The translations under genes and the position numbers were made by a program. Shown here piece after piece: positions 1 to 64,000 of a DNA stretch of 64,000 nt; positions within the stretch are counted from its first letter, which is position 1; every line of letters begins with the position of its first letter. Source of the stretch: a virus; the IMG/VR virus record IMGVR_UViG_3300010033_000001, positions 1-64,000 of that record; one strand, written 5' to 3'. Under the pieces are notes generated by a model. It made no database searches, was not told the origin of the DNA, and saw only the letters and a list, made by a program, of their open reading frames with translations.

Positions 1-124
1 TAGCTTGGCCTGCATAGAATTGGGCTTCCATATCATTACCTAATTCCTTAGCCTTAAAAAAATTCTCTTTAAATTCTTCGAGACGTTTTTCAACTTTCTC
101 TTTAAGTTCTTCCGCCCTTAACAT
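1..124 (-). CDS. hypothetical protein, 5' fragment (continues past window start)
   Basis: ATG at 124-122 overlaps the TAA (118-120) of the upstream ORF. Frame stays open to position 1. Begins MLRAEELKEKVEKRLEEF (Lys/Glu-rich). Confidence 0.3.
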   Translation of the reverse strand, partial: MLRAEELKEKVEKRLEEFKENFFKAKELGNDMEAQFYAGQA

Positions 125-486
125 TCCTGGCCTCCTTTCTCTTGCTGATTATTTGCCTCTATGAATTTCTCAAATAGTCCTTCAATACCATGAATATTAC
201 CGACCCATTCAAGAGTATATCCATTAGGATATAGTTCAAGGTATCTCTTCTTTCTTCTTTGATTAAAACCTACAGTACTGTGTTCAATGTCAGTGAATGA
301 ATCCCATTTCAATAAAATAGGATCTGTAAATCCTAAATCACTTTTTGCAAATCCTTCTGAACTACAGAAATGTGAATCTATAATATTGCCAGTATCTCCA
401 TCAATCGAATATGCTTGACAGCCGAACTCAGTGTAATTAGTAATTACTCCATAAATGACAGGTAAATTATTTTCTTGATTACTCAT
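118..486 (-). CDS. hypothetical protein
   Basis: ORF 118..510. The Met at 486 gives an 8-nt overlap with the stop (479-481) of the upstream ORF. No recognisable motif. Confidence 0.45.
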   Translation of the reverse strand: MSNQENNLPVIYGVITNYTEFGCQAYSIDGDTGNIIDSHFCSSEGFAKSDLGFTDPILLKWDSFTDIEHSTVGFNQRRKKRYLELYPNGYTLEWVGNIHGIEGLFEKFIEANNQQEKGGQEC

Positions 487-715
487 TACTTTCTCCTTCC
501 TTAACTTCAATATGAAGCTGACTAACTGGGTAGTACTCGGTTATTTCATTATCCTTGATGTAATCAATAGCATCTTCAATGTCTAGAAATGTACTATCAA
601 GAATTACCTCTTGCGGATCAGCTTGACCTTTAGTTATATAAATACATTCAAGTCTTATCTGAAACATTACTTTCTCCTTTCTGTATGTCGTGTATAGATT
701 CAATTTTATCAGCAT
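479..715 (-). CDS. hypothetical small protein (start may be the internal Met at 667)
   Basis: ORF in the minus-strand gene train; overlaps the end of 648..1403. No motif. Confidence 0.35.
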   Translation of the reverse strand: MLIKLNLYTTYRKEKVMFQIRLECIYITKGQADPQEVILDSTFLDIEDAIDYIKDNEITEYYPVSQLHIEVKEGESNE

Positions 716-1403
716 TCTGATTCATTAAGATTAGATGCTGTTGGGCCACCTTAGCGATTTCAAACGAAGATTTGATTTTTTGATAGTCAATTGAATCGTT
801 GGGCGTTTCATAGCTTTTATTCTCTTCAAAGAACTTAACCCAATCATCTGTTTTCTTTTCTCTACAGCCGATTTTAATAGTCTCCATGTAAACAATTATT
901 TGCCACTTACAATAGCTGTTTATGACTATGCCCTGGACTATCTGGTCGCCATTGACTCTCTGGTAGCCATTGACTCTCTGGTCGCCCTGGACTATCTGGT
1001 AGCCATTGACTATCTGGTCGCCCTGGACTATCTGGTAGCCCTGGACTCTCTGGTAGCCATTGACTCTCTGGTAGCCATTGACTCTCTGGTCGCCCTGGAC
1101 TATCTGGTAGCCATTGACTATCTGGTAGCCCTGGACTCTCTGGTCGCCATTGACTCTCTGGTAGCCCTCGACTATCTGGTAGCCATTGACTCTCTGGTCG
1201 CCCTCGACTATCTGGTCGCCCTGGACTATCTGGTCGCCCTGGACTCTCTGGTAGCCATTGACAAAAAGGTTCTTACACTGAATTGATCCTGTTTTAATTA
1301 ATTCACCTTCCAGATAAATATTCTCATCCGGCATGATGATATCTTGTCCTTCTTTGAAGTCTATTACCTTATATTGAATTCCGTAAATGTTTATCGTTTT
1401 CAT
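648..1403 (-). CDS. hexad-repeat protein: 18 near-identical x-G-[DY]-Q-[IR]-V units between unique N- and C-terminal domains
   Basis: 251-aa ORF with a Bacteroidota-type promoter 30 nt upstream. The central part is encoded by an 18-bp tandem DNA repeat. Confidence 0.7.
   Translation of the reverse strand: MKTINIYGIQYKVIDFKEGQDIIMPDENIYLEGELIKTGSIQCKNLFVNGYQRVQGDQIVQGDQIVEGDQRVNGYQIVEGYQRVNGDQRVQGYQIVNGYQIVQGDQRVNGYQRVNGYQRVQGYQIVQGDQIVNGYQIVQGDQRVNGYQRVNGDQIVQGIVINSYCKWQIIVYMETIKIGCREKKTDDWVKFFEENKSYETPNDSIDYQKIKSSFEIAKVAQQHLILMNQNADKIESIHDIQKGESNVSDKT
931..1262. repeat. 18-bp tandem repeat, 18 full units plus a partial one, in frame within CDS 648..1403
   Basis: Units such as ccctggactatctggtcg / ccattgactctctggtag read directly. 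Units differ only at three codons. Confidence 0.95.
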
Positions 1404-1433
1404 TGTCTTATTGTTTTGTTGTCTTGCTTATAA

Positions 1434-1464
1434 CAAATGTAACAAAAGAATCTATACAGACAAA
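1434..1464 (-). promoter_or_regulatory. Bacteroidota-type promoter (TTTG-N19-TAcaTTTG)
   Basis: The minus strand reads TTTG (1464-1461), 19 nt, then TACATTTG (1441-1434). It lies 30 nt upstream of the ATG at 1403 and is part of the conserved box TTTGTTACATTTGTTATAA. Confidence 0.7.
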
Positions 1465-1502
1465 TTTTTTCCGTAATTTTTTACTGAATTTTTTCAGGGC
1501 AT

Positions 1503-1528
1503 AAAAAAACCAGGGGTGACTCCCCTGG
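1503..1528 (-). terminator. Rho-independent terminator
   Basis: 7-bp stem CCAGGGG/CCCCTGG with a 5-nt loop, followed on the minus strand by T7. Confidence 0.7.
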
Positions 1529-1630
1529 CAACTTTAAATGAGAAAAAACGACCGGTCTTATCCGGAAGTCACATAAATGTAATTGATGTACTTTAAAATT
1601 CAAACTCGAGGGAATTCTAGAATTTCTAGA

Positions 1631-1660
1631 ATAAAAGAAGCCAGGCCGTCATAGCCTGGC
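1631..1660 (-). terminator. Rho-independent terminator
   Basis: 7-bp stem GCCAGGC/GCCTGGC followed on the minus strand by TTCTTTTAT. Confidence 0.55.
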
Positions 1661-1715
1661 TAAATGAAAATTACCATGTTTAACCTTACCCAAAGGTTAT
1701 TCAAATATATGTGTT

Positions 1716-1741
1716 TGGCAACTATATACAAAGTGGGACAA
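1716..1741 (+). repeat. left 26-bp terminal inverted repeat TGGCAACTATATACAAAGTGGGACAA
   Basis: Exact reverse complement of 6681..6706. Confidence 0.95.
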
Positions 1742-1976
1742 AGGAAAAAATGCTGGCTCTAAATGCATATGCTTGCATTTTTTCAAATCACGGTAGATCC
1801 CTTGTGCCATGAAAGACTCGTGATATTTCGGGGAACCTACGGAATGTCAAAGAACATTCGCAGCTGCCAGTGTCGCCGATCATCTACAACGGCGCCCCTG
1901 GCATACGGCCAAAACCGACTGCTATTTACACACGCGTATTAGTTTTAAGGTTTCTGAATACACAAAAACCGATTAA

Positions 1977-2207
1977 TTATTTTCCATTCTCACCAAGCCA
2001 GTAATCTAATTCCCATTCACTTATCTCAAGCTGATCTAACGCTATTCTCTTAAGCAAGAGAAACGAAATTCTTTTAAACCCGGTAGGTATCTGGATCAAT
2101 GAGGAATCTTTTAGGACCCAAATATCTTTTCCATTCCTTTTACCTAAAGGGTTTCCGCCGTGTTTATAGATAAGATCTTCTACTGACTTTTTAGAAAACG
2201 TGTACAT
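1977..2207 (-). CDS. hypothetical protein, weak HicA-like pattern without the catalytic His
   Basis: 76-aa ORF 16 nt downstream of a HicB-like gene. The pattern ...LIQIPTGFKRISFLLLKRIALDQL resembles the HicA C-terminus only loosely. Confidence 0.3.
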   Translation of the reverse strand: MYTFSKKSVEDLIYKHGGNPLGKRNGKDIWVLKDSSLIQIPTGFKRISFLLLKRIALDQLEISEWELDYWLGENGK

Positions 2208-2222
2208 ATAAAAATACTGAAA

Positions 2223-2564
2223 TCAAGCGTATGCCAGAACCCTACTCATACTTGGATTAAATACTGGACTATTAAAAAGTTTTGGCTTTTTAAATGTGTT
2301 ATCGGATTTTTTCCATCCAAGATTTCTTAATGCTTCTTCCAATGTACCTAACTCAGAATGAACCTGAAAAAAAGTGTCTAAGGCCGATTTTAGGTCATTG
2401 ATTGCATCTTCCTCGCTGACTTTAGAATATCCGATTGTCTTAAAATGAGGACTAAACAATATCCATTCCCCATCAGACTCTTCAACACTTACTTTTAAAT
2501 CATTAATTTCCAAGGAAATCGTATTGCCGAAACTATCACTTACTATTTTTAATCTAGTATCCAT
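2223..2564 (-). CDS. HicB-like (UPF0150-fold) protein
   Basis: The motif WILFSPHFKTIGYSKVSEEDAINDLKSAL matches the HicB/UPF0150 N-terminal domain pattern (read by eye). Confidence 0.45.
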   Translation of the reverse strand: MDTRLKIVSDSFGNTISLEINDLKVSVEESDGEWILFSPHFKTIGYSKVSEEDAINDLKSALDTFFQVHSELGTLEEALRNLGWKKSDNTFKKPKLFNSPVFNPSMSRVLAYA

Positions 2565-2730
2565 AATTCTCCCCCCTTACTCAAGTTGTTTGTGTGACAC
2601 AATATATAGGTTTTTTATCTCCTTTAAAATCACCTATACTATCACTAACGAAAAAACCCCACCAAAAGATGATCTTTCTTAAATCCCTTACTCTCCAAGA
2701 ACCTTCACAAGCTAACATTGTTGTCTATTA

Positions 2731-3066
2731 TCAAGCAGTCATTAAATAATGGTATTTATTAGTAATTTTTCGTTGAATTGAAAAATTGACTGCCTCACTA
2801 GGTAGAACTTGGCCAGATACCTTTCTGATTTTGATTTTCTTTGACTTCAAATATTCTTCAATGGTACCACGCTTTTTGACTGATTCAAAAAGACACATTA
2901 TAGCCTTCCGAAAATTTATAGAAGCTTCATCGCTCGTTGATCCACTTACGACAATATTTAAATCAGGTGAGTGAACTATAAAGTCTCCTTGATCAATATA
3001 GCTAGAAGCTATTACCTCAAACATCGTCTTAGTTGCTTTCATGTCATATTCACATTTAGTTGTCAT
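2731..3066 (-). CDS. HicB-like (UPF0150-fold) protein (start possibly the Met at 3042)
   Basis: FIVHSPDLNIVVSGSTSDEASINFRKAI shows the same fold signature as the neighbouring gene. Confidence 0.4.
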   Translation of the reverse strand: MTTKCEYDMKATKTMFEVIASSYIDQGDFIVHSPDLNIVVSGSTSDEASINFRKAIMCLFESVKKRGTIEEYLKSKKIKIRKVSGQVLPSEAVNFSIQRKITNKYHYLMTA

Positions 3067-3092
3067 GCAAAATTACAGGTTTTTACAATTAT

Positions 3093-3120
3093 AAAAAAAG
3101 CCCGTCGTTTCCGACAGGCC
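3093..3120 (-). terminator. Rho-independent terminator
   Basis: GC-rich imperfect hairpin (cccgtcg tttc cgacagg) followed on the minus strand by T7. Confidence 0.55.
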
Positions 3121-3185
3121 CCTTAACCAACTTGCAACTGATAAACTATTGCATTACTATGCAAAAGAATCACAATAAAGTGATT

Positions 3186-3494
3186 CTAATTCTTATTTTC
3201 AAGTTTCTGAAGGTTTTCCTTTAAATACTTAATCAGAATTTCACCTTGTTCAATATCGGCATCAAGTATATTAATACTGTGCTCAAGCTGCCTGCTATGC
3301 CTTTTGGCAAGGTCATTTGCCAGATGCTCACGCTGTGCCTTCATTTGATTGAGCTCAAAGGTCGCCTCACCGAGCTCGGTCTTAATTGTGTCGATTGTCA
3401 TACTTTGTTTGTCATTTATGGTTACCTTCAATACCTCATCGAATGTGGCGTTGATTTTGAATTTCTCATTGTATCGATTCTTTCTTTTAGTCAT
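3186..3494 (-). CDS. coiled-coil protein
   Basis: 102-aa ORF whose ATG overlaps the transposase stop by 8 nt. Heptad-like, Glu/Lys/Leu-rich. Confidence 0.5.
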   Translation of the reverse strand: MTKRKNRYNEKFKINATFDEVLKVTINDKQSMTIDTIKTELGEATFELNQMKAQREHLANDLAKRHSRQLEHSINILDADIEQGEILIKYLKENLQKLENKN

Positions 3495-4452
3495 ACCTCA
3501 TGTTTGTTAATTCATCATAGCTTAAAGGCGCCTCACTGCTTTCCAGGAACTTATGCATCCTTTCTGATGCACTCATAGCCCGGGCATTGAAAACGGCAGC
3601 AAACGCATTCAAATACCTGTGCAAATGCTTTTCGCTTATCTGGTGGTGAACACCGTATATGGAACGTTTAAAGAGACTCCAAAAATTTTCTATGCTATTA
3701 GTGTGTACCTGGCCATCGACATACTTCGAAAGGCGGTGCAATATGGTGGCATGGTTGTACCTCTTGTTCAGGTCCATGTATGACTTATTCTCATCGGTGT
3801 ATATGGTGGCACCTGCCGGTACTTTCTGATTAATGAATTCCAAGAGGTGCTTTTTCTTACCGCTGGGCATGTACCTTAAAACGATTTGACCGGATCGCTC
3901 CATGATACCCATGAGCATTTTTTTAGGCTTGTAGGGTGTGCCATCATTTCTAAAATTACCGTTGTTCGGGTCACGCTTGCGGCCAAAGTGTTTGTTCTTC
4001 TCCTTTCCATCAATCCAAGCTTCATCAACCTCAATGGGTCCGGAGCAATCCAAGAACTCAGGTTGTTGCTCCTTAAGCATTTCGCGGATTCGGTGCATCA
4101 TGAACCAGGCTGTTTTCTGTGTGATGCCTAGCAATTCAGCCAGGTAGGGACTAGTGACGCTTTTCTTACTTGTGGTTAGGATATAGATCGCCCCGAACCA
4201 TATTCTCAATGGCTTCTTAGTATTCTGAAAAATAGTTCCGACCAACACCGTGAATTTTTTCCTGCAGTCTTTGTTACTGCACTTATAACCACGATTCGTT
4301 TTGTAGGGCTTTTCACTTTGGCAATGCGGGCACCTGGGCTTGCCGTTCCATCTAATTTGTTCGTAGTACTCGATTGCCGTTTTTTCATCACGGAAATAAT
4401 CGAGCAAATGAGGTAGGGATTTGAAATTCATGTCGTAAATAATCGTTGTCAC
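3487..4452 (-). CDS. IS1595-family (ISXO2-like) DDE transposase
   Basis: N-terminal zinc ribbon (CPHCQS...CSNKDC), an HTH region, then an ISXO2-like core (EVDEAWIDGK...IYTDENKSY...HTNSIENFWS). Confidence 0.8.
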   Translation of the reverse strand: MTTIIYDMNFKSLPHLLDYFRDEKTAIEYYEQIRWNGKPRCPHCQSEKPYKTNRGYKCSNKDCRKKFTVLVGTIFQNTKKPLRIWFGAIYILTTSKKSVTSPYLAELLGITQKTAWFMMHRIREMLKEQQPEFLDCSGPIEVDEAWIDGKEKNKHFGRKRDPNNGNFRNDGTPYKPKKMLMGIMERSGQIVLRYMPSGKKKHLLEFINQKVPAGATIYTDENKSYMDLNKRYNHATILHRLSKYVDGQVHTNSIENFWSLFKRSIYGVHHQISEKHLHRYLNAFAAVFNARAMSASERMHKFLESSEAPLSYDELTNMRYD

Positions 4453-4499
4453 TTCAAAGATAAGACATGTCCCAATAACTACCTAATTTTTTAACAACT

Positions 4500-4727
4500 T
4501 TAAAATTCAAGTTCAGTTTCCAGCAGATCAGGCAGGTCCATTTCCAGGCCCTCGCATACCTCGAGTAAAAAAATGAAGCTGGGATTTACCCTGCCTCGCT
4601 CGAGTCTATTAATTGAAGGCTGATCCTTACCGATCTTATGTGCCAAATGCGTTTGTGAAATTCCCATTCGTGTGCGTACTATTTTTACTTTTTTCCCTAA
4701 CTCTTGCAACCTCCCGTCATCTTTCAC
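4500..4727 (-). CDS. XRE/Cro-CI family helix-turn-helix regulator
   Basis: GISQTHLAHKIGKDQPSINRLERGRVNPS is a canonical HTH_3 signature. Confidence 0.85.
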   Translation of the reverse strand: MKDDGRLQELGKKVKIVRTRMGISQTHLAHKIGKDQPSINRLERGRVNPSFIFLLEVCEGLEMDLPDLLETELEF

Positions 4728-4769
4728 AATGAAAAGGTATTCTATTTCAAACAGAACAATTATAACCGA

Positions 4770-4789
4770 TTTGTTATATTTGTAACAAA
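4770..4789 (+). promoter_or_regulatory. plus-strand copy of the phage promoter box (TTTGTTATATTTGTAACAAA; -7 element TATATTTG at 4775-4782)
   Basis: Lies in the divergent gap between XRE (start 4727) and the plus-strand gene (ATG 4803). There is no clean TTTG at -33. Confidence 0.45.
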
Positions 4790-4802
4790 AAAATTGATCT
4801 AT

Positions 4803-5273
4803 ATGAAAGTTTTTAAAAAACCATTCAAGAGGCCTTACCTATTGACAATGGTCTTTTTATTTGGTGCGTTGATGTTTAGCCGATCTGTGTTTTCCAATCC
4901 TGAGCAAGGTACTATCGTATCACTGCACGAGCGTCTTATGACAAAGTACTTTGAGGTAACGGCCAATGATGTGAAAATATCATACGATCATGGAACAACG
5001 TTAATGGTCAACCTTACTTATAAAAACATTGATTCCAAAAATCGGAAAATTGAAAATGGACATGTATTCGTAAAAGGCAAGGGCGGTAAGACCTACAAGA
5101 TTGATGTTACTTTAACTAAAACATCGAACGCGGTTCATATGCAATTAAAAACCCAAACATCAATCAAAATCGATATAGCATTTAAGATCCCTAATAGTAT
5201 GTCAGGTAGGATATATTATCAACCGGCCGACTCATATGAGGGGTCTTTCATAGACTTAGGAGAATTATATTGA
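4803..5273 (+). CDS. secreted/exported protein
   Basis: The Met at 4803 gives the signal-peptide-like N-terminus MKVFKKPFKRPYLLTMVFLFGALMFSRSVFS. The track ORF 4704.. starts further upstream in the promoter region. Confidence 0.6.
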   Translation: MKVFKKPFKRPYLLTMVFLFGALMFSRSVFSNPEQGTIVSLHERLMTKYFEVTANDVKISYDHGTTLMVNLTYKNIDSKNRKIENGHVFVKGKGGKTYKIDVTLTKTSNAVHMQLKTQTSIKIDIAFKIPNSMSGRIYYQPADSYEGSFIDLGELY

Positions 5274-5295
5274 TTTTTAACAAATCTGAAATATT

Positions 5296-5484
5296 ATGTG
5301 TAATGAAGATTTTAGAGAATATGCAGAAATGCTTCAAAGAAACCTCGGTTTGATACCTGAATTTATCATTTATGCTGAAGCCTACTTAAAAGACGTTGGC
5401 ATCGAACCAAATGAAGAAAATCAGGAAGAATGTATGGAGCTCTTACTGAAGTTTGCACAGGATCTAGCTAAGGAATCTGATTGA
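5296..5484 (+). CDS. small acidic protein
   Basis: 62-aa ORF 23 nt after the previous stop. Confidence 0.4.
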   Translation: MCNEDFREYAEMLQRNLGLIPEFIIYAEAYLKDVGIEPNEENQEECMELLLKFAQDLAKESD

Positions 5485-5487
5485 GAG

Positions 5488-5601
5488 ATGCATAAGATGC
5501 CCACACATTCAAACGACTCGGTATTGCTCTTGGTATTCATTGGGGTCATAGTATTGGTAACTGCCATGCTACTGAAACACGACAAAAAGAAAGGTTCCTG
5601 A
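5488..5601 (+). CDS. 37-aa single-pass membrane peptide
   Basis: Hand-translated as MHKMPTHSNDSVLLLVFIGVIVLVTAMLLKHDKKKGS. Starts 4 nt after the previous stop. Below the ORF-track size cutoff. Confidence 0.35.
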   Translation: MHKMPTHSNDSVLLLVFIGVIVLVTAMLLKHDKKKGS

Positions 5602-5735
5602 CGACCACTTATTGAGATTGTATTTTTAAGTTCTTAAAAATTCACTACATTCAAGCATTGGCTTGCTGGGACAAGCAAGCTGGTAGATCAGCTGTACCTA
5701 TACGGTGTCATCGTATCGGGTACCGCACTCAGTGG

Positions 5736-5763
5736 GGCCGGCTATATGCCGGCTCTGTTTTTT
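5736..5763 (+). terminator. Rho-independent terminator
   Basis: GCCGGC tatat GCCGGC followed by TCTGTTTTTT. Confidence 0.55.
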
Positions 5764-5792
5764 AATAGCGATGTCAAATTAAACTTTACGAT

Positions 5793-6062
5793 ATGATAGG
5801 ATGGCAAGATTACTATGAGTACATGCATAGTGTACAAGAATCAATGATCGAAAACATGAAACCGATTGTTGATGATGATCCAAGCACTCAATACTTAAAA
5901 AGGTCGAATGAAAAGATCAAATTGGAACGGCAATTTGCAGAAGCATCGATTCAATTCATGCAATCAAATGGTATACCTGCAAGTCATGAAAATTATACAA
6001 TCAGTACTGCGATGATGCTGCCGTTATTAAATGAATTATATAGAAAGCGGATGACTATGTGA
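5793..6062 (+). CDS. hypothetical protein
   Basis: 89-aa plus-strand ORF followed by a terminator. Confidence 0.45.
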   Translation: MIGWQDYYEYMHSVQESMIENMKPIVDDDPSTQYLKRSNEKIKLERQFAEASIQFMQSNGIPASHENYTISTAMMLPLLNELYRKRMTM

Positions 6063-6098
6063 ATAAGTCGAATACTTGTACATAACCATGTTGAAAAC

Positions 6099-6135
6099 AA
6101 AACCCTGTCAAATTGATTGATAGGGTTTTTTGTTT
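6099..6135 (+). terminator. Rho-independent terminator
   Basis: AACCCT / AGGGTT stem with a 15-nt loop, followed by TTTTTTGTTTG. Confidence 0.45.
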
Positions 6136-6186
6136 GTAAATTGGTCCGGAATAAAAAAGACCCCATCAATTAAGATGGAGTCTTCA

Positions 6187-6269
6187 TATCCAGTGATGAA
6201 AGCCGTATAGACACCAGTTTAGAAAGCTGGCGCTCGCAAAGCATGTCGGTTCGAATCCCATCTGGACTA
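6187..6269 (+). tRNA. degenerate class II tRNA-like element or tRNA fragment (anticodon position reads AGA)
   Basis: Good anticodon arm CCAGT-TTAGAAA-GCTGG, a variable-arm hairpin GCT-CGCAA-AGC and a T loop TTCGAAT. The T stem has a C-C mismatch, the acceptor has only 5 bp and no D stem could be drawn. Confidence 0.3.
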
Positions 6270-6278
6270 CTATTTATT

Positions 6279-6364
6279 GGCGCAGTGGCGAAATCGGTAA
6301 ACGCATCAGATTTTGACTCTGATATCCGTCCCAGGATTTGTCGGTTCGAATCCGACCTGCGCTT
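6279..6364 (+). tRNA. class II tRNA (long variable arm, Leu-like D arm) with anticodon UUG (Gln by anticodon)
   Basis: Acceptor GGCGCAG/CTGCGCT (G1-U72 wobble), U8, D stem GCG/CGC with loop AAATCGGTAAA. Anticodon stem TCAGA/TCTGA with loop TTTTGAC (anticodon 6313-6315). 17-nt variable arm with an ATCC/GGAT stem. T arm GTCGG-TTCGAAT-CCGAC. Confidence 0.7.
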
Positions 6365-6373
6365 CTATTTATC

Positions 6374-6444
6374 AGTGCCGTGTCCGAGTGGCCAGGTAAT
6401 GTGGTTGCCCCCCATTTACACCGGTTCGAATCCGGTCGGCACTT
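6374..6444 (+). tRNA. 71-nt tRNA-like gene, anticodon ambiguous (GCC or UGC)
   Basis: Perfect acceptor AGTGCCG/CGGCACT and T arm ACCGG-TTCGAAT-CCGGT. Ser/Tyr-like D loop GAGTGGCCA, but the D and anticodon stems are weak. Confidence 0.5.
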
Positions 6445-6475
6445 CAAAGATAGGCTTTTAGGCCTATCAAGTATT

Positions 6476-6553
6476 GGGGGAGTAGCTCAACCCGGATAGA
6501 GCGTCTGACTTAAAATCAGAAAGTTGCGGGATCGTACCCCGTCTCCTCCACCA
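6476..6553 (+). tRNA. class I tRNA with anticodon UAA (Leu by anticodon), 3' CCA encoded
   Basis: Acceptor GGGGGAG/CTCCTCC (one G-U), D arm GCTC-AACCCGGATA-GAGC, anticodon arm TCTGA-CTTAAAA-TCAGA (anticodon 6511-6513). 5-nt variable loop, T arm GCGGG-ATCGTAC-CCCGT, then A-CCA. Confidence 0.8.
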
Positions 6554-6623
6554 ATTTTATAAGGGCTTAATTGCCCTTTTTTCTTTTAAGGCATCATGAT
6601 GCCGTTGTTACAAACTTATCTAT

Positions 6624-6649
6624 AGTTGCCGAAAAAAGGCAACTTTTAT
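6624..6649 (+). terminator. Rho-independent terminator closing the tRNA array
   Basis: Perfect 7-bp stem AGTTGCC/GGCAACT with loop GAAAAAA, followed by TTTTAT. The stem reuses the GGCAAC core of the cassette inverted repeats. Confidence 0.65.
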
Positions 6650-6680
6650 CAAAATATTTTTAAGAGGTTAAAAATAAACC

Positions 6681-6706
6681 TTGTCCCACTTTGTATATAG
6701 TTGCCA
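6681..6706 (-). repeat. right 26-bp terminal inverted repeat
   Basis: TTGTCCCACTTTGTATATAGTTGCCA is the exact reverse complement of 1716..1741. Confidence 0.95.
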
Positions 6707-6735
6707 GTGCCTTATAACCACCGAGATAAAGGTAC

Positions 6736-6766
6736 AAAAAAAACCAGCCGATTCAGAATCGACTGG
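6736..6766 (-). terminator. Rho-independent terminator after the terminase operon
   Basis: 10-bp stem (9/10 paired) CCAGTCGATT/AATCGGCTGG followed on the minus strand by T8. Confidence 0.7.
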
Positions 6767-6846
6767 CCAATAAACACACACATTTTAAAAACGTTAGGAT
6801 AACCCAACACATGAAGATAAACATATTTTTAACAAGTACAAAATAA

Positions 6847-8526
6847 TTACCGCAAAATGTACGGCGCTATCGTTGATTGTCCAAGCTTGCGATTCTTACG
6901 CACCCAATTCCAATATACTGCTGCATCGAATATATTAGGTGACTTACCGCCCAAACGCTTTTTGATTTGATCCTTAGACTCGATTTTGATCATCTTGTCT
7001 GATATGCTGTACTTCACCAATGTACACTGCTTGACAAATTCCTGAAGCGTTCTAGGATCAGCGATATCGACAATGAAATCACGATGCATAAGATCCAGAC
7101 GGAATTGAAACATCATTTGCGCCCTGAGTGATGCAAAGGTGTATTTGGGGTTACCCTCGCGATCAACGGGTATACAGTCCATATCAGGACCACCTTGCAA
7201 ACCGATCACACTATAGTTCAATCTTGCAAATTCGTTAATGGTACCAACACCAACACCAACTGCATCGACTCCTACGGATTGATGATCAACACCCTGATGC
7301 TTTAACTTCCAAGTATGATAAATCGGAATACCGTGTTGCCTCAGGTGCTCATCATCATTCACCAGATTATCAGCCAGGGCATTTGCGTTTGGACATTGGA
7401 ATTCATTGATGCGAGTCATCACATTACGCTTACCCCACACCAAACAGGCCTTATCACCAGCCTCAGAGTTGGCCACGTCAACACCTAGTGCATTATTGCA
7501 ATCTACTATGTGCTTATTAGTGCCGTCATCGTTCAGTTCATTCTGATCGAGGATGTTATGATCATATTCCTTACGCTGAGTACAGCAAGCTACTATCCAT
7601 TCATGCATGATCAGCGAGTCACTGGATTGTGCCGGTGCAATACCTCGAGCTCGAGACTTAAAGAAGGGTGAATCTTCTCCATATTCCTCACGCCGTTCAT
7701 CAATCGACTGAATGGTAACAGCCCCGGGAATGATTTCTTTTTTGTTGACTACGTTAGGGTGATCATAGCCTGATATGATGATGTGGTGAGTATTAGGACG
7801 CTCACAAAACAGGTGTAATGCATCGGTTTGAGAATCAGGGTTACCAATGGCACATATGACATTGTTTTCACCTGTACAAGTGTTCACAATGGCTTTCACT
7901 ACTGCGGGTGATATCCCGGCAGTTTCTTCGAGTAAGAAAAGCATATTTTTGGCATGGTATCCCTGCATCTTTGTGGCTGACTCCTCATCGGCACCGACTC
8001 CGGAAACCACACCGATCATTTGGTGCGCGTCGTTACCTTCCTCATCCATGTGTTTGTTCAACCTCATACGTCCATCCGGAAGTATTCGTAAGCTGTACAG
8101 CTGGGCACGGTTGTTCATTTTCCTGAACTTTTTAAAGCCCTTGGCCACTTCTTTCCATAGAATAGTTTTGAGTTGTGTAAGCTTTGGAGCTGTGGCTATC
8201 ACTATTGAGTCCTCATATACATCCAAGAACCAATAGGCAAGGCGGGCCACCATGTAAGTCTTGCCGGTGCCCGTGGCTGACTCAATGCCAACGTTCTGTT
8301 TATTGGCTAAGGCCTTGCATGCTTCCAAGAATGGGTTCACTGTTCCATCCCATTGGTGATTTTCATATCCGCCATGTACTGTCCAGTCCAGTGAGCCGAT
8401 CGGTTCCTTAAACTTTTCTATCATCCACTTATCGGGATATCGCTGGTAATACTTTCTTTCAACTACTTTGTGTAATTGTTCCAGCATTTGCCGCCTTGTA
8501 ACGTGCGGATGATTTGTGACTGTCAT
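6847..8526 (-). CDS. terL: terminase large subunit
   Basis: Walker A GIESATGTGKTY, Walker B-like MLFLLEE, C-terminal nuclease-sized domain. ATGA overlap with the upstream small-terminase candidate. Confidence 0.8.
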   Translation of the reverse strand: MTVTNHPHVTRRQMLEQLHKVVERKYYQRYPDKWMIEKFKEPIGSLDWTVHGGYENHQWDGTVNPFLEACKALANKQNVGIESATGTGKTYMVARLAYWFLDVYEDSIVIATAPKLTQLKTILWKEVAKGFKKFRKMNNRAQLYSLRILPDGRMRLNKHMDEEGNDAHQMIGVVSGVGADEESATKMQGYHAKNMLFLLEETAGISPAVVKAIVNTCTGENNVICAIGNPDSQTDALHLFCERPNTHHIIISGYDHPNVVNKKEIIPGAVTIQSIDERREEYGEDSPFFKSRARGIAPAQSSDSLIMHEWIVACCTQRKEYDHNILDQNELNDDGTNKHIVDCNNALGVDVANSEAGDKACLVWGKRNVMTRINEFQCPNANALADNLVNDDEHLRQHGIPIYHTWKLKHQGVDHQSVGVDAVGVGVGTINEFARLNYSVIGLQGGPDMDCIPVDREGNPKYTFASLRAQMMFQFRLDLMHRDFIVDIADPRTLQEFVKQCTLVKYSISDKMIKIESKDQIKKRLGGKSPNIFDAAVYWNWVRKNRKLGQSTIAPYILR

Positions 8527-9353
8527 TCGTCTTTCATTAAGTCACCCAATTTATCAACATCAATGTCAACCAGGTTTTCCCCGGCTGCTGCCTGCATTTT
8601 CTTTATACTCTCAATGATTTCTTCCTCGGTCAGCTGGGCACCGCTGTCATCATCAATGATACTCCTGGGGTCAATGGTGCCATACATAAGGTACATCATT
8701 TTCATTTTTTCCCTGGTTGCCATCATGGCCCCTCTATAATCCTGTTTACTGACTAGCATAGTGAACAGCATTTCCATGCGCCTCTCATACATGGCAGCCT
8801 CTAGCTTAGGTTTCATCCTGTAGTTGTATACTATCTGTTCTTTGGCCTTACTGATAAGGTCGTCAACGATGCTGGTATTCTTAATGTCTACCGCAGACCA
8901 TAAATAGAATTCCGGTATGTCCAGCATTTCCGGGCTTTTCTTCAGCTGGTCTTGTATGGCTCGGATCTTCTCAATGATTTGTTCACGGGTGAGGGCCAGG
9001 ACCAGCCAGCCCATAACATGCTCAACCTGCTTTAAGAATTCCTTATCCTCTTTGGTTTGTGGACGCTCAACCGGTTTGATCGGTAGTATCCCCAAAGGCT
9101 TGATCGTGGGTCGCTCAACCTTTGGCAAATCAATCTTAAGTAGCTCTTTTTTGAATTTGCGGTCTTTCTTAACCTGTTGCCTGTAAATGTTGACCCATTT
9201 ATATTTTTTGACATATCTATCAAGCTGCCTTTTGGACACGTTGAACATAGGCGCCATAATCTCAAATATCTGATTATCAGTACCTCGCGGGCATTCTTCA
9301 TAGAATTTCTTGTGTACCCTTAATTCAATCGGTGTAATCGCACCTTCCGCCAT
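8523..9353 (-). CDS. putative terminase small subunit / DNA-binding packaging protein
   Basis: Immediately upstream of terL and overlapping it. Basic HTH-like N-terminus (NVSKRQLDRYVKKYKW). Call is by position only. Confidence 0.45.
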   Translation of the reverse strand: MAEGAITPIELRVHKKFYEECPRGTDNQIFEIMAPMFNVSKRQLDRYVKKYKWVNIYRQQVKKDRKFKKELLKIDLPKVERPTIKPLGILPIKPVERPQTKEDKEFLKQVEHVMGWLVLALTREQIIEKIRAIQDQLKKSPEMLDIPEFYLWSAVDIKNTSIVDDLISKAKEQIVYNYRMKPKLEAAMYERRMEMLFTMLVSKQDYRGAMMATREKMKMMYLMYGTIDPRSIIDDDSGAQLTEEEIIESIKKMQAAAGENLVDIDVDKLGDLMKDE

Positions 9354-9534
9354 AAATCAACTATATGTCGAAAAATAGTAAAAAACTTGACACATTCTTT
9401 TGTTACATGTCAAAGATCGGCTGCACCCAATTTGTAACAAGTGCGTTTATGAGGCGCAAACATCATATTTATCGAAGATTTTTCATTTTTTGCCGCGTGT
9501 CAAACTTTCGTTATCGGGTTGAGGGACCCAGGCA

Positions 9535-9744
9535 TTATTTCTCAATTGTTGGGTTCTTCAATTGATCAAGATATCGGTTCTTTTTGGCAATCTTACGGTT
9601 TAATGCTTCGATCTTGATTTGTGTTTGTACCAAATCACCTTTTAGGCTTCTTAACTGACGACCGTAATGTCCAAGATCGTTTGTGCACAGTAAGATTTTT
9701 TCGTTGATCTCCTCTTGGGTTAATTGCTTTTTATCTCTTTGCAT
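9535..9744 (-). CDS. small coiled-coil protein
   Basis: 69-aa ORF, heptad-like. Confidence 0.4.
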   Translation of the reverse strand: MQRDKKQLTQEEINEKILLCTNDLGHYGRQLRSLKGDLVQTQIKIEALNRKIAKKNRYLDQLKNPTIEK

Positions 9745-9996
9745 AACGGTTTTTTTTAAGCCCGTCTTTCCAGGCTGTCAGTCTTTGAACACCTTAAGCC
9801 ATACAATGGGCAGACTCTAAGTCTGCGAGAGGAAGCCATAATCAGATGTCCCAATGCCTAAGATGAACCCGACAAGGTTCGCCTCATTTTATCCTCTCAA
9901 ATAGTTCTTTTCAACCAATGCTTTAGGCTACTCGCTCACGGTCGTATCTGTGAAATCCGAATAGTTCAGGTGTGGGCTTTCACCTAAAGCTGATTG

Positions 9997-10078
9997 TGGC
10001 GATGGCAGGAATCGAACCTACAACCTTACGGACTCCGCAAGTGCATGAGCGGGGCTAACCAATATCCCCATCATCGCT
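9997..10078 (-). ncRNA. tRNA-like element with canonical acceptor, D and T arms but no anticodon loop
   Basis: The minus strand reads AGCGATG-AT-GGGG-ATATTGGTTAG-CCCC ... GTAGG-TTCGATT-CCTGC-CATCGCC-A. The anticodon position is a closed hairpin CTC(A)TGC-ACTT-GCGGAG followed by CC-GTAA-GG. Confidence 0.45.
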
Positions 10079-10092
10079 TCTTTAAATAAGTT

Positions 10093-10322
10093 AGGAAATA
10101 AACAGGATTCGATACCTGTAACCGTTCATGACCGGATATTTCGTCTTCTACTAGAATTACCTATCCGTTACATGGCGCTCTGTACAAAGCACCAATGTTC
10201 ACTATAGACCCTCCTGCCCTCGCAGGTGTGCAGTATTACACCAAATCACCAACTAATATGCGTTACTTATCACAAGCTGCATGGGTTAGTCCCCACCGCT
10301 ACGCGCTTCCGCCACTATTCCC
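10093..10322 (-). ncRNA. candidate ~230-nt structured RNA closed by a tRNA-type acceptor stem with G3-U70
   Basis: 5' GGGAATA pairs 7/7 with 3' TATTTCC (G3-U70 wobble). Leu-like D-arm string GTGGCGGAA at the 5' end and a T-arm-like ACAGG-TATCGAAT-CCTGT at the 3' end. Internal hairpins GGTGT/ACACC, CCTGC-GAGG-GCAGG and GGTGCT-(T)TGTACA(G)-AGCGCC (6 bp; 7 bp if the adjacent T-G wobble is counted). Confidence 0.3.
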
Positions 10323-10381
10323 TATTGATTAAGTCAATTTTCCAGGTCACGTCTTGATCCTGGTCAGTAGCCAAAGACAGG

Positions 10382-11176
10382 TTACCCTAATCCTTGGCTA
10401 TTTTCGGTTTTTAATTCTCGCATGCTTAACTGTTTAGGTTCCTGTTTCTTTACCTGTGCAGGGTTGAATAACTGACCCTGTTTGATATGGTTCTTTAACC
10501 TTTCGACCCCTGCTTTATAGTAGTCTTCATCAATCTCCCATAGGTCCAGATCAAAGCCTAAATCATAACATGCTATTGCTATGCTCATAGAGCCTCCATG
10601 AGTGTCTAGAATCCTATCCCCAGGTTTGGCATAGTTCTGTAATAGCCACTTGTAAAGGGCTACAGGTTTTTGTGTGGGATGAATGCGCTTATCAATACCA
10701 GTGTTATCCCAATTAATTTTTCCCCCTTGCTTGTTACCGCTCCATTTATATCTAAAAACTGTGATTCTTTTTTGAAGTGAGCAGCTCGCTAAGTCACCAT
10801 GAGAGAAGTTAATTTTGGTTCCTTAAAAATCAGTTTCCTTGTCATGAAATATTCTACCTTTGGATGTGATATAACTCGCATAGTAATTACAACCCCAGAT
10901 GATTTGGTTTTCAGTCACTAAATGAAGTGATTTAAAATAGTTCTCTTTAGGAATAGAGTCATTCCAATCCTTGTTTTTATGTATTGATGGGTACTTTTTA
11001 CCGTTAGCTTGAGGAAAGTTTTTACCCGCGGCACCACTTCCATTAATCATATCAAGACCAATTCCATACGGAGGATCCACAATGGCCAAATGGTAGGACT
11101 TCTCTTTCATGGATTTCATAGCTTTCATACAATCCCCATGATACAGGTTAATATTTGGTGTCTTGCTTACGTTCAT
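10382..11176 (-). pseudogene. DNA methyltransferase (N6_N4 type, DPPY...HPTQKP...GGS) interrupted by an in-frame TAA at 10823-10825
   Basis: ORFs 10823..11176 and 10382..10588 share one frame. Hand translation across the gap is continuous: ...HDKETDF*GTKINFSHGDLASCSLQKRITVFRYKWSGNKQGGKINWDNTGIDKRIHPTQKPVALYKWLLQNYAKPGDRILDTHGGSMS... Confidence 0.75.
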
Positions 11177-11182
11177 AGACTC

Positions 11183-11857
11183 TCAGTTTTCTAGATCAAA
11201 ATGATCAACAATATACATCAAACAATCCTCAGTTGACTTGAATCCGGTTTTCTGTTTGACTGCATTGATAAGGTTGTATAACCGCTTTCGGTTTTCCTCA
11301 CGCATTGGCAGGTCAAAGTGCACATGCCCATGGTCAGTGATTACTCCTGATCCTGATTCAAAGGGTTTGACATCCTTTACAGCGACATCAATCGTATCAG
11401 CTGCGTTAGTGATATCAGCTGCAATACGATCGATGTTCACACCTTCATATGACAGTGTGCTTTTAAGCCAATCGTTATCGATTCCCTTGACGAACTTGAT
11501 CATGTTGTCACGATCGATTTTACCATACTGTGAGGTGATCACCAGCAAACGCTGTTTAGCTTCTTTTCGGCTTTTGGCCAGGATTTCAATGTATGGTATT
11601 TCGAAGGGCTCGACCTCATGCTTAGTAAGGGTTATGATACGTTGGTGGCCATCGATGCAATGGGCGACTTTGCTTTTGTCAAACCATACGATAATGGGTA
11701 CAAAGAAACCGTTGTTTTCGATTGAGTTGAGCAGCTTATTTTCATCCTTTTGTGATAATGTCTTCAGATCACCCTGCAGTAACTGAACCGATCTGTAATC
11801 AATACACGGCAGGTCATTAGGGTTAATAATTTTCATGTTTGGTTTTTTTAACAACAT
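11183..11857 (-). CDS. ParB-like nuclease-domain protein
   Basis: The N-terminal ParB/Srx-type motif ...VPIIVWFDKSKVAHCIDGHQRI; adjacent to a methyltransferase, as is common in phages. Confidence 0.55.
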   Translation of the reverse strand: MLLKKPNMKIINPNDLPCIDYRSVQLLQGDLKTLSQKDENKLLNSIENNGFFVPIIVWFDKSKVAHCIDGHQRIITLTKHEVEPFEIPYIEILAKSRKEAKQRLLVITSQYGKIDRDNMIKFVKGIDNDWLKSTLSYEGVNIDRIAADITNAADTIDVAVKDVKPFESGSGVITDHGHVHFDLPMREENRKRLYNLINAVKQKTGFKSTEDCLMYIVDHFDLEN

Positions 11858-11939
11858 AAAAAAAGCCGATTAAAAAACCAGCTTTTCAGTGACAACTTTA
11901 GCTTTTCATTACGACATGAAAGCATGTCACAAATGTAAC

Positions 11940-11970
11940 GAAAAAATTGTGTATGGCAATCACAATTTTG
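11940..11970 (-). promoter_or_regulatory. promoter box (TACATTTG -7 element, weak -33 ATTG)
   Basis: The minus strand has TACATTTG at 11947-11940, lying 83 nt upstream of the ATG at 11857 and just downstream of two terminators. Confidence 0.45.
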
Positions 11971-11988
11971 CAGTATATAAAAAAAGCG

Positions 11989-12011
11989 ACCTGATGGCCG
12001 CTTATGACTCC
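11989..12011 (-). terminator. Rho-independent terminator
   Basis: GCGGCC-ATCA-GGTCGC followed on the minus strand by T7. Confidence 0.65.
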
Positions 12012-12058
12012 CAATTAAGCAAACTATAGATATTACACTATACTGTTTTAAAGGTAAT

Positions 12059-12085
12059 AAAAAAAAGCGCCCGAGTCAAGGACGC
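12059..12085 (-). terminator. Rho-independent terminator (tandem with 11989..12011)
   Basis: GC-rich imperfect hairpin followed on the minus strand by T8. Confidence 0.5.
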
Positions 12086-12246
12086 TTATTTACTAAACAT
12101 ACCTATGGAAATATGACATCTCAATAGTTAGGTTTAGAACACATTGTATTACCTTAAAAATTCAGCACCGTCTGCGCTGCCTCAACCTATCTAGTAATTC
12201 TGCTAGCCTGTTCAAGGGTTAACATTTTAAACTTAATCAAAAAACG

Positions 12247-12819
12247 TCAGTCGACAAAATATATTTTACTGGGTGTCAATAATTTCAGTGGCGCCTTCCC
12301 CTCATCATTAAATATGAGTTCATCATTTTCCCGGGGCTTGTTGGCAAGTGGCCTTGCAATGGCGATCATGTAACCCGGTATTGTGACGTAATCGCTTCCT
12401 GACCCTAAGTACAGGTTAAAGTCACGATCACCATGGCCATAATATCCGATTTCTTTTTGCTTATCCATGTTGTTAAACCCATAGAAAGCACTGTACTGTT
12501 TGCCATCGGGTGCGGTCACAGGCTCGATTGTTTCGATGTATACATTGGTGAGGCTCTGCAATTGCAAGAATATGTAAAACTTATTGACCTGGGGTATATT
12601 TTTGGTTTCAATGCCATTGTATTGGAACTGACCGGTACGGCGATAGAGCCATGACTGTTCGAGGGCTGTAAACTCAGCACACTTGATTTTAGCGATGTCA
12701 TGGCTTTTATACCTGGCGAAGGTGGGAACGTACCACCCGTAGCGAGAAAGTCTGTATAGGCGGTACCAGCGGTCGTGATGTGGCCCTTTTGGCTTGACTA
12801 TGAATAACGGCTTATGCAT
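12247..12819 (-). CDS. hypothetical protein
   Basis: ORF 12247..12906. The Met at 12819 (MHKPLF...) gives an ATGCATAA overlap with the upstream stop. Confidence 0.5.
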   Translation of the reverse strand: MHKPLFIVKPKGPHHDRWYRLYRLSRYGWYVPTFARYKSHDIAKIKCAEFTALEQSWLYRRTGQFQYNGIETKNIPQVNKFYIFLQLQSLTNVYIETIEPVTAPDGKQYSAFYGFNNMDKQKEIGYYGHGDRDFNLYLGSGSDYVTIPGYMIAIARPLANKPRENDELIFNDEGKAPLKLLTPSKIYFVD

Positions 12820-13099
12820 CGTCCAATTTTTCCAACAAAACCGGAGCACCCTTGTGATACACCTTTTTGAAATCAGCCAAGCCATTGGGGTAACTTTGAG
12901 TGGCATTTCTTATCAAATGTTCTGCATAAGGTTCAGGTACTAAACCTTCAGCGGGATGGATATAATAATTATACTCGATTGCATGGGCTTCAATATTATT
13001 GATTTGCCAATCATGACTATCACTCCACAATATAACTTTCTTTTCAAGCTGCTCATCAGGCAGCTGATTGCAAAATTCCTTTAGTTCTTTCCAATTCAT
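12812..13099 (-). CDS. hypothetical protein
   Basis: 95-aa ORF in the gene train. Confidence 0.5.
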   Translation of the reverse strand: MNWKELKEFCNQLPDEQLEKKVILWSDSHDWQINNIEAHAIEYNYYIHPAEGLVPEPYAEHLIRNATQSYPNGLADFKKVYHKGAPVLLEKLDDA

Positions 13100-13103
13100 G
13101 TTT

Positions 13104-13454
13104 CTAAATTTTTCGGTTAGGCACTTGGACTATGTGGGCATATTTGAAATTGGTTTCAGGGGGCCCATATTTTTTGATGACCTCAACAAGATCCTCGTCA
13201 TTGAAATGCACCACAGCCTTAGACAACTCAACTGCATCTACTTCGACCATTGCATAATAACTTGGTAATGTCGATTCAAGCCTCATCATCAGTTTAAACC
13301 CATCTTTAGCCAGGTCACTGACCTTTACTATTTCTGTCGTCAGTTTATCAGCTGTGCCGCATATCGCGGGTAATTCAATCGGGTTCATCTTTGGTCCGAG
13401 TTTAACTCGCTTAGCATCTTTAGGTACAACCTTTAGGCTTTTTTTATCGGTCAT
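13104..13454 (-). CDS. hypothetical protein
   Basis: 116-aa ORF in the gene train. Confidence 0.5.
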   Translation of the reverse strand: MTDKKSLKVVPKDAKRVKLGPKMNPIELPAICGTADKLTTEIVKVSDLAKDGFKLMMRLESTLPSYYAMVEVDAVELSKAVVHFNDEDLVEVIKKYGPPETNFKYAHIVQVPNRKI

Positions 13455-13468
13455 TGATTATTGTGGTT

Positions 13469-13726
13469 TTAGGGTTTTCTTGAGTTTTTCACCAATTCGC
13501 CAATCTCTTCCATGATATCGTTTTTGGCTACTGAATAACCCATTTGATACCCTTTTCTGGATGCCTCGTCAACGATTTCATTGAACTTCTTAAGATTCTC
13601 ATTTAAGCCTTTTTTATATGCGACATTGGTTTCTTCGGCAATCCATTGACACAAAGAAAAGCCTTCTCTGACCATAGCTTGATTCATTAGATCCTGTACT
13701 TCTTTTTCATTAGTATAATTTTCCAT
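13469..13726 (-). CDS. hypothetical protein
   Basis: 85-aa ORF in the gene train. Confidence 0.45.
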   Translation of the reverse strand: MENYTNEKEVQDLMNQAMVREGFSLCQWIAEETNVAYKKGLNENLKKFNEIVDEASRKGYQMGYSVAKNDIMEEIGELVKNSRKP

Positions 13727-13736
13727 AATGTTGTTT

Positions 13737-14183
13737 TTAAGAGGTTCCTTTGATAAGCTTCTCGAGATCTACAGTCGATATATCTTTGAGCATTTCGTAA
13801 TGCTCAGCCCCTAGCTTTTTGATACGCTCAACATATTCCAAGGCGCTTTTCTCATATTGTTTGATCCTATTAAGTAACTTCTCTTTGGTAGCATCCTTAA
13901 GGTCAATCTTATTGAGATATCCAACCACACTCTGATCAAGTGATGAGAATACAAAGCAACTGAGTGGTTCCAGGTAATAGCAATTACTAGTCCTAAACAA
14001 CACACCACTACTGTCATTGATAACAAAAACCTCACGTTTATCGATCTTTTTCAGGGTAATGCTCATGATTTTAGTTTCGATGATTTCAACCTTGTCCTGG
14101 TAATCAATATCAATCTTATAATACACATCCCCGGGGCTGACAGTCGATCCGATTTTAACGGGTATAAGTTTAGCCTCACTCAT
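13737..14183 (-). CDS. hypothetical protein
   Basis: ORF 13737..14219. The Met at 14183 gives an ATGA overlap with the upstream stop. Confidence 0.5.
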   Translation of the reverse strand: MSEAKLIPVKIGSTVSPGDVYYKIDIDYQDKVEIIETKIMSITLKKIDKREVFVINDSSGVLFRTSNCYYLEPLSCFVFSSLDQSVVGYLNKIDLKDATKEKLLNRIKQYEKSALEYVERIKKLGAEHYEMLKDISTVDLEKLIKGTS

Positions 14184-14467
14184 AATTCTATCACCCCCCT
14201 TCCCTGACATGCCGGGCATGAAATCACATTCAAGCTTACCCCATCGTATTTAACTCCGGTACCATTGCAATGGCTACATATTGCTTTGCGTTTCGGTTTT
14301 CGTTCCGGGTCAGCGAATCCTACACGGTATGCCAGGTTACATCTTTGGCGGCACATTGCGCCCGGTTGATGACATGGGCCATCCTCGAAAATCTGGCAGT
14401 CATGCATTTTACTGTTTGTTGTCGCCATGGCATCGGCCAAGGCTGCAAGCTCTTTTGTTCTTCCCAT
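14180..14467 (-). CDS. DnaJ-type zinc-finger mini-protein
   Basis: Two CxxCxGxG motifs (CSHCNGTG, CPACQGRG) plus additional Cys residues. Confidence 0.6.
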   Translation of the reverse strand: MGRTKELAALADAMATTNSKMHDCQIFEDGPCHQPGAMCRQRCNLAYRVGFADPERKPKRKAICSHCNGTGVKYDGVSLNVISCPACQGRGVIEL

Positions 14468-14742
14468 TAGAATATTTTTTCTGCTATTGTTGATTTAATC
14501 CATTCCTCATCATAGTCCTCAGTCTCATTGAATCCACCTATTCCATCGTCAATAAGAACATGTATGATTTCAATTTCAGTTCTGTCATAAAAATATGGGG
14601 GGTTCACTGAGTCGTAACTTGTTCCACGTGAAACAGTTACCTCATATAGCACGTGAACGTATTCACCGTTTGGCCCGCTTGTTGTTTCGATATACCCATC
14701 CACGATCATTGATTTAACCGAGACCATTCGCTTTATCCTCAA
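14467..14742 (-). CDS. hypothetical protein
   Basis: 91-aa ORF abutting its neighbours. Confidence 0.45.
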   Translation of the reverse strand: MRIKRMVSVKSMIVDGYIETTSGPNGEYVHVLYEVTVSRGTSYDSVNPPYFYDRTEIEIIHVLIDDGIGGFNETEDYDEEWIKSTIAEKIF

Positions 14743-15082
14743 GCCTTACGGCTGTCATGAACATGATTAGTACCAGGGGAAAGACCCACCCGAAAGTAAG
14801 CCCGCCAATGATCATGCTCGTAAGCCCTAATGGTATCGATACCATGAGGTAGCGCCTGCGCTTATACTTCTCAACCTTTTTGATAAAATTGACCCGTTCG
14901 AGTGCTTCGGTGACTAATTCCTGGTACCTCTCTTTAGGTTTGTCCGGGGCTCCATGTATTTCAGGCATAGTTCGCCCTGGGATGTCTCCCTTTGTTGGTG
15001 ACACAGCACCACCGCCCTTGATTTTTACCTTTTTCTTTTTCATATCTCTGTTATTCTTAGTTAGGGTAGTAACTGAGTCCAT
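14714..15082 (-). CDS. membrane protein
   Basis: C-terminal hydrophobic stretches (YLMVSIPLGLTSMIIGGLTFGWVFPLVLIMFM). Confidence 0.45.
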   Translation of the reverse strand: MDSVTTLTKNNRDMKKKKVKIKGGGAVSPTKGDIPGRTMPEIHGAPDKPKERYQELVTEALERVNFIKKVEKYKRRRYLMVSIPLGLTSMIIGGLTFGWVFPLVLIMFMTAVRLEDKANGLG

Positions 15083-15288
15083 TTAAGTATTTCATCATTG
15101 CTCATCATACCGCCACTACTACCGTTTAGATCCCAATTCATACCACCCAATCCGCCTTTAGGATGATACGTCATAATTCTATGGTTTCCGAAATAATCAA
15201 CTGTATAATAATCACCATACTCACTTGGCAGTTCGTTATCGCTCGGTTTGTGCCAGACGACAACTACGGTCATTTGTTTTATTTCCAT
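15061..15288 (-). CDS. hypothetical protein
   Basis: 75-aa ORF. Confidence 0.4.
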   Translation of the reverse strand: MEIKQMTVVVVWHKPSDNELPSEYGDYYTVDYFGNHRIMTYHPKGGLGGMNWDLNGSSGGMMSNDEILKWTQLLP

Positions 15289-15551
15289 TATTCTACCTTA
15301 TCAAATCCCCAAAATTCATCCATTCTCTTAATGACATCAACATTAGATTGCATGTTGTACCTTTCGGCTATGTGCTCCCATCCATGGCTATGGTTTGGCT
15401 CATAAGCACAACCGCAGGCGCTTCTAAAGCTGGCCTCCCCGTTTACTATTTCTGTACCTACCGATTCACCGCATATACTACAATTATGCGCATGCCAGTA
15501 AGTAATGCCTTTCAATTCGGCTTGTTTCTTGAATTCTTCTGCTATTCTCAT
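15288..15551 (-). CDS. Cys/His-rich small protein
   Basis: 87-aa ORF with HAHNCSICGE...CGCAYEPNHSHGWEH. Confidence 0.45.
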   Translation of the reverse strand: MRIAEEFKKQAELKGITYWHAHNCSICGESVGTEIVNGEASFRSACGCAYEPNHSHGWEHIAERYNMQSNVDVIKRMDEFWGFDKVE

Positions 15552-15736
15552 TCTTTTACTTTAATGGTGAGTTCTTTTAATTGGATCAAGGATTTTTCCA
15601 TACCCGTAATTTCTCAAGGCAATACATGATCATTAAGTGATACGTCACTATCACAGTAAATCCAAGGAAATGGCAGTAATGCCTGATTTAAGTTAGATTA
15701 GGAAGTTCGTGAAAAAATTGGTTTTGTTGTTCATGT

Positions 15737-16246
15737 CTAATTTTTACAATTTGAAAATAAGTTGCCTATGTTAAAGCCGGCTTTCATGATCACCAGCAAT
15801 ATTTCGAAGTAGTTGTCAACGGGTCTGAAATTGTGAGATTGATTGACTTTGTATTCAACCAAAAAATTATTTGATATTCTGATTGTAAAATAGCCCCATC
15901 CGTTTTCAAATACAGCTTGCTTGCAATTAAGATGATATCCTAAAAAACTGAATTTATCAACATCAAAACTTTGATCTTGAATTTTCACCATTTTCAAAAT
16001 GGCTTTGAAATGATCATCTGTGAAATCACAAAAATGCAATAGTTCCGGAGAAACAGAATCAACGGGGACATACTTGAGCCTTGTCACATTGTTTTCTTCA
16101 TGTTCGAGTTCTACCAGTTGCTCATCATGATTCACAGATCTCACGATGCCTCCAGAAACCTTCACGCCATCACCGATAATTGAATCTATCAATGCGCGGC
16201 ATCCGGTGTAGAAATTGAAAAGCTCAATGCGGGCTATTTTTTCCAT
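15737..16246 (-). CDS. hypothetical protein
   Basis: 169-aa ORF, the first gene after the promoter at 16265..16295. Confidence 0.55.
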   Translation of the reverse strand: MEKIARIELFNFYTGCRALIDSIIGDGVKVSGGIVRSVNHDEQLVELEHEENNVTRLKYVPVDSVSPELLHFCDFTDDHFKAILKMVKIQDQSFDVDKFSFLGYHLNCKQAVFENGWGYFTIRISNNFLVEYKVNQSHNFRPVDNYFEILLVIMKAGFNIGNLFSNCKN

Positions 16247-16264
16247 TGTTCATCTGATTTATAA

Positions 16265-16295
16265 CAAATGTAACAAATTGTATGAAACCCACAAA
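16265..16295 (-). promoter_or_regulatory. Bacteroidota-type promoter (TTTG-N19-TAcaTTTG)
   Basis: The minus strand reads TTTG (16295-16292), 19 nt, then TACATTTG (16272-16265), 19 nt upstream of the ATG at 16246. The conserved box TTTGTTACATTTGTTATAA is present. Confidence 0.7.
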
Positions 16296-16307
16296 TTTTT
16301 AACAAGT

Positions 16308-16334
16308 AAAAAAAATACCCGACAGACGGCCGGG
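16308..16334 (-). terminator. Rho-independent terminator
   Basis: CCCGGC-CGTCT-GTCGGG followed on the minus strand by TAT8. Confidence 0.65.
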
Positions 16335-16364
16335 CATTACGATTGCACCTGATTGCGATATGGC

Positions 16365-16604
16365 TTATTCACGTCTCTTTTTGCTGTTCCGCACAGTAAA
16401 ATTTTTTGCCTTATCATTCATCACTATCAGCTTGTTATTACCATAACGAACAAAATCGAGATAACCTTTGCTGAATTTATAGAACAGGGTTTGAGGACTT
16501 ACCTGAATGTTTACCGCATCACAAAATTCTTTTATGGTCAGGATGTCATACTCATGAGTTTCACCTTTTTCCTCAATCCTCAACCTGGGTCTATCGTATT
16601 CCAT
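16365..16604 (-). CDS. hypothetical protein
   Basis: 79-aa ORF overlapping the end of the lipoprotein gene by 14 nt. Confidence 0.4.
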   Translation of the reverse strand: MEYDRPRLRIEEKGETHEYDILTIKEFCDAVNIQVSPQTLFYKFSKGYLDFVRYGNNKLIVMNDKAKNFTVRNSKKRRE

Positions 16605-17280
16605 TTAGACGTTTTCTTACGTAAAGAAAGCCGAAAAGAATCACAATCGCAACTATGATCCATTTCCAGGGAAAAAGCCGTTTACGCGTATCAAGTGCAA
16701 TAATTGTTCTGTTACTTTCTATTTCTAACTCAATGGGGTCAAAATGAAAGTCCAGAATCCCATCAATAAATGACAATGTGAACCTATATGGCGCGGTATA
16801 CACATCATCACCATACTCCATTGACAAAGTATCGACCACGGTGATCATAGTATCGACGTATGCGCCCAGCTGTAGCTGGGCCCTCAGGTCGTCAACCCTT
16901 CGCCTGGCATCAATATATTGTCTTGTTAATGCGTGGTTGGGGTCGACTATGATACGCTCCGGATCAGTAAACATCCTGACCGTATCAGGTACCGGTAAAT
17001 TTTCCAACGAATCAATCAATTTTCGTGCATCATAATACTCAGCTAATAATGAATTAAATTCAGCTGTATCTGTTGGTACTGGTATTTCTACCGTAATCGT
17101 ATCAGTTTTCAATTCACGGTATTCCACCTGTTGGATCGTATCTGCTAACTCAGGGTATTTTGCTAGGGTTTCCTCAATATTGTCGTAGGCCTTTCGTAGT
17201 CGGTTCTTGTGGAAGTTGAGGCCGCACCCGCTAACGAGTACGGCCATCATAGCAGCCAAAAGAAAAATTCTTCTATCCAT
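16591..17280 (-). CDS. lipoprotein with a C-terminal transmembrane helix (unimolecular spanin candidate)
   Basis: Lipobox LVSGC at the N-terminus and C-terminal TM WKWIIVAIVILFGFLYV. Sits directly downstream of the holin-like and amidase genes. Confidence 0.5.
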   Translation of the reverse strand: MDRRIFLLAAMMAVLVSGCGLNFHKNRLRKAYDNIEETLAKYPELADTIQQVEYRELKTDTITVEIPVPTDTAEFNSLLAEYYDARKLIDSLENLPVPDTVRMFTDPERIIVDPNHALTRQYIDARRRVDDLRAQLQLGAYVDTMITVVDTLSMEYGDDVYTAPYRFTLSFIDGILDFHFDPIELEIESNRTIIALDTRKRLFPWKWIIVAIVILFGFLYVRKRLNGIR

Positions 17281-17633
17281 TAGTCAAAAATTCTTAGTTC
17301 GGATTTTACGCGTTTCCTTATGGCTTGGAATATATCAAGAGACCAATAACCAATACCAACAATTATGGCGTCATTGTAGCCGATGTACTTATCGAGTAAA
17401 TCCTTTCCAAACCATATGACAGCCACACCAAAGACCAGAGACAAAATCCAGTTGACATAAGCCTCGTGTATGAATATATTGAAATTAAAGCTTACCCCTG
17501 GTTTCTGGCGTACTTTTTTACGTGCATGGATCAGGTCAGTGATCATTTTGAGCACGACCCCAAACAACAGGGGTATAATGTCATCAAGGCCGAACGCGGC
17601 TGCCGCGCTGACCAAAATCATAAATGTTTTCAT
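17280..17633 (-). CDS. holin-like membrane protein
   Basis: 117 aa with 2-3 hydrophobic helices and a charged C-terminus. Lies between the amidase and the spanin candidate, with overlapping start/stop codons. Confidence 0.5.
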   Translation of the reverse strand: MKTFMILVSAAAAFGLDDIIPLLFGVVLKMITDLIHARKKVRQKPGVSFNFNIFIHEAYVNWILSLVFGVAVIWFGKDLLDKYIGYNDAIIVGIGYWSLDIFQAIRKRVKSELRIFD

Positions 17634-18301
17634 ATTACGTTGTTTTGTTCAACATACAATATCGCATTATATAGGCAGTATGCGATTCTCATCTGAAAAT
17701 CATAGCTCATCAACATCATGGCTTGTTCGTGGTTTTGATAGAAAAGGTTTTCCACCAATATGGCCGGGCACTTTGTTTTGGTCAACATGGCAAATCTTGC
17801 CTCTTTGTCAGCATCACCATCGGACTCATCAGCACGGAACTTGAAAACTTGATTCTCATTTTCTAAGAATTCATTTTTGTAGAAATGTGCAAATACTTCA
17901 GCAATTGGGTCGGAAGGTGTATCACCCGGGCTTGTGTAAATCTCAAAGCCTCTAGCCGCGACACTTGGCCCTTCGATATCAGTATTGGCCGCATTGCTAT
18001 GGATTGAAATCAGTATACATGGTTTGTTTATACCTGAGGATATGGCATTTACCGTATTGATCCTGTGATTCAATGGTGTGTCAAATACCTGGTGTGGTAC
18101 CATGGTTGAATCATAACCCTTTGCCTTCATCATAGAGTGAAGCATATAGGCAACTTGCCGGTTTACGAATCCCTCAGGGATCCAAAAACCATCTTCGAAA
18201 GTGTACTGCTTTGCCCCAGGGGTTTCATATTTCCACCCAATTGGGTTAATACCACCATGGCCAGGGTCAAGCAACCACATGTAATTAGATGTTTCTATCA
18301 T
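17630..18301 (-). CDS. N-acetylmuramoyl-L-alanine amidase (Amidase_3-type endolysin)
   Basis: LDPGHGG, SIHSNA and ...AILVENLF motifs. Confidence 0.85.
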   Translation of the reverse strand: MIETSNYMWLLDPGHGGINPIGWKYETPGAKQYTFEDGFWIPEGFVNRQVAYMLHSMMKAKGYDSTMVPHQVFDTPLNHRINTVNAISSGINKPCILISIHSNAANTDIEGPSVAARGFEIYTSPGDTPSDPIAEVFAHFYKNEFLENENQVFKFRADESDGDADKEARFAMLTKTKCPAILVENLFYQNHEQAMMLMSYDFQMRIAYCLYNAILYVEQNNVI

Positions 18302-18687
18302 TGGTTATTTTTTATAAGGTCTGAAATTTCAATTGCTACCAGATTGCACCATTTTATGAACGACCTATGAAGGTAAATTTTCTGAATGCGTTCATTGAAG
18401 TAAAGGTACTTTAAGGTTCTACCTTTATCATTCACCTGCCAGCAAAGCCGAAAACAAAAGTTATAGAATTCAGGGTATTCTTTGATCAATGGGCTGTCAC
18501 CCCGAACGAATTGCAAAATATTTTCCAGGAAAAACCTACGATCGTGGAGGCTTGTATCATAATGAAATACGCGATTATCCAAAAATATTCTATACTTTTC
18601 AATGCATTTGTCAAGACACTTGAAATCATTGGGGTCAAACAACATTTGTTGATCGGTTTTGCCATATATGTTTAATTGGTTTGACAT
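18298..18687 (-). CDS. hypothetical protein
   Basis: 129-aa ORF with an ATGA-type overlap with the amidase gene. Confidence 0.5.
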   Translation of the reverse strand: MSNQLNIYGKTDQQMLFDPNDFKCLDKCIEKYRIFLDNRVFHYDTSLHDRRFFLENILQFVRGDSPLIKEYPEFYNFCFRLCWQVNDKGRTLKYLYFNERIQKIYLHRSFIKWCNLVAIEISDLIKNNQ

Positions 18688-18705
18688 GATCCAAATGGTT
18701 ATAAT

Positions 18706-19470
18706 CTAAAACGTTTCTTTTTCGTCGTCGGCGATATCACTCCCCTCATCTGTTCCATCATCGTTATCATCCCCAGGTTCATCCGGGTCCTGTTCACTAA
18801 CCTTGGCCTCAAGCACATGATTGATTTGCAGTTGATGATCGTTTGATTGCAACTCAGTCGTTTTGATTACATCATTGGGAGTACACTTACTGCCAGCCTT
18901 GAAATAGTACTTCAGGTTTTCGTCAAAGTCGATCTTTACAATCGCCTGTTTTTCCCGTTCCTCATAACCTTGTTGGATATCATTGCAAAGCTTTTCTATC
19001 TTCCCCTCAATGCCAGTGATTATGCTTTTGTGCTGATCCATGGCCTGCTTTTTTTCCATGTTGGCCTCCTGAAGTTGTTTGTACAAGGATGCCAGTTGTT
19101 GGCCATGGTGCGCGCTTTCCTCAGCTGTGAAAATATGCTTATCCATGATTTTCTGCGTTCCAGGAAGCACAAGTATGGTGCCATTGATGGCTGCATACCT
19201 AATGGATGGTCTGAGCGCTTGATCCATATGCTTCCATTCCACTCCATCCGGAACCTCATAAAATGGGAATGCAGTTGTGTCATCCATCTTGTATTTAAAT
19301 TCTGCATGAATTCCATGCTCATCAATCATGAATGACTGTAATGTTTCAATAGCATCTTCAAGTTCCTGGAGGTTATTTTGCTTGGATATGATAATCTTTC
19401 CGTTGGTATAGATCATATTAATCGAAGTTATAGGGTTTTGAAATAGAAACCAGAATATGAGGTTTGTCAT
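18706..19470 (-). CDS. hypothetical protein with an acidic C-terminal tail (start possibly the Met at 19416)
   Basis: 254-aa ORF with a coiled-coil centre and a DPDEPGDDNDDGTDEGSDIADDE tail. Confidence 0.5.
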   Translation of the reverse strand: MTNLIFWFLFQNPITSINMIYTNGKIIISKQNNLQELEDAIETLQSFMIDEHGIHAEFKYKMDDTTAFPFYEVPDGVEWKHMDQALRPSIRYAAINGTILVLPGTQKIMDKHIFTAEESAHHGQQLASLYKQLQEANMEKKQAMDQHKSIITGIEGKIEKLCNDIQQGYEEREKQAIVKIDFDENLKYYFKAGSKCTPNDVIKTTELQSNDHQLQINHVLEAKVSEQDPDEPGDDNDDGTDEGSDIADDEKETF

Positions 19471-19894
19471 GTGTGTAAATCTTCTGTGTGTTTAGAATTG
19501 AAATCCTTGAATCATTGGTAAAAATGTGACCTTCCAAGGCATCAAGAACTGGTTTTGTGAGGTTGTCAAGGTCGGGCTTTGTTGTTTTGAACACCCGTTG
19601 GTAGTGTGCTATTGCAAATTTCTGGCTTGATGCAAGGTTTTTAGTGGGTGCAAAGGCAAACTCAATACTCACATTTATGCAATGGTCAATCACTTCAAAG
19701 CCTTTAGGGCGTTGTTGTTTCCATAGAAGCAATATTTCATCCTGATACGCTTCGAGTGACTTATCAGAAAATGCCATTGCACGACCGGTCTTCTTATGCT
19801 TGCCGATCCTGGTTGACTGTTTGGCCTTTGGTTCTATGTACAATTTAAATGATAAATCCATATCAAAAAATGAAATATCTAAACCCATTATCAA
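19418..19894 (-). CDS. rusA: RusA-family Holliday junction resolvase
   Basis: KPDLDNLTKPVLDALEGHIFTNDSRI matches the RusA catalytic Asp region. Confidence 0.7.
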   Translation of the reverse strand: MIMGLDISFFDMDLSFKLYIEPKAKQSTRIGKHKKTGRAMAFSDKSLEAYQDEILLLWKQQRPKGFEVIDHCINVSIEFAFAPTKNLASSQKFAIAHYQRVFKTTKPDLDNLTKPVLDALEGHIFTNDSRISILNTQKIYTHDKPHILVSISKPYNFD

Positions 19895-19945
19895 AGATCA
19901 CAATGAACGTGTTTCCTCCTATCATTCGCTTGTTGTCGATCCAAA

Positions 19946-20701
19946 TCATATCGTAATGTTTTTGATTTTCTGAAGATTGTGTTTCATCAACTCAATTCCA
20001 TAGTCGCCAATGTACGAAAATTTTTTTAACCTGTTCAAAATTTGTTCATTGGTTATTCCTTTGTCGATCCAATCATCGAAATAATGATGCATGGTAAGCT
20101 TACCCTTTGCAGGGATAACAGCAAGGAACATTTTTGAATCCACCAGGCAATTCAGGATATCATCGGAAAAACGATCTACGGCCGGTTCGATGGCTTTTAG
20201 TTGGTGTCCCTTGTATGCTGCTACGATCATGCGCTTAATGATCTGATCGTGTTCGAATAGCTTCTTTCGTTCATCATCAACGATGTCACCGATCATTAGC
20301 TTGATGTGTAGGTCACGGGCTCGGGCATTATCCCGTCCTTTCTTGTACCAGGTAAGGATCTTGTGAACATAATCCACCCCGATGGACTGGTAGTGTTTAG
20401 TTAGATTCTCATTGTTTGCCTCAATTGCCAATTCGAAAGCCTTTATGATTTCCAAGGGTTTCAGGTCGGAATGCTTGTTGCATACCCAGTTGACAATGAC
20501 TTTGCCTGAAGCACGATCGGGAAAGTTTTCTTCTTTCAACCCCATTAGGGAGAATGCATGTTCCAATGATGTTGCTATCTCATTTTTAAACTGGGCTACT
20601 TCATTGCTATCCTGAACCACATGGGGTGTAGCTTTTACTTTTCGCTTCGGGTCAATCAGCCCACCCGCGAGATCCTGTATTTTTTTTGGTTCCTTTTCCA
20701 T
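19946..20701 (-). CDS. hypothetical replication-module protein
   Basis: 251-aa ORF immediately downstream of the initiator candidate. Confidence 0.45.
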   Translation of the reverse strand: MEKEPKKIQDLAGGLIDPKRKVKATPHVVQDSNEVAQFKNEIATSLEHAFSLMGLKEENFPDRASGKVIVNWVCNKHSDLKPLEIIKAFELAIEANNENLTKHYQSIGVDYVHKILTWYKKGRDNARARDLHIKLMIGDIVDDERKKLFEHDQIIKRMIVAAYKGHQLKAIEPAVDRFSDDILNCLVDSKMFLAVIPAKGKLTMHHYFDDWIDKGITNEQILNRLKKFSYIGDYGIELMKHNLQKIKNITI

Positions 20702-21608
20702 TTCCTTTGGCTTTAGTTCTCATGATCGATACAATTTCGTTGATATTGGAATCAATATCCTTTAAATCCATTTTGTTGTAGAGGTAATTGTTCTGGTGGC
20801 CCTCAAGTAAGTGCCAGTTATCGAGTAGTGCCTGCCAAGCTTCAACTACATCATCATCGGTTTTGATCTTGTTCTGAGTCTTGAGGTATCTGATAATGCT
20901 TTTCATTTTTCTTCCCGCAATAGCGGTCATCTTTGGTTTTACTGAATTCATTTTTTCGAACCAGACAAAGTATATTTCCAGCATGCGAACGTAGAGTTCG
21001 TTTTCAGCTTTTTCATGTTGGACGCCTTCAAAAACCTGGTTCCAAACCGAATCAAAATTTTTTGCAAAAAATTCTATTTCCTTTTCATGTTGATCGCGCG
21101 AAGTGATGAGCGCGATAAAAGAATAAAGATGTTTAAGTGTTTTAGTGTTTAAGTGTTTTATTATACTAACAATGCTTTGGTAGTTGCTTTGGTAGTTGCT
21201 TTGGATAGTGCTTTGGTATTTTTTACCGAAGCTCTCGAAATCTTCATCATTTGCTTTGGTAATTGCTTTGGTAATTGCTTTGGTACCTGCTTTGGTAGTT
21301 GCTTTGGTAGTTGCTTTGGTACTTTTTACCAAAGCAATTCTATTGGAAGTAAACTGATTTGTCGACCTTGAAATCACATGGATCATCCCCCATTTATCCA
21401 GGTCATCAAAAGCTTTTTTATAGGTCTTGTAACTACTTATCCCAATGGAGGCCATGGTTCTATCGGTAGGCACACCGAATTCAGGCGGCCACCCCAGGGT
21501 ATTGCAAAGGTTAACACATGCATAGTATAAAGCATGATGAACCGGCTTTACTTCAGCGTTACCATAGGCAAAGCCGGTCCATTCTTTTTGATATTCGTAT
21601 CCCGTCAT
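20652..21608 (-). CDS. replication initiator / replisome organiser candidate containing internal iterons
   Basis: Winged-helix-like N-terminus. The central TKATTKATTKAGTKAITKAITKA and YQSTIQSNYQSNYQS stretches are encoded by 12-bp DNA repeats, a lambda O-like arrangement. Confidence 0.5.
   Translation of the reverse strand: MTGYEYQKEWTGFAYGNAEVKPVHHALYYACVNLCNTLGWPPEFGVPTDRTMASIGISSYKTYKKAFDDLDKWGMIHVISRSTNQFTSNRIALVKSTKATTKATTKAGTKAITKAITKANDEDFESFGKKYQSTIQSNYQSNYQSIVSIIKHLNTKTLKHLYSFIALITSRDQHEKEIEFFAKNFDSVWNQVFEGVQHEKAENELYVRMLEIYFVWFEKMNSVKPKMTAIAGRKMKSIIRYLKTQNKIKTDDDVVEAWQALLDNWHLLEGHQNNYLYNKMDLKDIDSNINEIVSIMRTKAKGNGKGTKKNTGSRGWAD
21173..21335. repeat. two clusters of 12-bp iterons GCTTTGGTAnTT (4 + 6 copies), each ending in an inverted copy; candidate replication origin
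   Basis: Units at 21173, 21185, 21197, 21209 and at 21253, 21265, 21277, 21289, 21301, 21313. Palindromic ends GCTTTGGTAttttttACCGAAGC and GCTTTGGTActttttACCAAAGC. An adjacent direct repeat GTTTAAGTGTTTTA occurs twice (21131-21160). Confidence 0.6.
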
Positions 21609-22300
21609 TTATACACGTATTCGGTTAAGCCCAAATCCTGACACGCATCAAAGTAGTGAAGTAGCCACCTATCGATGTCATGCTTCATACCTGGGTAAGG
21701 GTACAATGAAAAATGATCATACTCGAATCTGATGTCACGTGATTGTCTGATATCGCGTGTATCGGCATCGAGCGCCTGAAATACATTGTATTGTACCCTA
21801 TGGCCACCACTGGCCAGCAAGTAGAACCTCCATTGTGTTGAGTCGTAATATGATTTGAAATCGTAATAGCCTCGAGTAGTTTTCTGCTCATGAACCTCGA
21901 GGCCATAAATGCCATCAAGCCGCATTAATACCTGAACGGGTTGACCCCGGTAGTCAGTGTAATATCGCGACCAAGTTTCAAAACTCATTCCCTGGTATCG
22001 CTCCCTAAACTTTAGCGCATGCGTCAGCTGATCGGCTGTAAAGTATACCCCTTCCGGCATATCATCAACCTTGACATAATACAAGCCTTTCTGATCGGTT
22101 CTGAAAGGTTCACTGCCTAATTCAATTACAGCATGATATGCGCTTCCAATCGTCGCCTGTGGCGTCCATTCTGCTTCACGCTTTACGGTCTTAATAAAAG
22201 ATTCCTGGGTAATGTAGTTGTTATAAAGTCCGTTTATGAATTTCCTGAACGTTTCAAGCTTGGAAGGGCTAACTTTCCACTGTTTCCGGCTCGGCTCCAT
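21605..22300 (-). CDS. PD-(D/E)XK-type nuclease (Cas4/RecB-like exonuclease candidate)
   Basis: D...E-x-K arrangement (LDGIYGLEVHEQK). Position between the ATPase and the initiator is typical of phage recombination modules. Confidence 0.4.
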   Translation of the reverse strand: MEPSRKQWKVSPSKLETFRKFINGLYNNYITQESFIKTVKREAEWTPQATIGSAYHAVIELGSEPFRTDQKGLYYVKVDDMPEGVYFTADQLTHALKFRERYQGMSFETWSRYYTDYRGQPVQVLMRLDGIYGLEVHEQKTTRGYYDFKSYYDSTQWRFYLLASGGHRVQYNVFQALDADTRDIRQSRDIRFEYDHFSLYPYPGMKHDIDRWLLHYFDACQDLGLTEYVYK

Positions 22301-23726
22301 CGAACAGGCTCAGTTTATTTTCATCCTCATCAGGAATCGCACCATGCTTTCGCATTTCATTTATCACTGCCTGGCTCTCCTTGTCATTGACCTCTGACAT
22401 GTCAATCTCAGCTGTCTTTGCCTTTGGCGCCTTAGGTTTCTTTTCCTGTGGTTGCTTTGATGGCGCTTCAGCCGCATCTTGCTTAGGCTCAGCTGTAGGC
22501 TCGTCACCCTTCTCAAGGGATTTTGCTGATGCGTCAGTGTCATCGTATTCCTTTGACTTACTATTGAATTTGAATCCTACCTTTTTGGCAAACTCAGTGA
22601 TTGTTTTTTTAACGGCTTTTTTACAAGTATCAGGCAACTCAGAAACCAAATCAAACCACATGTTAATGTCGTTCGCACTGGTAACAGTCTGACTCAGCTT
22701 ATCATTAAAGAGCACACCTACCTTTTCGGCCAATGGCAAATCGATCATCTTTTGTATACGATTTTGCAGATTTTCGAAATGATCCCCTATAAATTCGGTA
22801 GCATCATCATAGTCATCGAATGCATCAATTATATCACATAATATTTTGGTGACACGTTGATCGATCAGACCTATAACTTGTTTGCGGGTGATAGGGTCCA
22901 GTTCGTTAGCTTTGTCATGTACCTCGTCGAATCCGGCAACATCATCGATCGAATTGATCACATCATCAAACTCATTGATAATATCCATTGCTTTTTGTTG
23001 CTCTTCGCTCATCTGGTTGAAACACTCATGCGTCTTATCCAGAATTCTTTGCATGAATCCTTTCCAGGTAGGATCTGTGTAATAAGGTAACTCGAGTACC
23101 TCAAATCCGGGTGCATTCTTTCCAAAATGATGATCCCGGGGTGTAAAATCAAGTATATGTTTTCCACCCTTGATCTGCATGTACCCTACCAGGTCGGAAA
23201 TACCTAATAGAATGTCATAGGATCCACCGGTAACCTTTGGAATATACCTTATCTCGTCACCATTCTTTTCGGTGGTGGCGTGGGCAATTATGATCAGATC
23301 AACGCCCTTGTTTTTCAATTTGCGCTTAAGGACCTTTTCAAATTGATGCTTCAACACACCATAACCCTGAAGGCTCAGGGCGCCATCCCCTCGGGAGTTC
23401 TTTTTATCGGCTTCAATGATATAGTCGCTTGCATAGTTCAAAAGTTCCTCAGCCGTATCACATACAATCGTTTTGACACCATATTCACCAATGAAGTCGC
23501 CATGTTCACTTTTTCCATCAATGAAATCAAGGAACTCCTGCCAACTGTCCATTTTCAAGGTAGCCGCCCGGCCATATGCCCGCTGGGCCCCATCATCAAA
23601 GTCAATCAATAAACAATTATCGGCTGTTATAGCCAATGATGTTTTTGCTACCCCGGGTTCACCATACTTGGTAATAATCAGGTTACGATCAGGTAGCGGC
23701 TCGTTAGGTAATATCAGTTTTGCCAT
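22269..23726 (-). CDS. AAA/RecA-like ATPase (AAA_24-like) with a long charged C-terminal extension
   Basis: Walker A-like YGEPGVAKTS and Walker B-like TIVCDTAEE. Lys/Glu/Pro-rich tail. Confidence 0.55.
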   Translation of the reverse strand: MAKLILPNEPLPDRNLIITKYGEPGVAKTSLAITADNCLLIDFDDGAQRAYGRAATLKMDSWQEFLDFIDGKSEHGDFIGEYGVKTIVCDTAEELLNYASDYIIEADKKNSRGDGALSLQGYGVLKHQFEKVLKRKLKNKGVDLIIIAHATTEKNGDEIRYIPKVTGGSYDILLGISDLVGYMQIKGGKHILDFTPRDHHFGKNAPGFEVLELPYYTDPTWKGFMQRILDKTHECFNQMSEEQQKAMDIINEFDDVINSIDDVAGFDEVHDKANELDPITRKQVIGLIDQRVTKILCDIIDAFDDYDDATEFIGDHFENLQNRIQKMIDLPLAEKVGVLFNDKLSQTVTSANDINMWFDLVSELPDTCKKAVKKTITEFAKKVGFKFNSKSKEYDDTDASAKSLEKGDEPTAEPKQDAAEAPSKQPQEKKPKAPKAKTAEIDMSEVNDKESQAVINEMRKHGAIPDEDENKLSLFDGAEPETVES

Positions 23727-24433
23727 TATGCATCAAGTTTGGTTTTAAAGAAGTCAGATTTCTTTTCGATAGGCGGGTATAAATCAACTAGCTCGTCACC
23801 GATCAACTCTTGTTGAGGATTAACACCATTCAAGGCATCGGGTTGCTTCACAGTCTTTAAAAACGATTCGCGTTGTTTAAGCTCAGCATTGGACTGTTCC
23901 ACCTTAGATTTAAGCTCGTTCCATGTGCCATCATTGGAATAGTCGTATACGGTTCGTGATGTCCTGGTGATGAGGAAGTTTTCAACATGGAATACCTTTT
24001 CTGATTCAGGAATCTGATCAAGCAGGAAATCGATAATTTGCTTTTTGATACCTACCTTGCTATCAGCAAACAGTGATTCAAATGCCAGAATACGAGCGTA
24101 GTGTTTTTTAGCAGTATCGACATCAATTTCGCCGTTCGCGATCGCCTCAGCGTAATGACTCACTGCCATATCCTTAAGGTCTCTGTTTAGGGCTGTGAAC
24201 ACATCAAGGTAATCTATATGTGGCCCATGACTTTCATGAACCTCAGTGAATGGTAAATCAGCAATTGCACGAGCCTCGACGGCTTCCTCAACCAATATGG
24301 CCACCGTATCTACTTTAGTTACCGGGTTACCTTTCTGGTTTACCTTACCCTCTGTTTTCATCTGCCGGTTAATCGCCCGTACTTCGTCATCAAGTTCGGT
24401 CTCCAGTTTAATTTGCATTGATATTTGATTCAT
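23726..24433 (-). CDS. hypothetical protein
   Basis: 235-aa ORF preceded by a promoter box; stop and start abut the ATPase gene. Confidence 0.5.
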   Translation of the reverse strand: MNQISMQIKLETELDDEVRAINRQMKTEGKVNQKGNPVTKVDTVAILVEEAVEARAIADLPFTEVHESHGPHIDYLDVFTALNRDLKDMAVSHYAEAIANGEIDVDTAKKHYARILAFESLFADSKVGIKKQIIDFLLDQIPESEKVFHVENFLITRTSRTVYDYSNDGTWNELKSKVEQSNAELKQRESFLKTVKQPDALNGVNPQQELIGDELVDLYPPIEKKSDFFKTKLDA

Positions 24434-24454
24434 TGTATAAAGTTTAATTTATTA

Positions 24455-24485
24455 CAAATATAACACTTGTTATAAGTTACGCAAC
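24455..24485 (-). promoter_or_regulatory. promoter box (TATATTTG -7 element, -33 GTTG)
   Basis: The minus strand has TATATTTG at 24462-24455, 22 nt upstream of the ATG at 24433. Confidence 0.5.
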
Positions 24486-25040
24486 GGTATTACCTGTAAG
24501 TTCATGCAAGGCATTCAGGAAAATCTCAAACGCTTGTTCATCCGTCCAGCCAATGGGGAATTTGCTTTCAAACGGTGGTGTTGTCCTGGTAAATCCTTTT
24601 TTGAATACCAAGTACTCCCATTCAAAAAGTATCTTTTCACAAGCCTTGACCTCCTTGTGTACACTCTTTTGATAGTAGTGCATATTGAGCCCAAATTTTT
24701 TGAATATGGTTTCTTCCATACTCATTATGTAGTCCTTTAGTTCTGGCCACTGTTCGAATAGCACATCCTTAAAAGGTTTTGTCCAATCACCAAAAAAAGC
24801 CTCACTACAATCATGCAAAAGCCCGTAGATCGCCATGCGATTCGGCAACATTAGTGCAACGTAGTAACTATGTTCGGCAACCGAATAGAATCGGTTGATC
24901 TGACCTGCAAACCGGCAACACTTACTTAGTCCGGAAACTATATCATAGGGACTGACATCGTTTTCTTTGAAATCAAACAGGTCGATTTCAGTTTGTGTGG
25001 CAGTTTCAATTTTGGCCGTTAGAATCTTTTTTTCTTTCAT
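24477..25040 (-). CDS. HD-domain phosphohydrolase
   Basis: H...HD...D pattern (AEHSYYV...LLHDCSEAFFGD). Confidence 0.6.
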   Translation of the reverse strand: MKEKKILTAKIETATQTEIDLFDFKENDVSPYDIVSGLSKCCRFAGQINRFYSVAEHSYYVALMLPNRMAIYGLLHDCSEAFFGDWTKPFKDVLFEQWPELKDYIMSMEETIFKKFGLNMHYYQKSVHKEVKACEKILFEWEYLVFKKGFTRTTPPFESKFPIGWTDEQAFEIFLNALHELTGNTVA

Positions 25041-27060
25041 TGCTTTTATTGATTAGTGATTTGATCATTTCCTCCTCAACGGTAAGTATGTTATTGCTGG
25101 CATCTACCGCATCCTCCGCGATATCACGTTTTTGGTTGATGATCTCTAATTTTCTTTCATCCACGGTGTCCTTTCCAATGAAGTAATGGGCAGTTACATT
25201 TCGTTTCTGGCCAATCCTATGCGCTCGGTCCTCGGCCTGATCCTGGCCCGCTGGTGTCCACCCCATTTGGTAACAGGCCACATGCGCAGCTGCAGTGAGC
25301 GTATGGCCAAAGCCACCCTTTGCATAGGTTATGAATATGTTCATGACCTGGGGGTCATTCTGAAACATTTTCTTGTGCCGGTCGATATCATCATCATCGG
25401 TACGTCCGGATATCTCAACGCTATTCTGAAATCTTTCTTTAATCAAATCAATAACGTTGATGTTTACGCAAAAGATGATCACCTTTTCACCAGCATCATT
25501 CATCATCTTCAACCATTCGCAGAAATCATCTATACGGCCAATGGCTGACAGCTGACTCAGGTAATTCATCTTTACCAGCATTTCGGCACGCTGAGCAGCT
25601 TCTATTTTTCCGTTACTCGCCCCCTTCTTTGCCAACCAATCAAGCAAGTTGATATAAGCATGGTCATATTCCTTACGGTTGGATAACTCGAGCCTGACAA
25701 TGCGCCTGACCTTTTCCGGTAGTTCTGTAAGGACCTGCTTTTTTTCACGACGCACCAGGCACATTCGCCTTAGCCTGGTGTTTAGATCCCGGGTCACACT
25801 TCCGGTATTGAAACTTTTCGAATTGATATTGTTGTAATCCTTTTTAAACTTGTAGGCCCCACCGAATTGATCGATTAAACCTAATAGTTCAAGCTGTGCT
25901 ACCGCATCGTTCACATGATTGACAATAGGCGTACCGGTCAACAGCATACGCACTTCCATATGATCAACAATCTTATTTATGATCTTCCAGTTATCAGTTC
26001 TGTTGTTCTTCAATAAATGTGATTCATCAATGATCACACCTTTAAACAACAACTGCTTACCATTGAGGTAAATGTATTTCCTGGTTTGGCCACCTTCTGT
26101 AATTACCTTTCTGATATCATCAACGAAGAAAGTCTTGGCGCCATGGTAATTAACAATAAGGAAATCGCACATACCATGTTCGATAAATGCATCGATTTTG
26201 GCCATGTTCTTTTTTGTGGCCACCACAGCCTTGTAATCAGTCCAAGCGTGTATTTCATCGGCCCAATTATAGCGAAGTGACAGAGGGCAGAATATGACCA
26301 CAGGCATACGGTTTATACCTACAGCGGTAGCTATGGCCTGGGGTGTCTTGCCCAGTCCCATTTCGTCACATAGCCACATACGCTTAACCCTGATGCCATA
26401 GTCGACACCCACGGTTTGGTAATCATACAATCTGATTTTCAAAGGTATTTCAAGATCTACGCGCTCGAATGAATAGCTTTGTGCAAAATTGTTGTGATAG
26501 TTCCGGATGACATTCTCAGCAGGATCACTGATTTCAAATTTTTCTTTTTGCTGAAACTCCTTCAGCTCCTTGTTGTAGTTTCTTACGAATGCTTTCAGCT
26601 CCTTTGCAAAGTCGATATCAACTTCCCAATATTTTTTCTCACGGTTGCACCTCCTGACGCCGATCGGCACATTCTCCTTGAACGTCTGCAGCATCTGCTT
26701 GGTGTATCGAAAGGTGACCATGAACTTTTCACCTGAGAAATCAATGAAGTTCCGGCGTTTGATTTCGGTTCCTGAATTGGTAATGAGATCATTGTGCTTG
26801 TCAGTCTCAGCCGCCAAATCAGTGATAATACCGTAGGCCTTCAGCTCGGGAGTGAATCGTTGGATGATGACTAAAAGGTCGTATGCCTCCTTAAATTTCC
26901 ATTCCTTTTTTACCCGCATTTGTTTGATAAACTCAATTTCCTTTTCGTTTATCTTCTTGCTGAATGGAATTTTGCCTGTTACTGCAGTCAATTGTCGCCA
27001 CTCAAAGAATAGCCGTCTGATTTGTTTGTAGTTCCCATCACGGGCAAGGACTGTAGGCAT
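25006..27060 (-). CDS. SNF2-family helicase/translocase
   Basis: DEMGLGKT (motif I), DESH (motif II), C-terminal helicase motifs (QAEDRAHRIGQ). Confidence 0.85.
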   Translation of the reverse strand: MPTVLARDGNYKQIRRLFFEWRQLTAVTGKIPFSKKINEKEIEFIKQMRVKKEWKFKEAYDLLVIIQRFTPELKAYGIITDLAAETDKHNDLITNSGTEIKRRNFIDFSGEKFMVTFRYTKQMLQTFKENVPIGVRRCNREKKYWEVDIDFAKELKAFVRNYNKELKEFQQKEKFEISDPAENVIRNYHNNFAQSYSFERVDLEIPLKIRLYDYQTVGVDYGIRVKRMWLCDEMGLGKTPQAIATAVGINRMPVVIFCPLSLRYNWADEIHAWTDYKAVVATKKNMAKIDAFIEHGMCDFLIVNYHGAKTFFVDDIRKVITEGGQTRKYIYLNGKQLLFKGVIIDESHLLKNNRTDNWKIINKIVDHMEVRMLLTGTPIVNHVNDAVAQLELLGLIDQFGGAYKFKKDYNNINSKSFNTGSVTRDLNTRLRRMCLVRREKKQVLTELPEKVRRIVRLELSNRKEYDHAYINLLDWLAKKGASNGKIEAAQRAEMLVKMNYLSQLSAIGRIDDFCEWLKMMNDAGEKVIIFCVNINVIDLIKERFQNSVEISGRTDDDDIDRHKKMFQNDPQVMNIFITYAKGGFGHTLTAAAHVACYQMGWTPAGQDQAEDRAHRIGQKRNVTAHYFIGKDTVDERKLEIINQKRDIAEDAVDASNNILTVEEEMIKSLINKSNERKKDSNGQN

Positions 27061-27109
27061 GTACTAAAAATAAAGGCGCACTAAGGCCCCTATCATTGAT
27101 GAATAATAA

Positions 27110-27544
27110 TTAGGCCGTTTTTCTTATTTCGTAGTATCTACTTATGTTGTAGTAACGGCACTTTCCGGTCTTGTCATCCTTCAGTTTGAATACCAGCAAA
27201 ATAACATTTTTGCCTGACTTTTCAAACTCACTATCCAGCTGAGCAGGGCAGTTGTATGCCTTGCTAAATAGTCCCATATTGTTTTCCTGTAAGGTATCAA
27301 TGAATTGCTTAAGCTCCTCAAATTTTTGAAACTTGTCAAGCTGCTCGGTTAGCTCCTGGACATGATCAAACGCTTTGTCCTCATCTGACCTTTTGGTTGT
27401 GATGTTCACTTTAATATCAATCTTTTTGCCGTTGGCAGGATTTGTGATTTGCTCCTCAACCTTATCAGCTTTCGTTTTGGCGCGCTCGGCTTTAGCTAAG
27501 CCTTGGTAAATCTCATCTGCGTCTTTTTTGAATTCTGGTTTCAT
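27110..27544 (-). CDS. hypothetical protein (first gene of the early unit)
   Basis: 144-aa ORF 31 nt downstream of the promoter box. Confidence 0.5.
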   Translation of the reverse strand: MKPEFKKDADEIYQGLAKAERAKTKADKVEEQITNPANGKKIDIKVNITTKRSDEDKAFDHVQELTEQLDKFQKFEELKQFIDTLQENNMGLFSKAYNCPAQLDSEFEKSGKNVILLVFKLKDDKTGKCRYYNISRYYEIRKTA

Positions 27545-27574
27545 GTCTATAGTTTTTCGCTGTCTGATTTATAA

Positions 27575-27605
27575 CAAATATAACAAACCAGAATCAACAG
27601 ACAAA
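27575..27605 (-). promoter_or_regulatory. Bacteroidota-type promoter (TTTG-N19-TAtaTTTG)
   Basis: The minus strand reads TTTG (27605-27602), 19 nt, then TATATTTG (27582-27575). The conserved box TTTGTTATATTTGTTATAA is present. Confidence 0.7.
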
Positions 27606-27633
27606 GTTCAGTCCAGAATTTTTTACGGTTCAT

Positions 27634-27659
27634 AAAAAAAGGGCCGCATGAACGGCCCC
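27634..27659 (-). terminator. Rho-independent terminator ending the structural operon
   Basis: GGGCCG-TTCATG-CGGCCC followed on the minus strand by T7. Confidence 0.75.
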
Positions 27660-27697
27660 AAACTTTAACATGATATACCTAACGGGGGATTAATATA

Positions 27698-28867
27698 CTA
27701 ATTAACCATATAAATGATGTTCAAATTCAAATTACTTGAGACTTTGACGGGAAATGACTCATTGAGTTCCTGGAATTGTATCCCAGCACGAAATACCTGA
27801 CCGGTCGTTGGTGGTGTGGTAACGTTCATATGAAAAGGTAATGTGATTCTCTGAGAATCGTTAAGTGCAGGAACTATATATTGCTGAGCAATCGTTACAG
27901 GAGTTCCGGGATTAGCGGCAGGTCCGTTGATCCATTTTAAACGCACCGCTAAATCATCATTATCAGATCCTTCTCTCGCATATTCAAACGATACCCAAAA
28001 GAATAAACCACGGGTGCCCAATGTATTATCGAGGTCATCGGGTGAAAAACTAAATAAGATCATCTTGCCGCTTGCCGGTATGGTTTCCAGTCCACCGCTA
28101 CCTATGCCTAAGTGCTTTGTAATATTCCCAACTGGAGGGCTGTCTTCTTTAATTATTAAACCTTCAAGAGCGGTTATCCTGCTAGTATGGTTGTTTGTAG
28201 TGTTCGTAAGTGTATTGGTGGTATTGGTTAAAGTCTGAATTGCAGAATCAAACGCACTCTGTAGCACACGTAAGGCAATCGCGCTAGTGTTTGCTTGTAC
28301 TGATGTCTCGAGTGCTGTGATCTGTGCCTGAAGCGCATTAAAACGCGTCAGGTCATCAGCATATGCCGGCGCAGGATCCTGGACATATTCAACACCTGAG
28401 GCATTCAATGCAGAAGTACCTGCCGGCACAGTCAACCTGCCTAATACAATTTCGTTACTTGTTACGGCGCCCTCATTGGCTACTGGTTTGGACGATGGTG
28501 TGCCTTGGATGACATGATATGTAGCCTGAGCGCCTCCGGAAAGTTCTACCCTCTGATGCCTGAGTACGATAATATCTATACGTGGGTGTGTAGTGTCACC
28601 TGGTGAAATGGGAATCGTTACCGCTGCATCCTCCTTGATCACAGTGCCGTGCTTGGTCAAAGCAAAAGAATGGTTCGCACTGATTGCATTGGTTGCTAAT
28701 GTGAATTGATAACCTGTAGTATCATGATTGAGTACAAGATTAAGATCAGAACCCGGTGCGAAATCGTAACCCCGATATCTTCCGGGTACCAAGCTACCTA
28801 AAAGCCAGGTATTGATGTCGATCGTTCGATCATCAGCCAAGTACTCGAATGTTCTAGTCTGTGCCAT
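27698..28867 (-). CDS. fibre/receptor-binding-like structural protein
   Basis: 389-aa last gene of the late operon, with a Thr/Asn-rich coiled segment (TLTNTTNTLTNTTNNHTSRITALE). Call is by position. Confidence 0.3.
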   Translation of the reverse strand: MAQTRTFEYLADDRTIDINTWLLGSLVPGRYRGYDFAPGSDLNLVLNHDTTGYQFTLATNAISANHSFALTKHGTVIKEDAAVTIPISPGDTTHPRIDIIVLRHQRVELSGGAQATYHVIQGTPSSKPVANEGAVTSNEIVLGRLTVPAGTSALNASGVEYVQDPAPAYADDLTRFNALQAQITALETSVQANTSAIALRVLQSAFDSAIQTLTNTTNTLTNTTNNHTSRITALEGLIIKEDSPPVGNITKHLGIGSGGLETIPASGKMILFSFSPDDLDNTLGTRGLFFWVSFEYAREGSDNDDLAVRLKWINGPAANPGTPVTIAQQYIVPALNDSQRITLPFHMNVTTPPTTGQVFRAGIQFQELNESFPVKVSSNLNLNIIYMVN

Positions 28868-28869
28868 TA

Positions 28870-29232
28870 TTATGGTCCCTCTTTTTGGTTGTATAAGCTA
28901 GTAATATTCTCCTTGATATACTGTATGTCAGCGGCCATGGTATCAAGCTTTTCCTTGTAGTACTTCGATTCGGTGCTTAGTCGTTCAACATTTAATTTCA
29001 AGTTATTGATTTCGCTGTAATGTGACTTATGATCCTTTTCGATGGTATTGTCAACTCTCGCATCGACCTGTTTTATGTCATTGGAAAGTCGATCGATTAG
29101 ATTCTTAATTAGAAATCCAATAATCGAAACAAGTATTGTAGCGCCTAGTACGACAAAGGGTAAATGGTTAGCATCTTCAGGTGTCTGGGCCCGCTCATTT
29201 AACCAGGCTAATGAAAGAAGGATCTTAACCAT
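28870..29232 (-). CDS. membrane-anchored coiled-coil protein
   Basis: One TM (LPFVVLGATILVSIIGFLI) followed by heptad repeats. Confidence 0.5.
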   Translation of the reverse strand: MVKILLSLAWLNERAQTPEDANHLPFVVLGATILVSIIGFLIKNLIDRLSNDIKQVDARVDNTIEKDHKSHYSEINNLKLNVERLSTESKYYKEKLDTMAADIQYIKENITSLYNQKEGP

Positions 29233-29681
29233 TTTGGCAACTTCAATTTATTCTCGTAATGACGTTTATAATCAAACTGATATAATTCAACAAATCCAAT
29301 ATAAAAGGTTATTACGATAAGAGGTAGGCCAAAGATAATTATTTCATATTTAGCAAGCCATAGCCCGCCGGTTAGAATGTAATCTGTTATTCTATAAATT
29401 GAAAAGAAAAAGAATATTAACCCGATCAACTCAAGTGAATATTTTGGGTTTTTAACAATGTCATTGTATTTGGTCATAAAAGACATCAACAAATACATCA
29501 AAAAGAACATACTCACTTCATAGCCTAACAATACGGTGTACCAGTCAAGTGACCTACGATTGTGAGGCTTTAAAGGGTATAGGCTAAGCAGTTCATTACT
29601 AAGCCTAAACAATTGCGGTATCAAAATCAATAGCCCAAAAAAGACTATTGACAATATCAATACAAATTTCCAGCGGTTCAC
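29208..29681 (-). CDS. polytopic membrane protein (GTG start)
   Basis: Four or more hydrophobic helices in 157 aa. Confidence 0.5.
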   Translation of the reverse strand: MNRWKFVLILSIVFFGLLILIPQLFRLSNELLSLYPLKPHNRRSLDWYTVLLGYEVSMFFLMYLLMSFMTKYNDIVKNPKYSLELIGLIFFFFSIYRITDYILTGGLWLAKYEIIIFGLPLIVITFYIGFVELYQFDYKRHYENKLKLPKWLRSFFH

Positions 29682-29799
29682 AACGTCTTAGTTTGGTGGA
29701 CTACCTGGTGGATTTCCTGGAGGCAGGTTTCCGCCCTTATCACCGTCATCATCTCCATTGCCGACAGTCGTTCCGTTACCGTTTCCATCCGGATCATCA

Positions 29800-30069
29800 T
29801 CATCCGGAAGTCTTGTTAATAGTTCGTTTGATTTCATTTATTTGTGATTTATAGGTTTTGAGTTGTTCATCGACGCAATCCATCGATTCCTTAAATTCTT
29901 TGTTTGCACTAACCAGTTGCAAAAAATTGGCCTTAATCAATTCCATTTCCTCGAATCCTATTTGCCGTGTTTTCACCACCTTCAACAAGATGCCCAGTAA
30001 AAACATAATGGCAATGCAGCACAATACGATGAGGGACAAGCACACGTTTTGATAGATATCAGCTTCCAT
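29800..30069 (-). CDS. membrane-anchored coiled-coil protein
   Basis: N-terminal TM (VCLSLIVLCCIAIMFLLGILL) followed by a coiled coil. Confidence 0.5.
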   Translation of the reverse strand: MEADIYQNVCLSLIVLCCIAIMFLLGILLKVVKTRQIGFEEMELIKANFLQLVSANKEFKESMDCVDEQLKTYKSQINEIKRTINKTSG

Positions 30070-30075
30070 CAGTCA

Positions 30076-30444
30076 CTATGTTTTCGGTTTGCTTAGCTTA
30101 AGCGTTTTTATAGTTGACTCTTGGCCATCATACCTTTTAGCTTTTAAAGCATCCAATGCCATTTTTTCAAGCGATGTAGTTGATGAATTAGAAGAAAAAG
30201 GAACATTTGACAAGGAGAATTGTGTCACAATAGCACAACCTTCATTCAACGCTTTTTCGTTTGCATATACTGCAAATGTGTATGATGCCGGGTTAACAAT
30301 TTCTACATTCTTACCTTTATCACGGTCGTGAATAAGTTGATTACCCATATTAATATTTACCTGTGATAAAACGATCGCAGCTGCTGTATACTTGGCAAGT
30401 GTGCGATGGTCTGTATAATCTGCAATCAAAGCTAACTTTTGCAT
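30076..30444 (-). CDS. hypothetical protein
   Basis: 122-aa ORF downstream of the tail fibre gene. Confidence 0.45.
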   Translation of the reverse strand: MQKLALIADYTDHRTLAKYTAAAIVLSQVNINMGNQLIHDRDKGKNVEIVNPASYTFAVYANEKALNEGCAIVTQFSLSNVPFSSNSSTTSLEKMALDALKAKRYDGQESTIKTLKLSKPKT

Positions 30445-30455
30445 AGAATTTGATT

Positions 30456-30914
30456 TTAATCTTTAAGAATTGGTTTGATCAAGTTAAGAAATCTGTCAAT
30501 GCCATCCAATTCGAAGTTATCCCCAAAGTCCTTCGAAGCTGACAGTTTCAAGGGTGTAATTTCGGGACACTCAATTGAAGTAAGCTTGGCCCACCATACA
30601 TTTAATGCCTGAGCGACATCAGGTTTCAAATCAAGGGGTTGATTCTTTGGCATCTGAGAAACATCTACCTTGTGTTCCTCGAGTAACCATGCATCGCGCT
30701 CCATAACACAAAAATCCATTTCTGGCTGAATATGATTTTTGATCTTATGTACCTTCATACCTAGTTTCATATTCATCTTTGAAGGCAACATTGAAAGTCC
30801 AATGTTAATCTGAAAAAGTTGTTCTCGGGTCAGAACATCTGATTTTTTCTGTTCGCCTGGTTTTTTAGGCGCTGCTGTTTTGCGTGTCGTGGTTTTTCTC
30901 TGTGTTTTCGCCAT
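30456..30914 (-). CDS. hypothetical protein with a basic N-terminus
   Basis: 152-aa ORF downstream of the tail fibre gene. Confidence 0.45.
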   Translation of the reverse strand: MAKTQRKTTTRKTAAPKKPGEQKKSDVLTREQLFQINIGLSMLPSKMNMKLGMKVHKIKNHIQPEMDFCVMERDAWLLEEHKVDVSQMPKNQPLDLKPDVAQALNVWWAKLTSIECPEITPLKLSASKDFGDNFELDGIDRFLNLIKPILKD

Positions 30915-30973
30915 AGCTAATCATTAATTTTTTTCTAAATGTAAGATTTTTTATGTGCATAAAAAATCAAAGT

Positions 30974-33900
30974 CTATACAACCCAAGCAGGAATTTCAAC
31001 ACGCCTCCAATTATTAGTGCCAACACAAAGGTACATATGGGTTGCGGTAAATCTTATCTCTCCAAGCGTGCCGATATCAGTTGGAAATCCAGGTGCGGTA
31101 TTTAAAGCACTTAGATTGAACTGTCCGCCAGACCTTATGTTACCATCAGCTAGTATTTGACCAAATGCTATTATATTACCAGTACTACCAGCGGAAAGGG
31201 TTAAGTCTCCCGGATTTGTCGCATGTTCATTACCACTGAGTGTAATGTATGCGCCACGAGTAGAGTTAGCACTTCCACCTCCTGCAAGTGATACTAATTT
31301 TGTATCAGAGCCATTGGCAGTATCAGCAGCAGCCAATATCCAACTATTCGGGGAAAAGGTATTGTTCTGGTTTCTTCTTAAATATGATCCGTCTAAATTT
31401 AGATTATTGTTAAATATTGAAAGAGGTATTCCGCTAACAAGTGCTTTTTTTGTTGTTAAACCATCAACAACTACTATATGATCGGTACCCAACAATCCAG
31501 AATTTAGTGCCTGTAAAGCATCAAAGTCTACAGTTACATCAGGGGCTGAAACTGTGCCCTCATTAATTAAACCAATTCCCAGACCACTTACAGGTATAAA
31601 ACCAGAATCATTATTGAAGATAGACAAAGGTATAGAAGATATCAATTGTCGATTTTCTACACCTCCATTTTCTGCTATTAAATAATCTGTGCTTAATAAT
31701 GTGCCCCCTATTGGTAATTCTCCAAAGTCTAAAGCTAAAGAGACATCTCCTGAACTGCCTCCACCAGATAATCCCAATCCGGCAGTAACCCCGGTAATAT
31801 CTCCACCACCGACACTAGGGATTGACTCTAAACTTATCAGCCCTGTTGAATTATTATAAGTCAACACGAAGTTATCCTGTCCAGCTCCAACTGTTTGATT
31901 TACATCAAAACTATAATTTTCTAGTGATACATTTCCTGTTCCTTTTGTGTTTATTGTTACACCTATATTGGCCTGTGTTCCTGTGGCTGTGAATGTTCTG
32001 CTCGTTCCCGCTGTTGATGATGTCCCTAAATTAAAATTACTACTTCCGAGGACAACGCTACCACCGCCACTAGCATCCAAAAATAAACTGCCGCTGCCTT
32101 TGGGTTGTAAAATTAAATCTATATTGGCATCTAAACCAATAGCTTGTAAAGTCCGATTAGTTCCACTTCTTGTATCAGCCCCCAAATTAATAACACCACT
32201 ATCTAAAAAGATTTCGCCTGAGTTAGTCGTTAAAACTAAGTTTTGATTAAGTAAAGAACTTATTGTACTGCCATTTATACGAATGTCATCCCATTGGAAA
32301 TAGCCTGTTCCAGACGCGCTATTTTGAATATTTGCACCGCTATCTTCAAGATTTGCTAAAACACCACCAGCCCCAAAATCAACACTTTTCCAAGTATTAG
32401 CAGCAGTACATAAGTAAATCGAATTTTCCGTGAATCTTATTTCCCCTAATGTGCCTGTGTCGGTTGGGCTTAATGGGGCGGTATTAAGGGCATTCAGATT
32501 GTATTGACCAAAAACTTTTATACCATTACTTGTAACGTTTAACCTCTCAATTGATCCATCAAACAATCTGATGTCACCAGAGTCACCCGATGCCAAAATC
32601 AAATCACCTGGATTAGTAGCATGTTGATCTCCGTGAAGAGTCATAGAGGCACCCCTTTGACTACCACCGCCTCCACCTCCTCGGATTGTTACTGATTTGT
32701 TGTCAGAACCACCAGAACTGTTACCCTCGGCTAAAATCCAATCAGCGGGATCAAACCTATTATTCGCGTTGTTTACCAGAGTGGTTTCTATTTTATCATA
32801 GAGTGCGTCCTTAGTAGGTACCTCTAAACTTCCATTCCAACTAACCCCGTACATTTCGTGTGGAACAGTTATATCTACAGTAGATGTAACGCCACTATTA
32901 GATATTCTAAATCTTTCGATATTATTAGTTCCTATTACTACATCCGCATTACTTTCATTATAGAGTTCTAAATGACCTGCGTCTATTAAGCCTATTCTTC
33001 CTATTTCCAAATCATTGAGAATAGTTATCTTGCTAATAGGAGTATTAGAATCACCAACAGTCATATCCCCCTGTACCGTGATACTGTTTTCGAAGGTTTC
33101 TGCGATATCTGTCCTTGCGTAATTGGAAAGATCAACAGAAAGGACGCCAGATATAAAACTTAGATTTGGTCCTAATAAAACAGTTGATAAATCACCCGAT
33201 CCATCAGTACCAACCATTCTATTTGCAGCTAATACCCCTTGATTGGAAGATCCAACAACAGAGAACCTAATGCCTATATGAACGACGCCAAAAGGATTCA
33301 TTACATCAACGCTAGCGCTACCAGTATTAGCAATCATATCAGATGCCATATTCACGCCAGTAGTATCAGTGTAAATTTGTACCTGGTTTAAAGATATATC
33401 AGGTGCTTGGCCAGGGTATCTTCCAGTAGGATTATTAAAAGTTGTACCAGCCGTTCCAGCGTTTACATCGTGCTTATGCTGTGGAACATCAGTAATATTT
33501 TCCTGTCCACCTGTGTTACCTATCAATCTATTCGTTAGCCCTGAACCCTGGCCTGATCCAACCTTTACTCTTGATCGAAAATCAGGAAGATTAAAAGTGG
33601 TTGACCCATCACCTACACCATAGGTAGTGCCTATAACCGCAAAAAGATCTGCATAAATACCAACTCTTGAAACAGCTGAACCATCACATAAAACTACTCC
33701 AATCGGTGTACTACCTACGTATTCTACGATTTCACCAATGGTTCCGGAAGAAAGACTTTCTATTTGGTCATAAACAGCATTTTTAGTAGGTACCTCTAAA
33801 CTTCCATTCCAAGAAACACCATAAGCTTCATCTGGGACGGTTACACTTCCTGAGCCTAGAAAAATACCAGTAGAAGCATTTAATACTAATGTTTCAGTTC

Positions 33901-34603
33901 CTCCATCATTTCGCATTGATATATTAGCAATAGAACCACTAGTACTTGTAATATCAATTTGACCTGCTGAGTTGCCGGAATTAGGTTTATGAATAATGTT
34001 ATTAGCACTTGTTAAAGGACCAATCACATTCACACTCCCTGCGGTATATGACAAGTCATTTCCGGTCAGTTGCCAATAATTCACACTTGCTAAATTGACA
34101 CTCAATCCATTAACACCTTTAGTCAGTGTATTACCATTGAGTTCAAGCCGTAACTGGGAACCTACAATCTCAAGACCCTCACCGTCAGTTGTGAGTGTTT
34201 CACTTATCTTTTCCCAACTGGATGATGTTCTTCGATATAAAAGTCCTTCATTGACTACTAATAGGACAGCGTTTTCTTGTACAGGAGTAAACAACCATGA
34301 ACTATTAACCCTGGTTGCAATCTCATTTGTGCGGCCTTCAAAATCATCACCTGGTGTCGTAGCGCCAAGCACCAAGTAACGATCGGAATTTGCAGGTGTA
34401 GTTGGAGCATCAGCCTGAATCGACAATACAGGCGTCTGAAAAAATACTGTTTCACTCAAGGGTACCCATGAAACACCATTGTTATAATGCAATACAACCT
34501 GCTCCGGAAACTGAGGATCAATGATCCTGGCCCAAAGAATATATGTTTTCGCCGGCGGTGTTTCGCTTCTTATTAATCCTACTACATTTCCTAGATTTGC
34601 CAT
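30974..34603 (-). CDS. tail fibre with a tail-collar domain and duplicated distal modules
   Basis: Collar motif (PIGVVLCDGSAVSRVGIYADLFAVIGTTYGVGDGSTTFNLPDFRSR...QHKHD). Follows the baseplate J/I genes. Contains internal duplications. Confidence 0.8.
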   Translation of the reverse strand: MANLGNVVGLIRSETPPAKTYILWARIIDPQFPEQVVLHYNNGVSWVPLSETVFFQTPVLSIQADAPTTPANSDRYLVLGATTPGDDFEGRTNEIATRVNSSWLFTPVQENAVLLVVNEGLLYRRTSSSWEKISETLTTDGEGLEIVGSQLRLELNGNTLTKGVNGLSVNLASVNYWQLTGNDLSYTAGSVNVIGPLTSANNIIHKPNSGNSAGQIDITSTSGSIANISMRNDGGTETLVLNASTGIFLGSGSVTVPDEAYGVSWNGSLEVPTKNAVYDQIESLSSGTIGEIVEYVGSTPIGVVLCDGSAVSRVGIYADLFAVIGTTYGVGDGSTTFNLPDFRSRVKVGSGQGSGLTNRLIGNTGGQENITDVPQHKHDVNAGTAGTTFNNPTGRYPGQAPDISLNQVQIYTDTTGVNMASDMIANTGSASVDVMNPFGVVHIGIRFSVVGSSNQGVLAANRMVGTDGSGDLSTVLLGPNLSFISGVLSVDLSNYARTDIAETFENSITVQGDMTVGDSNTPISKITILNDLEIGRIGLIDAGHLELYNESNADVVIGTNNIERFRISNSGVTSTVDITVPHEMYGVSWNGSLEVPTKDALYDKIETTLVNNANNRFDPADWILAEGNSSGGSDNKSVTIRGGGGGGSQRGASMTLHGDQHATNPGDLILASGDSGDIRLFDGSIERLNVTSNGIKVFGQYNLNALNTAPLSPTDTGTLGEIRFTENSIYLCTAANTWKSVDFGAGGVLANLEDSGANIQNSASGTGYFQWDDIRINGSTISSLLNQNLVLTTNSGEIFLDSGVINLGADTRSGTNRTLQAIGLDANIDLILQPKGSGSLFLDASGGGSVVLGSSNFNLGTSSTAGTSRTFTATGTQANIGVTINTKGTGNVSLENYSFDVNQTVGAGQDNFVLTYNNSTGLISLESIPSVGGGDITGVTAGLGLSGGGSSGDVSLALDFGELPIGGTLLSTDYLIAENGGVENRQLISSIPLSIFNNDSGFIPVSGLGIGLINEGTVSAPDVTVDFDALQALNSGLLGTDHIVVVDGLTTKKALVSGIPLSIFNNNLNLDGSYLRRNQNNTFSPNSWILAAADTANGSDTKLVSLAGGGSANSTRGAYITLSGNEHATNPGDLTLSAGSTGNIIAFGQILADGNIRSGGQFNLSALNTAPGFPTDIGTLGEIRFTATHMYLCVGTNNWRRVEIPAWVV

Positions 34604-35361
34604 TATTGAATATAAATTAAGTCACCGTTACTATTAATAAAATATTTATCCGCATCAGGACCTTCGATAATCAGGTTACCCTGATCATCCAGAAACACGT
34701 TCAATTCGGGAGTATTTACAGGGTCATAAATCAAGTCACCATTAGAATCAATCTGTAAGCTGATCAGGTGGAACGTAATTTCAGTACCATTAACTGTCAC
34801 CTGGTTGAGCTCGGCATTTATAGGCCTTAGGAAGTCATCAATTTTAAATATCGTTTGCCTTATGGTATCATTCAATACTAAGCCACCAGTGATCACAATA
34901 TCATAGAATGAACAGGCAGGGCAACTTTCATCAAAAACCCTATCAGGGTTATCAAACCCAATCGATTGATCAAATGAATTAGCTGTGAATGATTCATTGA
35001 TGGTAATGGTATCAAAGCCCAGCATTTTCAACAGCAATTCATAACTCCTCTTTGTGCCTTTGATATTGTAAATCTGATGTGCCACAGAAAGGATTCTTCT
35101 GCGGAACGTCAGATTGTCCTGTACGATCACAGGGTTACCTGCCTGAGCCTCGAGTAATGGTAAAAACTGAGCCTGTGCGGTAAACGGGTCGATCAGGTTT
35201 TCAACCATGTCGGCAATAGGGGCGAGTATATCGGTATCGTAATAATCGCCTAGCATACGATGAAATCGCTCATTTAACCCACGACCATTGCCATCAGGAA
35301 AGACATCTTGAGTCTTAAAGTATCGCGGAAACCGCTGGAATATGGTGTCAATCAATGCCAC
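34603..35361 (-). CDS. baseplate protein, P2 gpI-like
   Basis: FLPLLEAQAGNP...FRRRILSVAHQIYNIKGTKRSYELLLKMLGF pattern, positioned after the J-like gene. Confidence 0.55.
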   Translation of the reverse strand: MALIDTIFQRFPRYFKTQDVFPDGNGRGLNERFHRMLGDYYDTDILAPIADMVENLIDPFTAQAQFLPLLEAQAGNPVIVQDNLTFRRRILSVAHQIYNIKGTKRSYELLLKMLGFDTITINESFTANSFDQSIGFDNPDRVFDESCPACSFYDIVITGGLVLNDTIRQTIFKIDDFLRPINAELNQVTVNGTEITFHLISLQIDSNGDLIYDPVNTPELNVFLDDQGNLIIEGPDADKYFINSNGDLIYIQ

Positions 35362-37016
35362 TATACAATACCACCCAGTACGGTTAAAGTTATGTTTGCC
35401 TCACTGATCACCGGTATGCTAGGCTCAGAAAGGAAGATTGATTTATTGAATGGGTAAGTATAGAATTCATACTGATTACCGATAGTATAAGTACCAATTA
35501 TGTTCATGGTCAATTCATCGAATTCAATGGTTACACCTGTTGAAAAACTTCCAAGAAATGAATCAGCCCTCACCACATCAAAAGTATTTGTTCCGGTAAA
35601 ACGAATGTCCCATTTAACGCGATCCTCGCTGTCGGATTTTACCGTTCGAGTCCAGTTCAATACCTCAGTAGTCATACCTAATGGCCTTGCAAATGGCCTG
35701 GTATTGATATTGGTCAACGATGTATTGATAACACCCTCACTGTTTTCCATGGTCTGGTAGATATCGCCAATCACTATACTACCACGTATGTCCTGATTTT
35801 CAGAACTTCCGAATGTGGTCAATGCATCCTTTACATTCTGCTCAACTACGCTATTCTGAAAATTCGGTAGAGCACTTATTTGCGCCTCAATGATGACTTC
35901 AACCTCACCCGCAGGTAATATCAACAAATTGGTCGTGATCATCTTCCTGGTGTCCATGTAGGTGCCTACACTGGTTAATAAACCAGCTGGTGCAGTTCCA
36001 CCACCGGTTGGTACAATATAGATTTCAACATTTTTTCCACAATCGAATTCAACACCGGCTCGGGCTACACCTGGCGCCAATGTCGCCACATCCTCATAAT
36101 CCTGGAGTGTGACTGCCCTGTCTTTCGTCCGGACTGATAGTGGTATCAACCTTTTCAGGTCCTCAAGGTTTTGTGCCCGCCCGCCACCGGTAGCAGCTGA
36201 TTCATTAGTCACAGTCAACACTACACCACCCGGCACAGTGATTGAACTGATGATTATCGTAATTCTATTAGGTGCAACATTTCCGGTTTCACCAACCGAA
36301 ACGTTATATGACACCAGGACATCATCACCTGAATTCGGAATTTCACCCGTTACCCCATCACCAAATTCAACTTCCATTACCTGGCTTTCATTGAGCCCGG
36401 CTTTGAATACCTGGCTTGTAGGTGTTGAAAATCCAAATGTTTCCACAGGCAGAAAATTTGTGGCCCCTACAACCACACTGATAGAATTGTCAGCAACGTT
36501 GGCGGCTAATGGAAATGTCTGCCTGGCACTGCCATCGCTTTGACCAACATTCAGGCCTGTGACCGCGGTTACCTGGCTGGCGTCAACTTTGACCGATAGC
36601 ATGCCGGCTGTAATGGTTCCGGCCGTAGTTGTCACATATCTTATATCACCACTTGTTGATACCACTGTGCCGATGGGTATATCGATGTCTGTTCCTGCCA
36701 CAACATTTATCGCAAATGTTAATTCAACCGTTGCGGGTATAACACCCCGGGCACGGTAATCGAATCCTCGACTGATCTTTATGGCGCTATCAAATCGTTT
36801 GCATGTACTTAAAAATCTTTCTTCAGCCTGTCGATCGATGTAGTACCCAACCATTTCGGCAACACCTGACCACACGCTGATGAACATGATATAAGGATTA
36901 CTTTCATTATGGTCAGTTATCTCAGGTACATTTGTCGGTAGCCGAGCGATAACAGTATCCTTAATCTGCCTGAACGTCCGGGTGATGTACCCAACCCATG
37001 GATTATTTACGATCAT
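35361..37016 (-). CDS. baseplate J-like protein
   Basis: 551 aa following the gp25-like gene; size and order match P2 J / Mu gp47. Confidence 0.65.
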   Translation of the reverse strand: MIVNNPWVGYITRTFRQIKDTVIARLPTNVPEITDHNESNPYIMFISVWSGVAEMVGYYIDRQAEERFLSTCKRFDSAIKISRGFDYRARGVIPATVELTFAINVVAGTDIDIPIGTVVSTSGDIRYVTTTAGTITAGMLSVKVDASQVTAVTGLNVGQSDGSARQTFPLAANVADNSISVVVGATNFLPVETFGFSTPTSQVFKAGLNESQVMEVEFGDGVTGEIPNSGDDVLVSYNVSVGETGNVAPNRITIIISSITVPGGVVLTVTNESAATGGGRAQNLEDLKRLIPLSVRTKDRAVTLQDYEDVATLAPGVARAGVEFDCGKNVEIYIVPTGGGTAPAGLLTSVGTYMDTRKMITTNLLILPAGEVEVIIEAQISALPNFQNSVVEQNVKDALTTFGSSENQDIRGSIVIGDIYQTMENSEGVINTSLTNINTRPFARPLGMTTEVLNWTRTVKSDSEDRVKWDIRFTGTNTFDVVRADSFLGSFSTGVTIEFDELTMNIIGTYTIGNQYEFYTYPFNKSIFLSEPSIPVISEANITLTVLGGIV

Positions 37017-37018
37017 AA

Positions 37019-37414
37019 TTAATAATTTAACTGCCTGTAAAATGGGTATACAAACGATTCAATTTCATTCCGTGCCTTAATGCTAGCCAATATGATGACA
37101 TTCAATATACTGGGGTCGCTTTCTGGTTCCTCAAAACTTACGCTAACAACTGTAATCCTACGTTCCCACCGCGCCAATGCCTCCTTCACAAAGGTATCTA
37201 AAAGACTTCTGAGTATGACATCATTCTGCTCAAACAGAACGGTTTCAATCTCAGAACCAAAGTTCGGGTTTCCTTCATAAGTTCCGACCCTAGTATTGAG
37301 TATGATATTAATCGACTGCTGAATCAAAGCAGAATCATCGATAGTGTTTACACTACCTTGAGCACTAATTGTCGTCGGGTATGACGTTCCTACTCCTAGA
37401 TATGCCCTGGCCAT
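37019..37414 (-). CDS. baseplate wedge protein, GPW/gp25-like
   Basis: IQQSINIILNTRVGTYEGNPNFGSEI...RWERRITV pattern. Confidence 0.75.
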   Translation of the reverse strand: MARAYLGVGTSYPTTISAQGSVNTIDDSALIQQSINIILNTRVGTYEGNPNFGSEIETVLFEQNDVILRSLLDTFVKEALARWERRITVVSVSFEEPESDPSILNVIILASIKARNEIESFVYPFYRQLNY

Positions 37415-37650
37415 TATGTTATCCTTCCTTCACCTATTGCGTTTACTAATTGATTACCGCCTGTCGTACTGCCTGTTACGGTTGTGTTCACAGTTCCTGA
37501 CTCAATATAAGCTTTAAAAACCGCTACCAGATCCTCGGCAAACTGTTGCTTTGCTTCCGGAGCCGCTTGGCCCTCATTGATTATACTATCCTCAAGATCG
37601 TTAAGTACCTGTACAATTCCTGCTATTGCTTCTATATCATTAAGTGCCAT
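37414..37650 (-). CDS. hypothetical baseplate-module protein
   Basis: 78-aa ORF between the spike and gp25-like genes. Confidence 0.4.
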   Translation of the reverse strand: MALNDIEAIAGIVQVLNDLEDSIINEGQAAPEAKQQFAEDLVAVFKAYIESGTVNTTVTGSTTGGNQLVNAIGEGRIT

Positions 37651-38257
37651 CTGAGAGTAAGTTATTAAAATCCTGTCTTAGTTCCTCGAATTCCAACAAG
37701 TTGATGAAAGGCTGCGGACCGAGAGCTGTGGCAGTAGTAGCCTCATTAATAAGCAGAAACAGCCTATTGATCAATGCACCGAGATTAGAATCGTTTGATG
37801 ATCCCGCGAATAGCTTATCACTCAAAATAACCTTTTGACCTTCCCGATTTTGAATGGTGATTGTATTGTTGCCATCATCATAAATTGTAAAATTTCCTGA
37901 AGGTGTGGCATATACGAACCTATTAGGGTAATTCTCAGCTGCCTGACTAACGCCTTTACCAATCTGGTAACCTGCATATTCCCAGAATGGAAAATTTACA
38001 TCACCTTCCTTGAAAATGATATTCACATTATCACCGATACTTGGTACATGGTTTAGGCCTCGAGGTATTGACTTTGGCTGCACCCATTGTTCAAGTGTAA
38101 CATTTCCATATACTGCAGGGCATTGAATACGCAGCCTCATGATCTGCTCAGGGTCGTTATTATCAACTACGATACCATTATAGAATGAATAGTATCGCCT
38201 GATCGATGTCAATCCGAACCGTGTAATTTTCCTTATGATATCATTGGCTAGACTCAT
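37640..38257 (-). CDS. baseplate spike, gpV/gp5 OB-fold-like
   Basis: GIVVDNNDPEQIMRLRIQCPAVYGN...WVQP pattern. Confidence 0.65.
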   Translation of the reverse strand: MSLANDIIRKITRFGLTSIRRYYSFYNGIVVDNNDPEQIMRLRIQCPAVYGNVTLEQWVQPKSIPRGLNHVPSIGDNVNIIFKEGDVNFPFWEYAGYQIGKGVSQAAENYPNRFVYATPSGNFTIYDDGNNTITIQNREGQKVILSDKLFAGSSNDSNLGALINRLFLLINEATTATALGPQPFINLLEFEELRQDFNNLLSDGT

Positions 38258-39479
38258 TATTTACCTCATCAGTTACATCATTACCGTTTTCATCAAAAAA
38301 GAATGACGACACCATACGTGTATTATTCTTTTCATCAGGACCAACACTGTCATTTACCTCATCAGCCTCATCTGAATCTGTAATATTCAGATTAATTGCA
38401 TTGCGTGTCAGTACCAAAGTTGATAAGGCACTACCTGGCTTAATTATATGCCTAATGCATTTTACAAACCAATTACCTGAGTGACGCTGTGCAACGTTTT
38501 CGATGGTGATCACGTCAGTCAAGTCAATACTGGGATCCATCTCAATGGTTAGACTAGCTATATGATCATTTAAAGCCTCATCTTTTTTCCTCTTAGCAGC
38601 CACGTTGTCGGATTCCTGCTGATTCCTGGTAGGGGTTACAAGAATTTCAGCAACCTCATCAGCAACGATGTCAAGACCACTTCTTTGCGGTAACTCAGCG
38701 CCGAAAAGATCAAATTTAATGTTAGCCGAGTAACGACCAAGCTTGGTATCATCCACTGTTTCACCCTCTGTAGATTTACCATTGATTTCTTCACCATTTA
38801 AATCATAATAAGATTTGACTTCTGTATTACTCGAGTCAGGTTTCTTTTTCAGGTCACTGGCTTTTGGTTTGAAATTTTTGATCACACTATTGCCTGGCCC
38901 ATAAGTAAATGTCCTGACTGAATCTCGATCAAGTGGCCGATTAACAAAATACAGCGTATTGTCCTGCACATAGAAAATATAGTTACCATGCCTTTCAATT
39001 GTTTCAAGGTAATGTATAATTTCATAGTCAGTTTGATTGGCCTGAGCTATGAAATTCCATTCAAAAAATGTGTCATCAATGACACTATCCATACCATATT
39101 TATTAGCTATTGCCTGAACGATCTGACTGCTTGTCATCTGCTGCCATACCTTACTGAGTTTATTCTTTTTCATCAATAGGCCTAAATCTGTGGCCATGAC
39201 AGTAACAGTAAACTTAGGACCGTAGTTAGGCTCTATTGATGATATACGCGCAACCCGAACCGCAGACAGGTTTTGGCCGGCATACCCGTATTGAAAGTTA
39301 ATGAATTCACCTTCGCGTAAATCAGGTTCATCAAGCCGCTCGGGTGACTCAAAATACATCATCAATTTCAATAGCGAATCCTTATCACTACAGTCATCAA
39401 AATCAAATGATGTTATTGAATCATTCAATAAGGTGTCGCTTTGTACCAACACCACCCTGAAAATCGGAGCCTTAGCCAT
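38241..39479 (-). CDS. baseplate hub / late control gpD-like protein
   Basis: 412 aa with N-terminal gpD-like features (...TSSQIVQAIANKYGMD). Follows the LysM-like tail protein. Confidence 0.6.
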   Translation of the reverse strand: MAKAPIFRVVLVQSDTLLNDSITSFDFDDCSDKDSLLKLMMYFESPERLDEPDLREGEFINFQYGYAGQNLSAVRVARISSIEPNYGPKFTVTVMATDLGLLMKKNKLSKVWQQMTSSQIVQAIANKYGMDSVIDDTFFEWNFIAQANQTDYEIIHYLETIERHGNYIFYVQDNTLYFVNRPLDRDSVRTFTYGPGNSVIKNFKPKASDLKKKPDSSNTEVKSYYDLNGEEINGKSTEGETVDDTKLGRYSANIKFDLFGAELPQRSGLDIVADEVAEILVTPTRNQQESDNVAAKRKKDEALNDHIASLTIEMDPSIDLTDVITIENVAQRHSGNWFVKCIRHIIKPGSALSTLVLTRNAINLNITDSDEADEVNDSVGPDEKNNTRMVSSFFFDENGNDVTDEVNNESSQ

Positions 39480-39821
39480 TTACAAATAATTTATCGTGAA
39501 GCTACGTAAATCAGGTATGATAATCTCAGTGCCAATCAATGAGGATATATCAATCGGATTAACGATTTGGTTTGCCTCGGCAATGATCCACCAGTAATCT
39601 CGTGAGTTGTCCACCTCATCACTATAATACCGATATGCCAGGCTTATAAGTGAGTCATGCCCATTTACAAGATGATATCTGTCCTCCTCAACGGACACAT
39701 AATCAATGAAGTCACGTACCAGCTCTGCACGGCCGTCAGCATACTCAAGTATACGACCCCGCGCGAACGGGTTTTCACGCCTAAGCTCGACGCGCCTATC
39801 ACGGAATCTGAAATCTGACAT
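39480..39821 (-). CDS. LysM-like tail protein (gpX-like)
   Basis: YHLVNGHDSLISLAYRYY...WWIIAEANQIVNP...IIIPD. Confidence 0.6.
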   Translation of the reverse strand: MSDFRFRDRRVELRRENPFARGRILEYADGRAELVRDFIDYVSVEEDRYHLVNGHDSLISLAYRYYSDEVDNSRDYWWIIAEANQIVNPIDISSLIGTEIIIPDLRSFTINYL

Positions 39822-40281
39822 CGTCTGTAGTTAAGTTTCTTTCCGGATCAAGTTTTAATTCAAGTTCTACTGATGCGTATACCGGTAGCCAATTGTGTAG
39901 TGCTGAAAAGTTCGTCAATACCGGTCTAACAGTATTCACAATCCAAACGTAGTCTTTAAACAAATCACCCCAGATCAGTTTCACGTTCCTGATCTGTTGC
40001 GATGATGCATTGTTATAGGTCAACGACACCAGCCAATTGACCTTATTAATCGCATCGGCCCGTCTTTCATCATCAGCGAAAAAATCCAGCGTAAATTTGA
40101 TACTCTCCTTACCACCAGTGTAATGCTGAAAAGGAAAATTTCGGCTAATGATATCAATCTCCTTCAATGCACCCAATCGACTCCATGTGATATCGGGAGG
40201 AACGAATTGAATTTGCATTCTGCTAAATGGCGGTGCGAGCTCAACCAAAAATAACTGATTCTTAGTAGTTGAAATTGTCAT
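39799..40281 (-). CDS. tail protein following the tape measure (gpU / tube-initiator position)
   Basis: 160 aa; called by position only. Confidence 0.3.
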   Translation of the reverse strand: MTISTTKNQLFLVELAPPFSRMQIQFVPPDITWSRLGALKEIDIISRNFPFQHYTGGKESIKFTLDFFADDERRADAINKVNWLVSLTYNNASSQQIRNVKLIWGDLFKDYVWIVNTVRPVLTNFSALHNWLPVYASVELELKLDPERNLTTDDVRFQIP

Positions 40282-42632
40282 TGCCTGGCCTCATCTAGTT
40301 CAATCTGATCAATCACCCTGCTCGATATTTCCTGGCTATCGATTTCTACGACTACCTTGGTATCTCTGACGGTCTCCTTAGTATTCTGTACCGTTACCGT
40401 TTCATTTTGTGCTGCTGTAGCATTTGCCACAGTTATATTTTGTGCCAGGTTATCAAGCCGTGGTGACCTGGCGACTCCCTGAACGTTAGCATTTATATCA
40501 GCATCATCACTAAGCCCTAAAAAGCTAAGTATTGAGCCACCAAATGGCAAGGCTGATAGTAAACCTTTCACCAGAATAATTAAACCGTTCCATGCGGATT
40601 TGAGACCTTTACCTATTTGGTCTACAATGAATGCGCCAAGATTCCAAAGTCCACTGGCAAAATTGGTTAAAAAATTTCCAAGTTCCTTGAATCTCGTGAT
40701 AAGGCCTATTGCGAGGAGTCCAAATGTCATAAAGGCAGAAATGACGAATCTTATCACTGGTAAAATCACACCAACAAATACGGATGCTAAAAGTTTTCCG
40801 GCCTTAGTCCATTTTTCAAGTGATGATTCGTTTTTGTCAACTTCAATCCCAAAGAGTGCAAATACTGAATCCAAGAATTTATTGAACATGTTCTTCACCT
40901 CCTCAAAGACAGGCTTCAATTCCTTGGAAATATCTTTAAATACAGATAAAAACCCACTCACAAACGACTTAATCCTTACAATCCATGTACCTAAGTTCAA
41001 AACGAATTGTAGTATACCCATCTTATCCAAGCTATCCCGCATTCCTTTCGATAACGCGAATGTTTCACCGTTCCATGATTTAAATATCTGAATCGAAGCC
41101 TTGATGACACCACCAATTTTTTGCAGGACACCAAGAAAACCTGTCGCTGGTTCATCCGTCCCTTTCATAACTTTGTTAAATTTATTTACTGCGATTGCAG
41201 CCAAAATTAAAGGTGCTGCAATTAAAGCGGCTATTGCAACAAATGGCAATATACCGGCAATGGCCGGTGCCGCTGCAACCGCAATGGCAATCAATTCAGT
41301 AACTATGGCCCCTAATATTGGTACAAGTGTACCACTTACAAAAGACCATACGATAAAACCACTAATCAACATAGCCACCGCAGCAGCAACCCTAACTATC
41401 CATTGTCCTAGTTTGGTTTGTATCAATTTATTGACAAGTCCAAGCAGTTTAGTGAAAAGCTGAACTATAGGCCTTAGTATTGGGGTCAGTGCTGCACCGA
41501 TTTGTGTCATCGTCGTCTGGAACACTGATTGAAACAATATGAAATCACCCTTAAGATTATTTAATAATTCGTTGGCAACCCGCTCAGCTGTCCCTGCTGC
41601 ATTCTCATTTTGTTTGGTAAAATGCTCGAGTGCATCGGCACCCCGTAAAATAACCTCACGGCCATCACGAAATACTTTTACCTGGGCTTGCATTAGTGTT
41701 GTGATCTCCTGAATCGATTCGGCACCGAATATAGTTGTCAGTGTAGCAACCCGCTGCTGATCGGTCATATGCCTCGTGGCCTGTTGAACCCTCCTCACTG
41801 TTTCATTCAGCCCAACAAATTTACCAGTCGCATCAAACACACTGAGGCCGATGGCGTTCATTTCATCCTTTGCCGCTTTGATACTACCGGTAAGCCTGGC
41901 TACTAATGAAGTACCTAAAGCCCTGGTACCTATTGAGCCCTGAAGGCCCGCATTGGACAGTGCCATCATCGATGCCGCTGCCTCCTCAATTGGTATCTTC
42001 AATGCCGATGCAGTCGGCCCTAAAAATTTCATACCCTGTGCGAACTGCTCAACATTCTGGTTTGAGTTGATGGCAGCGTTTGCGATCACATCAGCAACCC
42101 GGGCCATTTCGCGTGCCGGTAGTTGAAACTGTGCTAATGTATTGGAAGCAATGTCGGCTGACCTGGCCAGGTTAATATTGCCGGCTGCTGCAAGGTTCAA
42201 AGTACCTGGTAAGGCATCCATTATCTCCTGAACCTGAAAACCTGCCTGAGCCAGGAACACCTGGCCCTTTGCGACTTCCTTAGCACTAAATACGGTATCC
42301 TCACCCAGTGCAAGAGATTGTTTTCTGAGCTCATCCAATTGGACGGAGCTCGCCTGTGATTTTGCACCGACCTCGCTTATAATAGCCTCAAAATTGGCAC
42401 TCGCGGCAATCGCAAAACCAAAAGGCGCCAGTAATCCGGTTATAGTAAGTATCGTCGTTAGAAAGCCTGCAGTAAGTGCCTGAAGGTTTTGATTGATCTT
42501 AGTCACACCTGCGTTAACGGTTTGATTCAGCTTGTTGAATGATGAACCAATGTTACCTGCTTTATTTGAAAAAGCATCGGTCAGTGAGAACACGATTCCC
42601 ATTCCCAAATTGTCTCCGCTACCAAATGCCAT
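40278..42632 (-). CDS. tail tape measure protein
   Basis: FLGPTASALKIPIEEAAASMMALSNAGLQGSIGTRALGTSL core motif, hydrophobic central segments, and position after the chaperone. Confidence 0.85.
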   Translation of the reverse strand: MAFGSGDNLGMGIVFSLTDAFSNKAGNIGSSFNKLNQTVNAGVTKINQNLQALTAGFLTTILTITGLLAPFGFAIAASANFEAIISEVGAKSQASSVQLDELRKQSLALGEDTVFSAKEVAKGQVFLAQAGFQVQEIMDALPGTLNLAAAGNINLARSADIASNTLAQFQLPAREMARVADVIANAAINSNQNVEQFAQGMKFLGPTASALKIPIEEAAASMMALSNAGLQGSIGTRALGTSLVARLTGSIKAAKDEMNAIGLSVFDATGKFVGLNETVRRVQQATRHMTDQQRVATLTTIFGAESIQEITTLMQAQVKVFRDGREVILRGADALEHFTKQNENAAGTAERVANELLNNLKGDFILFQSVFQTTMTQIGAALTPILRPIVQLFTKLLGLVNKLIQTKLGQWIVRVAAAVAMLISGFIVWSFVSGTLVPILGAIVTELIAIAVAAAPAIAGILPFVAIAALIAAPLILAAIAVNKFNKVMKGTDEPATGFLGVLQKIGGVIKASIQIFKSWNGETFALSKGMRDSLDKMGILQFVLNLGTWIVRIKSFVSGFLSVFKDISKELKPVFEEVKNMFNKFLDSVFALFGIEVDKNESSLEKWTKAGKLLASVFVGVILPVIRFVISAFMTFGLLAIGLITRFKELGNFLTNFASGLWNLGAFIVDQIGKGLKSAWNGLIILVKGLLSALPFGGSILSFLGLSDDADINANVQGVARSPRLDNLAQNITVANATAAQNETVTVQNTKETVRDTKVVVEIDSQEISSRVIDQIELDEARQ

Positions 42633-42658
42633 ATGATCAAATTTTTAATGCAACTTAT

Positions 42659-42681
42659 AAAAAAAAGAGGTCATTACCTCT
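42659..42681 (-). terminator. hairpin plus T8 between the chaperone and tape measure genes (attenuator candidate)
   Basis: AGAGGT-AATG-ACCTCT followed on the minus strand by T8. Confidence 0.4.
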
Positions 42682-42683
42682 TT

Positions 42684-42881
42684 TTACCGGGTCTTAGTCT
42701 TTGACCTGAGTTTCTGTAATTCAGCCTGTTCTTTTTCTTTCTGTTCAGATAACTTATCAATGAATTTCAGTATGCTCGTTAACTCAAGTGATTTAAAATC
42801 ATCCAATGAGCCTAGCGACAACCCGCCATAATTTAAATAGAAATAGGCCTCCTCTAGGTCGCCAAGCTCGGAAAGAAAAAA
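42684..42881 (-). other. programmed -1 frameshift: slippery heptamer T_TTT_TTC (42881-42875) plus a 65-codon -1 frame extension of the tail chaperone
   Basis: Hand-translated -1 frame is open from the slippery site to the TAA at 42686-42684 (FFLSELGDLEEAYFYLNYGGLSLGSLDDFK...KTKTR). The zero frame stops at 42854. Confidence 0.7.
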
Positions 42882-43738
42882 CTTGAGGTCTGCACCAGAT
42901 CAACCATGGTATTCATGTTATCATCATTTTGATTAACGATGTTAACCGTGGTATTGAAGGTACCTTCGCATTTCTGAATTTGCTGTCGCATTTTTTCGAT
43001 GTCAAGCACTTCTGCCTGTCGATAGTTCCAAGAAGATTCTACATCTTTATTTTGCTGTTTGTCATGCAAAATAAGTTTTGGCGAACGCATTTGTATAGGT
43101 GTGTTGATCGTAATCTCATTCACCTGCATTTTCGCAAAATTCTTTTCGGCTCTCGCTGTTGATAATTGCCATTGTATTCTTTTACCTTCCAGAGTTTTAA
43201 ATTCTTGTGTCCGGAACTGATCTATTTGAGAATAGCTATCGAACATTTTGATGAATTCATCAGGAATGTTTGCAGGATGCTCAGGGTCGTTGCTCATCAT
43301 GACAAGATCCTCATAATCTTCCACATCCCATTTTTCCATTAATTCACTGATAAGCTTATCACGGTGCTCGTCAACCCAGTAATAGGGTTTTTTCTCAAAG
43401 GCTTCCTCTGTGATGTCAAATTCATATTTCTGGGCATCTTTTTGCTTGCCTTTCACCGGCCAGTTATACGTGAATGGAAACGTTTTAGGATTCCCCAATG
43501 AAAAGTTACGACATCTGAATAATAGATACTTCAGGTCATTGGAGAGCATATTAACCACAAACTCATGTGTGATTTTATCATTGTCACCGACCCTTTGTAA
43601 TACAGCCGCTGCCAGCCTGGTGAATGCTGACCTGTCATTTAGATTCTTTTGATTACTCAGGATATCCTGATCATCACCGAGCATTGAACGGACCACACAT
43701 TCCACGCCGCTAGGTAATACAAATTCTTCTGTTCTCAT
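42854..43738 (-). CDS. tail assembly chaperone (short form)
   Basis: Lies between the tube and tape measure genes and ends 19 nt after a TTTTTTC slippery site (last base 42875; TAG at 42856-42854). Confidence 0.65.
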   Translation of the reverse strand: MRTEEFVLPSGVECVVRSMLGDDQDILSNQKNLNDRSAFTRLAAAVLQRVGDNDKITHEFVVNMLSNDLKYLLFRCRNFSLGNPKTFPFTYNWPVKGKQKDAQKYEFDITEEAFEKKPYYWVDEHRDKLISELMEKWDVEDYEDLVMMSNDPEHPANIPDEFIKMFDSYSQIDQFRTQEFKTLEGKRIQWQLSTARAEKNFAKMQVNEITINTPIQMRSPKLILHDKQQNKDVESSWNYRQAEVLDIEKMRQQIQKCEGTFNTTVNIVNQNDDNMNTMVDLVQTSSFFFPSLAT

Positions 43739-43767
43739 ATCAAATTTTTATGTTCATAAAAATAGGC

Positions 43768-43792
43768 AAAAAAAAAGAGGGTGCAAACCCTC
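43768..43792 (-). terminator. hairpin plus T9 after the tail tube gene (attenuator candidate)
   Basis: GAGGGT-TTGC-ACCCTC followed on the minus strand by T9. Confidence 0.55.
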
Positions 43793-43818
43793 TCTTATGT
43801 GTGTTAAGCATGTTGCGC

Positions 43819-44301
43819 TTAAAGGCCAAAAATTAGATTCCATCCCGGGGAGTTTTGTGGGTAATAACTTCTTACCGAAAATGTCACCTCCTCCATAAGT
43901 TTTTCACCGTCACCAGTCGATATGTAATTGATGCCGGCACGTTTCTGTGGCCACATCTCACCAATGTACCACGTTTGCACAACATCAAGCCCACCAGGTG
44001 CTAGTTCCCTGATAAATGCTGTTCTACGGCTTGCTATTGGATTTATAACAGCCTGAGCCATCCAGTCCAATATCCAGTTATCAGGCACGTCAAATGGCTT
44101 AATTTTCATCAACGTCATTGTGCTGAATTTTGGCTTACCCGGTAACTTGATATCAGACTCACCATAAGGTGCACCCTGCATAATTTCAGGCAGCTCGATT
44201 TCTGGTGGCGTCAATTCTTGGAATGCGAAATTGTTACCTCCCTGAACTTCCAGTAAAAACTGAAAGTTCATCATTGCTAAGATTCTTTGATCTACTGACA
44301 T
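43819..44301 (-). CDS. tail tube protein
   Basis: FQFLLEVQGGNNFAFQELTPPEIELPE...LPGKPKFSTMTLMK pattern (T4 gp19 / P2 FII-like); follows the sheath gene. Confidence 0.75.
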   Translation of the reverse strand: MSVDQRILAMMNFQFLLEVQGGNNFAFQELTPPEIELPEIMQGAPYGESDIKLPGKPKFSTMTLMKIKPFDVPDNWILDWMAQAVINPIASRRTAFIRELAPGGLDVVQTWYIGEMWPQKRAGINYISTGDGEKLMEEVTFSVRSYYPQNSPGWNLIFGL

Positions 44302-44304
44302 TTT

Positions 44305-46239
44305 TTAGTTGCTTACGTCTGTGCCTACCACAAATTCCAGCCTGTTAGAACTTGTCAATGTGGCATCAATTGATATTTTTTCAGTAGCCGGAATCGGTAT
44401 AAATACGATCCGGATACGATATTCTCCATTCTCAATGTTCTGAACAGTGTTATACTGTACCTGTGTGAAGTTGTCAACGTCCTGATCACCAATCCAAAAC
44501 CAATCCGTATTTTCACGGGGTCGTATGGCACGCTGATCGGCCAGGTTCCTCATGAATACTGAACCGGCACGATATGCAGCTTTCCAGGTGAAAGGGTCAT
44601 TGGGCTCAAACAGGAAAGGCCTGATCAATGTATTGAGTTCCCTAACCATATGAATCACCAAATCGGCTACATTCTCACGCGCAAGGAACGATGTTCCATC
44701 ATCATGCAATGAGTTGTTACCATGGTACTGAAGTTGGCCATTACTATTTACAACAAAGTTATAACCTGTGTTATAGACAGAATTTGCGTTTGTGATATTG
44801 TCAATCGAACCGTAGTTTGTCACCAAGTTATTATAAGGCCTTGTGATCACACCGCTCGCCTCCCTTGCCGCGCTGAACCATGGCCCAAATCTAACGTCCT
44901 TTATCAGCTGCAATGGGAACACGTCAATCACTGCGGGTATATCGATAGTACCACCAACGTTAGCCGGGTCAGGAATATTGATATAATCCGCAACGATACG
45001 GCCGAGATAGTTGTCGATTTTGGTGTTTGAACTGAATGTACTCAGTGCGTCACGATAGTTTATAAGTTGGCTTGATGAAAGGTTCGCGGGGTGTGTAGTA
45101 TAGAATGCCATTGGTTGACCTGCTGCCAGTCTCGCATTGCAATAATCACTTAGGCCAACATCAATATCGTTGTCAGCAACGATGTTCAAAATTCTTTGTG
45201 CATTGGTCACCTCTCCAAAAGCATACCAACCTGTGTTATTATCAGGACTACCTGTGTAATCTGTGGCAACGATAGCACCTAGATCCTGACTACCACCTGC
45301 AAGTGTGAATGTTCCGGTAGGTATTGACACTACAATTGCACTGAATTGAACATCACGTAATGATGAATTCAAGTTCGCTAGTTGCTGCGCAGTTGGTGTG
45401 CTGTCAATGCCTCGCAGCACTTCATCCTGATCTGAGTCAGGCATGCTAACAACAATATCAACTTCACCAGAAACACCGCTAATTGATTCGGTAATGGTTA
45501 CCGTACCATGGTAACCTGCACCAACATCCTTAGCGGTAATGGTTGCACTTGGTTGTGTTCCGGTAACACCACCGCTAAAAGTCGTGCCGTTACCACTCAC
45601 AGCAATTGTACCAACTACAGCGATATTCAAAGTATATACGTTAGCATCAGCACCTGTACCAACAGGGGCAACTACGTCAAAATTACCCGTTGCCTCCTTT
45701 GTGGCACTAAAACCATGTGTACCTGTACCACCATTGATGAGATCAACAATCGCCTGTGCAACCGCAGTCATACTTGACTCAGAAGCCGTTTTCGTATAAT
45801 CAGCGATTTGAACCGGGCTACCGCCAACGGTAACTGTAATTGTAACCGTATCATTATTGGCGCCTATGTTGGTGACATTCGCAGGAGCCTCGGCCAATGT
45901 TTCAGGAGATCCCGAGCTACCAGTAGCCGCAATTGATGCTTTGGAACCTTCGATCGTTGCCCGGTCGGTGATTGTCGTATAATGTGCGGCCGGGCTTATA
46001 TATAGAGACACCCCGGCATCAAGTATTCGCATAGCTGCTGTGGGCCCAATATCATTATCCAGGTGACTACCAAAGAAACGACGAAATTCGTTTGAATTCC
46101 TCACTAATCTGGCAACGTTCTTTTCACCTCGAGACGTGGGAATCTGTAGACATCCGACTGATTCATCATCCGATGGCAAAATCAGCGATTCGTCAGTGAC
46201 GCTGACGCTAGTGCTGGGAAATCCTATCGTTCTAGTCAT
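44305..46239 (-). CDS. tail sheath protein
   Basis: 644 aa. C-terminal sheath signature (VADLVIHMVRELNTLIRPFLFEPNDPFTWKAAYRAGSVFMRNL...EYRIRIVFIPIPATEKI). Confidence 0.8.
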   Translation of the reverse strand: MTRTIGFPSTSVSVTDESLILPSDDESVGCLQIPTSRGEKNVARLVRNSNEFRRFFGSHLDNDIGPTAAMRILDAGVSLYISPAAHYTTITDRATIEGSKASIAATGSSGSPETLAEAPANVTNIGANNDTVTITVTVGGSPVQIADYTKTASESSMTAVAQAIVDLINGGTGTHGFSATKEATGNFDVVAPVGTGADANVYTLNIAVVGTIAVSGNGTTFSGGVTGTQPSATITAKDVGAGYHGTVTITESISGVSGEVDIVVSMPDSDQDEVLRGIDSTPTAQQLANLNSSLRDVQFSAIVVSIPTGTFTLAGGSQDLGAIVATDYTGSPDNNTGWYAFGEVTNAQRILNIVADNDIDVGLSDYCNARLAAGQPMAFYTTHPANLSSSQLINYRDALSTFSSNTKIDNYLGRIVADYINIPDPANVGGTIDIPAVIDVFPLQLIKDVRFGPWFSAAREASGVITRPYNNLVTNYGSIDNITNANSVYNTGYNFVVNSNGQLQYHGNNSLHDDGTSFLARENVADLVIHMVRELNTLIRPFLFEPNDPFTWKAAYRAGSVFMRNLADQRAIRPRENTDWFWIGDQDVDNFTQVQYNTVQNIENGEYRIRIVFIPIPATEKISIDATLTSSNRLEFVVGTDVSN

Positions 46240-46283
46240 GAATTTTTTTTTATGAATTTACCTCTTTTCGATTAAAACACAAA

Positions 46284-46982
46284 TTAATTCAAATTGACGA
46301 CAATATCATCATCAGTATTGTCAGGCTCACCAAAACCATTCACATTAACCTGAATGCTTTGTATCGGTTGTATGTCCTGTTGAACTATTCTGTCCTCATC
46401 GAATACAACGTGTCGAACGATATACCGATAGATACGCTCGATATTATTACCGTCACTGACATCGACTGGTTCAAAGTTCTGGAATATCCAAAAACCTCCC
46501 TCAGTATTGGTCAAATCATCATTGATGCCTTTCAGGAACCTACGCCGGTTAAAAGCCTGCCCCATTACTTGAGTCAATGCCCTGTCATCCCGGGTCTTCA
46601 ATGTAATGATCCGGAATTCATATTCAATATCATTTGTGGTTTCAGCTGTAGTGACCTTATTAAAGGTCATACTCTGGCCACTTCCAACCTGTGTGAAATC
46701 AACGGGCCGGCCGAAACCAATGGATCCTGCATTGACTTTAACACGGTCAATTATGATTGTCTTTTGCTTTAGGTCCCCTCGGTTATTAAAACCGCCAACA
46801 CCAAATAATTCAACATAGGTACCGGCTGATATCATCGCATTACGAGCGGCATCAAGACCTGCTGGGTCATTGGCAATGTTAAAAGCCCTTACATCCGGAT
46901 GAAGGTTTTTTCTGATGAGCTCATCCTTAATTGCCCATTCAATACCTCGATCAATCTGTGCAAGTGTGAAAGGTGTGATCAT
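46284..46982 (-). CDS. neck/tail-completion protein
   Basis: 232 aa immediately upstream of the sheath gene; called by position only. Confidence 0.3.
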   Translation of the reverse strand: MITPFTLAQIDRGIEWAIKDELIRKNLHPDVRAFNIANDPAGLDAARNAMISAGTYVELFGVGGFNNRGDLKQKTIIIDRVKVNAGSIGFGRPVDFTQVGSGQSMTFNKVTTAETTNDIEYEFRIITLKTRDDRALTQVMGQAFNRRRFLKGINDDLTNTEGGFWIFQNFEPVDVSDGNNIERIYRYIVRHVVFDEDRIVQQDIQPIQSIQVNVNGFGEPDNTDDDIVVNLN

Positions 46983-47470
46983 ATACCGTACTTACGTTTT
47001 AAGAAATTCAATGCGTTCCTATCCATAAAATCAGTTTCCTTCAACCAGGCTTTGATTTCTTCCATAACCGGACCCCATAGCGGGCGCCTGGGTATGTTCC
47101 TGACTATTGAACCAAATTCATGAACCTTTGCGATGTCAGCAACTTCATCACCTTCATCAGTTTTCACCTTCCTGAGCACACCGGCAAATACCTGCTTTTT
47201 GTTAACTACCTGACTGGTGATCGCCTGGTAATAAACACTACTTCTCACAAGTATTTTTTCAGATTTGCTCTGCCTGATCTTTCTAGCCTTATACTGATCG
47301 CTCAACGGCTGCCATTCCAAATCCTGATCTACAATGTGTTTGACCGCCCTACGTTCACCTTCAAGTCCTATTTTCTTCAGGCTGTTCCTATTGGCCAACC
47401 ACAGGTCATTTTTCAGATTGGTTGATACCGCCATCACCTTTGCCCAATCACCAGTCTTTTTAACTCCCAT
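46979..47470 (-). CDS. head-tail joining protein (HK97 gp10 / Mu gpG-like by position)
   Basis: 163 aa with overlapping start/stop codons with its neighbours. Confidence 0.35.
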   Translation of the reverse strand: MGVKKTGDWAKVMAVSTNLKNDLWLANRNSLKKIGLEGERRAVKHIVDQDLEWQPLSDQYKARKIRQSKSEKILVRSSVYYQAITSQVVNKKQVFAGVLRKVKTDEGDEVADIAKVHEFGSIVRNIPRRPLWGPVMEEIKAWLKETDFMDRNALNFLKRKYGI

Positions 47471-47930
47471 CCTGCTGTGGTAAAAATCTTTTCAAATCAA
47501 CTCTTACTAATAAATTACTTGACCCTATGGGGCCACGTACATTTACACCCGTTATCACGTACTCACGATTATTCACGACAAAAGTGTCCTGTCCCGCGAT
47601 CATTTCCGGTTCATTGTTGGCGCTTATAAGTCCTTGTGTATTCAGGTCGGCAAAATTGAACAGCAAGTAGCTTTCTGTAACATTCTTTGCCCCGCTATCA
47701 CTGAATTCAGATTCACTATTGCTTTCACCGGTTTCTTTAACCTCTAGGGCCAGCAAATTGAAATCTGTATCACTAGTAGTTTCACTTTTTTCCTCATTGA
47801 AGAGAACTACTGAGTCAGTGCGTCGTGTCTTTCTCCGGAACACTACCGGCACCTGGAAGAACGTATCAGTAACATCCTTGATTGCATCAGTAAATTGTTG
47901 TCGATCAGCTGCTGAAAGTAAGTCTACCAT
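47460..47930 (-). CDS. neck-module protein
   Basis: 156 aa; called by position only. Confidence 0.3.
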   Translation of the reverse strand: MVDLLSAADRQQFTDAIKDVTDTFFQVPVVFRRKTRRTDSVVLFNEEKSETTSDTDFNLLALEVKETGESNSESEFSDSGAKNVTESYLLFNFADLNTQGLISANNEPEMIAGQDTFVVNNREYVITGVNVRGPIGSSNLLVRVDLKRFLPQQDGS

Positions 47931-48451
47931 TAGTAACCTGTTTTATCAATTTTGGTAATGAATGGGGTAAGTACAGTATCACCGTCATCAAGCTGACGGC
48001 AAATTGGTAATTCATAACCTAATAATGTAGCCTGCTGGCAGATCTTCTGAAGTGTTTTACTGATTAGTTCCTTTGCATTCAATCCGAAACCTGACTTTGA
48101 AAAATCAGCCGTTTGAAATTCTACTTCAGTCACGTCAGCCTGTGCTCGTTTGATATCGCGATTACCTGACTTACCGTCAGTTGTCGTGGTTGATTCCAGG
48201 GACTTTTTGCAGAGTAAATCGTATTCTACCAGATAAGCCAATAATAGTTTTTGTTGATTGCTATAACTTGCCTCTACTTCGACCTCGGAATCTTCCAATT
48301 CTGTGAAAGGCTGAAGGTTATATTGCTGTGCAATGATCAGGTTATCGATATCAGTATCAAGCTGTGCCGGAATGGTACCCTGCAGGTAGGTCAGGTTAGT
48401 TTTGATAATTTCTTTAATCGTTCCTAATGGCATCGTATCAAGTTTAAACAA
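47930..48451 (-). CDS. head-tail connector/adaptor candidate
   Basis: 173 aa, the first gene after the capsid block. Confidence 0.3.
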   Translation of the reverse strand: MFKLDTMPLGTIKEIIKTNLTYLQGTIPAQLDTDIDNLIIAQQYNLQPFTELEDSEVEVEASYSNQQKLLLAYLVEYDLLCKKSLESTTTTDGKSGNRDIKRAQADVTEVEFQTADFSKSGFGLNAKELISKTLQKICQQATLLGYELPICRQLDDGDTVLTPFITKIDKTGY

Positions 48452-48472
48452 GAAGAGCCCAGTACGGGCTCT
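48445..48472 (-). terminator. hairpin after the capsid block (attenuator candidate)
   Basis: AGAGCCC-GTACT-GGGCTCT followed on the minus strand by TCTTGTTT. Confidence 0.4.
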
Positions 48473-48499
48473 CTTAAAGGTGATAATATATCGAAGAAA

Positions 48500-48997
48500 T
48501 TACTTTCCTTTATTGGCCTGAGCAAGCTCTTTTTTCAGTCGTGCAACCTCATCAGTCAATTCTTTGTTTTTAACCTCTACCGCTGCAGCTTCTTCAACCT
48601 TTTTGTTTGCACTGGCAGTCAATTCCTGTGCCTCAGTCAATACAGCCTCAGCGGCCTCCTTATCCTGCTGGGCCTGGATTGCATTCTGCTTAGACTCATC
48701 AAGCGCCTGAGTTGCTTTGTTAAGCAATTCATTCGACACCTGGCCAACCTTTTTCGCCTGTGCATTATCGGCTTTTGTTTGTTTAGCCTTTTCTGACTTG
48801 GCACGTTTCTGATATTCGTCATATGCTGACTTATCAGTGATTATCAAACCCTGTCGGCCGACGGCTGACAAAACCGCATTCGTTTCTTTAAGGGGAACCA
48901 CCATACCCGGTAATAGGGTCTGGTGTTCCTCCTTTTGATCTCTATCAGTAAAGCTCGATGCCAATTTGCCGAGCCTGTAATATTTAGTATCTGCCAT
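48500..48997 (-). CDS. Ala/Lys/Gln-rich coiled-coil head-module protein
   Basis: 165 aa directly after the major capsid gene. Confidence 0.45.
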   Translation of the reverse strand: MADTKYYRLGKLASSFTDRDQKEEHQTLLPGMVVPLKETNAVLSAVGRQGLIITDKSAYDEYQKRAKSEKAKQTKADNAQAKKVGQVSNELLNKATQALDESKQNAIQAQQDKEAAEAVLTEAQELTASANKKVEEAAAVEVKNKELTDEVARLKKELAQANKGK

Positions 48998-49000
48998 CGA

Positions 49001-50356
49001 TTAGTTGAATTTAGTGGTATTGATTTCAGAATCGATGTCCATGTAAGTAGGAAATGCCCCGGTTTGACCCGCAGTTGCATTGTAAATAGTTCCACCATTT
49101 ACGACTACCCTGGCATCACGTTTGACAATTACAAAACCTTGGCGATAGGTAAGAAACAGCCTTAAGCTTTGTGTTTCAGGATCTCTCAGCTGCTCAGCTC
49201 GTAGTGAGCCAAACTGAAGTTTCAACAACGCCCTGGCGCTGTTCAGAAAAATCGACTTGTTAGCCGCCAGGTTAAACACACTTTGGTTCTGTACACCGAC
49301 CTCAGCCTGATCACGCATGAACGTGATCGGGGTAACATAGTTACCAGTAGTTCCTGATTCGACTATGTTTTTGGTGCTCTGTGCCTCAGTCGTGATGAAG
49401 TAGTTAGGACCCAACCCCAATCGATTCATTCTTGTGGCGACTCTGATCATGTCAGGCCTGTCGATTCCTGTAGTGGTATTGTCCACACCAATTTCAGGTG
49501 CACTTTCTGACATATCAGATTGTTCACCATTCAAAAGAACAGTCAAAGCCTCATTGTCAGAACCCAGTGCGAACTGTGATGAAAAGTCCTGCATAAAGAT
49601 TGTCATGTCGGACAATGCCGATTGCAAAATCAGTTCTTCAGTAAGTTCCATACCTACACCAATCTTGTACAGGTTGACGCTCTTTTGACCAAATTTGGTT
49701 GTTCCGATAGGAATCGCGGAACCTTCACCTATTCTCCTTGCCAATGCGTTGGACTTCCTGATTTGTGGCATAATGATGCCATCAAGTTTATCAACCTGTC
49801 GGGTTCCGGCAATCCAGTTCATATGCATTGCCGTGTGCAGGTAATTGGTTCTGATTGGATCAAGAATCAGTTCACTGATCAGGAATCGAAAGTCATTAGG
49901 TACTGAATCAGTACCACGGGGCCCATCAAATCCAAGTACATTTGTACCGTGGTTTATCAATGATTGCTCGAGTTGTGAAACACTGGAAATATCAGTCTTC
50001 AATGCTTTGGCAACATCGTGCAAAGTCATTGAATTCTTATAGATTCCCATTGCCTGCAGCAGCTTATCAGACTTGCTGACTTCAATCTTTCCGTCAGAAG
50101 CTTTTTCATCCTTGAGGCCATAGAATTGTTCAAGTGCCGTATTCAAGTTTAGATCAATTGGCTTGATCCTATTGCCATCCTCATCGACCGAAACGCCACT
50201 TCTGGCATCAGAAATTTGCTTTGTCATCATCAAAGCACTTTCCATAACACACTCCTTCAGTTCAGTCCGATCTTTGATCAGCTTGTCACCCTGAAAGTGC
50301 TCGAATACCTTTTGACGTGACTTCTCAGCCTCTACTAATTTAATTTCCTTTTTCAT
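49001..50356 (-). CDS. major capsid protein
   Basis: 451 aa; positioned after the protease/scaffold and decoration-like genes. Confidence 0.6.
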   Translation of the reverse strand: MKKEIKLVEAEKSRQKVFEHFQGDKLIKDRTELKECVMESALMMTKQISDARSGVSVDEDGNRIKPIDLNLNTALEQFYGLKDEKASDGKIEVSKSDKLLQAMGIYKNSMTLHDVAKALKTDISSVSQLEQSLINHGTNVLGFDGPRGTDSVPNDFRFLISELILDPIRTNYLHTAMHMNWIAGTRQVDKLDGIIMPQIRKSNALARRIGEGSAIPIGTTKFGQKSVNLYKIGVGMELTEELILQSALSDMTIFMQDFSSQFALGSDNEALTVLLNGEQSDMSESAPEIGVDNTTTGIDRPDMIRVATRMNRLGLGPNYFITTEAQSTKNIVESGTTGNYVTPITFMRDQAEVGVQNQSVFNLAANKSIFLNSARALLKLQFGSLRAEQLRDPETQSLRLFLTYRQGFVIVKRDARVVVNGGTIYNATAGQTGAFPTYMDIDSEINTTKFN

Positions 50357-50358
50357 TG

Positions 50359-50802
50359 TTATTTTATGTATGGGGACTGCAAAATACCGATTTCAATGAC
50401 ATCACCAACAGCAGCGCCGTTGTTCAAAGAACGACCTACAACAACATTACCTGTTGCTGAAGTGATTACATTCGGCGGCCCACTACTGGGGTTTGTTCCA
50501 TCAAATGTGATTTCAGCGCCACGCGCAATGGCAGCCGTTTTTACAGTTCCTTCAATTACTGCGGTAAAGAATGTATTGACCGTTATTCGGCCATATTGAT
50601 CCTCTGCGATTTCAACATAACCAATTGGAAAATCGGTCGCTGCTGCAATTGGAATCACCTGGTAATCGGCCGTTGTGTCAACTTTCACCGGTAGACCTTT
50701 TACGAAGGTTCCAGTGCCAGCCTTGAATGATAGTGATAGCGGGTACTTTTCCTTAAAATGTACATTTACTTCCGCTAAATCTTGGATTGATCCAGTGCTC
50801 AT
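50359..50802 (-). CDS. DUF2190-like head decoration/cement protein
   Basis: 147 aa with a Gly/Ala/Val-rich beta pattern (PIGYVEIAEDQ...GAEITFDG...VVGRSL...GDVIEIGIL). Confidence 0.4.
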   Translation of the reverse strand: MSTGSIQDLAEVNVHFKEKYPLSLSFKAGTGTFVKGLPVKVDTTADYQVIPIAAATDFPIGYVEIAEDQYGRITVNTFFTAVIEGTVKTAAIARGAEITFDGTNPSSGPPNVITSATGNVVVGRSLNNGAAVGDVIEIGILQSPYIK

Positions 50803-50803
50803 T

Positions 50804-52246
50804 TTATTTTCTGTTTAAGTCTACAAGGTTTACAGCGCCCTTAGATTTCTCTTTGGTTACATCGTCTTTCGGGTCAGCACTCGAGCGCATTTTGATTTTG
50901 GTGGAATTACACACCTCACAGACAGCACCAAATTCTTCATAAAGCTGACCGCCAAACATGACAATCTTAGCTTCGACACTTTCGATATCGCCATCCTTGA
51001 TTTCATTTAAAATCGTATCATCAGGCTCACCTTTACTGAATTGGTTATAAAGGCTAGTGGCTTTTTCGCGTGCTGCTTCCAGAATCTTTTCGCCAGCTTC
51101 AGAATTCTTTTTGTTCTGGGCGATTTCAGATTCCAGGTCAGATTTTTCCTTTTGCAGATTCTTGTAACTGGTTTTAAGCTGCTCATGCAAATCCTTTTCG
51201 GTTGCAAATTTCGCTGCATCAGTTTTGAAGTTCTGCATTTCGACTTGATCATCCTTGCTCATTAAGACAAGAGTGTCAAAGTCCTGTGTTTCCAGCTTAC
51301 TTTCGAGTTCCTCCGGTTTGCAGGCAAAGAAAGCAATCAAGAAATTTTGAAGATCTTCATTCATTTTTTTATTAGGTTTTTGAATTGTTTTTTTAGTTGG
51401 TCCTGCGACCGGCTTGTTCAAATGTACTATTTTTTCGGAGTCAAGACAATCATACACAAAGTATTTGTTGTTTGTCTCGTATAGATTCCTTAAAGGATCA
51501 TCATTGAAATTGTTGAAAAACAACTCGCCTTTATTCAGGCTGAACATACGTGATATTGGTACTTGTCCACTACTATCCAGCATCTTAGCAAAAGGATCTG
51601 CCCCATCCCATACCAAAGAACTTTCTAAATACTCCTCAATACTGGTGGCAACCCGGGTCACCTCCCGGCCGTCCAACATTTCACCAACATGCATAAAGAA
51701 ATCTATGGGCTCCTCAAACTCATGTGATGACTCCCATTCAAAAATAACCGTCACGCTGGCAGAGTCCACGGGTGAACCATGGGGTGAGTTCATTTCACGA
51801 ACAAGCCTGGGGTGCAGTACATTGTCAATGATGAAAGGTGCATCGATTCCGGCCGGTATTCTGGTACCTGCATCATTAGTATAAGCCGCAGTATAAACCG
51901 TATTTCCAACGATACCGATATTATTGCCTGTCTCTAAGATATGATCACGGTACGCAGTCACTCCCGCCAACATTGGCGTTGAAGCTTTCAAAACGCCTGG
52001 GGCTGTGAAATCACTCGACTTCCATGTGCCGCTGCCCACAATCGTTTCTGATATGTGCCTGAATGGAAAGAAAGAAAAATCGCCTTCCTTTGGTACCACA
52101 TCGATAGGGCCATCCGGGGTACCCTCACCCGGGCCTAAACCCTGAAATGATTCTTTTGATACTTTGGCATTGTGGGCCATCAGCATATCACAGCTGCTAT
52201 TGAATAGGGTTAAAGCATTTTGTCCTGTGATTTTTTTCCTCGCCAT
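50804..52246 (-). CDS. prohead protease fused to a scaffold-like coiled coil
   Basis: The N-terminal half has an HK97-protease-like YRDHILETGNNIGIVGN motif. The C-terminal half is a charged coiled coil. Confidence 0.45.
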   Translation of the reverse strand: MARKKITGQNALTLFNSSCDMLMAHNAKVSKESFQGLGPGEGTPDGPIDVVPKEGDFSFFPFRHISETIVGSGTWKSSDFTAPGVLKASTPMLAGVTAYRDHILETGNNIGIVGNTVYTAAYTNDAGTRIPAGIDAPFIIDNVLHPRLVREMNSPHGSPVDSASVTVIFEWESSHEFEEPIDFFMHVGEMLDGREVTRVATSIEEYLESSLVWDGADPFAKMLDSSGQVPISRMFSLNKGELFFNNFNDDPLRNLYETNNKYFVYDCLDSEKIVHLNKPVAGPTKKTIQKPNKKMNEDLQNFLIAFFACKPEELESKLETQDFDTLVLMSKDDQVEMQNFKTDAAKFATEKDLHEQLKTSYKNLQKEKSDLESEIAQNKKNSEAGEKILEAAREKATSLYNQFSKGEPDDTILNEIKDGDIESVEAKIVMFGGQLYEEFGAVCEVCNSTKIKMRSSADPKDDVTKEKSKGAVNLVDLNRK

Positions 52247-52313
52247 CAGCGTATTTTTGATCTAATATATGAATTCTCAAATTATGTTGCTAATACCAGT
52301 GTCGCATCACACA

Positions 52314-52679
52314 TTAGATGTAATACACAACAATTTCTACCGATCCTACCGTGGCCCCATTAGCAGTGTAATAAGCCTCTATATTTAGAGGATTAGAACT
52401 GTCCAATACTGCAAATTTCACACTTCTATCAATGACATTACCACTTCCTACATCTAACATGAGATGACCAGTACCAAATATAAGGTCCTGGTCAGTAGAT
52501 ATTCCGACCTCAACAGTTGGACTGGTACCATTGAAGAAAGTTTCTTGATAACTTTCGGAGTATAGCACATAAGATCCTGCCGGTATTGTTCCCAAAGTTA
52601 CTATGGCAGGACTATCGTGACTCACAGTAGCTCTGACTGTTTTGACGATATGATCATTTTCTGTATGGTGTAAAGGCAT
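52314..52679 (-). CDS. hypothetical virion-module protein
   Basis: 121-aa ORF. Confidence 0.45.
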   Translation of the reverse strand: MPLHHTENDHIVKTVRATVSHDSPAIVTLGTIPAGSYVLYSESYQETFFNGTSPTVEVGISTDQDLIFGTGHLMLDVGSGNVIDRSVKFAVLDSSNPLNIEAYYTANGATVGSVEIVVYYI

Positions 52680-52688
52680 TATTTTATA

Positions 52689-53231
52689 TTAGTTAATAAC
52701 TGCTGCTTGCAAAATTGTACCAAAACCAGAGGTTAAACCAGCGCCTTGCTCTACACCAATATTTCTGGTTCCTCCTGAATTTTGCCATACCTTTAATTCA
52801 AAATTTTGAGTGTTTGGTAAAGTAAAGATAGCAGAACCAGTCTGTACAGTACCAACAGAGACTGCTTGTACAGTACTTTGAGCAAGTCTTTGTGTATTAT
52901 CACCGTTTATTTCTAAATAAGCTGTCCTCACTCCTACACTATTAGTGTCCCAATTAACCATATAGGAAACCATTAAAGTTAGATCACGACCACTATTATT
53001 TGTGATAATACCAACTATACTCAACGATAATCCCGTGGATGTCGGATTAGACTCAAATCTAGTATCTGCTGAATTAAAAAGTGCCCCTGCGCCTACGCTT
53101 ATCTCATTTAATATGCTTCTAATACCATTTCTCCTTACCGCAAGAATAGGAGCGTTTTTTAACCTGACTAGATTCCCATTTTTTGAAAAATGATCATCAT
53201 GAAGATGACTATGTTGTACATGAGTCCCCAT
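52689..53231 (-). CDS. hypothetical beta-rich protein
   Basis: 180-aa ORF whose start overlaps the stop of the giant gene. Confidence 0.45.
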   Translation of the reverse strand: MGTHVQHSHLHDDHFSKNGNLVRLKNAPILAVRRNGIRSILNEISVGAGALFNSADTRFESNPTSTGLSLSIVGIITNNSGRDLTLMVSYMVNWDTNSVGVRTAYLEINGDNTQRLAQSTVQAVSVGTVQTGSAIFTLPNTQNFELKVWQNSGGTRNIGVEQGAGLTSGFGTILQAAVIN

Positions 53232-56200
53232 TAAGTTACTGGTGTTGTTCTCAAAGTTCCATCATTCTCTACCTGAATCCTATGTCTAGAAGCATCAGGA
53301 GCAATCATTATGAAACTATCAAATTCTAATTCTCCTGTTATTTTATGCTCACTGACTGTTTCTTCTAGTGCCAATCCATAAACAAATCTGGTTGCTCTAC
53401 CTTGAAGTAAGGCTGCTAAATCAGAATGTCTGAAAAAATGATTAGAACCAAATGTTCTAAATTCAATATCTTGTGGTATATCTATAGACTCCCATAAAGG
53501 AGAAGGTGTATCAATATCATTATCATCTAATTGAACAGCAGAACCGGTTGCACCAATAGCTGCTGGTACTGTTTCTAATATTCCAGTAGGATTTCCATCG
53601 GTACCTATAGCAGGTCTAAAATGAATAAGCAATTCGTTTTCTCCTGTAAATGTATAATCAGTATTTGCATTCCGTCTAAATGTTTGCCATCTATCTTGAC
53701 GAGCTACAGTATTTTGGGCTGTATAGTTTAAGATAGTAGCAGTATCAGGAGTAAATCTGACTGTTATATCACTTGGAGCACTTTCAAGAGTAAGATCTAC
53801 TACTAAATTAGCTCCATCTACTCGATATTCATATCCAATAACTATATCTACAGTTCTATTACTATATCTAGGTCCTAAATAAATACTATCAGATATAGTG
53901 CGTTTTGCTTGTGCAGTATTAGTAGCAGGTATTGGTACTTCTACTAATCTTCCAGCGTCAGTATCAACTCCACCAAGTAATATATCTGGACCAATTTGAA
54001 GAGTTCTACTGGTTGATGTTGCACCTGTTGGAAAATTAGTAATAATATGTGTTGATACACTACCTGGAGTAGTAGTAACTATATCACTCCCGGCACTTCT
54101 AGGTAAGAAGTGAGGTTCATTTGTAATTACAGCAGAAGTAGTTTGTTGTGGAATAAAGTTATTTATTCTAAACGTACCTGATACGGTAGTATCAACAAAC
54201 GGTATCAAATTGGCACCATCAACGATATATAGTAATATCTTTGTAGAAACAGTATTAGCTATACTTCCAGTTAAATCTCCTGTTGCATTTGTGATAGCAC
54301 TTGTAAATGCTGTACCTCCCACTTTGGCAGTAAATGTTAGTACTTCCGCATTCGAAACTACTGTAACACCGGCAATATCTAAAGCGGTTGCATGAGTAGT
54401 AACAAAATCAGTGGCCGTGTCTGATAATCCTAAAGCATTAAACGTCACTAAATAATCGGTTCCATTAATGTTTATGTTTGCAGTACCAGAAGTTCCACTT
54501 AGAGTAATATCGTCAACCTGAGCTAATGCATTTACTTTAAATCCAAATTGTCGAAAGATATTCGTACCTAATCCTGTATATCTAATACCTTCCCCAGCAT
54601 CGTCATATGTTATACCTGCACTTTCATAATGTTGATTTGCAGCAGTACCTCTGAAATCTGCTAGTAAATCATATCCTGTTAAAACATTTACAATTTCTGT
54701 AGCTGCTGCTGGAGTAAATAAATCTGCCCAATCATTGAGTTTACTAACATTGGGAGAAAGAGGGTATAATGCATCTATCTTACTTCTTAATGAAGATATA
54801 TCTGTAGATGATCCATTTGTAAATCTATTTAGAAGTGCTATTGGAAAATTCCCTTCTCTAAGTTGAAAGAAGTCACTTAGAGTAAATTGTTGTGATCCAT
54901 TTACAGTAGTTTCAGTTATTTGATCTGAGAAATGAAACAAAGTAGATGACACCGGGAATCTATCACCTGAAATAATATCCCAATCATTTATATCTGTTTG
55001 ACTTGGAGTATCCGAAATAGCCAATAACCAATCTCCTTGAGTTACAGCAGTGCCTAATAAAAATCCATCTCCTCCTATTCTATAAGCAGAAAACCTGGAA
55101 GCCCCTTGAGGTAAAGGAGTGTTTGTTGACGCAAGAGTATCGGGAATGACTGTTTGATCTTCAATAATCCAAGTATCATGCGGGGTTGAACTAGGTGCAA
55201 TATTAATTCCTGTAACTCTTCTTAAAAATCCTCTGTTAGCTCCTGAACGATATACTAAAGTTGTAGGACTAGATAAATATACACTGAAGGTACTTCCAAG
55301 ATAATCAGAACCACCTATTCCTGTTGGAAAAATATACAGAGGATTACTAGATGTAGCAGCTACTAGTGTAGCACCAGATATAAGCTCATAACTTATTTGA
55401 CCAGCTACTAACCTAGAAGTTCCTATCTCTATAAATGCATATTGACTTAAACTAGTAATACCAATAGGTAATGTAAGAGTAAAAGATTGAGCTGTAGCTG
55501 CTGCACTAGGAGGTGTAGAAGGTTCTACTAATATATCTCTACTTGATAAAGCAGCAACTGTAGTACTAGGTCCTACTGGACCTGCTGGACCTTGAGGTCC
55601 AATAATTCTATTTGCTTGCTTAAATATAATAGCATGATTTAAAAAGCCAAAATTAGATATATTAGCAGCTATTCTAGTATTTGTACCAAGTTGATAAGCA
55701 ATTAGTCTAAATTCTAATCTATAAGGAAAAGGAGCATCTAAAAACTCCTGATCTATAGTTATAGTTCCTAAGCCTGGGATAGTAATATCACCCAAAGGAA
55801 CAATTACCTCTGAGTTAAATCCGTTGAACTCTATCGTTTGAGGTGTCGCTGCCTGTAAATCTATTCTTAAACTTCTAGGTGTAGTAAAAGCATTTGCCTG
55901 TCCTTCAAAGTGGGTAAATCTACTTTGTATTTCTAAGGAACAAGCAACATCAGACTGTAGTTGTATTTGTCCCTGAAACAAATTTTCAAAAGGAATATCC
56001 GCAAGTATTCCACCTACTGATGTTCGGGTAGGGATCACATCAAAATCAGTTCCATCACCTGTGGCTAATACTACATGACTCGTAGAAGGTGTAGCAAGCC
56101 CAGCACTCGGTGTCAGCCTTTCGTAATAATAATTAGGATTACTTGATGGAAGTGCATTTATCGTTTGTAAAATTTGTGCATTAGAAACAGACGCTACGGT

Positions 56201-57202
56201 GCCTGTAAACTCAAATCTTCTAATCGTAAGACTCCCGTTTGAGATCGCAGCATTTGTACTTACCGAACCTGATCTGGCCTGAATAGAAACTCTGATTTGA
56301 TCGTTTTGCTCTAAAGCACTTTTGAAAGATAGGGTAAACTCCAAATCATTAGGAGCCAAAGGGCTTACATCAGCAGTTGTTGCCCTGATATAACTGGATT
56401 GTTCCGCTTCTATAGAAGCCACTCCCGACCTTACTTTATATAGTTTGATATCAGGAACTAATCGATCATTTGCAGTTGAAGTAGTGTTTTGTACCGTCAA
56501 ATTGACAGTTATGTCATAAAAACCTGCTTCATCAATATCGACTCTGGTTGTGTCTGTATTAAGACTAGAATGGTCTGAACCGCTTGCATTAGGTTCTGCT
56601 GTAAATACAACAAAAGTTTCAGAACTAATAGCCTGAGAGGCTAAAGAAGTTGAATACTCATTATCAAAACTGTTCGCTGTTATATCTGTGTCCTCAAAAG
56701 AATTGCTTAGAATATCAAAGATCAAAATCTCAGTATCGGCAAACGGCATACCTTGATCCCTTTGATGAACTACGGGAATCTCAAACCACCCTGCGCTGCC
56801 ACCCATACCCTCAACAGGTTCAGTAGTTTTGAATAAGGCAAATTTAGATGGGTTATCTAATGCTTTTAATCGAATAAACGTATTGGCAGGTAAACTTTGA
56901 TATACTTCATCCAGTCTTTCTGTGCTTGTAGCAGTCCCCGCCAACCTGTCTATATATACTCTTGTAGTAGTTTGTACCGTGGTATTATTAAATCTTATTC
57001 CCTTTACTGGTGGATCAGATGTATTTGAAGTTGCATCAAATGTGTACAATATATCATGCCTCTCAAGATTAGAGATAGCAGATTCTACGTTTTGACTTTG
57101 CCCTTGACGTACAACATCCTCAGAAATAGCAATTGGATTACCATTGGATGTCCTGAGGCCGTTTAATAAGCGAATTGGATTTTCTAAATCAGAAGTAGCC
57201 AT
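53231..57202 (-). CDS. giant fibrous structural protein (1323 aa)
   Basis: Uninterrupted ORF, Thr/Ser/Asn/Gly-rich, with a short collagen-like GPQGPAGPVGPS stretch. Confidence 0.6.
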   Translation of the reverse strand: MATSDLENPIRLLNGLRTSNGNPIAISEDVVRQGQSQNVESAISNLERHDILYTFDATSNTSDPPVKGIRFNNTTVQTTTRVYIDRLAGTATSTERLDEVYQSLPANTFIRLKALDNPSKFALFKTTEPVEGMGGSAGWFEIPVVHQRDQGMPFADTEILIFDILSNSFEDTDITANSFDNEYSTSLASQAISSETFVVFTAEPNASGSDHSSLNTDTTRVDIDEAGFYDITVNLTVQNTTSTANDRLVPDIKLYKVRSGVASIEAEQSSYIRATTADVSPLAPNDLEFTLSFKSALEQNDQIRVSIQARSGSVSTNAAISNGSLTIRRFEFTGTVASVSNAQILQTINALPSSNPNYYYERLTPSAGLATPSTSHVVLATGDGTDFDVIPTRTSVGGILADIPFENLFQGQIQLQSDVACSLEIQSRFTHFEGQANAFTTPRSLRIDLQAATPQTIEFNGFNSEVIVPLGDITIPGLGTITIDQEFLDAPFPYRLEFRLIAYQLGTNTRIAANISNFGFLNHAIIFKQANRIIGPQGPAGPVGPSTTVAALSSRDILVEPSTPPSAAATAQSFTLTLPIGITSLSQYAFIEIGTSRLVAGQISYELISGATLVAATSSNPLYIFPTGIGGSDYLGSTFSVYLSSPTTLVYRSGANRGFLRRVTGINIAPSSTPHDTWIIEDQTVIPDTLASTNTPLPQGASRFSAYRIGGDGFLLGTAVTQGDWLLAISDTPSQTDINDWDIISGDRFPVSSTLFHFSDQITETTVNGSQQFTLSDFFQLREGNFPIALLNRFTNGSSTDISSLRSKIDALYPLSPNVSKLNDWADLFTPAAATEIVNVLTGYDLLADFRGTAANQHYESAGITYDDAGEGIRYTGLGTNIFRQFGFKVNALAQVDDITLSGTSGTANININGTDYLVTFNALGLSDTATDFVTTHATALDIAGVTVVSNAEVLTFTAKVGGTAFTSAITNATGDLTGSIANTVSTKILLYIVDGANLIPFVDTTVSGTFRINNFIPQQTTSAVITNEPHFLPRSAGSDIVTTTPGSVSTHIITNFPTGATSTSRTLQIGPDILLGGVDTDAGRLVEVPIPATNTAQAKRTISDSIYLGPRYSNRTVDIVIGYEYRVDGANLVVDLTLESAPSDITVRFTPDTATILNYTAQNTVARQDRWQTFRRNANTDYTFTGENELLIHFRPAIGTDGNPTGILETVPAAIGATGSAVQLDDNDIDTPSPLWESIDIPQDIEFRTFGSNHFFRHSDLAALLQGRATRFVYGLALEETVSEHKITGELEFDSFIMIAPDASRHRIQVENDGTLRTTPVT

Positions 57203-57204
57203 AA

Positions 57205-59388
57205 TTATGAAGCTGTTAAAATTGTACCATTGTATGTATTGTTCACCGCAACGCCAACATTAGCAATTACGATGTTATAGTCCTGAGCAGCTATTGTGAA
57301 GCCATTAATGGCTGCAAACTGGTTACCTTGTGAAAGTGATGAATCATATAATGTAAAACCTCCCTGTGTTATTCTGGTAATTGTTCCAAGTGCCACAGGA
57401 ACCGCAAAATACAATCTATATAAATTGCTATCATCAGGAATACCTGATACTGTCCAATTACCTGCGAACTGATCCCGGGCTTCAATATCGGTATTTGTAA
57501 AGTCGATATTAGTGTGATCCTGAGTGGATAATACCCTACCAAAATGCGCCTGCTCATGGGTTTGTAAATTACCAATAGTTACAGGATATGGCAGTGAGTC
57601 ATGAGTGACATTGGTAAAGTCAGTTACTCGAATCAAGAATGTTAAATTAGTCGGGGCTGAACTATCAATACCACTTAATATTATTGTCTCTACTTGTTCA
57701 CCATCTCGTGTTGGTACCGGCAATGTTTTATTATCACCTGCATTTACAATTAATTCAACTCCTTGAACACTATAATGATTACTGATTGAATAAGTGGCTA
57801 TGTGGCTGACATTGAGGTTTGTGTTAAGGTCAACCCTTTCAGGTATATCGATACTAAAATCATGTGCTGAAGGTTCTACAGGCTCAAATCCTAAGGTACG
57901 CAGTTTGTCAGTAAGTTGAGTATCATCGATCGCACCTGTCAAACCACCAATACTATGAACATATTGACTACCATCAATTCTGTGCCAGTTCCCTGCAAAA
58001 CTCGAGCTACTTGGATTGTCAACAATAGCCAGCAGAATATCCTCAGTAGAAAAGGGTTCATTGTCAACTGTACCAGGACGAGTATTTCTATATGCATACC
58101 CCTTGTTAATCGTTCCCGTTGGAAAACTGCCGGTGCTGGCATCCCAAATCAAATCTGCACCCTGATCATCTTCAAGTACAAATGGTGCATTGATTGTCGT
58201 AGGTGTGACATCAGGCCTTTGCGGAGTCGTAGTCCCAGATATAGCAGTAGTGTTACTCATTAATAGCCACCTGGTGGCACCTGATCGCGGCAATTTTAGG
58301 AATATGCTTTGACCACGAGTGAGGGTAATGCTCTGACCAATCTGACCAATGAATTCCCCGGTCTGTGCAGTTATCATCATCTTTGATGCCTCAGAATCAT
58401 TTATGAACCTTACTACAAAATCAGTGACTGAATTGGTAATAAAATTCGCAATTGAATCAAGAGTTACAACTACCTGACCCAAAGGATCACGAACATTGAT
58501 TACATTGTGCCTGTCGTAAGTTGCAGAATTAGTGTGTGTAATGGTTATGCTATCAGTGATAGGTTCATTTTGAAATCTTCCTGATGCACCAGCTGGACCC
58601 ACTAATGATGTGGGTGATCCCCATGCGCCTGAAGCTTTAGGGCCATACAAATTATTGGCAGTTGTATCGATGAAAAAATCACCGTCCTGACCGGTGCCTC
58701 CGGAAGGTGCAGCCGTGCCATTTAATATGGTTCGACCTCCCGGACCAGTGGGGCCTATCAATGAAACTGCTGAACCCCATACCCCGGCATTCTTTGGGCC
58801 ATATATATCATTTGCTGCCGTGTCAATGTAGAAATCTCCATTTTCACCCAACCCTCCACCAGGTGCACCGGTACCGTTGAGTACCGTTCTGCCGGCAGTA
58901 CCCGTATCACCCTTCTGGCCGCGTACAACCGCAGAAACATTAGTCCAGTTGGTATTGGAATATATCGTCGGGTCAGTTGCGCCATCCCACCGCTGAAACT
59001 GCGCACCAACTGAAATGAGGGTTTCAAACGACCTTAGTTCATCAGTGTTATCAGTCGGGTTACCAACTGGTAAGCCGGGGTCAAAATAATCATCCCTTGC
59101 CTGAGCATCAGCGAAATTGTGATTTGAATCTATTGTAAATCCTGCCCCACCGCCACCCCTTGAGTTAATTTCTTCAGTTAAATATTGTAGTGCATCATCG
59201 ATCGTGCCAAATGCGACACCTGATTCATTTTGAACCTCACTCAGAGGTAGGCTACGATTGAATATCGGCCTGTTATTGGCATCAGTGAAAACAAAATCAT
59301 TGTTATCATCGAAATCAACATAGATCCCACCAGGGAATATCCTATTGTCAATTCTGACTGAATTGTTCTGTCTATAAATACGGGCCAT
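57205..59388 (-). CDS. fibrous structural protein with collagen-like tandem modules (727 aa)
   Basis: Two ~52-aa repeats R-T-[VI]-L-N-G-T-x-A-P-x-G-G-x-G-x-x-G-D-F-[YF]-I-D-T...Y-G-P-K...W-G flanked by G-x-x triplets. Confidence 0.6.
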   Translation of the reverse strand: MARIYRQNNSVRIDNRIFPGGIYVDFDDNNDFVFTDANNRPIFNRSLPLSEVQNESGVAFGTIDDALQYLTEEINSRGGGGAGFTIDSNHNFADAQARDDYFDPGLPVGNPTDNTDELRSFETLISVGAQFQRWDGATDPTIYSNTNWTNVSAVVRGQKGDTGTAGRTVLNGTGAPGGGLGENGDFYIDTAANDIYGPKNAGVWGSAVSLIGPTGPGGRTILNGTAAPSGGTGQDGDFFIDTTANNLYGPKASGAWGSPTSLVGPAGASGRFQNEPITDSITITHTNSATYDRHNVINVRDPLGQVVVTLDSIANFITNSVTDFVVRFINDSEASKMMITAQTGEFIGQIGQSITLTRGQSIFLKLPRSGATRWLLMSNTTAISGTTTPQRPDVTPTTINAPFVLEDDQGADLIWDASTGSFPTGTINKGYAYRNTRPGTVDNEPFSTEDILLAIVDNPSSSSFAGNWHRIDGSQYVHSIGGLTGAIDDTQLTDKLRTLGFEPVEPSAHDFSIDIPERVDLNTNLNVSHIATYSISNHYSVQGVELIVNAGDNKTLPVPTRDGEQVETIILSGIDSSAPTNLTFLIRVTDFTNVTHDSLPYPVTIGNLQTHEQAHFGRVLSTQDHTNIDFTNTDIEARDQFAGNWTVSGIPDDSNLYRLYFAVPVALGTITRITQGGFTLYDSSLSQGNQFAAINGFTIAAQDYNIVIANVGVAVNNTYNGTILTAS

Positions 59389-59412
59389 AAGAGTTAAATT
59401 GTTTTTATGTCA

Positions 59413-61956
59413 TTACGTTATTATTGCGACTGAGCGACCCCGGCAATTTGGATGATAAGGGGGCGTGGTTATATCATTACTTTGTAGTTGCTGTGCATCC
59501 ATTCGCTGAAACTCATCTAAGTCGAATGAGGTTGCAAATGGGGATCGTCGGTTTAACGATTCCGGAGGCGACTCGAGTATATTGTTAATCTTGGTTACTG
59601 CCTGGCTGACTGATAGGACCATGCCATGCATATGCCGGCAATACGGACATGTCAACTGATCATTGACCTCAACAACTTCATATTGCGTAACCTGGGCCTG
59701 ATCCATATACCTGATGTTGGCGATGTTCCTGGCTGCATTCATTGTGGTTTGAATGATACGCTTAGCCTTCCATTCCTCGAGTGTGACGTTATCAGAGAGC
59801 TCAGTCAGGAATGCATCAAGGTTTGACGGGCTATCAAGGGCAACGTTTTCGGAAAGGTAATTTTCATTGATCACCGTTACAAGGCGCTGGCGCGTATCAG
59901 GATCCATGATGAACTTTCCTAAATAGAAATCATCGGATTGCCTTAAGAAATCAATGGCCCGGGCATCATTGAGGTCAAAGACTGCATCCGGAATTTCAAA
60001 ATCCTGGAATGATATTCCGTTCTTTTGCTTGGCAAGCGCAATGCCTTCATCAAACGGCCTTTGCTCACGTCTATAGAAACGATATGTTTCCATGATATTT
60101 GATGAAATCGTATCGCTGGCAGCGACTTGAAAATGCTGATCCCAGTTCACATAAAGACCGAGCAATACACCGTTCCTGAACTCAGTGAGTGTTTCATCAC
60201 CGCGCATATTTTCAATTGCAACACGAGAATCTTGAATTGCTTTGCCTACTGCTGAATCAAATACAGCTTTGATTTGGAATAGGTAATTATTGACAAAGCC
60301 CTGTATACGTCTATCTGCAAATTCGGTGGCCTCGAGTTGGTAACTGTGCTGATCACCGTGGTTATGATCATGGTGGTGGTGGTGGCCATGGTCATGATGA
60401 TGATGATGATGATGTTCATGGTCATCATCCTCGCATTCTACTGGAATATAATAATCATATAAATATTCATCGCCACCCATTCGATTAATGACCGATCTTA
60501 AGTCCTCGCTGAATCTGCGTAGGCGCATATTTTCGATATTGTCAGTTCCCTCGCTGCCCGGATTAGTCGAGCCAGGGCCATTTGGTTCAGTAGTAACACC
60601 ATTACCACCACCAGGATTAGCCCTGAATAATGGCTCCGGAAGTGCAGGTTCCTCATACCCTAATTCAATGGCAGCCTGATTTTGATCAATAAAACCTTCA
60701 TCACGTTTCTTGGTAACATTTTCAATTTTCAGTTTTTCAGTTTCTTCCTCCCTTTTCTTATCAGTGATCATCGGCTTTTCAAACTTGATTTGTACGAAAC
60801 CAGGTGAAAAACCATTTAATAGCAAATCCATTAATACCACACGTTCAAGGAACGATGCAACGATGCGCTGGTAGTTGTCAATGTTCTTACTCATCTTAGC
60901 CAGCAATACACGCCCGAAAGTTTCGGTAGTGCTTTGATTGTCGCCCAAAAGTGATGGGTCCTGCTTAACACCATTATAAACCAAAGTCTTGATCATATCA
61001 AGCAACTGGCTAGATCCCTCAGCATTAACATTGGTTCCCTGCAACTGAAATTCGTAGAAATCTTTGTAGCCGATTGTTACACCTTGGCTGAATCCATTTT
61101 GAATCTGTGGGTACACATCATCGAGGTGTTTCTTTAATCTGGCTTCATAGGCTGTATCACCTTCTCCATTTCTTCGCTCAGGCCTGGCAAGTAATACAGA
61201 AAGGAACCCTAACATGCCGATGCGACGCATCATTGACCTGAAGCTTTTGAGCATATCATTTTCAGCTGCCAAGTCAATTAGTGCCGAGAATAATGGCGGT
61301 ATCGCATAAGGCTCTTGCTGAAACTTTTGAATAGCAATGTAGCTATAGGTTGCCGTGTTCAATTGGCGGTAGCCTGATATGGCCATGCTACTCACGGTCG
61401 TATCACGCTGAAGGGGTAAGTATAAATCATTCTCCTTATCACGGACAAATTTGATATCAACCGGATTGACTTTGTGAACCCGCTTAACTCCAGAAAGATC
61501 TGGTTCTATTTCGGCCTCAGCTGAAACACATCCGAATGTGGCTGCCTGGTAGAACAGATCATTGATCAATGTATTTTCGCCATCAGAAAAGTCATACCAG
61601 TCACCTATCCTGGTCTTAATGTGTGTGATCATTTGGCTCCTCATTTCATCAGAAACCTCATCAGAAAAGTTGTATTCGAAATCAGTGTTGCCCAATGTCA
61701 TGATATTGTTGACAGCGAATGATACGTGTCGGTTATATATGGACAAGTTTTCGAGTATGGGTAATAACTGGATATCGAAATCTGTGGAAGTAGGAGAAAA
61801 GGGATCCAGGCTAATATTGATGTCAGCCTGATCGACTGATGATCTACCACCGCGTACAGGTGTCTCTATTGAGTCCTCCCCAGTGATAAATGATTGTTGT
61901 ACAGGTGTTTCTACTGCGCGCGCGCTGCCGTAAAATTCTATATCCTTAAGCACCAT
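59413..61956 (-). CDS. portal protein fused to a MuF-like (SPP1 gp7-type) minor head domain, with an internal poly-His tract
   Basis: 847 aa. The portal-sized N-terminal part is followed by EDDDHEHHHHHHHDHGHHHHHDHNHGDQH. The C-terminus has LTCPYCRHMHG...TPPYHPNCRG, typical of Phage_Mu_F domains. Confidence 0.6.
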   Translation of the reverse strand: MVLKDIEFYGSARAVETPVQQSFITGEDSIETPVRGGRSSVDQADINISLDPFSPTSTDFDIQLLPILENLSIYNRHVSFAVNNIMTLGNTDFEYNFSDEVSDEMRSQMITHIKTRIGDWYDFSDGENTLINDLFYQAATFGCVSAEAEIEPDLSGVKRVHKVNPVDIKFVRDKENDLYLPLQRDTTVSSMAISGYRQLNTATYSYIAIQKFQQEPYAIPPLFSALIDLAAENDMLKSFRSMMRRIGMLGFLSVLLARPERRNGEGDTAYEARLKKHLDDVYPQIQNGFSQGVTIGYKDFYEFQLQGTNVNAEGSSQLLDMIKTLVYNGVKQDPSLLGDNQSTTETFGRVLLAKMSKNIDNYQRIVASFLERVVLMDLLLNGFSPGFVQIKFEKPMITDKKREEETEKLKIENVTKKRDEGFIDQNQAAIELGYEEPALPEPLFRANPGGGNGVTTEPNGPGSTNPGSEGTDNIENMRLRRFSEDLRSVINRMGGDEYLYDYYIPVECEDDDHEHHHHHHHDHGHHHHHDHNHGDQHSYQLEATEFADRRIQGFVNNYLFQIKAVFDSAVGKAIQDSRVAIENMRGDETLTEFRNGVLLGLYVNWDQHFQVAASDTISSNIMETYRFYRREQRPFDEGIALAKQKNGISFQDFEIPDAVFDLNDARAIDFLRQSDDFYLGKFIMDPDTRQRLVTVINENYLSENVALDSPSNLDAFLTELSDNVTLEEWKAKRIIQTTMNAARNIANIRYMDQAQVTQYEVVEVNDQLTCPYCRHMHGMVLSVSQAVTKINNILESPPESLNRRSPFATSFDLDEFQRMDAQQLQSNDITTPPYHPNCRGRSVAIIT

Positions 61957-61968
61957 ATCGTAAATATA

Positions 61969-61996
61969 TGAAAAGAGCCCGAATAATCGGGCTCTT
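61969..61996 (-). terminator. Rho-independent terminator upstream of the portal gene
   Basis: AAGAGCCCG-ATTATT-CGGGCTCTT followed on the minus strand by TTCATATATTT. Confidence 0.5.
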
Positions 61997-62026
61997 AAGG
62001 GTGCTCAGTATTTGGGGGGTGATTAA

Positions 62027-62356
62027 CTACAAATCGAATAGTTTTTTGGCTTCATCGAAATTCCAATACACTGCACCATGCTCAGCATGACCCTTTGTAC
62101 CAATTAAAGGCAAAAGGCATGACCTGATATGCTTTACTGCTGCATTTTCTTCATCCCTTACATTCTTGACTTTTAATGTCGACTTATCATAGAGCTCACG
62201 GCCATTATCCCAAATCATGCCGGAATACTGACCGCGCTTCTTTTGTTCATAACACCTGGCTATAAATTTCTGAAGCGATACATTCCATTTGATGAGTATT
62301 CTGAATTCATTGTATTGGAATACTTTTTTAAGATTAGGATAGTAGATCTGTCTCAT
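62027..62356 (-). CDS. hypothetical protein
   Basis: 109-aa ORF abutting the methyltransferase gene. Confidence 0.5.
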   Translation of the reverse strand: MRQIYYPNLKKVFQYNEFRILIKWNVSLQKFIARCYEQKKRGQYSGMIWDNGRELYDKSTLKVKNVRDEENAAVKHIRSCLLPLIGTKGHAEHGAVYWNFDEAKKLFDL

Positions 62357-63249
62357 TAGAAAGTGCGTAATGATTTGCCAGTAACTTTTTTCGATTTCTT
62401 GGCTTGGACTACATCAATGACCATCATCCACGGCTTAATCATAGTACCCTCCGCTTTAAACTCATGCGTTTTGATCGGTATTACGATAGTCTGATAGAAC
62501 TTTGTTTCAAACGTAATCGAAGCGTTCCAATCATTGAAATTAGCTCCAAATGGTATGCCTAATGTCTCGCGCATGGCACCTTCCAGCCTTGTTGTACCGT
62601 TGGCGAATCCAGGCCAGGCAAGGGTCACAATTCGGCCACCAGGTTTAACCAGTGTGAGCATTTTTATGATATGATGAATGTATTGCATTTTCGAAAATGG
62701 CGGGTTGGCTATGATGCCATCATATAGGAGATCATCATCAATGTGATCATGTATTTTTAGAAAATCTTTACATATGATCCGATCGAATGAACCCGAGCGT
62801 TCCATACAATAATTTAGATTCAGGTCGTCATTCTCACAGACATCAATTGTTATATCAATGGGGGCTATATCCAACTCAATGGCACGGTTTACCAATGCGT
62901 TGACAAGTCTCAATCTGCCAGCACTAGGTTCCAGGTATCGACCGCCAACGACTGGGTTAAGCTGCTTTGCCATGGTTACCGCTAAATCCTTGCTTGTCTG
63001 ATAGAATTGCGACTCTTTTTTGGCATTCACGTTATCACCCAATTTGAGGCGCTCAAGTGTTTGGGCAGCTTTATTTCCCTCGAATTTCCATCCCTGTACT
63101 TGACGACCTACCCATTTGCCACCGGCTTTCTCGATTGCCGCCTTAAGTTTTGCATAGTCATTTCCATCAAGCGGGTGAATACGTCTTGATGGGGCATATA
63201 TATGCGCATCGTCAGCTGTGCATTTGTTGATCATTTCAATTAGTTCCAT
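62356..63249 (-). CDS. SAM-dependent DNA adenine methyltransferase (NPPF type)
   Basis: Motif I-like YLEPSAGRLRL and motif IV IIANPPFS. Confidence 0.6.
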   Translation of the reverse strand: MELIEMINKCTADDAHIYAPSRRIHPLDGNDYAKLKAAIEKAGGKWVGRQVQGWKFEGNKAAQTLERLKLGDNVNAKKESQFYQTSKDLAVTMAKQLNPVVGGRYLEPSAGRLRLVNALVNRAIELDIAPIDITIDVCENDDLNLNYCMERSGSFDRIICKDFLKIHDHIDDDLLYDGIIANPPFSKMQYIHHIIKMLTLVKPGGRIVTLAWPGFANGTTRLEGAMRETLGIPFGANFNDWNASITFETKFYQTIVIPIKTHEFKAEGTMIKPWMMVIDVVQAKKSKKVTGKSLRTF

Positions 63250-63491
63250 CAGTTAAATCGATTTTTTTGAATTGTGATTGACATTCTAGGCGGCTGATCA
63301 TCATTATTGATGATCCAAATAGATGAACCAAATAGTAATCTTATACGCTCCTTAATCGAAGGTTTCCAAGCTGTGGCACAATAATCTTCCTGTTTGTCAT
63401 CTGATGTAAAGTGATAATATGGCAACGGCTTGCCGCGCCCGTCAGTGGGTTTGGCCAGCTCATTGCATTTGTCGAAATACTTAGGCTTCAT
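63249..63491 (-). CDS. hypothetical protein
   Basis: 80-aa ORF abutting its neighbours. Confidence 0.45.
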   Translation of the reverse strand: MKPKYFDKCNELAKPTDGRGKPLPYYHFTSDDKQEDYCATAWKPSIKERIRLLFGSSIWIINNDDQPPRMSITIQKNRFN

Positions 63492-63789
63492 TTTTAGTCT
63501 TTACAATTTTCCAGGGTGTGAGGTATAAGTACAGTGGCTTATTTTTCCAGTTTATATAAACCAAGTTCAAGCCATCCCATCCAGAAAGGGGCAAAACAAA
63601 ATACATGATCGAAATACGTGTCATAAATTGAATTTTTGAAATACCTGATGATCGTTCTTTCGGCGGATTAGATGTCATGTTTGTCACCGAAAACGTTAGA
63701 TTCCTTTTTACATTGTGCCGAGTTAGCCTAATGCAGATCCACTGCATCAACACAAAATTGATTACTCCCAGTAATGTTATCTTTTTCAT
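63481..63789 (-). CDS. membrane protein
   Basis: ORF 63481..63870. The Met at 63789 (MKKITLLGVINFVLMQWICI...) lies 5 nt after the upstream stop. Confidence 0.4.
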   Translation of the reverse strand: MKKITLLGVINFVLMQWICIRLTRHNVKRNLTFSVTNMTSNPPKERSSGISKIQFMTRISIMYFVLPLSGWDGLNLVYINWKNKPLYLYLTPWKIVKTKNEA

Positions 63790-63793
63790 GAGA

Positions 63794-64000
63794 TTATACT
63801 TTGATGTTTGCGAATTTAGAAAGCTTTTGGATAGGCTCAGGCAATACGGTGCCTCCCACGTGTTTAACAACCCATGTGACTACTTCATCAATCACGATGC
63901 CCATGCTTTCGACCTGGGAGGCGTTAAGCTCGTTGCGCATCATTGTGGCCATCTGAATGGATTTAAACTGTTCAATCCAATGGTCCTCAATGATGGCTTT
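63794..64000 (-). CDS. hypothetical protein, 3' fragment (starts beyond window end)
   Basis: Frame is open from position 64000 to the TAA at 63796-63794 (...VVKHVGGTVLPEPIQKLSKFANIKV). Confidence 0.35.
   Translation of the reverse strand, partial: KAIIEDHWIEQFKSIQMATMMRNELNASQVESMGIVIDEVVTWVVKHVGGTVLPEPIQKLSKFANIKV

Follow-up and report, generated by a model that had tools for sequence, protein, structure and literature searches.

The window that we analysed, a 64,000-nucleotide stretch of viral DNA, contains a gene in which 18 tandem units of 18 bp differ from one another at three codons only. The hexapeptide that these units encode, x-G-[DY]-Q-[IR]-V, is also carried by ~20 homologues in phage contigs; within this family the codons for the fixed residues have evolved in concert, the same residue pairs remain mixed, the number and order of units vary, and the hexads are similar, in register, to those of YdcK-type proteins. 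We consider it probable that the hexads form a solenoid rod whose coding units undergo concerted evolution while selection at the protein level acts on the three variable codons (hereafter, the toggles), and that these three elements jointly explain the observations.

Anatomy of the repeat gene

The features of the gene and its flanks are collected in Table 1. All 18 of the units (18/18) conform to the formula [AAT/CAG/GAG] GGC [GAC/TAC] CAG [ATA/AGA] GTC, in which only nucleotides 1-3, 7 and 14 vary, and there is no synonymous change in any of the 108 codons of the array. Consistent with this, Tandem Repeats Finder reported a period of 18 and 18.2 copies, and the core GGCKACCAGAKAGTC has 18 matches, all of them within the array, compared to 0.16 expected by chance. 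In the 32 other open reading frames of the window, GGC makes up 21% of Gly codons, GTC 16% of Val codons, CAG 50% of Gln codons, ATA 29% of Ile codons and AGA 24% of Arg codons; the probability of 18 consecutive GGC codons is ~6e-13. Thus, the codon bias of the window is too weak to explain the uniformity of the array. Nine of the 12 possible combinations of toggle states are present, and the three sites show no detectable linkage (pairwise Fisher p = 0.15, 1.0 and 1.0; n = 18). The first-pass annotation of this DNA had described 18 units that vary at three codons and are free of synonymous drift, which is exact (the limits that it gave, 931..1262, are right to within a few bases), and had proposed that the three codons assort independently, which holds as far as 18 units permit. 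Note also that the array contains an exact internal duplication of 71 bp at an offset of six units, which argues that it grew in part by duplication of multi-unit blocks.

Table 1. Features of the repeat gene and its surroundings (positions in the window).
Feature	Position	Strand	Basis or remark
Coding sequence of the 251-aa repeat protein	648..1403	-	ORF list; stop codon 648-650
18 units of 18 bp (18 hexads x-G-[D/Y]-Q-[I/R]-V, residues 49-156)	936..1259	-	codon cutting
19th hexad, QGIVIN, degenerate, joining array to C-terminal domain	918..935	-	codon cutting
71-bp exact internal duplication, copy 1	948..1018	.	offset 108 bp = 6 units
71-bp exact internal duplication, copy 2	1056..1126	.	offset 108 bp = 6 units
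Antisense open frame, 128 aa, beginning LDYLVAIDSLVA	900..1286	+	ORF list; repeat by-product
N-terminal domain, residues 1-48, predicted beta-rich	1260..1403	-	alignment, AlphaFold2
C-terminal CKW...IKIGC...W..FF domain, predicted small beta-sheet and two helices	651..917	-	alignment, AlphaFold2
Promoter-like motif TTTG-N19-TACATTTG, Bacteroidota-type -33/-7 boxes	1434..1464	-	ends 31 nt upstream of ATG
Terminator-like hairpin, upstream of promoter motif	1509..1529	-	

The array lies between two domains. The N-terminal domain was modelled by AlphaFold2 with a pLDDT of 92-97 (strands at residues 3-6, 9-13, 22-33, 35-38 and 41-50), and it aligns with the pre-repeat region of gp209 of Bp8p, a protein of the YdcK family. 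The C-terminal domain, modelled with a pLDDT of 85, has four invariant alignment positions (I27, G28, C29 and W37) and found no match in Pfam or among PDB sequences and no significant match with Foldseek (best E = 1.4); the 19th hexad that precedes it is kept as [EK]G[IL][VI]I[NS] in P0001-P0003. Because both domains are conserved in P0001-P0023, the coding strand is the minus strand. The antisense frame was rejected as a gene, since it is devoid of flanking conserved domains and the homologues conserve the minus-strand reading.

Upstream of the gene, a scan for sigma-70 promoters found no site. The strong promoter of its own with which the gene had been credited is therefore better represented by a candidate motif of the Bacteroidota type, TTTG-N19-TAnnTTTG (TTTGTTACATTTG), which recurs ahead of four other genes in the window. 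The extended form TTTGTTAYATTTG has five copies in the window, compared to 0.74 expected, all of which are intergenic and face the next gene. The hairpin beyond the motif is predicted to shield the repeat gene from upstream transcription. (Note that the inverted repeat of a cassette that had been placed at 1414-1438 and 4769-4793 did not survive inspection: its arms are only 72% complementary and both are promoter motifs, so that what had looked like the end of a mobile element is two oppositely oriented copies of the promoter motif.)

Concerted evolution and persistent toggles across the family

The codons for the fixed Gly, Gln and Val residues are uniform inside each array and differ between genes. 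They are GGC/CAG/GTC in the window gene, GGC/CAG/GTT in L001, GGT/CAA/GTC in L006, GGC/CAG/GTA in L009, GGG/CAA/GTC in L017, GGT/CAA/GTT in L018 and GGA/CAG/GTC in L027, a pattern that indicates concerted evolution. The number of hexads ranges from 4 to >42 across the family, and the order of the units differs among close relatives. The closest comparison is that of L001 and L024, which share 509 bp of flank without a mismatch and have four differences in the first 95 bases of the array, all at toggle nucleotides 1 and 14 (Fisher p = 6e-4); both are metagenome assemblies, and L024 stops inside the array. These findings bear out the earlier proposals that copy number is unstable and that the units were recently shuffled or expanded, the latter being supported by the codon uniformity within genes, the differences between genes and the six-unit block duplication. 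The suggestion of a contingency locus fared less well. A phase-variable locus of this kind requires a unit that is not divisible by three or a location in a promoter, whereas the 18-bp unit keeps the frame; slippage in the array therefore alters the length and pattern of the rod, not the on/off state of expression.

Close relatives of the window itself were not found: megablast of window positions 1-6000 against 50,697 phage genomes gave no match, neither IMG/VR nor the JGI metagenomes contained an exact match to a 30-mer taken from the flank, and a protein scan of IMG/VR and metagenomes returned none above ~60% identity.

Mis-assembly of a shorter repeat, or of one that is heterogeneous in the population, might instead account for the unit count and order, or for the pattern as a whole. 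Related metagenome contigs do often end in the array (L016, L024, L025 and L028), and one IMG/VR contig (L021/L023), which has a 78-bp overlap and is frameshifted internally, both starts and ends in it. However, the longest exact repeat internal to the window array is 71 bp and all of its k-mers of at least 77 nt are unique, so that ordinary reads can span its ambiguities. Moreover, the frame is intact, the flanking domains are conserved, and numerous independent assemblies show the same architecture, as does phiRM10, a cultured phage whose genome is complete. An assembly error may change the count or order of units but cannot generate the three-codon pattern, and we regard an artefact as quite improbable. 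As a practical matter, arrays of this type fragment metagenome assemblies and are prone to yield AlphaFold2 models with inflated confidence.

The toggles are kept mixed throughout the family. Among 247 pooled hexads, in which G, Q and V/I are invariant, position 3 is D in 106 and Y in 98, and position 5 is I in 127 and R in 97. In the tabulated arrays of at least six hexads, positions 1, 3 and 5 are all still mixed, and in most arrays the D/Y and I/R pairs and, in relatives, the E/K pair stand at ~1:1; the I:R ratios are slightly under-dispersed about this value (chi-square 6.6, 14 df, lower-tail p = 0.05). Other pairs or residues are seen in a small number of relatives (I/T at position 5 in L020; N at position 3). 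In L009 the I/R pair is encoded by ATC/CGC rather than ATA/AGA, and the recurrence of the D/Y and I/R dimorphisms in ~20 genes with different synonymous codons argues for selection at the level of the protein. The first-pass annotation had offered shuffling and selection on surface positions as alternatives. Each has support, but both appear to be active and they are not exclusive. Note that ATA/AGA, the sole pair of Ile and Arg codons separated by a single step, is kept in 16 of 17 arrays while the Gly, Gln and Val codons drift. Such near-universality is not predicted by pure protein-level selection and counts against the selection account.

This constancy is among the points in favour of a dedicated mechanism, akin to a diversity-generating retroelement (DGR) or to the rewriting of a TAL-effector (TALE) code, that would rewrite the three toggle nucleotides in place of ordinary recombination. 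So are the restriction of the L001/L024 differences to toggle nucleotides next to an identical flank, the nature of the toggles as single-nucleotide switches (G/T, T/G and A/G), and the ~1:1 balance of their states in most arrays. Against such a mechanism, there is no template copy of the unit elsewhere in the window, no reverse transcriptase domain was detected in the ~40 window ORFs scanned against Pfam (the small ones in part), and the unit holds invariant A's and T's, so the variation is not adenine-specific; on these three grounds we rejected the array as a DGR target. In addition, only two or three states occur per site, AAT and CAG differ at three bases with no intermediates, which is consistent with whole pre-existing alleles having been exchanged, L009 has a two-step pair, and an indel of two units together with one conversion largely yields the differences between L001 and L024. 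Thus, we think programmed rewriting very improbable.

The repeats might also serve the DNA, as the iterons of a replication origin or as an array of protein-binding sites within the gene, the protein pattern being secondary. Eighteen direct 18-bp repeats do look like an iteron array, and in relatives the gene adjoins replication and recombination genes. However, an origin of the iteron type requires DNA that is conserved among relatives, and the relatives keep the peptide while changing the codons (GGC/GGT/GGG/GGA, CAG/CAA and GTC/GTT/GTA), which led us to reject this candidate. The arrays are, furthermore, always in frame between conserved protein domains, and bacterial adhesins carry the same hexads. 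We give a role at the DNA level almost no credence.

In the explanation that we favour, unequal recombination, replication slippage and short-tract gene conversion would duplicate, delete and recombine units, and this turnover would homogenise the codons within a gene, alter the copy number and shuffle the two or three alleles of each surface codon. Selection on the protein would hold the surface positions mixed, mostly at ~1:1, between charged and hydrophobic or aromatic residues (I/R and D/Y), with E/K as a further mixed pair in relatives and N/Q/E in the window gene. The order of the units would be left free by selection, producing a combinatorial pattern that differs even in close relatives.

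The hexads as rungs of a predicted solenoid

The array most likely forms the rungs of a hexapeptide solenoid of the YdcK or left-handed beta-helix type, as its in-register similarity to YdcK-type proteins suggests, with a geometry that is most likely three hexads per turn and ~six turns. In this arrangement G, Q and V (positions 2, 4 and 6) would most likely be structural and positions 1, 3 and 5 would presumably face outward. Fixed and variable positions do alternate along the hexad, and AlphaFold2 predicted the 251-aa protein (mean pLDDT 86, for a method that over-predicts solenoids for perfect repeats) with regular strands every six residues, namely a three-residue strand, Q-[IR]-V, per hexad up to residue ~138, where confident modelling of the array ends. 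That the repeat is coding and solenoid-like, as the first-pass annotation proposed, is supported, the differences falling on every second position; its placement of the variable residues on the surface is presumed. In the family, I and R are anti-correlated only at a lag of three hexads, as is expected for turns of 18 residues (OR 0.39, p = 0.004, an effect that is lost after correction for ~35 tests and to which some arrays that are kin contribute).

The nearest known system is the YdcK-type repeat (PF18836, B_solenoid_ydck; NF040481), which has a six-residue period, V-x-G-x-[A/Q]-x, in the same register as the window hexads. BLASTP aligned the window protein with Bp8p gp209 at E = 2e-14 over 167 residues that include the pre-repeat region, and hhalign aligned it with phiRM10 gp34 at a probability of 96.6%, both statistics being inflated by the repeats; in the gp209 alignment G falls on G, V on V, and Q opposite A. 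The YdcK-type proteins of Ruminococcus phage phiRM10 (gp34, which matches PF18836 at 1.5e-41) and Bacillus phage Bp8p (gp209) resemble the window protein in having an N-terminal cap and a variable rod and, like the window family, have a small Cys-containing C-terminal domain and lie in early or recombination regions. (When the IKIGC C-terminal domain of the window family and the CGCF C-terminal domain of the YdcK-type proteins were compared with hhalign, only 16 columns aligned, at a probability of 7.6%.) The same phenomenon is seen in the DNA of gp34, a gene from a cultured phage with a complete genome, in which 25 units of 18 bp have invariant GGT, GCT and GTA codons and toggles of AAC/GAC, TGG/CGG/CAG and TAC/TCC at the three equivalent positions. 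The two groups differ in that YdcK-type hexads have a small Ala at position 4 where the window hexads have Gln, and the window protein has no match to the PF18836 or NF040481 models.

The left-handed beta-helix of LpxA, LpxD and GlmU (PF00132; [LIV]-[GAED]-X2-[STAV]-X) shares the hexapeptide period and the aliphatic position i, which is occupied by Val in 18/18 units. This helix wants a small residue (S/T/A/V) at i+4, a rule broken by Gln in 18/18 window units and 247/247 hexads of the family; the window protein also has no Hexapep match at E<=0.1 and no catalytic context, and its DNA units are near-identical, unlike those of the enzymes. The family profile matches YdcK (2f9c, E = 0.07) and LpxD (E = 0.5) weakly. 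(One homologue is labelled 'isoleucine patch superfamily' by JGI.) For bactofilins (PF04519), the window protein has no match to the model and reaches E = 1.8 with a PDB bactofilin, whereas gp34 passes the model (40.4 bits). A collagen-like repeat wants Gly at every third residue, whereas here it is found at every sixth, and NCBIfam collagen-adhesin matches lie far under the cut-off (30 bits compared to 500). More generally, the window protein matched none of the Pfam repeat models Hexapep, B_solenoid_ydck and Bactofilin, gave nothing significant in Pfam, NCBIfam and PADLOC or in HMM searches of PDB sequences, and its full model had no significant Foldseek match in the PDB (best E = 0.15); PHROG returned families of unknown function and weak, repeat-driven matches to tail fibres. 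Literature searches on autotransporter hexapeptide repeats, YdcK solenoids and phage pentapeptide proteins yielded nothing specific.

Pentapeptide repeats (PF00805; Qnr, MfpA) likewise form a rod-like beta-solenoid, but one that is quadrilateral with a period of five, whereas the window hexads have a period of six, do not follow A(D/N)LXX and have no repeat sequence similarity to them. Nevertheless, more than 20 small phage proteins have pentapeptide repeats fused to the IKIGC C-terminal domain in the same genomic niche, and the best BFVD Foldseek matches of the window protein are phage pentapeptide-repeat proteins. (The IKIGC domain is also found standing alone in phage proteins.)

A different fold, a trimeric fibre built as a triple beta-helix or prism, is suggested by the trimeric autotransporter adhesins, in which runs of GDQTV, GNQTV and GDSTV upstream of the YadA stalk and anchor share G-[DN]-Q-x-V with the window hexads. 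The family profile picks up these hexads strongly, matching 5774 proteins at E<1e-3 that include giant YadA-anchored GDQTV/GNQTV proteins (no Pfam model covers the adhesin hexads either), tblastn found matches in Synechococcus and Cellulophaga phage proteins annotated as tail fibres, and PHROG tail-fibre families match weakly. Given the matches to adhesins and tail fibres, the rod could be such a fibre. However, position 5 of the adhesin hexads is mostly Thr rather than I/R, and the adhesins are huge, secreted and obligately trimeric, with repeats whose DNA is probably less uniform, whereas the window protein is small and lacks the YadA_anchor and stalk domains that occur in P0042 and P0050; neither a signal peptide nor a tail-attachment domain was detected in it. 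In the window, the gene is a long way from the tail module (~30-57 kb); in relatives, its neighbours are early and recombination genes; and the C-terminal domain also occurs in fusions with pentapeptide repeats, whose solenoids are monomeric or dimeric. On balance, we consider a trimeric fibre unlikely.

Genomic setting and significance

With the hexapeptide solenoid as the preferred reading, we would picture a small accessory protein of the phage that resides in the cytoplasm and consists of three parts: the N-terminal cap, a rod whose length varies and the C-terminal IKIGC domain. In relatives, the neighbouring genes are early, replication or recombination genes (RecT; Gam/Rad52; VapE/RusA; primase-helicase and terminase; YqaJ/RdgC; RecJ/QueC). 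This neighbourhood, together with the interchangeability with pentapeptide-repeat rods, leads us to a tentative guess that the protein is a rod-shaped module that binds, or acts as a decoy for, a host or phage factor of DNA metabolism or defence.

A more speculative proposal, and one that we hold to be a long shot, is that the array serves recognition, as a combinatorial surface that can be rewritten, a 'barcode' comparable to that of the TAL effectors. Repeats of TAL effectors are near-identical tandem coding units that vary at few codons and are reshuffled in order by recombination; they are 33-35 residues long, alpha-helical and DNA-reading, so the likeness to the window array is one of functional analogy only. 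Under this long shot, each rung might show three near-binary residues, contact-competent (R, Y, K/N/Q) or inert (I, D, E), and intragenic recombination might reshuffle the rungs so that they fit, or evade, a partner that is itself periodic or variable, for example a nucleic acid, a defence sensor or a filamentous protein of the host. If this were true, the ~1:1 balance in most arrays and the retention of single-step codon pairs (ATA/AGA, GAY/TAY and GAR/AAR) would be adaptations for evolvability.

The hexapeptide class x-G-[DYN]-Q-x-V is unannotated, has no Pfam model and places Gln where the beta-helix rules want a small residue, and its profile reaches thousands of proteins among phage accessory proteins, tail fibres and trimeric autotransporter adhesins. 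In phages it defines a modular family in which an N-terminal cap and 4 to >42 rungs are joined to a C-terminal domain that is also found behind pentapeptide rods. The arrays rank among the fastest-changing parts of otherwise identical genomes, and they offer a clean natural case of concerted evolution combined with balancing selection within an array that could guide the design of soluble solenoids. These findings also flag the repeat protein as a candidate factor in the interaction between phage and host.

Structure and reading frame of the repeat array

All 18 consecutive units of the window array were found, on codon-by-codon reading, to follow the formula (AAT/CAG/GAG)-GGC-(GAC/TAC)-CAG-(ATA/AGA)-GTC. 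Variation is confined to unit nucleotides 1-3, 7, and 14, and 0 of the 108 array codons carries a synonymous change, just as the first-pass annotation had described. Tandem Repeats Finder reported a period of 18 and 18.2 copies, and the degenerate core GGCKACCAGAKAGTC has 18 matches, every one of them inside the array, against 0.16 expected. Outside the array, GGC accounts for 21% of the Gly codons of the window, GTC for 16% of Val, and CAG for 50% of Gln; since these codons do not dominate elsewhere in the window, the uniformity of the array is not a matter of codon bias (the probability of 18 successive GGC codons is ~6e-13). Consistent with the earlier suggestion that the three toggling codons assort independently, 9 of the 12 possible unit types are present and no pairwise association among the three sites was significant (Fisher p 0.15-1.0). 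Periodic order of the units along the window array was looked for and not found. An exact internal duplication of 71 bp (948-1018 = 1056-1126, offset by 108 bp, or 6 units) shows that the array grew in part by block duplication; all k-mers of at least 77 nt in the array occur once.

The repeat region is open on both strands. Only the minus-strand frame links the N- and C-terminal domains conserved in homologues, and the plus-strand ORF 900..1286 was therefore rejected as a gene and is regarded as a by-product of the repeat. Note that the same pitfall arises with gp34 of the Ruminococcus phage phiRM10, whose antisense frame is open too and draws spurious tblastn matches, ours included. Other readings were also rejected: a DGR, because we found no RT (Pfam, ~40 window ORFs), no template copy in the window, and no adenine bias; iterons, because the repeat DNA differs among relatives; and collagen, because Gly recurs at each sixth residue and not at each third. 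The array had also been likened to a contingency locus, but a unit of 18 bp is a multiple of three and provides no on/off switch.

Relatives, turnover, and homogenization

The window repeat is a real, coding, family-wide feature. Thirty-six relatives were gathered by sequence search and then by profile search of a 5.8-billion-protein collection, and 15 further loci came from scans of IMG/VR, JGI, and GTDB; no near-identical relative of the window phage was found in phage genomes, IMG/VR, or JGI metagenomes. Most relatives have a short beta-rich N-terminal domain, then hexads of the form (E/K/Q/N)-G-(D/Y/N)-Q-(I/R)-V, then a ~90-aa domain with the invariant motif IKIGC...W..F (the IKIGC domain). 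Among 247 hexads pooled from 18 arrays, G at position 2 and Q at position 4 occur in all 247, and position 6 has V in 240 and I in the other 7; the tallies were E 135 and K 88 at position 1, D 106, Y 98, and N 23 at position 3, and I 127 and R 97 at position 5. The sole unusual feature of the window protein among its relatives is N/Q/E at position 1.

The first-pass expectation of an unstable copy number agrees with what is seen among relatives, where unit order is not fixed either. Hexad number ranges from 4 (protein P0009) to at least 42 (locus L027), and L019, L023, and L028 have near-identical N-terminal domains but different unit orders. Loci L001 and L024, from different source metagenomes, match at 509/509 bp from the upstream flank into the gene, whereas the first 95 bases of the array show 4 differences, all at toggle nucleotides 1 and 14 (Fisher p=6e-4); one conversion and an indel of two units would suffice to explain them. 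Unit counts and orders from metagenomes call for caution, because several relatives' contigs stop within the array and IMGVR_UViG_3300033153_003239 both begins and ends within it (L021 1-760; L023 7917-8283), with a 78-bp overlap of its ends and, at a partial unit, an apparent frameshift. Metagenome assemblies break or are mis-joined at arrays of this family, which can also pass for terminal repeats.

Each gene uses one codon per fixed position, and the choice differs from gene to gene: for Gly/Gln/Val, GGC/CAG/GTC in the window array, GGC/CAG/GTT in L001, GGT/CAA/GTC in L006, GGC/CAG/GTA in L009, GGG/CAA/GTC in L017, GGT/CAA/GTT in L018, and GGA/CAG/GTC in L027. (Older arrays, in L002, L005, L010, and L026, have heterogeneous codons.) That units are closer within a gene than between orthologues is a signature of ongoing homogenization, which could proceed by unequal exchange, slippage, or conversion between units. 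Homogenization by itself would fix one state, yet positions 1, 3, and 5 are still mixed in the tabulated arrays of at least six hexads, so some force maintains the mixture. D/Y and I/R are the pairs in most tabulated arrays, close to 1:1 (I:R of 9:9, 7:6, 3:3, 3:3, 8:8, 12:9, 14:12, 6:6, 6:6, and 4:4, among others), and the dispersion of I:R is below binomial (lower-tail p=0.05); in a few relatives the alternatives differ, for example I/T at position 5 (L020) and N at position 3. Moreover, I/R in L009 is encoded by ATC/CGC, two steps apart, which means that the dimorphism is selected as amino acids and not merely inherited as a single-base polymorphism. The array is best explained by concerted evolution together with balancing selection on three probable surface positions.

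The same toggling is seen in phiRM10, a cultured phage with a complete genome. Its gp34 has 25 units of 18 bp encoding G-(N/D)-A-(R/Q/W)-V-(S/Y), in which GGT, GCT, and GTA are invariant and only AAC/GAC, TGG/CGG/CAG, and TAC/TCC vary, at three hexad positions equivalent to those of the window array; its units show an 8-unit higher-order period. Phage hexapeptide-solenoid genes thus share, as a general trait, the combinatorial toggling of every other position.

Probable fold of the hexad array

The window repeat is best explained as a YdcK-like hexapeptide solenoid. AlphaFold2 (26-sequence alignment, mean pLDDT 86) placed a three-residue strand, Q-(I/R)-V, in every hexad as far as the array was modelled with confidence (~residue 138). 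However, AlphaFold2 makes confident but unrealistic solenoids out of perfect repeats (PMC11795689), and the model alone is therefore weak evidence. Support independent of AlphaFold2 comes, first, from the strict alternation of fixed and variable positions within the hexad. Second, a BLASTP alignment of the window protein with gp209 of Bacillus phage Bp8p, a YdcK-family protein (NF040481, 2.9e-21), keeps the hexads in register (E=2e-14; G on G, V on V, Q opposite A), and hhalign matched the family profile to phiRM10 gp34 with a probability of 96.6%, gp34 itself matching Pfam B_solenoid_ydck at 1.5e-41. Third, the best PDB sequence matches of the profile (a tail fibre, YdcK, LpxD, and bactofilin) are all beta-helical, although none is significant. 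Fourth, at a spacing of exactly three hexads, I and R show an anti-correlation (odds ratio 0.39, p=0.004 uncorrected), as expected if a turn comprises 18 residues and like residues avoid stacking. Finally, more than 20 proteins have the IKIGC domain behind a pentapeptide solenoid, and P0032 has it behind a different hexad, VG(D/G)(S/W)L(K/E). The solenoid-like fold that had been proposed from the repeat gains from the in-register YdcK-type alignment. Foldseek of the model against the PDB gave no significant match; the best BFVD matches were phage pentapeptide-repeat proteins.

Left-handed beta-helices follow the rule (L/I/V)-(G/A/E/D)-X2-(S/T/A/V)-X. The hexad V corresponds to position i, and Q fills the usually small i+4 site, which is the main structural departure from the rule and probably explains why no Pfam model matches the window protein.

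In some settings the rod might form a trimer, a reading retained as a rival to the monomeric solenoid. When 1.84 billion representative proteins were searched exhaustively with the profile, there were 5774 matches at E<1e-3, many of them 500-6500 aa long with several repeat stretches, and the large matches examined were trimeric autotransporter adhesins with YadA stalk and anchor domains, whose long GDQTV/GNQTV runs lie outside any Pfam model; tblastn matches likewise reached annotated tail fibres.

The IKIGC domain is also found alone, in proteins of 55-93 aa (P0176, P0140, P0192-P0194, and P0201); it is therefore a module in its own right, and has acquired solenoid rods of various repeat types. 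The same hexads occur in other architectures as well. In P0011, an extended hydrophobic segment comes after them, and the C-terminal region may resemble cell-wall hydrolases (a Pfam scan of P0011 gave no match); in P0024, they lie between hydrophobic N-terminal stretches and a Pro/Thr/Ser-rich linker, and the Pfam scan gave Bactofilin and TamB matches only, both sub-threshold. Judging from these putative membrane stretches, the rod may also be used in envelope-associated proteins.

Genomic setting and possible role

The window is from a tailed phage with a contractile-tail-type baseplate, and the repeat gene is distant from the tail module.

Features of the window and of two related loci
Feature	Position	Strand	Remark
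251-aa repeat protein ORF	648..1403	-	ORF listing
18 consecutive 18-bp units	1259..936	-	residues 49-156; codon-by-codon reading
Degenerate 19th unit, QGIVIN	935..918	-	joins array to C-terminal domain; codon reading
Terminator-like hairpins	1661-1639, 1529-1509	-	two, preceding repeat gene
TTTGTTAYATTTG copies	1434-1446(-), 4770-4782(+), 11930-11942(-), 16265-16277(-), 27575-27587(-)		all intergenic, aimed at next gene
IS1595-family transposase	3487-4452	-	DDE_Tnp_IS1595 8.9e-38 + zinc ribbon; inserted in accessory region
XRE-type HTH gene	4500-4727		adjoins transposase
tRNAs Gln(TTG), Gly(GCC), Leu(TAA)	6279-6553	+	
Large terminase	6847-8526		
Second coding tandem repeat	21130-21322		period 12 bp; gene 20652-21608 (-)
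His/Asp-rich tract DDDHEHHHHHHHDHGHHHHHDHNHGDQH	60359-60425		gene 59413-61956 (-)
Tail/head genes			Baseplate_J, Phage_base_V, Tail_P2_I, tail-collar fibre, tape measure, capsid protein, Mu-F-like protein
Other genes			SNF2 helicase, AAA_24 protein, amidase
phiRM10 gp34	L012 3773-4591	-	
P0011	L005 4308-5096		

A promoter-like motif of Bacteroidota type, TTTG-N19-TACATTTG, lies 31 nt 5' of the repeat-gene ATG. Its extended form, TTTGTTAYATTTG, corresponds to the -7 box TAnnTTTG of the Bacteroidota type, which in many copies is preceded, 19-21 nt upstream, by a -33 TTTG; the extended form is present in 5 copies against 0.74 expected and also precedes four other genes. What had been taken for a cassette inverted repeat beside the repeat gene is in fact two opposed copies of this motif. 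The motif suggests a Bacteroidota host, though several genes have AGGAG-like ribosome-binding sites. Upstream of the repeat gene, a gene-free stretch (1530-1976) with the two terminator-like hairpins, a locally GC-rich segment (~1790-1930), and a further promoter-like match (1702-1732, minus strand) could encode small RNAs; an Rfam scan of it gave nothing at gathering score.

Gly and Gln, whose tRNAs the phage carries, are two of the three fixed hexad residues (Val being the third), and tRNA-Gly(GCC) reads GGC, the codon used 18 times in the array, whereas elsewhere GGC makes up only 21% of Gly codons. At 87 nt, the tRNA-Gln call is of unusual length. This connection between tRNAs and array could be fortuitous. 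The second tandem repeat encodes TKAT/TKAI tetrapeptide runs, then QSNY repeats; the protein, of 318 aa, belongs to the replication region and gave no Pfam match. The His/Asp-rich tract lies in an 847-aa protein whose C-terminus matches Phage_Mu_F, and may represent a metal-binding segment inserted into a head-morphogenesis protein.

In relatives, the neighbours of the repeat gene are RecT and DUF1367; Gam and Rad52; VapE and RusA; RecJ and QueC; or a primase-helicase and an unannotated 242-aa ORF, with terminase further downstream. The pentapeptide version neighbours YqaJ and RdgC. Defence-system, Pfam, and structural searches gave no match that assigns a function to the window protein. We guess, with little confidence, that the protein is a rod-shaped module of the cytoplasm that binds a DNA-metabolism or defence factor or serves as a decoy for it; the length of the rod and its surface pattern would then either vary freely or be under diversifying pressure. 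A TALE-like recognition code is unlikely.

Follow-up and report, generated by a model that had tools for sequence, protein, structure and literature searches.

An IS1595-family element with cargo genes, probably a transporter insertion sequence, in a tailed-phage genome

The 64,000-nt stretch of phage DNA analysed here (the window) contains TGGCAACTATATACAAAGTGGGACAA at 1716-1741 and its exact reverse complement at 6681-6706, forming a perfect 26-nt inverted repeat. The segment between the two arms holds the only plus-strand genes of the window, as an earlier note on this DNA had pointed out. Are these repeats the ends of a transposon, the crossover sites of an invertible segment or binding sites for a regulator? 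We conclude that 1717-6705 is probably (at about 90%) one copy of an IS1595-family transporter insertion sequence (tIS) residing in a phage. The kind of element is already known; its location in a phage is unusual. The decisive evidence for this identity is that the same ends bound relatives in other genomes, where they are flanked by 8-bp duplications.

Terminal repeats and relatives in other genomes

The repeat had been judged to lie beyond chance, and this holds: with up to three mismatches allowed it has two matches only in 64 kb, and it is absent from all 100 dinucleotide-preserving shuffles. When the window was scanned with a position-weight matrix built from 12 family arms, both arms scored 37.7 bits, the runner-up site 14.8 and the shuffle maximum 24.8. 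The inner edge of the repeat is sharp, with no similarity past 26 nt on that side. Judged from the aligned family, the end is 25 nt long (1717-1741 and 6681-6705), the outer T/A pair (T 1716, A 6706) is flanking DNA that is complementary by coincidence, and the element proper runs from GGCAAC (1717) to GTTGCC (6705), a length of 4,989 bp. The ends and a partial internal copy are as follows:

1717-1741, plus strand: terminal inverted repeat, transposase-distal end, GGCAACTATATACAAAGTGGGACAA
6681-6705, minus strand: terminal inverted repeat, cargo/tRNA end, from the repeat match and the position-weight scan
6617-6643, plus strand: partial match to the repeat tip within the element, TATCTATAGTTGCC, identical at 12 of 14 positions

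The internal copy is the sole further match with no more than two mismatches in 64 kb, where 0.64 would be expected per window. It forms a hairpin, GTTGCC-GAAAAAA-GGCAAC, followed by a T-run (6625-6643), confirming the earlier observation that the GGCAAC core recurs in a hairpin on the tRNA side.

The end at 1717-1741 is also seen in loci L015, L008, L003, L033, L034, L017 and L035. In a database search of the repeat, which the earlier note had suggested and which took one genome per species, the same 22-mer was found once, in an Ekhidna MAG, where the repeats enclose a 2,907-bp element with an IS1595 transposase and TTTGTAGT lies on either side. Elements with variant ends and perfect 8-bp direct repeats are present in Kordia (3,911 bp, GTTACAAC), Roseivirga (3,625 bp, AGTAAAGG), Winogradskyella (4,386 bp, CCTATCCA) and Seonamhaeicola (4,475 bp, CCAACAAG), and an IMG/VR phage contig (L017) has a 957-bp element without transposase, likewise with a perfect 8-bp direct repeat, ACTATTTA. 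The 25-nt ends, consensus GGCnnyTATATAC-n5-GGGACAA, thus delimit elements in one phage contig and in the genomes of five marine Bacteroidota; a perfect 8-bp direct repeat is found at six of these six relatives and a homologous IS1595 transposase in five. Several relatives carry identical substitutions, relative to the window repeat, in both arms. These findings bear out the suggestion of a cargo-bearing IS1595-family transposon at an intergenic junction of the phage. A second phage contig (L035) has a 1,934-bp element with the same ends, lacking both transposase and target duplication, and a third (L018) has a solo end only.

Transposase, cargo and non-coding elements

Next to the transposase gene lie an overlapping ORF and a regulator gene:

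4500-4727, minus strand: regulator of the XRE type (HTH_3), immediately upstream of the transposase
3487-4431, minus strand: IS1595-family DDE transposase, 314 aa from the ATG at 4431 (MNFKS...), from profile matches and alignment
3186-3494, minus strand: 102-aa ORF that shares 8 nt (3487-3494) with the end of the transposase gene
3095-3124, minus strand: intrinsic-terminator-like site closing the transposase/102-aa unit, from the terminator scan

What had been read as an IS1595-type transposase overlapping its neighbour by 8 nt proves to be one by profile: it matches Pfam DDE_Tnp_IS1595 (130 bits) and Zn_ribbon_IS1595 (38.8 bits) and NCBIfam NF033547 (176.8 bits against a cut-off of 75). The protein is full length, with a CPHC...C...C zinc ribbon and conserved D135, D212, E247 and K254, and aligns with its relatives end to end, retaining all invariant residues. 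A search for close-in inverted repeats of its own found none, again as stated before. It is only 54-60% identical to the transposases of the five bacterial elements with identical or near-identical ends, and its own action on the ends in the window is therefore presumptive.

The N-terminus of the 102-aa ORF is the family-conserved micro-ORF motif K-I-N-A-T-F-D-E-V-L-K-V. Besides the transposase, this is the sole ORF common to the window, L015, L008 and L003, and the motif is found in transposase-less L035 too. Family-wide, the only common parts are the transposase, an ORF of ~40 aa and a sub-terminal hairpin. That only transposase and micro-ORF are shared, whilst the other genes all differ, is what is expected of cargo. 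The cargo of three of the five bacterial copies matches anti-phage defence proteins (PDC-S33, RmrA-like and PD-Lambda-2_B-like); no recognisable defence gene was found in the phage-borne window copy. Its remaining protein-coding genes are:

1977-2207, minus strand: 76-aa ORF, from the ORF list
2223-2564, minus strand: 113-aa ORF of an unannotated family, paralog of the 111-aa ORF
2731-3066, minus strand: 111-aa ORF, paralog of the 113-aa ORF
4803-5273, plus strand: 156-aa ORF with an N-terminal hydrophobic segment, divergent from the XRE gene
5296-5484, plus strand: 62-aa ORF, from the ORF list and Pfam search
5488-5601, plus strand: 37-aa ORF with one hydrophobic stretch, read from the sequence
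5793-6062, plus strand: 89-aa ORF, from the ORF list and Pfam search

The 76-aa ORF has no match in Pfam, PHROGs, NCBIfam or PADLOC, and the 156-aa ORF has a weak DUF4352 match, under the Pfam cut-off. Terminator-like sites lie downstream of the 37-aa ORF (5731-5759) and with the 89-aa ORF (6099-6129). The XRE regulator proposed earlier is confirmed, as an XRE/HTH_3 protein, by Pfam, PHROGs and NCBIfam searches; the gene as called in ENA is 55 aa. The two paralogs had been taken for HicB-fold proteins, a claim that finds no support in sequence searches of Pfam, NCBIfam, PHROGs, PADLOC and PDB, whether for the 113-aa and 111-aa proteins or for 61 aligned family members that include them.

All tRNAs of the window lie within the cassette:

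6190-6270, plus strand: tRNA-like remnant, sharing 80% identity in T-arm and spacer with the tRNA that follows
6279-6365, plus strand: tRNA with anticodon UUG (Gln), 87 nt, long variable arm, 61 bits
6374-6445, plus strand: tRNA-Gly (GCC), 35.9 bits, gathering score 29
6476-6553, plus strand: tRNA with anticodon UAA (Leu), class I length, encoded CCA, called by ARAGORN/Rfam

Four tRNA-like genes had been counted here. Their placement stands, as do three of them, called by ARAGORN and Rfam; 6190-6270 is tRNA-like and received no call from either program. A further terminator-like site (6561-6578) lies downstream of the UAA (Leu) tRNA.

Two non-coding elements lie inside the transposase-distal end:

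1744-1785, minus strand: A-run, hairpin and T-run, immediately internal to the end
1841-1921, minus strand: conserved sub-terminal block, TTTTGGCCGTAy, hairpin, ATGyGAATACGyTCTTTGAC

A terminator-like hairpin occupies the position equivalent to 1744-1785 in six of six transposase-encoding (autonomous) elements, as read from alignments; the terminator scan gave no score for these hairpins. The block at 1841-1921, which has no match in Rfam, has an outer stem pairing 1866-1870 with 1898-1902; 25 of 25 pairs are canonical across five elements, with compensatory changes at four of the five stem positions.

The missing target duplication and alternative readings

The element lies in non-coding DNA of a ~70-kb tailed phage, whose host is probably a marine Bacteroidota; the terminase terminator is on one side of this gap and the transcription unit that follows is on the other. 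The terminators previously placed around the cassette were recovered on the minus strand at 6768-6742, 1661-1639 and 1529-1509. The reported absence of an 8-bp duplication is also correct: the flanks, ATGTGTTT and AGTGCCTT, show no direct repeat and have no 6-mer in common within 20 nt. Such an absence is exceptional within the family; the second phage-borne copy, L035, shares it. Since the duplication is missing, insertion here in a single simple step is not demonstrated. Neither an empty site nor a second copy was found; the closest terminase relatives are no more than 59% identical and have no flanking genes in common.

It is therefore possible, if doubtful, that the 4,989-bp unit was assembled within the phage rather than delivered by one transposition, either because two family members inserted nearby and were fused by deletion or because a rearrangement placed a pre-existing phage block of tRNAs and small genes between the ends. 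In addition to the missing duplication, this would fit the plus-strand block 4803-6553, which is a divergent unit apart and has terminators of its own, and the 12/14 match to the repeat tip that lies 51 nt inward of the true arm. Features of the tRNAs are atypical, and the block may have been acquired in the phage rather than brought from a bacterium. Other phage-borne copies are aberrant as well (L035 and the solo end of L018), and the non-autonomous L017 and L035 show that such family members occur in phages. However, there is no internal full-length repeat, the position-weight scan finding just the two arms; the cargo is laid out as in the bacterial copies, in which genes likewise flank the transposase gene on either side and some are encoded on the other strand; and no tRNAs adjoin the terminase in the related phages examined.

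Could the repeats instead be operators, bound by the XRE protein or another phage regulator and bracketing an accessory module in which the transposase is a passenger or domesticated? The XRE gene does lie inside the block, and the repeats are intergenic, beside terminators. In the other elements, however, they accompany IS1595 transposases with no XRE homolog and directly abut the duplicated target DNA. Their recurrence in unrelated genomes, together with target duplications, identifies the repeats as transposon ends and not phage operators, and we regard this alternative from the earlier note as very improbable. A TTGTTA...TAACAA palindrome at ~4772-4789, in the divergent intergenic region between the XRE and 156-aa genes, is a more plausible candidate for the XRE operator than the 25-nt ends.

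Still less probable is the other alternative raised there, a segment of the Mu G or P1 C type in which an invertase would flip the 5-kb block at the repeats. As in Mu (G/Gin) and P1 (C/Cin), inverted repeats surround a multi-kb block in a tailed-phage genome; here the repeat is perfect, the block has the only plus-strand genes and a duplication is lacking. The Mu and P1 segments, with an adjoining serine invertase and alternative tail-fibre genes, differ from the window, which has a DDE transposase and in which neither the cassette nor 20 mid-size ORFs yielded a serine or tyrosine recombinase (~6 kb of the phage genome lies outside the window). In six other genomes the cargo between the same repeats is unrelated, and 8-bp duplications and a DDE transposase accompany it; an ENA contig identical to the window across 1557-18526 has the cassette in the same orientation.

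Least probable of all is an assembly artefact joining a bacterial transposon to a phage contig via shared repeats: the source is metagenomic and the ENA assembly breaks at window position 1557/1558, 160 nt from the element's left end, but that break lies in phage DNA, beside an 18-nt tandem array collapsed in a small contig, a k=141 graph is not bridgeable by a 25-nt repeat, and the cassette proteins are recorded in JGI/IMG, ENA and Logan, on contigs of 70,226 and 66,072 bp.

Known elements and a possible history in the phage

The tIS of the IS1595 family were reportedly defined by Siguier, Gagnevin and Chandler in 2009 and by ISfinder/TnCentral. Passenger-bearing subgroups of the family include ISNwi1 and ISNha5; with its E-x7-K spacing and the tip GGCAACTAT, the window element would match the consensus 'ggnnatTAT / DDEK' that ISfinder gives for ISNwi1, a candidate subgroup for it. 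A definition of tIS and their restriction to the IS1595 and IS66 families are given in bioRxiv 10.1101/2021.05.26.445724, and the 8-bp duplication and zinc finger of the IS1595 family in PMC8101967. The window family resembles these elements in encoding one DDE transposase, which has a zinc ribbon at its N-terminus, and in its short inverted repeats starting with GG, 8-bp target duplication in the relatives, passengers inside the repeats and a size of 1-5 kb. The window element differs in its phage replicon, the tRNA genes in its cargo and its lack of target duplication, and its family in having a conserved micro-ORF and sub-terminal hairpin. We know of no earlier description of these two features.

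Other mobile elements offer partial parallels. Non-autonomous (MITE-like) IS derivatives occur in viral genomes (PMC11602168) and may be likened to the transposase-less L017 and L035, although these still carry ORFs and the window element, an autonomous one, is ten times as large as a typical MITE. In compound transposons such as Tn10 and Tn7560, the latter formed from ISApl4 (PMC12561309), inverted IS ends also enclose cargo, but the window has one transposase gene, 25-nt arms and no flanking IS copies. The defence-protein matches in three bacterial family members recall Tn7-like and other defence-cargo transposons; in contrast, the family uses a single DDE protein without a target selector, and the window copy has no such recognisable gene.

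On the tIS reading and by analogy with the family, the 314-aa transposase, with its N-terminal zinc ribbon and DDE(K) catalytic core, would bind and pair both terminal repeats and join them to target DNA cut at staggered positions 8 bp apart, so that the whole DNA between the repeats would move as one unit. The family core comprises the two ends, the transposase, the ~40-aa ORF and the sub-terminal hairpin block, the remainder being exchangeable cargo: in the window, presumably the XRE regulator, five small plus-strand or divergent genes, three tRNAs and one remnant, the two paralogous ~112-aa proteins and the 76-aa protein. A second event after insertion may have removed the target duplication. 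IS1595-family copies without direct repeats have been linked to rearrangements (PMC12561309), and the event could have been an IS-mediated adjacent deletion or recombination between two copies, removing phage DNA beside one end. Loss of phage DNA by the latter route would offset the 5 kb that the element adds to the load of a size-limited capsid.

Boundaries, transposase and gene content

The perfect inverted repeat described in the earlier note is real: the 26-mer TGGCAACTATATACAAAGTGGGACAA at 1716-1741 has its exact reverse complement at 6681-6706, with no further match at up to three mismatches in the 64-kb window and none in 100 shuffles. Similarity between the arms ends sharply at their inner edge, with nothing alike beyond. 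Since the element begins at GGC in all relatives, the true ends lie at 1717 and 6705, giving a length of 4,989 bp; on this comparison of sequences, the outer T and A, which lengthen the matching stretch to 26 nt, belong to the flanking DNA. The resulting ends (25 nt, perfect, starting GGC) are short terminal repeats of the IS1595 kind and ends of the same type occur in seven other elements. No third full-length repeat was found inside the window element.

Two small hairpins lie close to the right arm. That at 6590-6603 (GGCATC-AT-GATGCC) is built from the repeat-tip hexamers of the variant seen in Kordia and in the phage-borne element L017, whilst that at 6617-6643 (TATCTATAGTTGCC-GAAAAAA-GGCAAC) holds a 12/14 copy of the window's own repeat tip, 51 nt inward of the real arm and the sole other match with two or fewer mismatches in 64 kb. 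These hairpins could be nested-end relics, decoy sites or chance terminators.

The gene regarded earlier as an IS1595-type transposase clears the curated cut-offs of the two IS1595 models, scoring 130.1 bits against Pfam PF12762 (DDE_Tnp_IS1595, cut-off 27) and 176.8 bits against NCBIfam NF033547 (cut-off 75). Its N-terminal zinc ribbon scores 38.8 bits against PF12760 (cut-off 25.4), with the CPHC...C...C residues conserved; such a domain is found in all IS1595 groups but IS1016. In an alignment with five relatives that spans the full length of the protein, D135, D212, E247 and K254 are invariant and the zinc-ribbon cysteines and histidine are retained in the window transposase. The start codon is indicated by the homologues to be the ATG at 4431. 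The nearest homologues, 54-60% identical, come from marine Bacteroidota, and tblastn against phage records returned four weak records only. As had been noticed before, the transposase has no close-in repeats of its own; none was found in the window or in relatives, where the real ends lie 1.3-3 kb from the gene. We presume a likeness to the ISNwi1 subgroup from GGCAACTAT, compared with 'ggnnatTAT', and from the E-x7-K spacing.

Genes and tRNAs of the window element

Minus strand: 76-aa ORF, two ~112-aa ORFs, 102-aa ORF, IS1595-type transposase, XRE regulator
Plus strand: 156-aa ORF, three small ORFs, all tRNAs found in the window
6190-6270: tRNA-like stretch, called by neither ARAGORN nor Rfam
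6279-6365, plus strand: tRNA, Gln anticodon UUG, class II body with long variable arm and a G1-U72 pair
6476-6553, plus strand: tRNA, Leu anticodon UAA, class I length, CCA encoded

All tRNAs of the window lie on the plus strand of the cassette, as reported earlier. Four tRNA-like genes had been proposed there, of which three are called as tRNAs and the fourth, the uncalled stretch at 6190-6270, is a tRNA-like remnant.

Members of the IS1595 family are defined by a DDE transposase that carries a zinc ribbon, by ends starting GG and by the duplication of 8 bp of target (PMC8101967). With one transposase gene, about ten other ORFs and three tRNAs between its repeats, the element has the make-up of a transporter insertion sequence (tIS), an IS-like element with passenger genes known only from the IS1595 and IS66 families (bioRxiv 10.1101/2021.05.26.445724). 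It is thus an IS1595-family tIS and a real one; the earlier note was right to read it as a cargo-bearing IS1595-family transposon, the family features examined being present in the window copy except for a target duplication. With its full-length transposase, preserved catalytic residues and identical arms, this copy looks functional; it would be a recent arrival or one maintained by selection. A compound transposon was considered and rejected, there being one transposase gene only, 25-nt arms without further similarity and no two complete IS copies.

Relatives, target duplications and the origin of the window copy

The 22-nt repeat tip was scanned against one genome per bacterial species. This gave a single match, a metagenome-assembled genome of Ekhidna, in which the repeat occurs twice, inverted and 2.9 kb apart, enclosing a homologous transposase and with TTTGTAGT on either side. 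Other loci were then searched allowing mismatches, yielding four more bacterial genomes with the same architecture.

Target duplications of further family elements

Kordia: GTTACAAC
Roseivirga: AGTAAAGG
Winogradskyella: CCTATCCA
Seonamhaeicola: CCAACAAG
L017 (2685-3641), an element of 957 bp without transposase in an IMG/VR phage contig: ACTATTTA

One script run over all six junctions returned direct repeats of exactly 8 bp, so that, of the seven other complete members of the family that were looked at, six have the duplication. It is absent from the window copy, as stated before: the flanks ATGTGTTT and AGTGCCTT share no repeat and the 20-nt flanks have no 6-mer in common. The phage-borne element L035 (5687-7620, 1,934 bp), in a second IMG/VR phage contig, likewise lacks a target duplication. 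A fourth phage contig, L018, also from IMG/VR, carries a solo end at 9856-9880 with no partner within 10 kb. In what is a small sample, the duplication is intact in 5/5 bacterial copies versus 1/3 complete phage-borne copies (1/4 phage contigs if the solo end is counted), a contrast suggesting that, where packaging limits genome size, transposition and deletion are linked.

Two features recur beside the bacterial copies: an ssb gene adjoins three of them (L008:3092-3424, in Kordia, and L033:5134-5466 and L034:8792-9124, in further bacterial loci), and TTTGTAGTCGTTTGTAA is common to the right flanks of the Ekhidna (L015) and Kordia copies. Together these suggest that the element prefers certain targets or that the copies sit in a genomic island common to their hosts.

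That six of seven relatives carry the duplication makes its absence specific to the window copy and points to later rearrangement rather than membership of a different family. In another IS1595-family element, copies without direct repeats are those found in rearrangements (PMC12561309), and from this we infer a second event after insertion, in which DNA beside the element would have been deleted or two copies would have recombined. In both cases the burden that 5 kb of additional DNA places on packaging would be eased too.

A different history, in which the unit including its tRNAs was assembled within phages instead of being delivered in one step, would account for the missing duplication at the window copy and would fit both the unusual tRNAs and the 12/14 repeat-tip copy 51 nt inside the real arm; we think it rather unlikely, if well worth keeping in mind. 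That the cassette arose as an assembly artefact is argued against by the k-mer size used and by its presence in records from three separate sources. Two alternatives raised in the earlier note find no support. Were the segment invertible, of the Gin/Hin/Cin type, a recombinase might be expected, yet Pfam scans of nine ORFs from the cassette detected no such domain, nor did 20 mid-size window ORFs contain one, and the target duplications of the relatives would be left unexplained. Nor are the repeats likely to be operator sites for the XRE protein, since in other elements they accompany the transposase without an XRE homologue, and the palindrome in the intergenic region between the XRE and 156-aa genes is a better candidate operator.

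A shared core and variable cargo

Comparison of the ORFs of five elements, all against all, identified only two common genes, the transposase and an ORF of ~40 aa with the motif F-(D/E)-(D/E)-V-L-K-V (in longer form, K-I-x-G-(T/S)-F-(D/E)-(D/E)-V-(L/I)-K-V-S). This micro-ORF, which has no family match, is kept in all autonomous (transposase-encoding) elements and in the transposase-less L035; in the window it makes up the N-terminal part of the ORF of 102 aa whose start overlaps the end of the transposase gene.

Positions of the micro-ORF

Window: 3186-3494 (N-terminus)
L015 (Ekhidna): ~2713-2832
L008 (Kordia): 7534-7653
L003 (bacterial locus): ~7212-7340
L035 (phage-borne): 7169-7330

The elements also share a non-coding block, located at 1841-1921 on the minus strand of the window and with homologous blocks in L015, L008, L003 and L034. 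In these five autonomous elements it lies ~190 nt inward of the transposase-distal end. When the pairs of its central hairpin were tabulated by hand in the five elements, the outer stem proved to contain canonical pairs only (25/25), with compensatory two-sided changes at four of its five positions, and the inner stem to pair in every element despite a different sequence in each. Rfam holds no family for the block, reporting only tRNAs in the window and nothing beyond tRNAs in four related loci. The hairpin could be a regulatory RNA or a site acting at the DNA level. In addition, a terminator-like hairpin is found just inside the transposase-distal end of all six autonomous elements.

Outside the transposase and micro-ORF the genes differ from copy to copy, which identifies everything beyond the shared core as cargo. 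Proteins matching anti-phage defence systems are among the cargo of three of the five bacterial copies examined: a RelA/SpoT-like protein matches PADLOC PDC-S33 (E = 3.5e-113), an HTH-M78 protein matches RmrA (E = 2.4e-53) and a PD-Lambda-2_B-like protein lies alongside a P63C-domain protein. The bacterial cargo also includes a RadC protein.

Defence-like cargo loci

L015:389-1546
L034:5207-6265
L033:981-2836
L008:4176-4616

No defence matches were found in the window cargo, and the phage-borne copies are without PDC-S33, RmrA-like, PD-Lambda-2_B-like/P63C and RadC proteins. Searches with the 156-aa protein and the tRNA block gave no informative phage matches. The 113- and 111-aa proteins are paralogues from a family with at least 140 cluster representatives. 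The HicB fold attributed to them earlier is rejected at the sequence level: a HicAB label for the 113-, 111- and 76-aa ORFs finds no match in Pfam, NCBIfam, PHROGs or PADLOC, 0/61 aligned members of the 113-/111-aa family match the HicB models in Pfam, and a PDB profile search with this family returned nothing below E = 0.5. A single-sequence AlphaFold2 model (pLDDT 48) was too poor for a fold search.

The phage and its transposon lineage

Outside the cassette the window is the genome of a tailed phage whose genes run in one direction, encoding terminase, capsid, baseplate, SNF2 helicase and amidase, and a terminator scan recovered the minus-strand terminators that had been placed on either side of the cassette. 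Entries for the terminase and the cassette proteins exist in JGI/IMG, in ENA and in Logan, the contigs concerned measuring 70,226 and 66,072 bp. The cassette is therefore more than the product of a single assembly. From position 1557 rightward the ENA contig matches the window exactly and in the same orientation. The ENA assembly is split at window 1557/1558 into contigs of 66,072 and 1,468 bp without overlap, 160 nt from the transposon end. The break was ruled out as an alternative junction, the adjoining contig being the next stretch of phage. There, window 876-1325 (within the ORF at 648-1403) is an 18-nt tandem repeat of ~17 units encoding a hexapeptide array (G-D/Y-Q-I/R-V-Q/N); the 251-aa protein has weak tail-fibre-like PHROG matches and the array is collapsed in ENA contig k141_341750.

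The nearest terminases reach at most 59% amino acid identity and many lie on 69-73-kb contigs, pointing to a phage lineage of ~70 kb of which no near relative has been sequenced. Three of these relatives (P0165, P0183 and P0225) are ~880-910 aa long with PF05203/PF05204 domains, and PF14528 in one, which we take to be intein or homing-endonuclease domains. Neither tRNAs nor cassette genes lie downstream of the terminase in the relatives examined, the closest of which share no gene with either flank or the cassette; an empty site could not be reconstructed from them, and the phage relatives of L035 are too divergent for such a comparison. Megablast of window 1-9500 against 50,697 phage records gave no match, and tblastn with the terminase gave distant matches only (up to 26% identity). 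The exact repeat is absent from IMG/VR and from JGI metagenome contigs, and terminase-based locus searches of IMG/VR and the JGI metagenomes returned nothing.

Phage genomes seldom contain insertion sequences, which are thought to be quickly purged from them (PMC3429520, PMC11602168). To meet a 5-kb tIS that is complete and looks functional in a phage of ~70 kb is uncommon, and more so with tRNA genes inside its ends. What makes it of interest is that an IS resides in a phage genome, that tRNAs belong to its cargo and that the missing target duplication hints at a rearrangement tied to the transposon. As far as sequence comparison goes, the elements show that one transposon lineage has copies in both bacterial chromosomes and phage genomes, and the Ekhidna genome with its identical 25-nt ends offers a concrete clue to the host of a phage that has not been cultured. 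We found no description of the micro-ORF, the covarying hairpin or the contrast between cell and phage cargo in a limited body of literature or in Rfam; the first two may have regulatory roles in this IS family, which has been little studied.

Taken together, these observations may be read, at a probability of roughly one in four, as the traces of a cargo shuttle between marine Bacteroidota and their phages. The cargo in cells would match anti-phage defence and that in phages would benefit the phage (tRNAs, regulators, possibly counter-defence), the micro-ORF and the structured sub-terminal RNA would govern activity, and size-limited phages would typically keep copies without duplications, through compensating adjacent deletions or copy-to-copy recombination. 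If this joint reading is true, the tIS lineage would be a driver of phage mosaicism.

What the first reader, a model, noticed from the sequence alone, without database searches (positions are those of the whole stretch)
9745..10381. 620-nt ORF-free, GC-enriched block packed with tRNA-derived modules: candidate large structured phage RNA
Genes in this genome normally abut or overlap, yet 9745-10381 has no ORF of 60 aa or more in any frame. It is also locally GC-rich: 33 of 60 nt are G or C in 10261-10320 by hand count, against AT-rich surroundings. Read on the minus strand it contains four kinds of structure. (a) A ~230-nt segment closed by a 7/7 tRNA-type acceptor stem. (b) An 82-nt tRNA-like element lacking an anticodon loop. 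(c) An isolated anticodon-arm-like hairpin GCAGA-CTTAGAG-TCTGC (9810-9826) followed by CCAT-TGT-ATGG. (d) An H-type pseudoknot candidate GCTTT-AGGTG-AAAGC-CCA-CACCT (9968-9990). This is not a normal tRNA array. It could be a decayed tRNA cluster, a tRNA-mimic RNA (tmRNA-like or Y-RNA-like), or a large ornate RNA of the kind (GOLLD, ROOL) that is known to occur in phages next to tRNAs.
Basis: partly seen in the sequence, partly recalled or inferred. Interest (0 to 1): 0.8.

Follow-up and report, generated by a model that had tools for sequence, protein, structure and literature searches.

The report
Decayed tRNA genes in a phage spacer
The 637-base gene-free block in this uncultured phage is real, but it looks like a non-coding spacer holding one or two broken tRNA genes rather than a large structured RNA, so it is fairly ordinary.

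Summary
The raw observation holds. Window 9745-10381 is the longest stretch without an ORF of 60 aa or more, and its GC (0.46) is high for this 0.41-GC phage.

"Packed with tRNA-derived modules" does not hold. Only one element is clearly tRNA-derived. This is psi3 (9997-10078, minus strand), a full-length tRNA derivative. It keeps a canonical T arm, a 6-bp acceptor stem and a D arm, but has no usable anticodon loop. A second T-arm-like mini-helix (10095-10142) is probably a further relic. The isolated anticodon-like hairpin, the pseudoknot and the long-range "acceptor" stem are at chance level.

No Rfam family matches, including tmRNA, group I intron, GOLLD, ROOL and YrlA. The GC-richest part folds no better than shuffled sequence. 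No homologue of the block was found in any collection searched.

The closest relative (59% TerL identity) has only 170 nt between ParB and TerS, where the window has the methylase gene, this block and a 69-aa ORF. More distant relatives carry intact tRNA genes at the analogous position. The adjacent methylase gene has an in-frame TAA, and other degenerate tRNAs lie nearby.

Best reading: a remnant of a small tRNA gene array in a decaying accessory island, transcribed as a spacer ahead of the packaging genes. A retained role for the tRNA-like mini-helices as RNase P/Z processing signals is not excluded.

The parts
9745..10381 (-). Non-coding block between the methylase stop codon (10382-10384) and the ATG of a 69-aa orphan ORF (9744).
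   Evidence: Longest ORF-free stretch of the window. GC 0.46. No ORF under alternative codes. No protein relic by six-frame tblastn against 84 related loci. No homologue anywhere.
10324..10399 (-). Three consecutive hairpins straddling and following the methylase stop codon. They are AGCCAAGGA...TCTTTGGCT at 10399-10369, CCAGG...CCTGG at 10363-10342 and a small TTGA/TCAA hairpin at about 10338-10324. Probable 3'-end or terminator-like structure of the methylase transcript.
   Evidence: Strongest local fold of the area: the 120-nt window 10321-10440 has z -5.45 on the minus strand. Seen as inverted repeat I10 and in the centroid. A role as terminator is inferred; no U tract follows.
10095..10142 (-). 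psi2, a truncated tRNA-like mini-helix. The T-arm-like hairpin is ACAGG-TATCGAAT-CCTGT (10119-10102), i.e. the canonical GGTTCGAATCC with one inserted A. It is closed by GAAATAT/TTATTTC in 6 of 7 pairs, with a small CCG...CGG hairpin in between. There is no anticodon arm.
   Evidence: Sequence. T-loop motif scan: the only such motifs outside the + strand tRNA cluster are this one and psi3. Seventh-best hit of a 14-tRNA HMM in the window, E 8.9. The fold is not significant on its own, z -0.92. The closing stem has roughly P 0.08 by my estimate.
9997..10078 (-). psi3, a full-length but non-decoding tRNA derivative.
- Acceptor GCGATG (10077-10072) / CATCGC (10004-9999), with an A1.C72 mismatch.
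- D arm GGGG-ATATTGGTTAG-CCCC (10069-10051).
- 9-nt linker GCTCATGCA.
- 17-nt hairpin CTTGCGG-AGT-CCGTAAG (10041-10025) in place of an anticodon arm, or a class II extra arm left after loss of the anticodon arm.
- T arm GTAGG-TTCGATT-CCTGC (10021-10005).
- Discriminator A9997, then CAA.
   Evidence: Folds alone into this cloverleaf: -31.2 kcal/mol, 47% of the ensemble, z -2.07. ARAGORN calls it at ps90 together with the window's real tRNAs; shuffles give 0.35 hits per 64 kb. The tRNA HMM hits its 3' half with E 7.6e-6. Its T arm matches annotated tRNA-Thr genes of rV5-like phages. Not called by ARAGORN at default settings. In the Rfam tRNA clan the best hit is the 10.9-bit tmRNA 3'-end match.
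9968..9990 (-). It is more simply an 8-bp hairpin, UUUAGGUG...CACCUGAA.
   Evidence: Sequence. RNAfold MFE and centroid of 9860-9992. The proposed pseudoknot would have zero-length loops 1 and 2.
9810..9826 (-). Hairpin GCAGA-CTTAGAG-TCTGC, followed by CCAT-TGT-ATGG. It looks like an anticodon arm plus extra arm, but no T arm or acceptor accompanies it.
   Evidence: Sequence. No tRNA call here at any ARAGORN threshold down to ps70. No tRNA HMM hit. The 101-nt fold has z -0.61.
10382..11176 (-). Upstream neighbour: an N6/N4 DNA methyltransferase gene in one frame, broken by an in-frame TAA at 10823-10825.
   Evidence: Translation and sequence. Pfam N6_N4_Mtase matches the C part. PHROG 23224 profile positions 64-176 match the N part and 182-301 the C part.
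9535..9744 (-). Downstream neighbour: a 69-aa orphan ORF, followed by a 276-aa TerS-position gene (8523-9353) and TerL (6847-8526).
   Evidence: ORF list. No family hit. No homologue other than itself among 5.8 billion protein clusters.

Best explanation
The block is a non-coding spacer in an accessory island just upstream of the packaging genes of an uncultured phage of about 70 kb, probably infecting Bacteroidota.

Anatomy, on the coding (minus) strand:
- A strongly folding hairpin cluster ends the DNA-methylase gene, which is nonsense-disrupted.
- Then come the remains of a small tandem tRNA gene array. One member (psi3) is a full-length tRNA derivative that has lost a usable anticodon arm. 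One member (psi2) is a truncated acceptor/T-arm mini-helix.
- These are embedded in sequence with no detectable structure, homology or coding capacity.

Shown: the tRNA ancestry of psi3, its inability to decode, and the absence of any known RNA family or homologue.

Inferred:
- The elevated GC is a residue of former tRNA genes.
- The block is transcribed by read-through from the methylase operon into the 69-aa ORF and TerS/TerL genes, because no Bacteroidota-type promoter motif lies inside it.
- It has no function as one large RNA.
- At most, the surviving acceptor/T-arm helices are still cut by host RNase P and RNase Z, as such mini-helices generally are.
For: tRNA ancestry:
- psi3 has an exact GGTTCGATTCC T-loop motif within a paired T stem, a 6-bp acceptor stem at the correct distance, and a D loop with A14, G18G19 and A21.
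- It is one of six ARAGORN hits in the window at ps90. The other five all lie in the + strand tRNA cluster. Shuffled windows give 0.35 hits per 64 kb.
- A tRNA HMM hits it at E 7.6e-6.
- A second T-arm-like hairpin lies 98 nt upstream in the same orientation, which is the spacing of tandem tRNA genes.

Non-decoding:
- ARAGORN does not call it at default settings, and no Rfam tRNA hit appears.
- U33 and purine 37 are absent from the only 7-nt loop reading, GGAGUCC.

Decay context:
- The adjacent methylase has an in-frame TAA.
- Two further degenerate tRNA-like genes lie at 5673-5761 and 6187-6270, beside the three live tRNAs.
- An IS1595 transposase sits in the same genome.

Family context:
- The closest relative, L002 (59% TerL identity), has methylase-ParB-170 nt-TerS-TerL with no such block.
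- L063 has three intact tRNAs 0.7-1.2 kb upstream of TerS on the same strand. L041 and L020 also have a tRNA upstream of TerL.

Against a large RNA:
- The whole-block z is -2.15, and the GC-richest part has z near 0.
- There are no internal repeats and no motif shared with the rest of the window.
Against: - There is no close relative (best TerL identity 59%), so decay cannot be shown by comparison with an intact orthologous array.
- About 450 of the 637 nt have no recognisable origin at all.
- Phage genomes usually delete useless DNA, so retention of 637 nt hints at some use.
- Both tRNA-like elements keep the acceptor/T-arm stack while lacking the anticodon arm. That is not what purely random decay predicts and could mean selection for the mini-helix.
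- Transcription was not tested.
Confidence: 0.55

Rival explanations
1. Functional anticodon-less tRNA mimics. In this reading psi3 and psi2 are maintained as tRNA-like mini-helices. They would act as RNase P / RNase Z punctuation that cuts the read-through transcript and uncouples the methylase/ParB message from the ORF69-TerS-TerL message. Alternatively they would be released as small tRNA-like RNAs that titrate a host tRNA-binding enzyme or a tRNA-targeting defence nuclease.
For: - Both elements keep a paired acceptor stem stacked on a T arm but lack a decoding anticodon arm.
- psi3 keeps the D-loop and T-loop nucleotides needed for the tRNA elbow.
- Its cloverleaf takes 47% of the ensemble.
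- The block lies exactly at a module boundary and has no internal Bacteroidota-type promoter motif, so read-through transcription is plausible.
- From my own knowledge, not tested here: acceptor/T-arm mini-helices are sufficient RNase P and RNase Z substrates, and tRNA-like punctuation is used in mitochondria, plant mitochondrial t-elements and MALAT1 mascRNA.
Against: - Nothing comparable was found upstream of TerS in 84 related loci by blastn, nhmmer, tRNA HMM or Rfam.
- psi2 is statistically weak (z -0.92, HMM E 8.9).
- In psi3, U8 is replaced, pair 1-72 is mismatched, and a 9-nt linker distorts the core.
- No RNA-repair, Ro/Rsr or CCA-adding genes were found among the 30 proteins scanned.
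Confidence: 0.22
2. A DNA-level site rather than an RNA: the packaging recognition site (pac/cos) for the adjacent terminase, a replication origin or promoter region, or an attP core carrying the 3' part of a host tRNA.
For: - The position is immediately upstream of the ORF69-TerS-TerL module, where cos sites lie in several phage groups (my own knowledge).
- GC is atypical for an intergenic region.
- The tRNA sequence profile recognises mainly the 3' half of psi3, as in attP cores.
Against: - There are no direct repeats or arrays of binding-site-like motifs.
- The 5' acceptor strand and D loop of psi3 are present, so it is a whole tRNA gene and not a 3' fragment.
- The 21-mer T-arm/acceptor string matched 7 loci in 185,579 representative genomes and 5 metagenome contigs, none from a Bacteroidota-like host.
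- No integrase was found among the 30 proteins scanned.
- The independent ENA contig ends at about window 1557, inside another gap and not here.
- No Bacteroidota -7 motif lies in the block.
Confidence: 0.1
3. A split or intron-containing tRNA-Leu(UAG). The 5' exon would be 10295-10322, the 3' exon 9996-10058, and the 236-nt insert (10059-10294) a self-splicing intron or mobile insertion.
For: - ARAGORN in intron mode makes this call at its default threshold and makes none in five shuffles of the whole window.
- The joined exons can fold into an acceptor-like stem, a 9-bp stem with loop UUUAGCC, an extra arm and the T arm, at -34.5 kcal/mol.
- The proposed 5' exon ends in U and the insert ends in G, as in group I introns.
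Against: - ARAGORN's acceptor stem has only 4 of 7 pairs, and the alternative GTGGCGG/TCGCCAC stem is out of register with the T arm by 2 nt.
- The model discards the canonical D loop into the 'intron' and leaves no D arm.
- When the sequence upstream of psi3 is shuffled, ARAGORN still finds an 'intron tRNA' in 13 of 200 trials, so P is about 0.065 given a real 3' half.
- No group I or group II intron match appears in Rfam at E up to 10.
- The only P7-like strings are in the wrong order for a group I core.
- The long-range helices appear in the MFE but not in the centroid.
Confidence: 0.04
4. One large ornate structured RNA (GOLLD/ROOL-like, tmRNA-like or a new class) spanning most of the block.
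For: - It is a long ORF-free, relatively GC-rich block next to tRNA-like elements in a phage.
- The minus-strand fold is slightly better than shuffles, z -2.15.
- There is a weak Rfam tmRNA 3'-end match at 9994-10046 (10.9 bits).
Against: - No Rfam family approaches its threshold; tmRNA scores 10.9 bits against a gathering score of 47, and only through the T arm.
- ARAGORN finds no tmRNA.
- The plus strand folds as well as the minus strand.
- Sliding-window z-scores are unremarkable except at the methylase stop codon.
- No homologue was found in GenBank phages or 84 related loci, and exact strings from the block found no relative in IMG/VR, GTDB genomes or JGI metagenomes.
Confidence: 0.04

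Closest known systems
tRNA pseudogenes or degenerate tRNA genes in phage tRNA islands
   Same: - A recognisable T arm, acceptor stem and D loop, but a defective anticodon region.
- Tandem spacing of about 100 nt.
- Location in an accessory region next to other decaying genes.
- The same phage has further sub-threshold tRNA-like genes beside its live tRNA cluster.
   Different: - This array is on the opposite strand and 3.5 kb away from the phage's live tRNA cluster.
- Most of the 637 nt cannot be assigned to any tRNA.
- No intact orthologue is available to show the decay path.
tRNA-like processing signals (plant mitochondrial t-elements, MALAT1 mascRNA, tRNA punctuation of mitochondrial transcripts, RNase P sites in bacterial polycistronic mRNAs)
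   Same: An acceptor/T-arm mini-helix without a decoding anticodon arm, embedded in what is probably a longer transcript at a boundary between gene modules.
   Different: No processing has been shown, there is no conservation in related phages, and the comparison rests on my own knowledge of those systems.
tmRNA tRNA-like domain
   Same: A T arm plus 3' acceptor strand preceded by a long helix. This gives the only Rfam clan hit (10.9 bits).
   Different: - The 5' acceptor strand is local, 73 nt away, not hundreds of nucleotides upstream.
- The third acceptor pair is C3-G70, so there is no G3.U70.
- ARAGORN found no tag reading frame at default settings.
- The score is far below the gathering score of 47.
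GOLLD / ROOL large RNAs of phages
   Same: Phage location near tRNA-type sequence, and length of several hundred nucleotides.
   Different: No match to either covariance model at E up to 10, no strong or strand-specific folding signal, and no homologues.
Group I intron in a tRNA anticodon loop (cyanobacterial tRNA-Leu, Azoarcus tRNA-Ile)
   Same: ARAGORN can assemble a tRNA-Leu around a 236-nt insert that begins after U and ends in G.
   Different: - The insertion site is 28/29 by ARAGORN's numbering, not in the anticodon.
- The acceptor has 4 of 7 pairs, and there is no D arm.
- No group I core and no Rfam hit.
- The call is reproduced in 6.5% of trials with shuffled upstream sequence.

Membership tests
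Functional tRNA | Cloverleaf with a 5-bp anticodon stem and a 7-nt loop carrying U33 and purine 37, detected by standard tRNA finders. | tested here: not met
   ARAGORN at default settings finds nothing in 9745-10381. There is no Rfam tRNA hit at gathering score or at E up to 10. The only 7-nt loop reading of psi3 is GGAGUCC, and a 9-nt linker replaces position 26.
tRNA-derived relic (pseudo-tRNA) | T arm with the GTTCGAnTC loop motif, an acceptor stem in register with it, and a D loop with GG, at tRNA-like distances and beyond chance. | tested here: met
   For psi3: sequence and fold, ARAGORN ps90 with 0.35 false hits per shuffled 64 kb, and tRNA HMM E 7.6e-6. psi2 meets only the T-arm part.
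tRNA-derived relic (pseudo-tRNA) | An intact orthologous tRNA at the same locus in a close relative. | tested here: inconclusive
   No relative closer than 59% TerL identity exists in the collections. More distant relatives L063, L041 and L020 have intact tRNAs upstream of TerS/TerL. L002 has none.
tmRNA | A match to the tmRNA covariance model or an ARAGORN tmRNA call, with a tRNA-like domain carrying G3.U70 and an internal tag ORF. | tested here: not met
   Rfam gives 10.9 bits against a gathering score of 47, covering the T arm only. ARAGORN -m at default settings finds none. The third acceptor pair is C-G.
Group I intron (in tRNA) | A conserved P3-P8 core with the P7 G-binding site, exons that join into a valid tRNA, and an Rfam Intron_gpI match. 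| tested here: not met
   No Rfam hit at E up to 10. The joined exons lack a D arm, and the acceptor has 4 of 7 pairs. ARAGORN's intron call has P of about 0.065 given psi3's 3' half.
GOLLD / ROOL / other large Rfam RNAs | A match to the family covariance model. | tested here: not met
   All 4227 Rfam 15 models were scanned at gathering score on the window, and at E up to 10 on 9500-10600 and 9960-10340. Only spurious matches at or below 20 bits appeared.
New large structured RNA | Homologues with conserved structure and covarying pairs. | tested here: not met
   No homologue was found in GenBank phages or 84 related loci. Exact strings from the block found no relative in IMG/VR. The 21-mer found only unrelated tRNA-type loci in GTDB genomes and JGI metagenomes. 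The only other copy, Logan SRR5215458, is identical over 4,080 nt. Covariation is therefore untestable at present.
YrlA / bacterial Y RNA | A tRNA-like domain joined to an Rsr-binding stem, encoded next to an rsr (Ro60/TROVE) gene. | tested here: not met
   No Rfam YrlA hit. The ends of psi3 pair with each other, leaving no Y-RNA stem. No TROVE protein was found among the 30 proteins scanned. The structural-gene half of the window was not scanned.
attP core overlapping a tRNA 3' end | Identity to the 3' end of a host tRNA gene, with an adjacent integrase gene. | tested here: not met
   The 21-mer T-arm/acceptor string hits only unrelated taxa, such as Myxococcota tRNA-Met. No integrase was found among the scanned proteins. 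psi3 also has its own 5' half.
cos / pac packaging site | Physical genome termini, or terminase binding, at the site. | not testable with these tools
   Only indirect evidence is available: no repeat arrays, and an independent contig ends at about window 1557, not here.

The most novel reading that the evidence does not exclude
The phage maintains two tandem anticodon-less tRNA mimics (psi2 and psi3) in the leader of its packaging operon. They would act as RNase P / RNase Z punctuation marks, or as released tRNA-like decoys. This would be a bacterial-virus counterpart of mitochondrial tRNA punctuation and plant t-elements, evolved from the phage's own tRNA genes.
Probability: 0.18. Interest if true: 0.55.

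Novelty: new member of a known kind. Interest (0 to 1): 0.2.

Why it matters
If the best explanation is right, this is a small illustration of tRNA gene turnover in phage accessory islands. It also serves as a caution: a GC-rich ORF-free block with tRNA-like pieces is not by itself evidence for a large structured RNA.

It would matter more only if the surviving acceptor/T-arm mini-helices prove to be processing signals or tRNA decoys. That would be a new use of tRNA-derived elements in a Bacteroidota-type phage. At present the phage has no close relatives and no expression data, so the question cannot be settled by computation.

Tried and rejected
1. Known RNA families. Rfam was run at gathering score and at E up to 10; it returned only the + strand tRNAs and spurious weak hits.
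2. Homologues of the block, all negative:
   - blastn in distant mode against 50,697 phage records;
   - blastn and nhmmer against 84 loci of TerL relatives;
   - exact 19-25-mers against IMG/VR;
   - a 21-mer against GTDB genomes and JGI metagenomes, which found only unrelated tRNA-type loci.
3. Decayed protein gene. Six-frame tblastn against the related loci found nothing, and stop codons are at random density in all frames.
4. Hidden ORF under recoding (TGA, TAG or TAA read through). No long minus-strand ORF appears.
5. A link between the methylase's in-frame TAA and a suppressor tRNA in the block. No tRNA-like element with a UUA anticodon was found.
6. Intron-containing tRNA-Leu. Rejected for the poor acceptor stem, the missing D arm, and its recurrence at 6.5% with shuffled upstream sequence.
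7. The orphan ORF69 as a handle to find the cassette elsewhere. It has no homologue, and the only other contig is identical.
8. Promoter search. There is no TAnnTTTG motif in the block. One sigma-70-like match lies at 9914-9886 on the minus strand, but the count is at shuffle expectation, and the phage looks Bacteroidota-hosted, with 5 of 57 genes carrying SD-like motifs.
9. Shared motifs with the other intergenic gaps. None were found.
10. Two literature searches gave nothing specific.
Full report
SOURCE AND CONTEXT

The window matches an ENA metagenome contig (ERZ27245420 k141_180476, 66 kb). It belongs to an uncultured tailed phage.
- It has no nucleotide match in GenBank phages. Its TerL is at most about 26% identical to any GenBank phage TerL.
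- In a 5.8-billion-cluster protein collection, the closest TerL other than itself is 59% identical.
- Only 5 of 57 genes have an SD-like motif. Some TerL relatives are labelled Bacteroidia or Raineya. A Bacteroidota host is therefore likely.
- Nearly all genes are on the minus strand. Around the finding the order is: ParB-like (11183-11857), DNA methylase (10382-11176), the block (9745-10381), a 69-aa orphan ORF (9535-9744), a 276-aa gene in the TerS position (8523-9353), and TerL (6847-8526).

CHECKING THE OBSERVATION

The block is the longest stretch of the window without any ORF of 60 aa or more (637 nt; the next is 573 nt at 1404-1976).
- No long minus-strand ORF appears if TGA, TAG or TAA is read through.
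- Stop codons occur at random density in all six frames.
- Six-frame tblastn against 84 related loci finds no protein relic.
- A random stretch of the same composition is ORF-free with P of about 0.16. The property therefore means "non-coding", nothing more.

GC is 0.46 against 0.409 for the window. That is about the 95th percentile of 637-nt windows, whereas other intergenic gaps are 0.34-0.38.

WHICH "MODULES" ARE REAL

psi3 (about 9997-10078, minus strand) is clearly tRNA-derived.
- It has the exact GGTTCGATTCC motif inside a paired T stem, GTAGG/CCTGC.
- It has a 6-bp acceptor stem, GCGATG/CATCGC, in register with the T arm.
- It has a D arm, GGGG-ATATTGGTTAG-CCCC, with the usual A14, G18G19 and A21.
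- Alone, it folds into this cloverleaf (-31.2 kcal/mol, 47% of the ensemble, z -2.07).
- ARAGORN calls it at 90% of its normal threshold, together with the window's real tRNAs. Shuffled windows give 0.35 such hits per 64 kb.
- A 14-tRNA HMM hits its 3' half at E 7.6e-6.
- Its T arm matches annotated tRNA-Thr genes in rV5-like phages.

psi3 cannot decode.
- A 9-nt linker follows the D arm.
- The 17-nt hairpin CUUGCGG-AGU-CCGUAAG has either a 3-nt loop or a 7-nt loop GGAGUCC without U33 or purine 37.
- Position 8 is A, and pair 1-72 is A.C.
- ARAGORN at default settings and the Rfam tRNA model both miss it.
- It reads well as a class II tRNA whose anticodon arm was deleted, leaving the long extra arm. 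That reading is an inference.

psi2 is a probable second relic. It lies 98 nt upstream in the same orientation.
- ACAGG-TATCGAAT-CCTGT (10119-10102) is the canonical T arm with one inserted base.
- It is closed by GAAATAT/TTATTTC in 6 of 7 pairs, giving a 48-nt mini-helix.
- It is weak on its own (z -0.92; HMM E 8.9).
- T-loop motifs occur nowhere else in the window outside the + strand tRNA cluster.

The other modules are at chance level.
- At ARAGORN ps70 the region has 2 hits against 2.5 expected.
- The anticodon-like hairpin at 9810-9826 has no accompanying T arm or acceptor, and it has no HMM or ARAGORN support.
- RNAfold resolves the "pseudoknot" at 9968-9990 as an ordinary 8-bp hairpin.
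- The long-range "acceptor" closure equals ARAGORN's intron-mode tRNA-Leu(tag) with a 236-nt insert. That model has a 4/7 acceptor stem and puts the real D loop into the "intron". It reappears in 13 of 200 trials when the sequence upstream of psi3 is shuffled, although whole-window shuffles never produce it. Given a genuine tRNA 3' half, the call is not significant.

IS THERE A LARGE STRUCTURED RNA?

The evidence says no.
- No Rfam 15 family is matched at gathering score or at E up to 10. The only clan-relevant hit is the tmRNA model aligning to psi3's T arm, at 10.9 bits against a gathering score of 47.
- The whole block folds slightly better than shuffles on both strands (z -2.15 minus, -2.93 plus; 20 shuffles each). 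The signal is therefore not strand-specific.
- In 120-nt sliding windows, the only strong signal (z -5.45) is 10321-10440. That is a cluster of three hairpins straddling and following the methylase stop codon, and it looks like a 3'-end or terminator-type structure.
- All four 120-nt windows lying wholly inside the GC-richest stretch, 10200-10350, have z between about -1 and +1.1.
- There are no internal repeats and no motifs shared with other parts of the genome.

COMPARATIVE EVIDENCE

Nothing homologous to the block was found in GenBank phages, 84 loci of TerL relatives, IMG/VR exact-string scans, GTDB genomes or JGI metagenomes.
- The genome and metagenome hits to the 21-mer T-arm/acceptor string are unrelated tRNAs (for example Myxococcota tRNA-Met) or odd tRNA-like sequences. 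None comes from a Bacteroidota-like host, so the attP idea gains no support.
- ORF69 has no homologue.
- The only other copy of the locus, a Logan assembly of SRR5215458, is identical over 4,080 nt. Covariation therefore cannot be tested.

The locus in relatives:
- The closest relative, L002, has methylase-ParB-170 nt-TerS-TerL with no such block.
- Of 54 relatives with enough upstream sequence, 13 have an ORF-free gap of 250 nt or more within 4 kb upstream of TerL.
- L063 has three intact tRNA genes 0.7-1.2 kb upstream of TerS on the same strand. L041 and L020 also carry a tRNA upstream of TerL.
- No ARAGORN-negative tRNA-like element is conserved upstream of TerS in the family.
- In short, tRNA genes come and go around the packaging module in this phage group.

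SIGNS OF DECAY NEARBY

- The methylase is a single reading frame interrupted by TAA at 10823-10825. The PHROG 23224 profile continues across the stop.
- The + strand tRNA cluster (5673-6553) contains two sub-threshold tRNA-like genes and a tRNA-Gly that fails Rfam's gathering score.
- An IS1595-family transposase sits at 3487-4452.

INTERPRETATION

Best explanation (confidence about 0.55): the block is a spacer containing the remnant of a small tandem tRNA array in a degenerating accessory island.
- The raised GC is the residue of former tRNA genes.
- The block is probably transcribed by read-through into the packaging genes, because no Bacteroidota -7 motif lies inside it.
- These last two points are inferences.

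The main rival (about 0.2) is that the two anticodon-less acceptor/T-arm helices are kept as RNase P/Z processing signals or as tRNA mimics.
- In its favour, both elements keep the mini-helix while lacking the anticodon arm, and 637 nt of useless DNA is unusual in a compact phage.
- Against it, there is no conservation in relatives, and psi2 is weak.

A DNA-level site (pac/cos, ori, attP; about 0.1), an intron-containing tRNA (about 0.04) and a single large RNA (about 0.04) are less likely, for the reasons given above.

VERDICT

This is a new instance of a known kind, degenerate tRNA genes in a phage accessory region. Interest is low, with a modest residual chance of a tRNA-mimic processing element.

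Noticed in passing
window 10382-11176 (-), stop at 10823-10825: The N6/N4 DNA methyltransferase is one reading frame interrupted by an in-frame TAA inside a conserved block. PHROG 23224 profile positions 64-176 lie before the stop and 182-301 after it. The same sequence is in the Logan contig. It is either a pseudogene or a read-through gene; no ochre-suppressor tRNA was found in the window.
   Followed up: partly
window 1717-1735 (-) and 6687-6705 (+); core also at 1527, 6621: There is an exact 19-nt repeat, CACTTTGTATATAGTTGCC, in two intergenic regions on opposite strands. Its core, TATAGTTGCC, gives 10 hits with up to 1 mismatch against 3.7 expected. It looks like a phage promoter or regulatory motif, and it is absent from 9745-10381.
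   Followed up: partly
window 5673-6553 (+): The tRNA cluster has three ARAGORN tRNAs: Gln-ttg (87 nt, with a long extra arm), Gly-gcc and Leu-taa. Rfam passes only two of them; Gly-gcc is below the gathering score. Two degenerate tRNA-like genes, at 5673-5761 and 6187-6270, appear only at relaxed threshold.
   Followed up: partly
window 3487-4452 (-): An IS1595-family DDE transposase with its zinc ribbon lies inside the phage genome, between the tRNA cluster and a set of small ORFs.
   Followed up: no
window 1404-1976: This is the second-longest ORF-free gap (573 nt, GC 0.38). It has hairpin/T-run terminator-like sequences and Bacteroidota-type TAnnTTTG motifs. The end of the independent ENA contig maps to about window 1557 inside it, so it is either a possible physical genome end or an assembly break.
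   Followed up: no
window 10324-10399 (-): Three consecutive hairpins straddle and follow the methylase stop codon. This is the strongest local folding signal in the area (z -5.45 for 10321-10440), and no U tract follows.
   Followed up: partly
L014 9761-9861 (-): A relative phage carries a 101-nt tRNA that Rfam scores at 39 bits, but ARAGORN does not call it. It has extra hairpins in the anticodon and variable region. A tRNA with an odd anticodon loop is also called in L014, and another in L041.
   Followed up: no
L087 3861-3929 (-) (Oleiphilus MAG contig): A tRNA with a CTA (amber-reading) anticodon shares an identical 24-nt T-arm/acceptor string with psi3. L093 and L095/L097 have the same 21-mer in tRNA-like sequences that ARAGORN does not call.
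   Followed up: no
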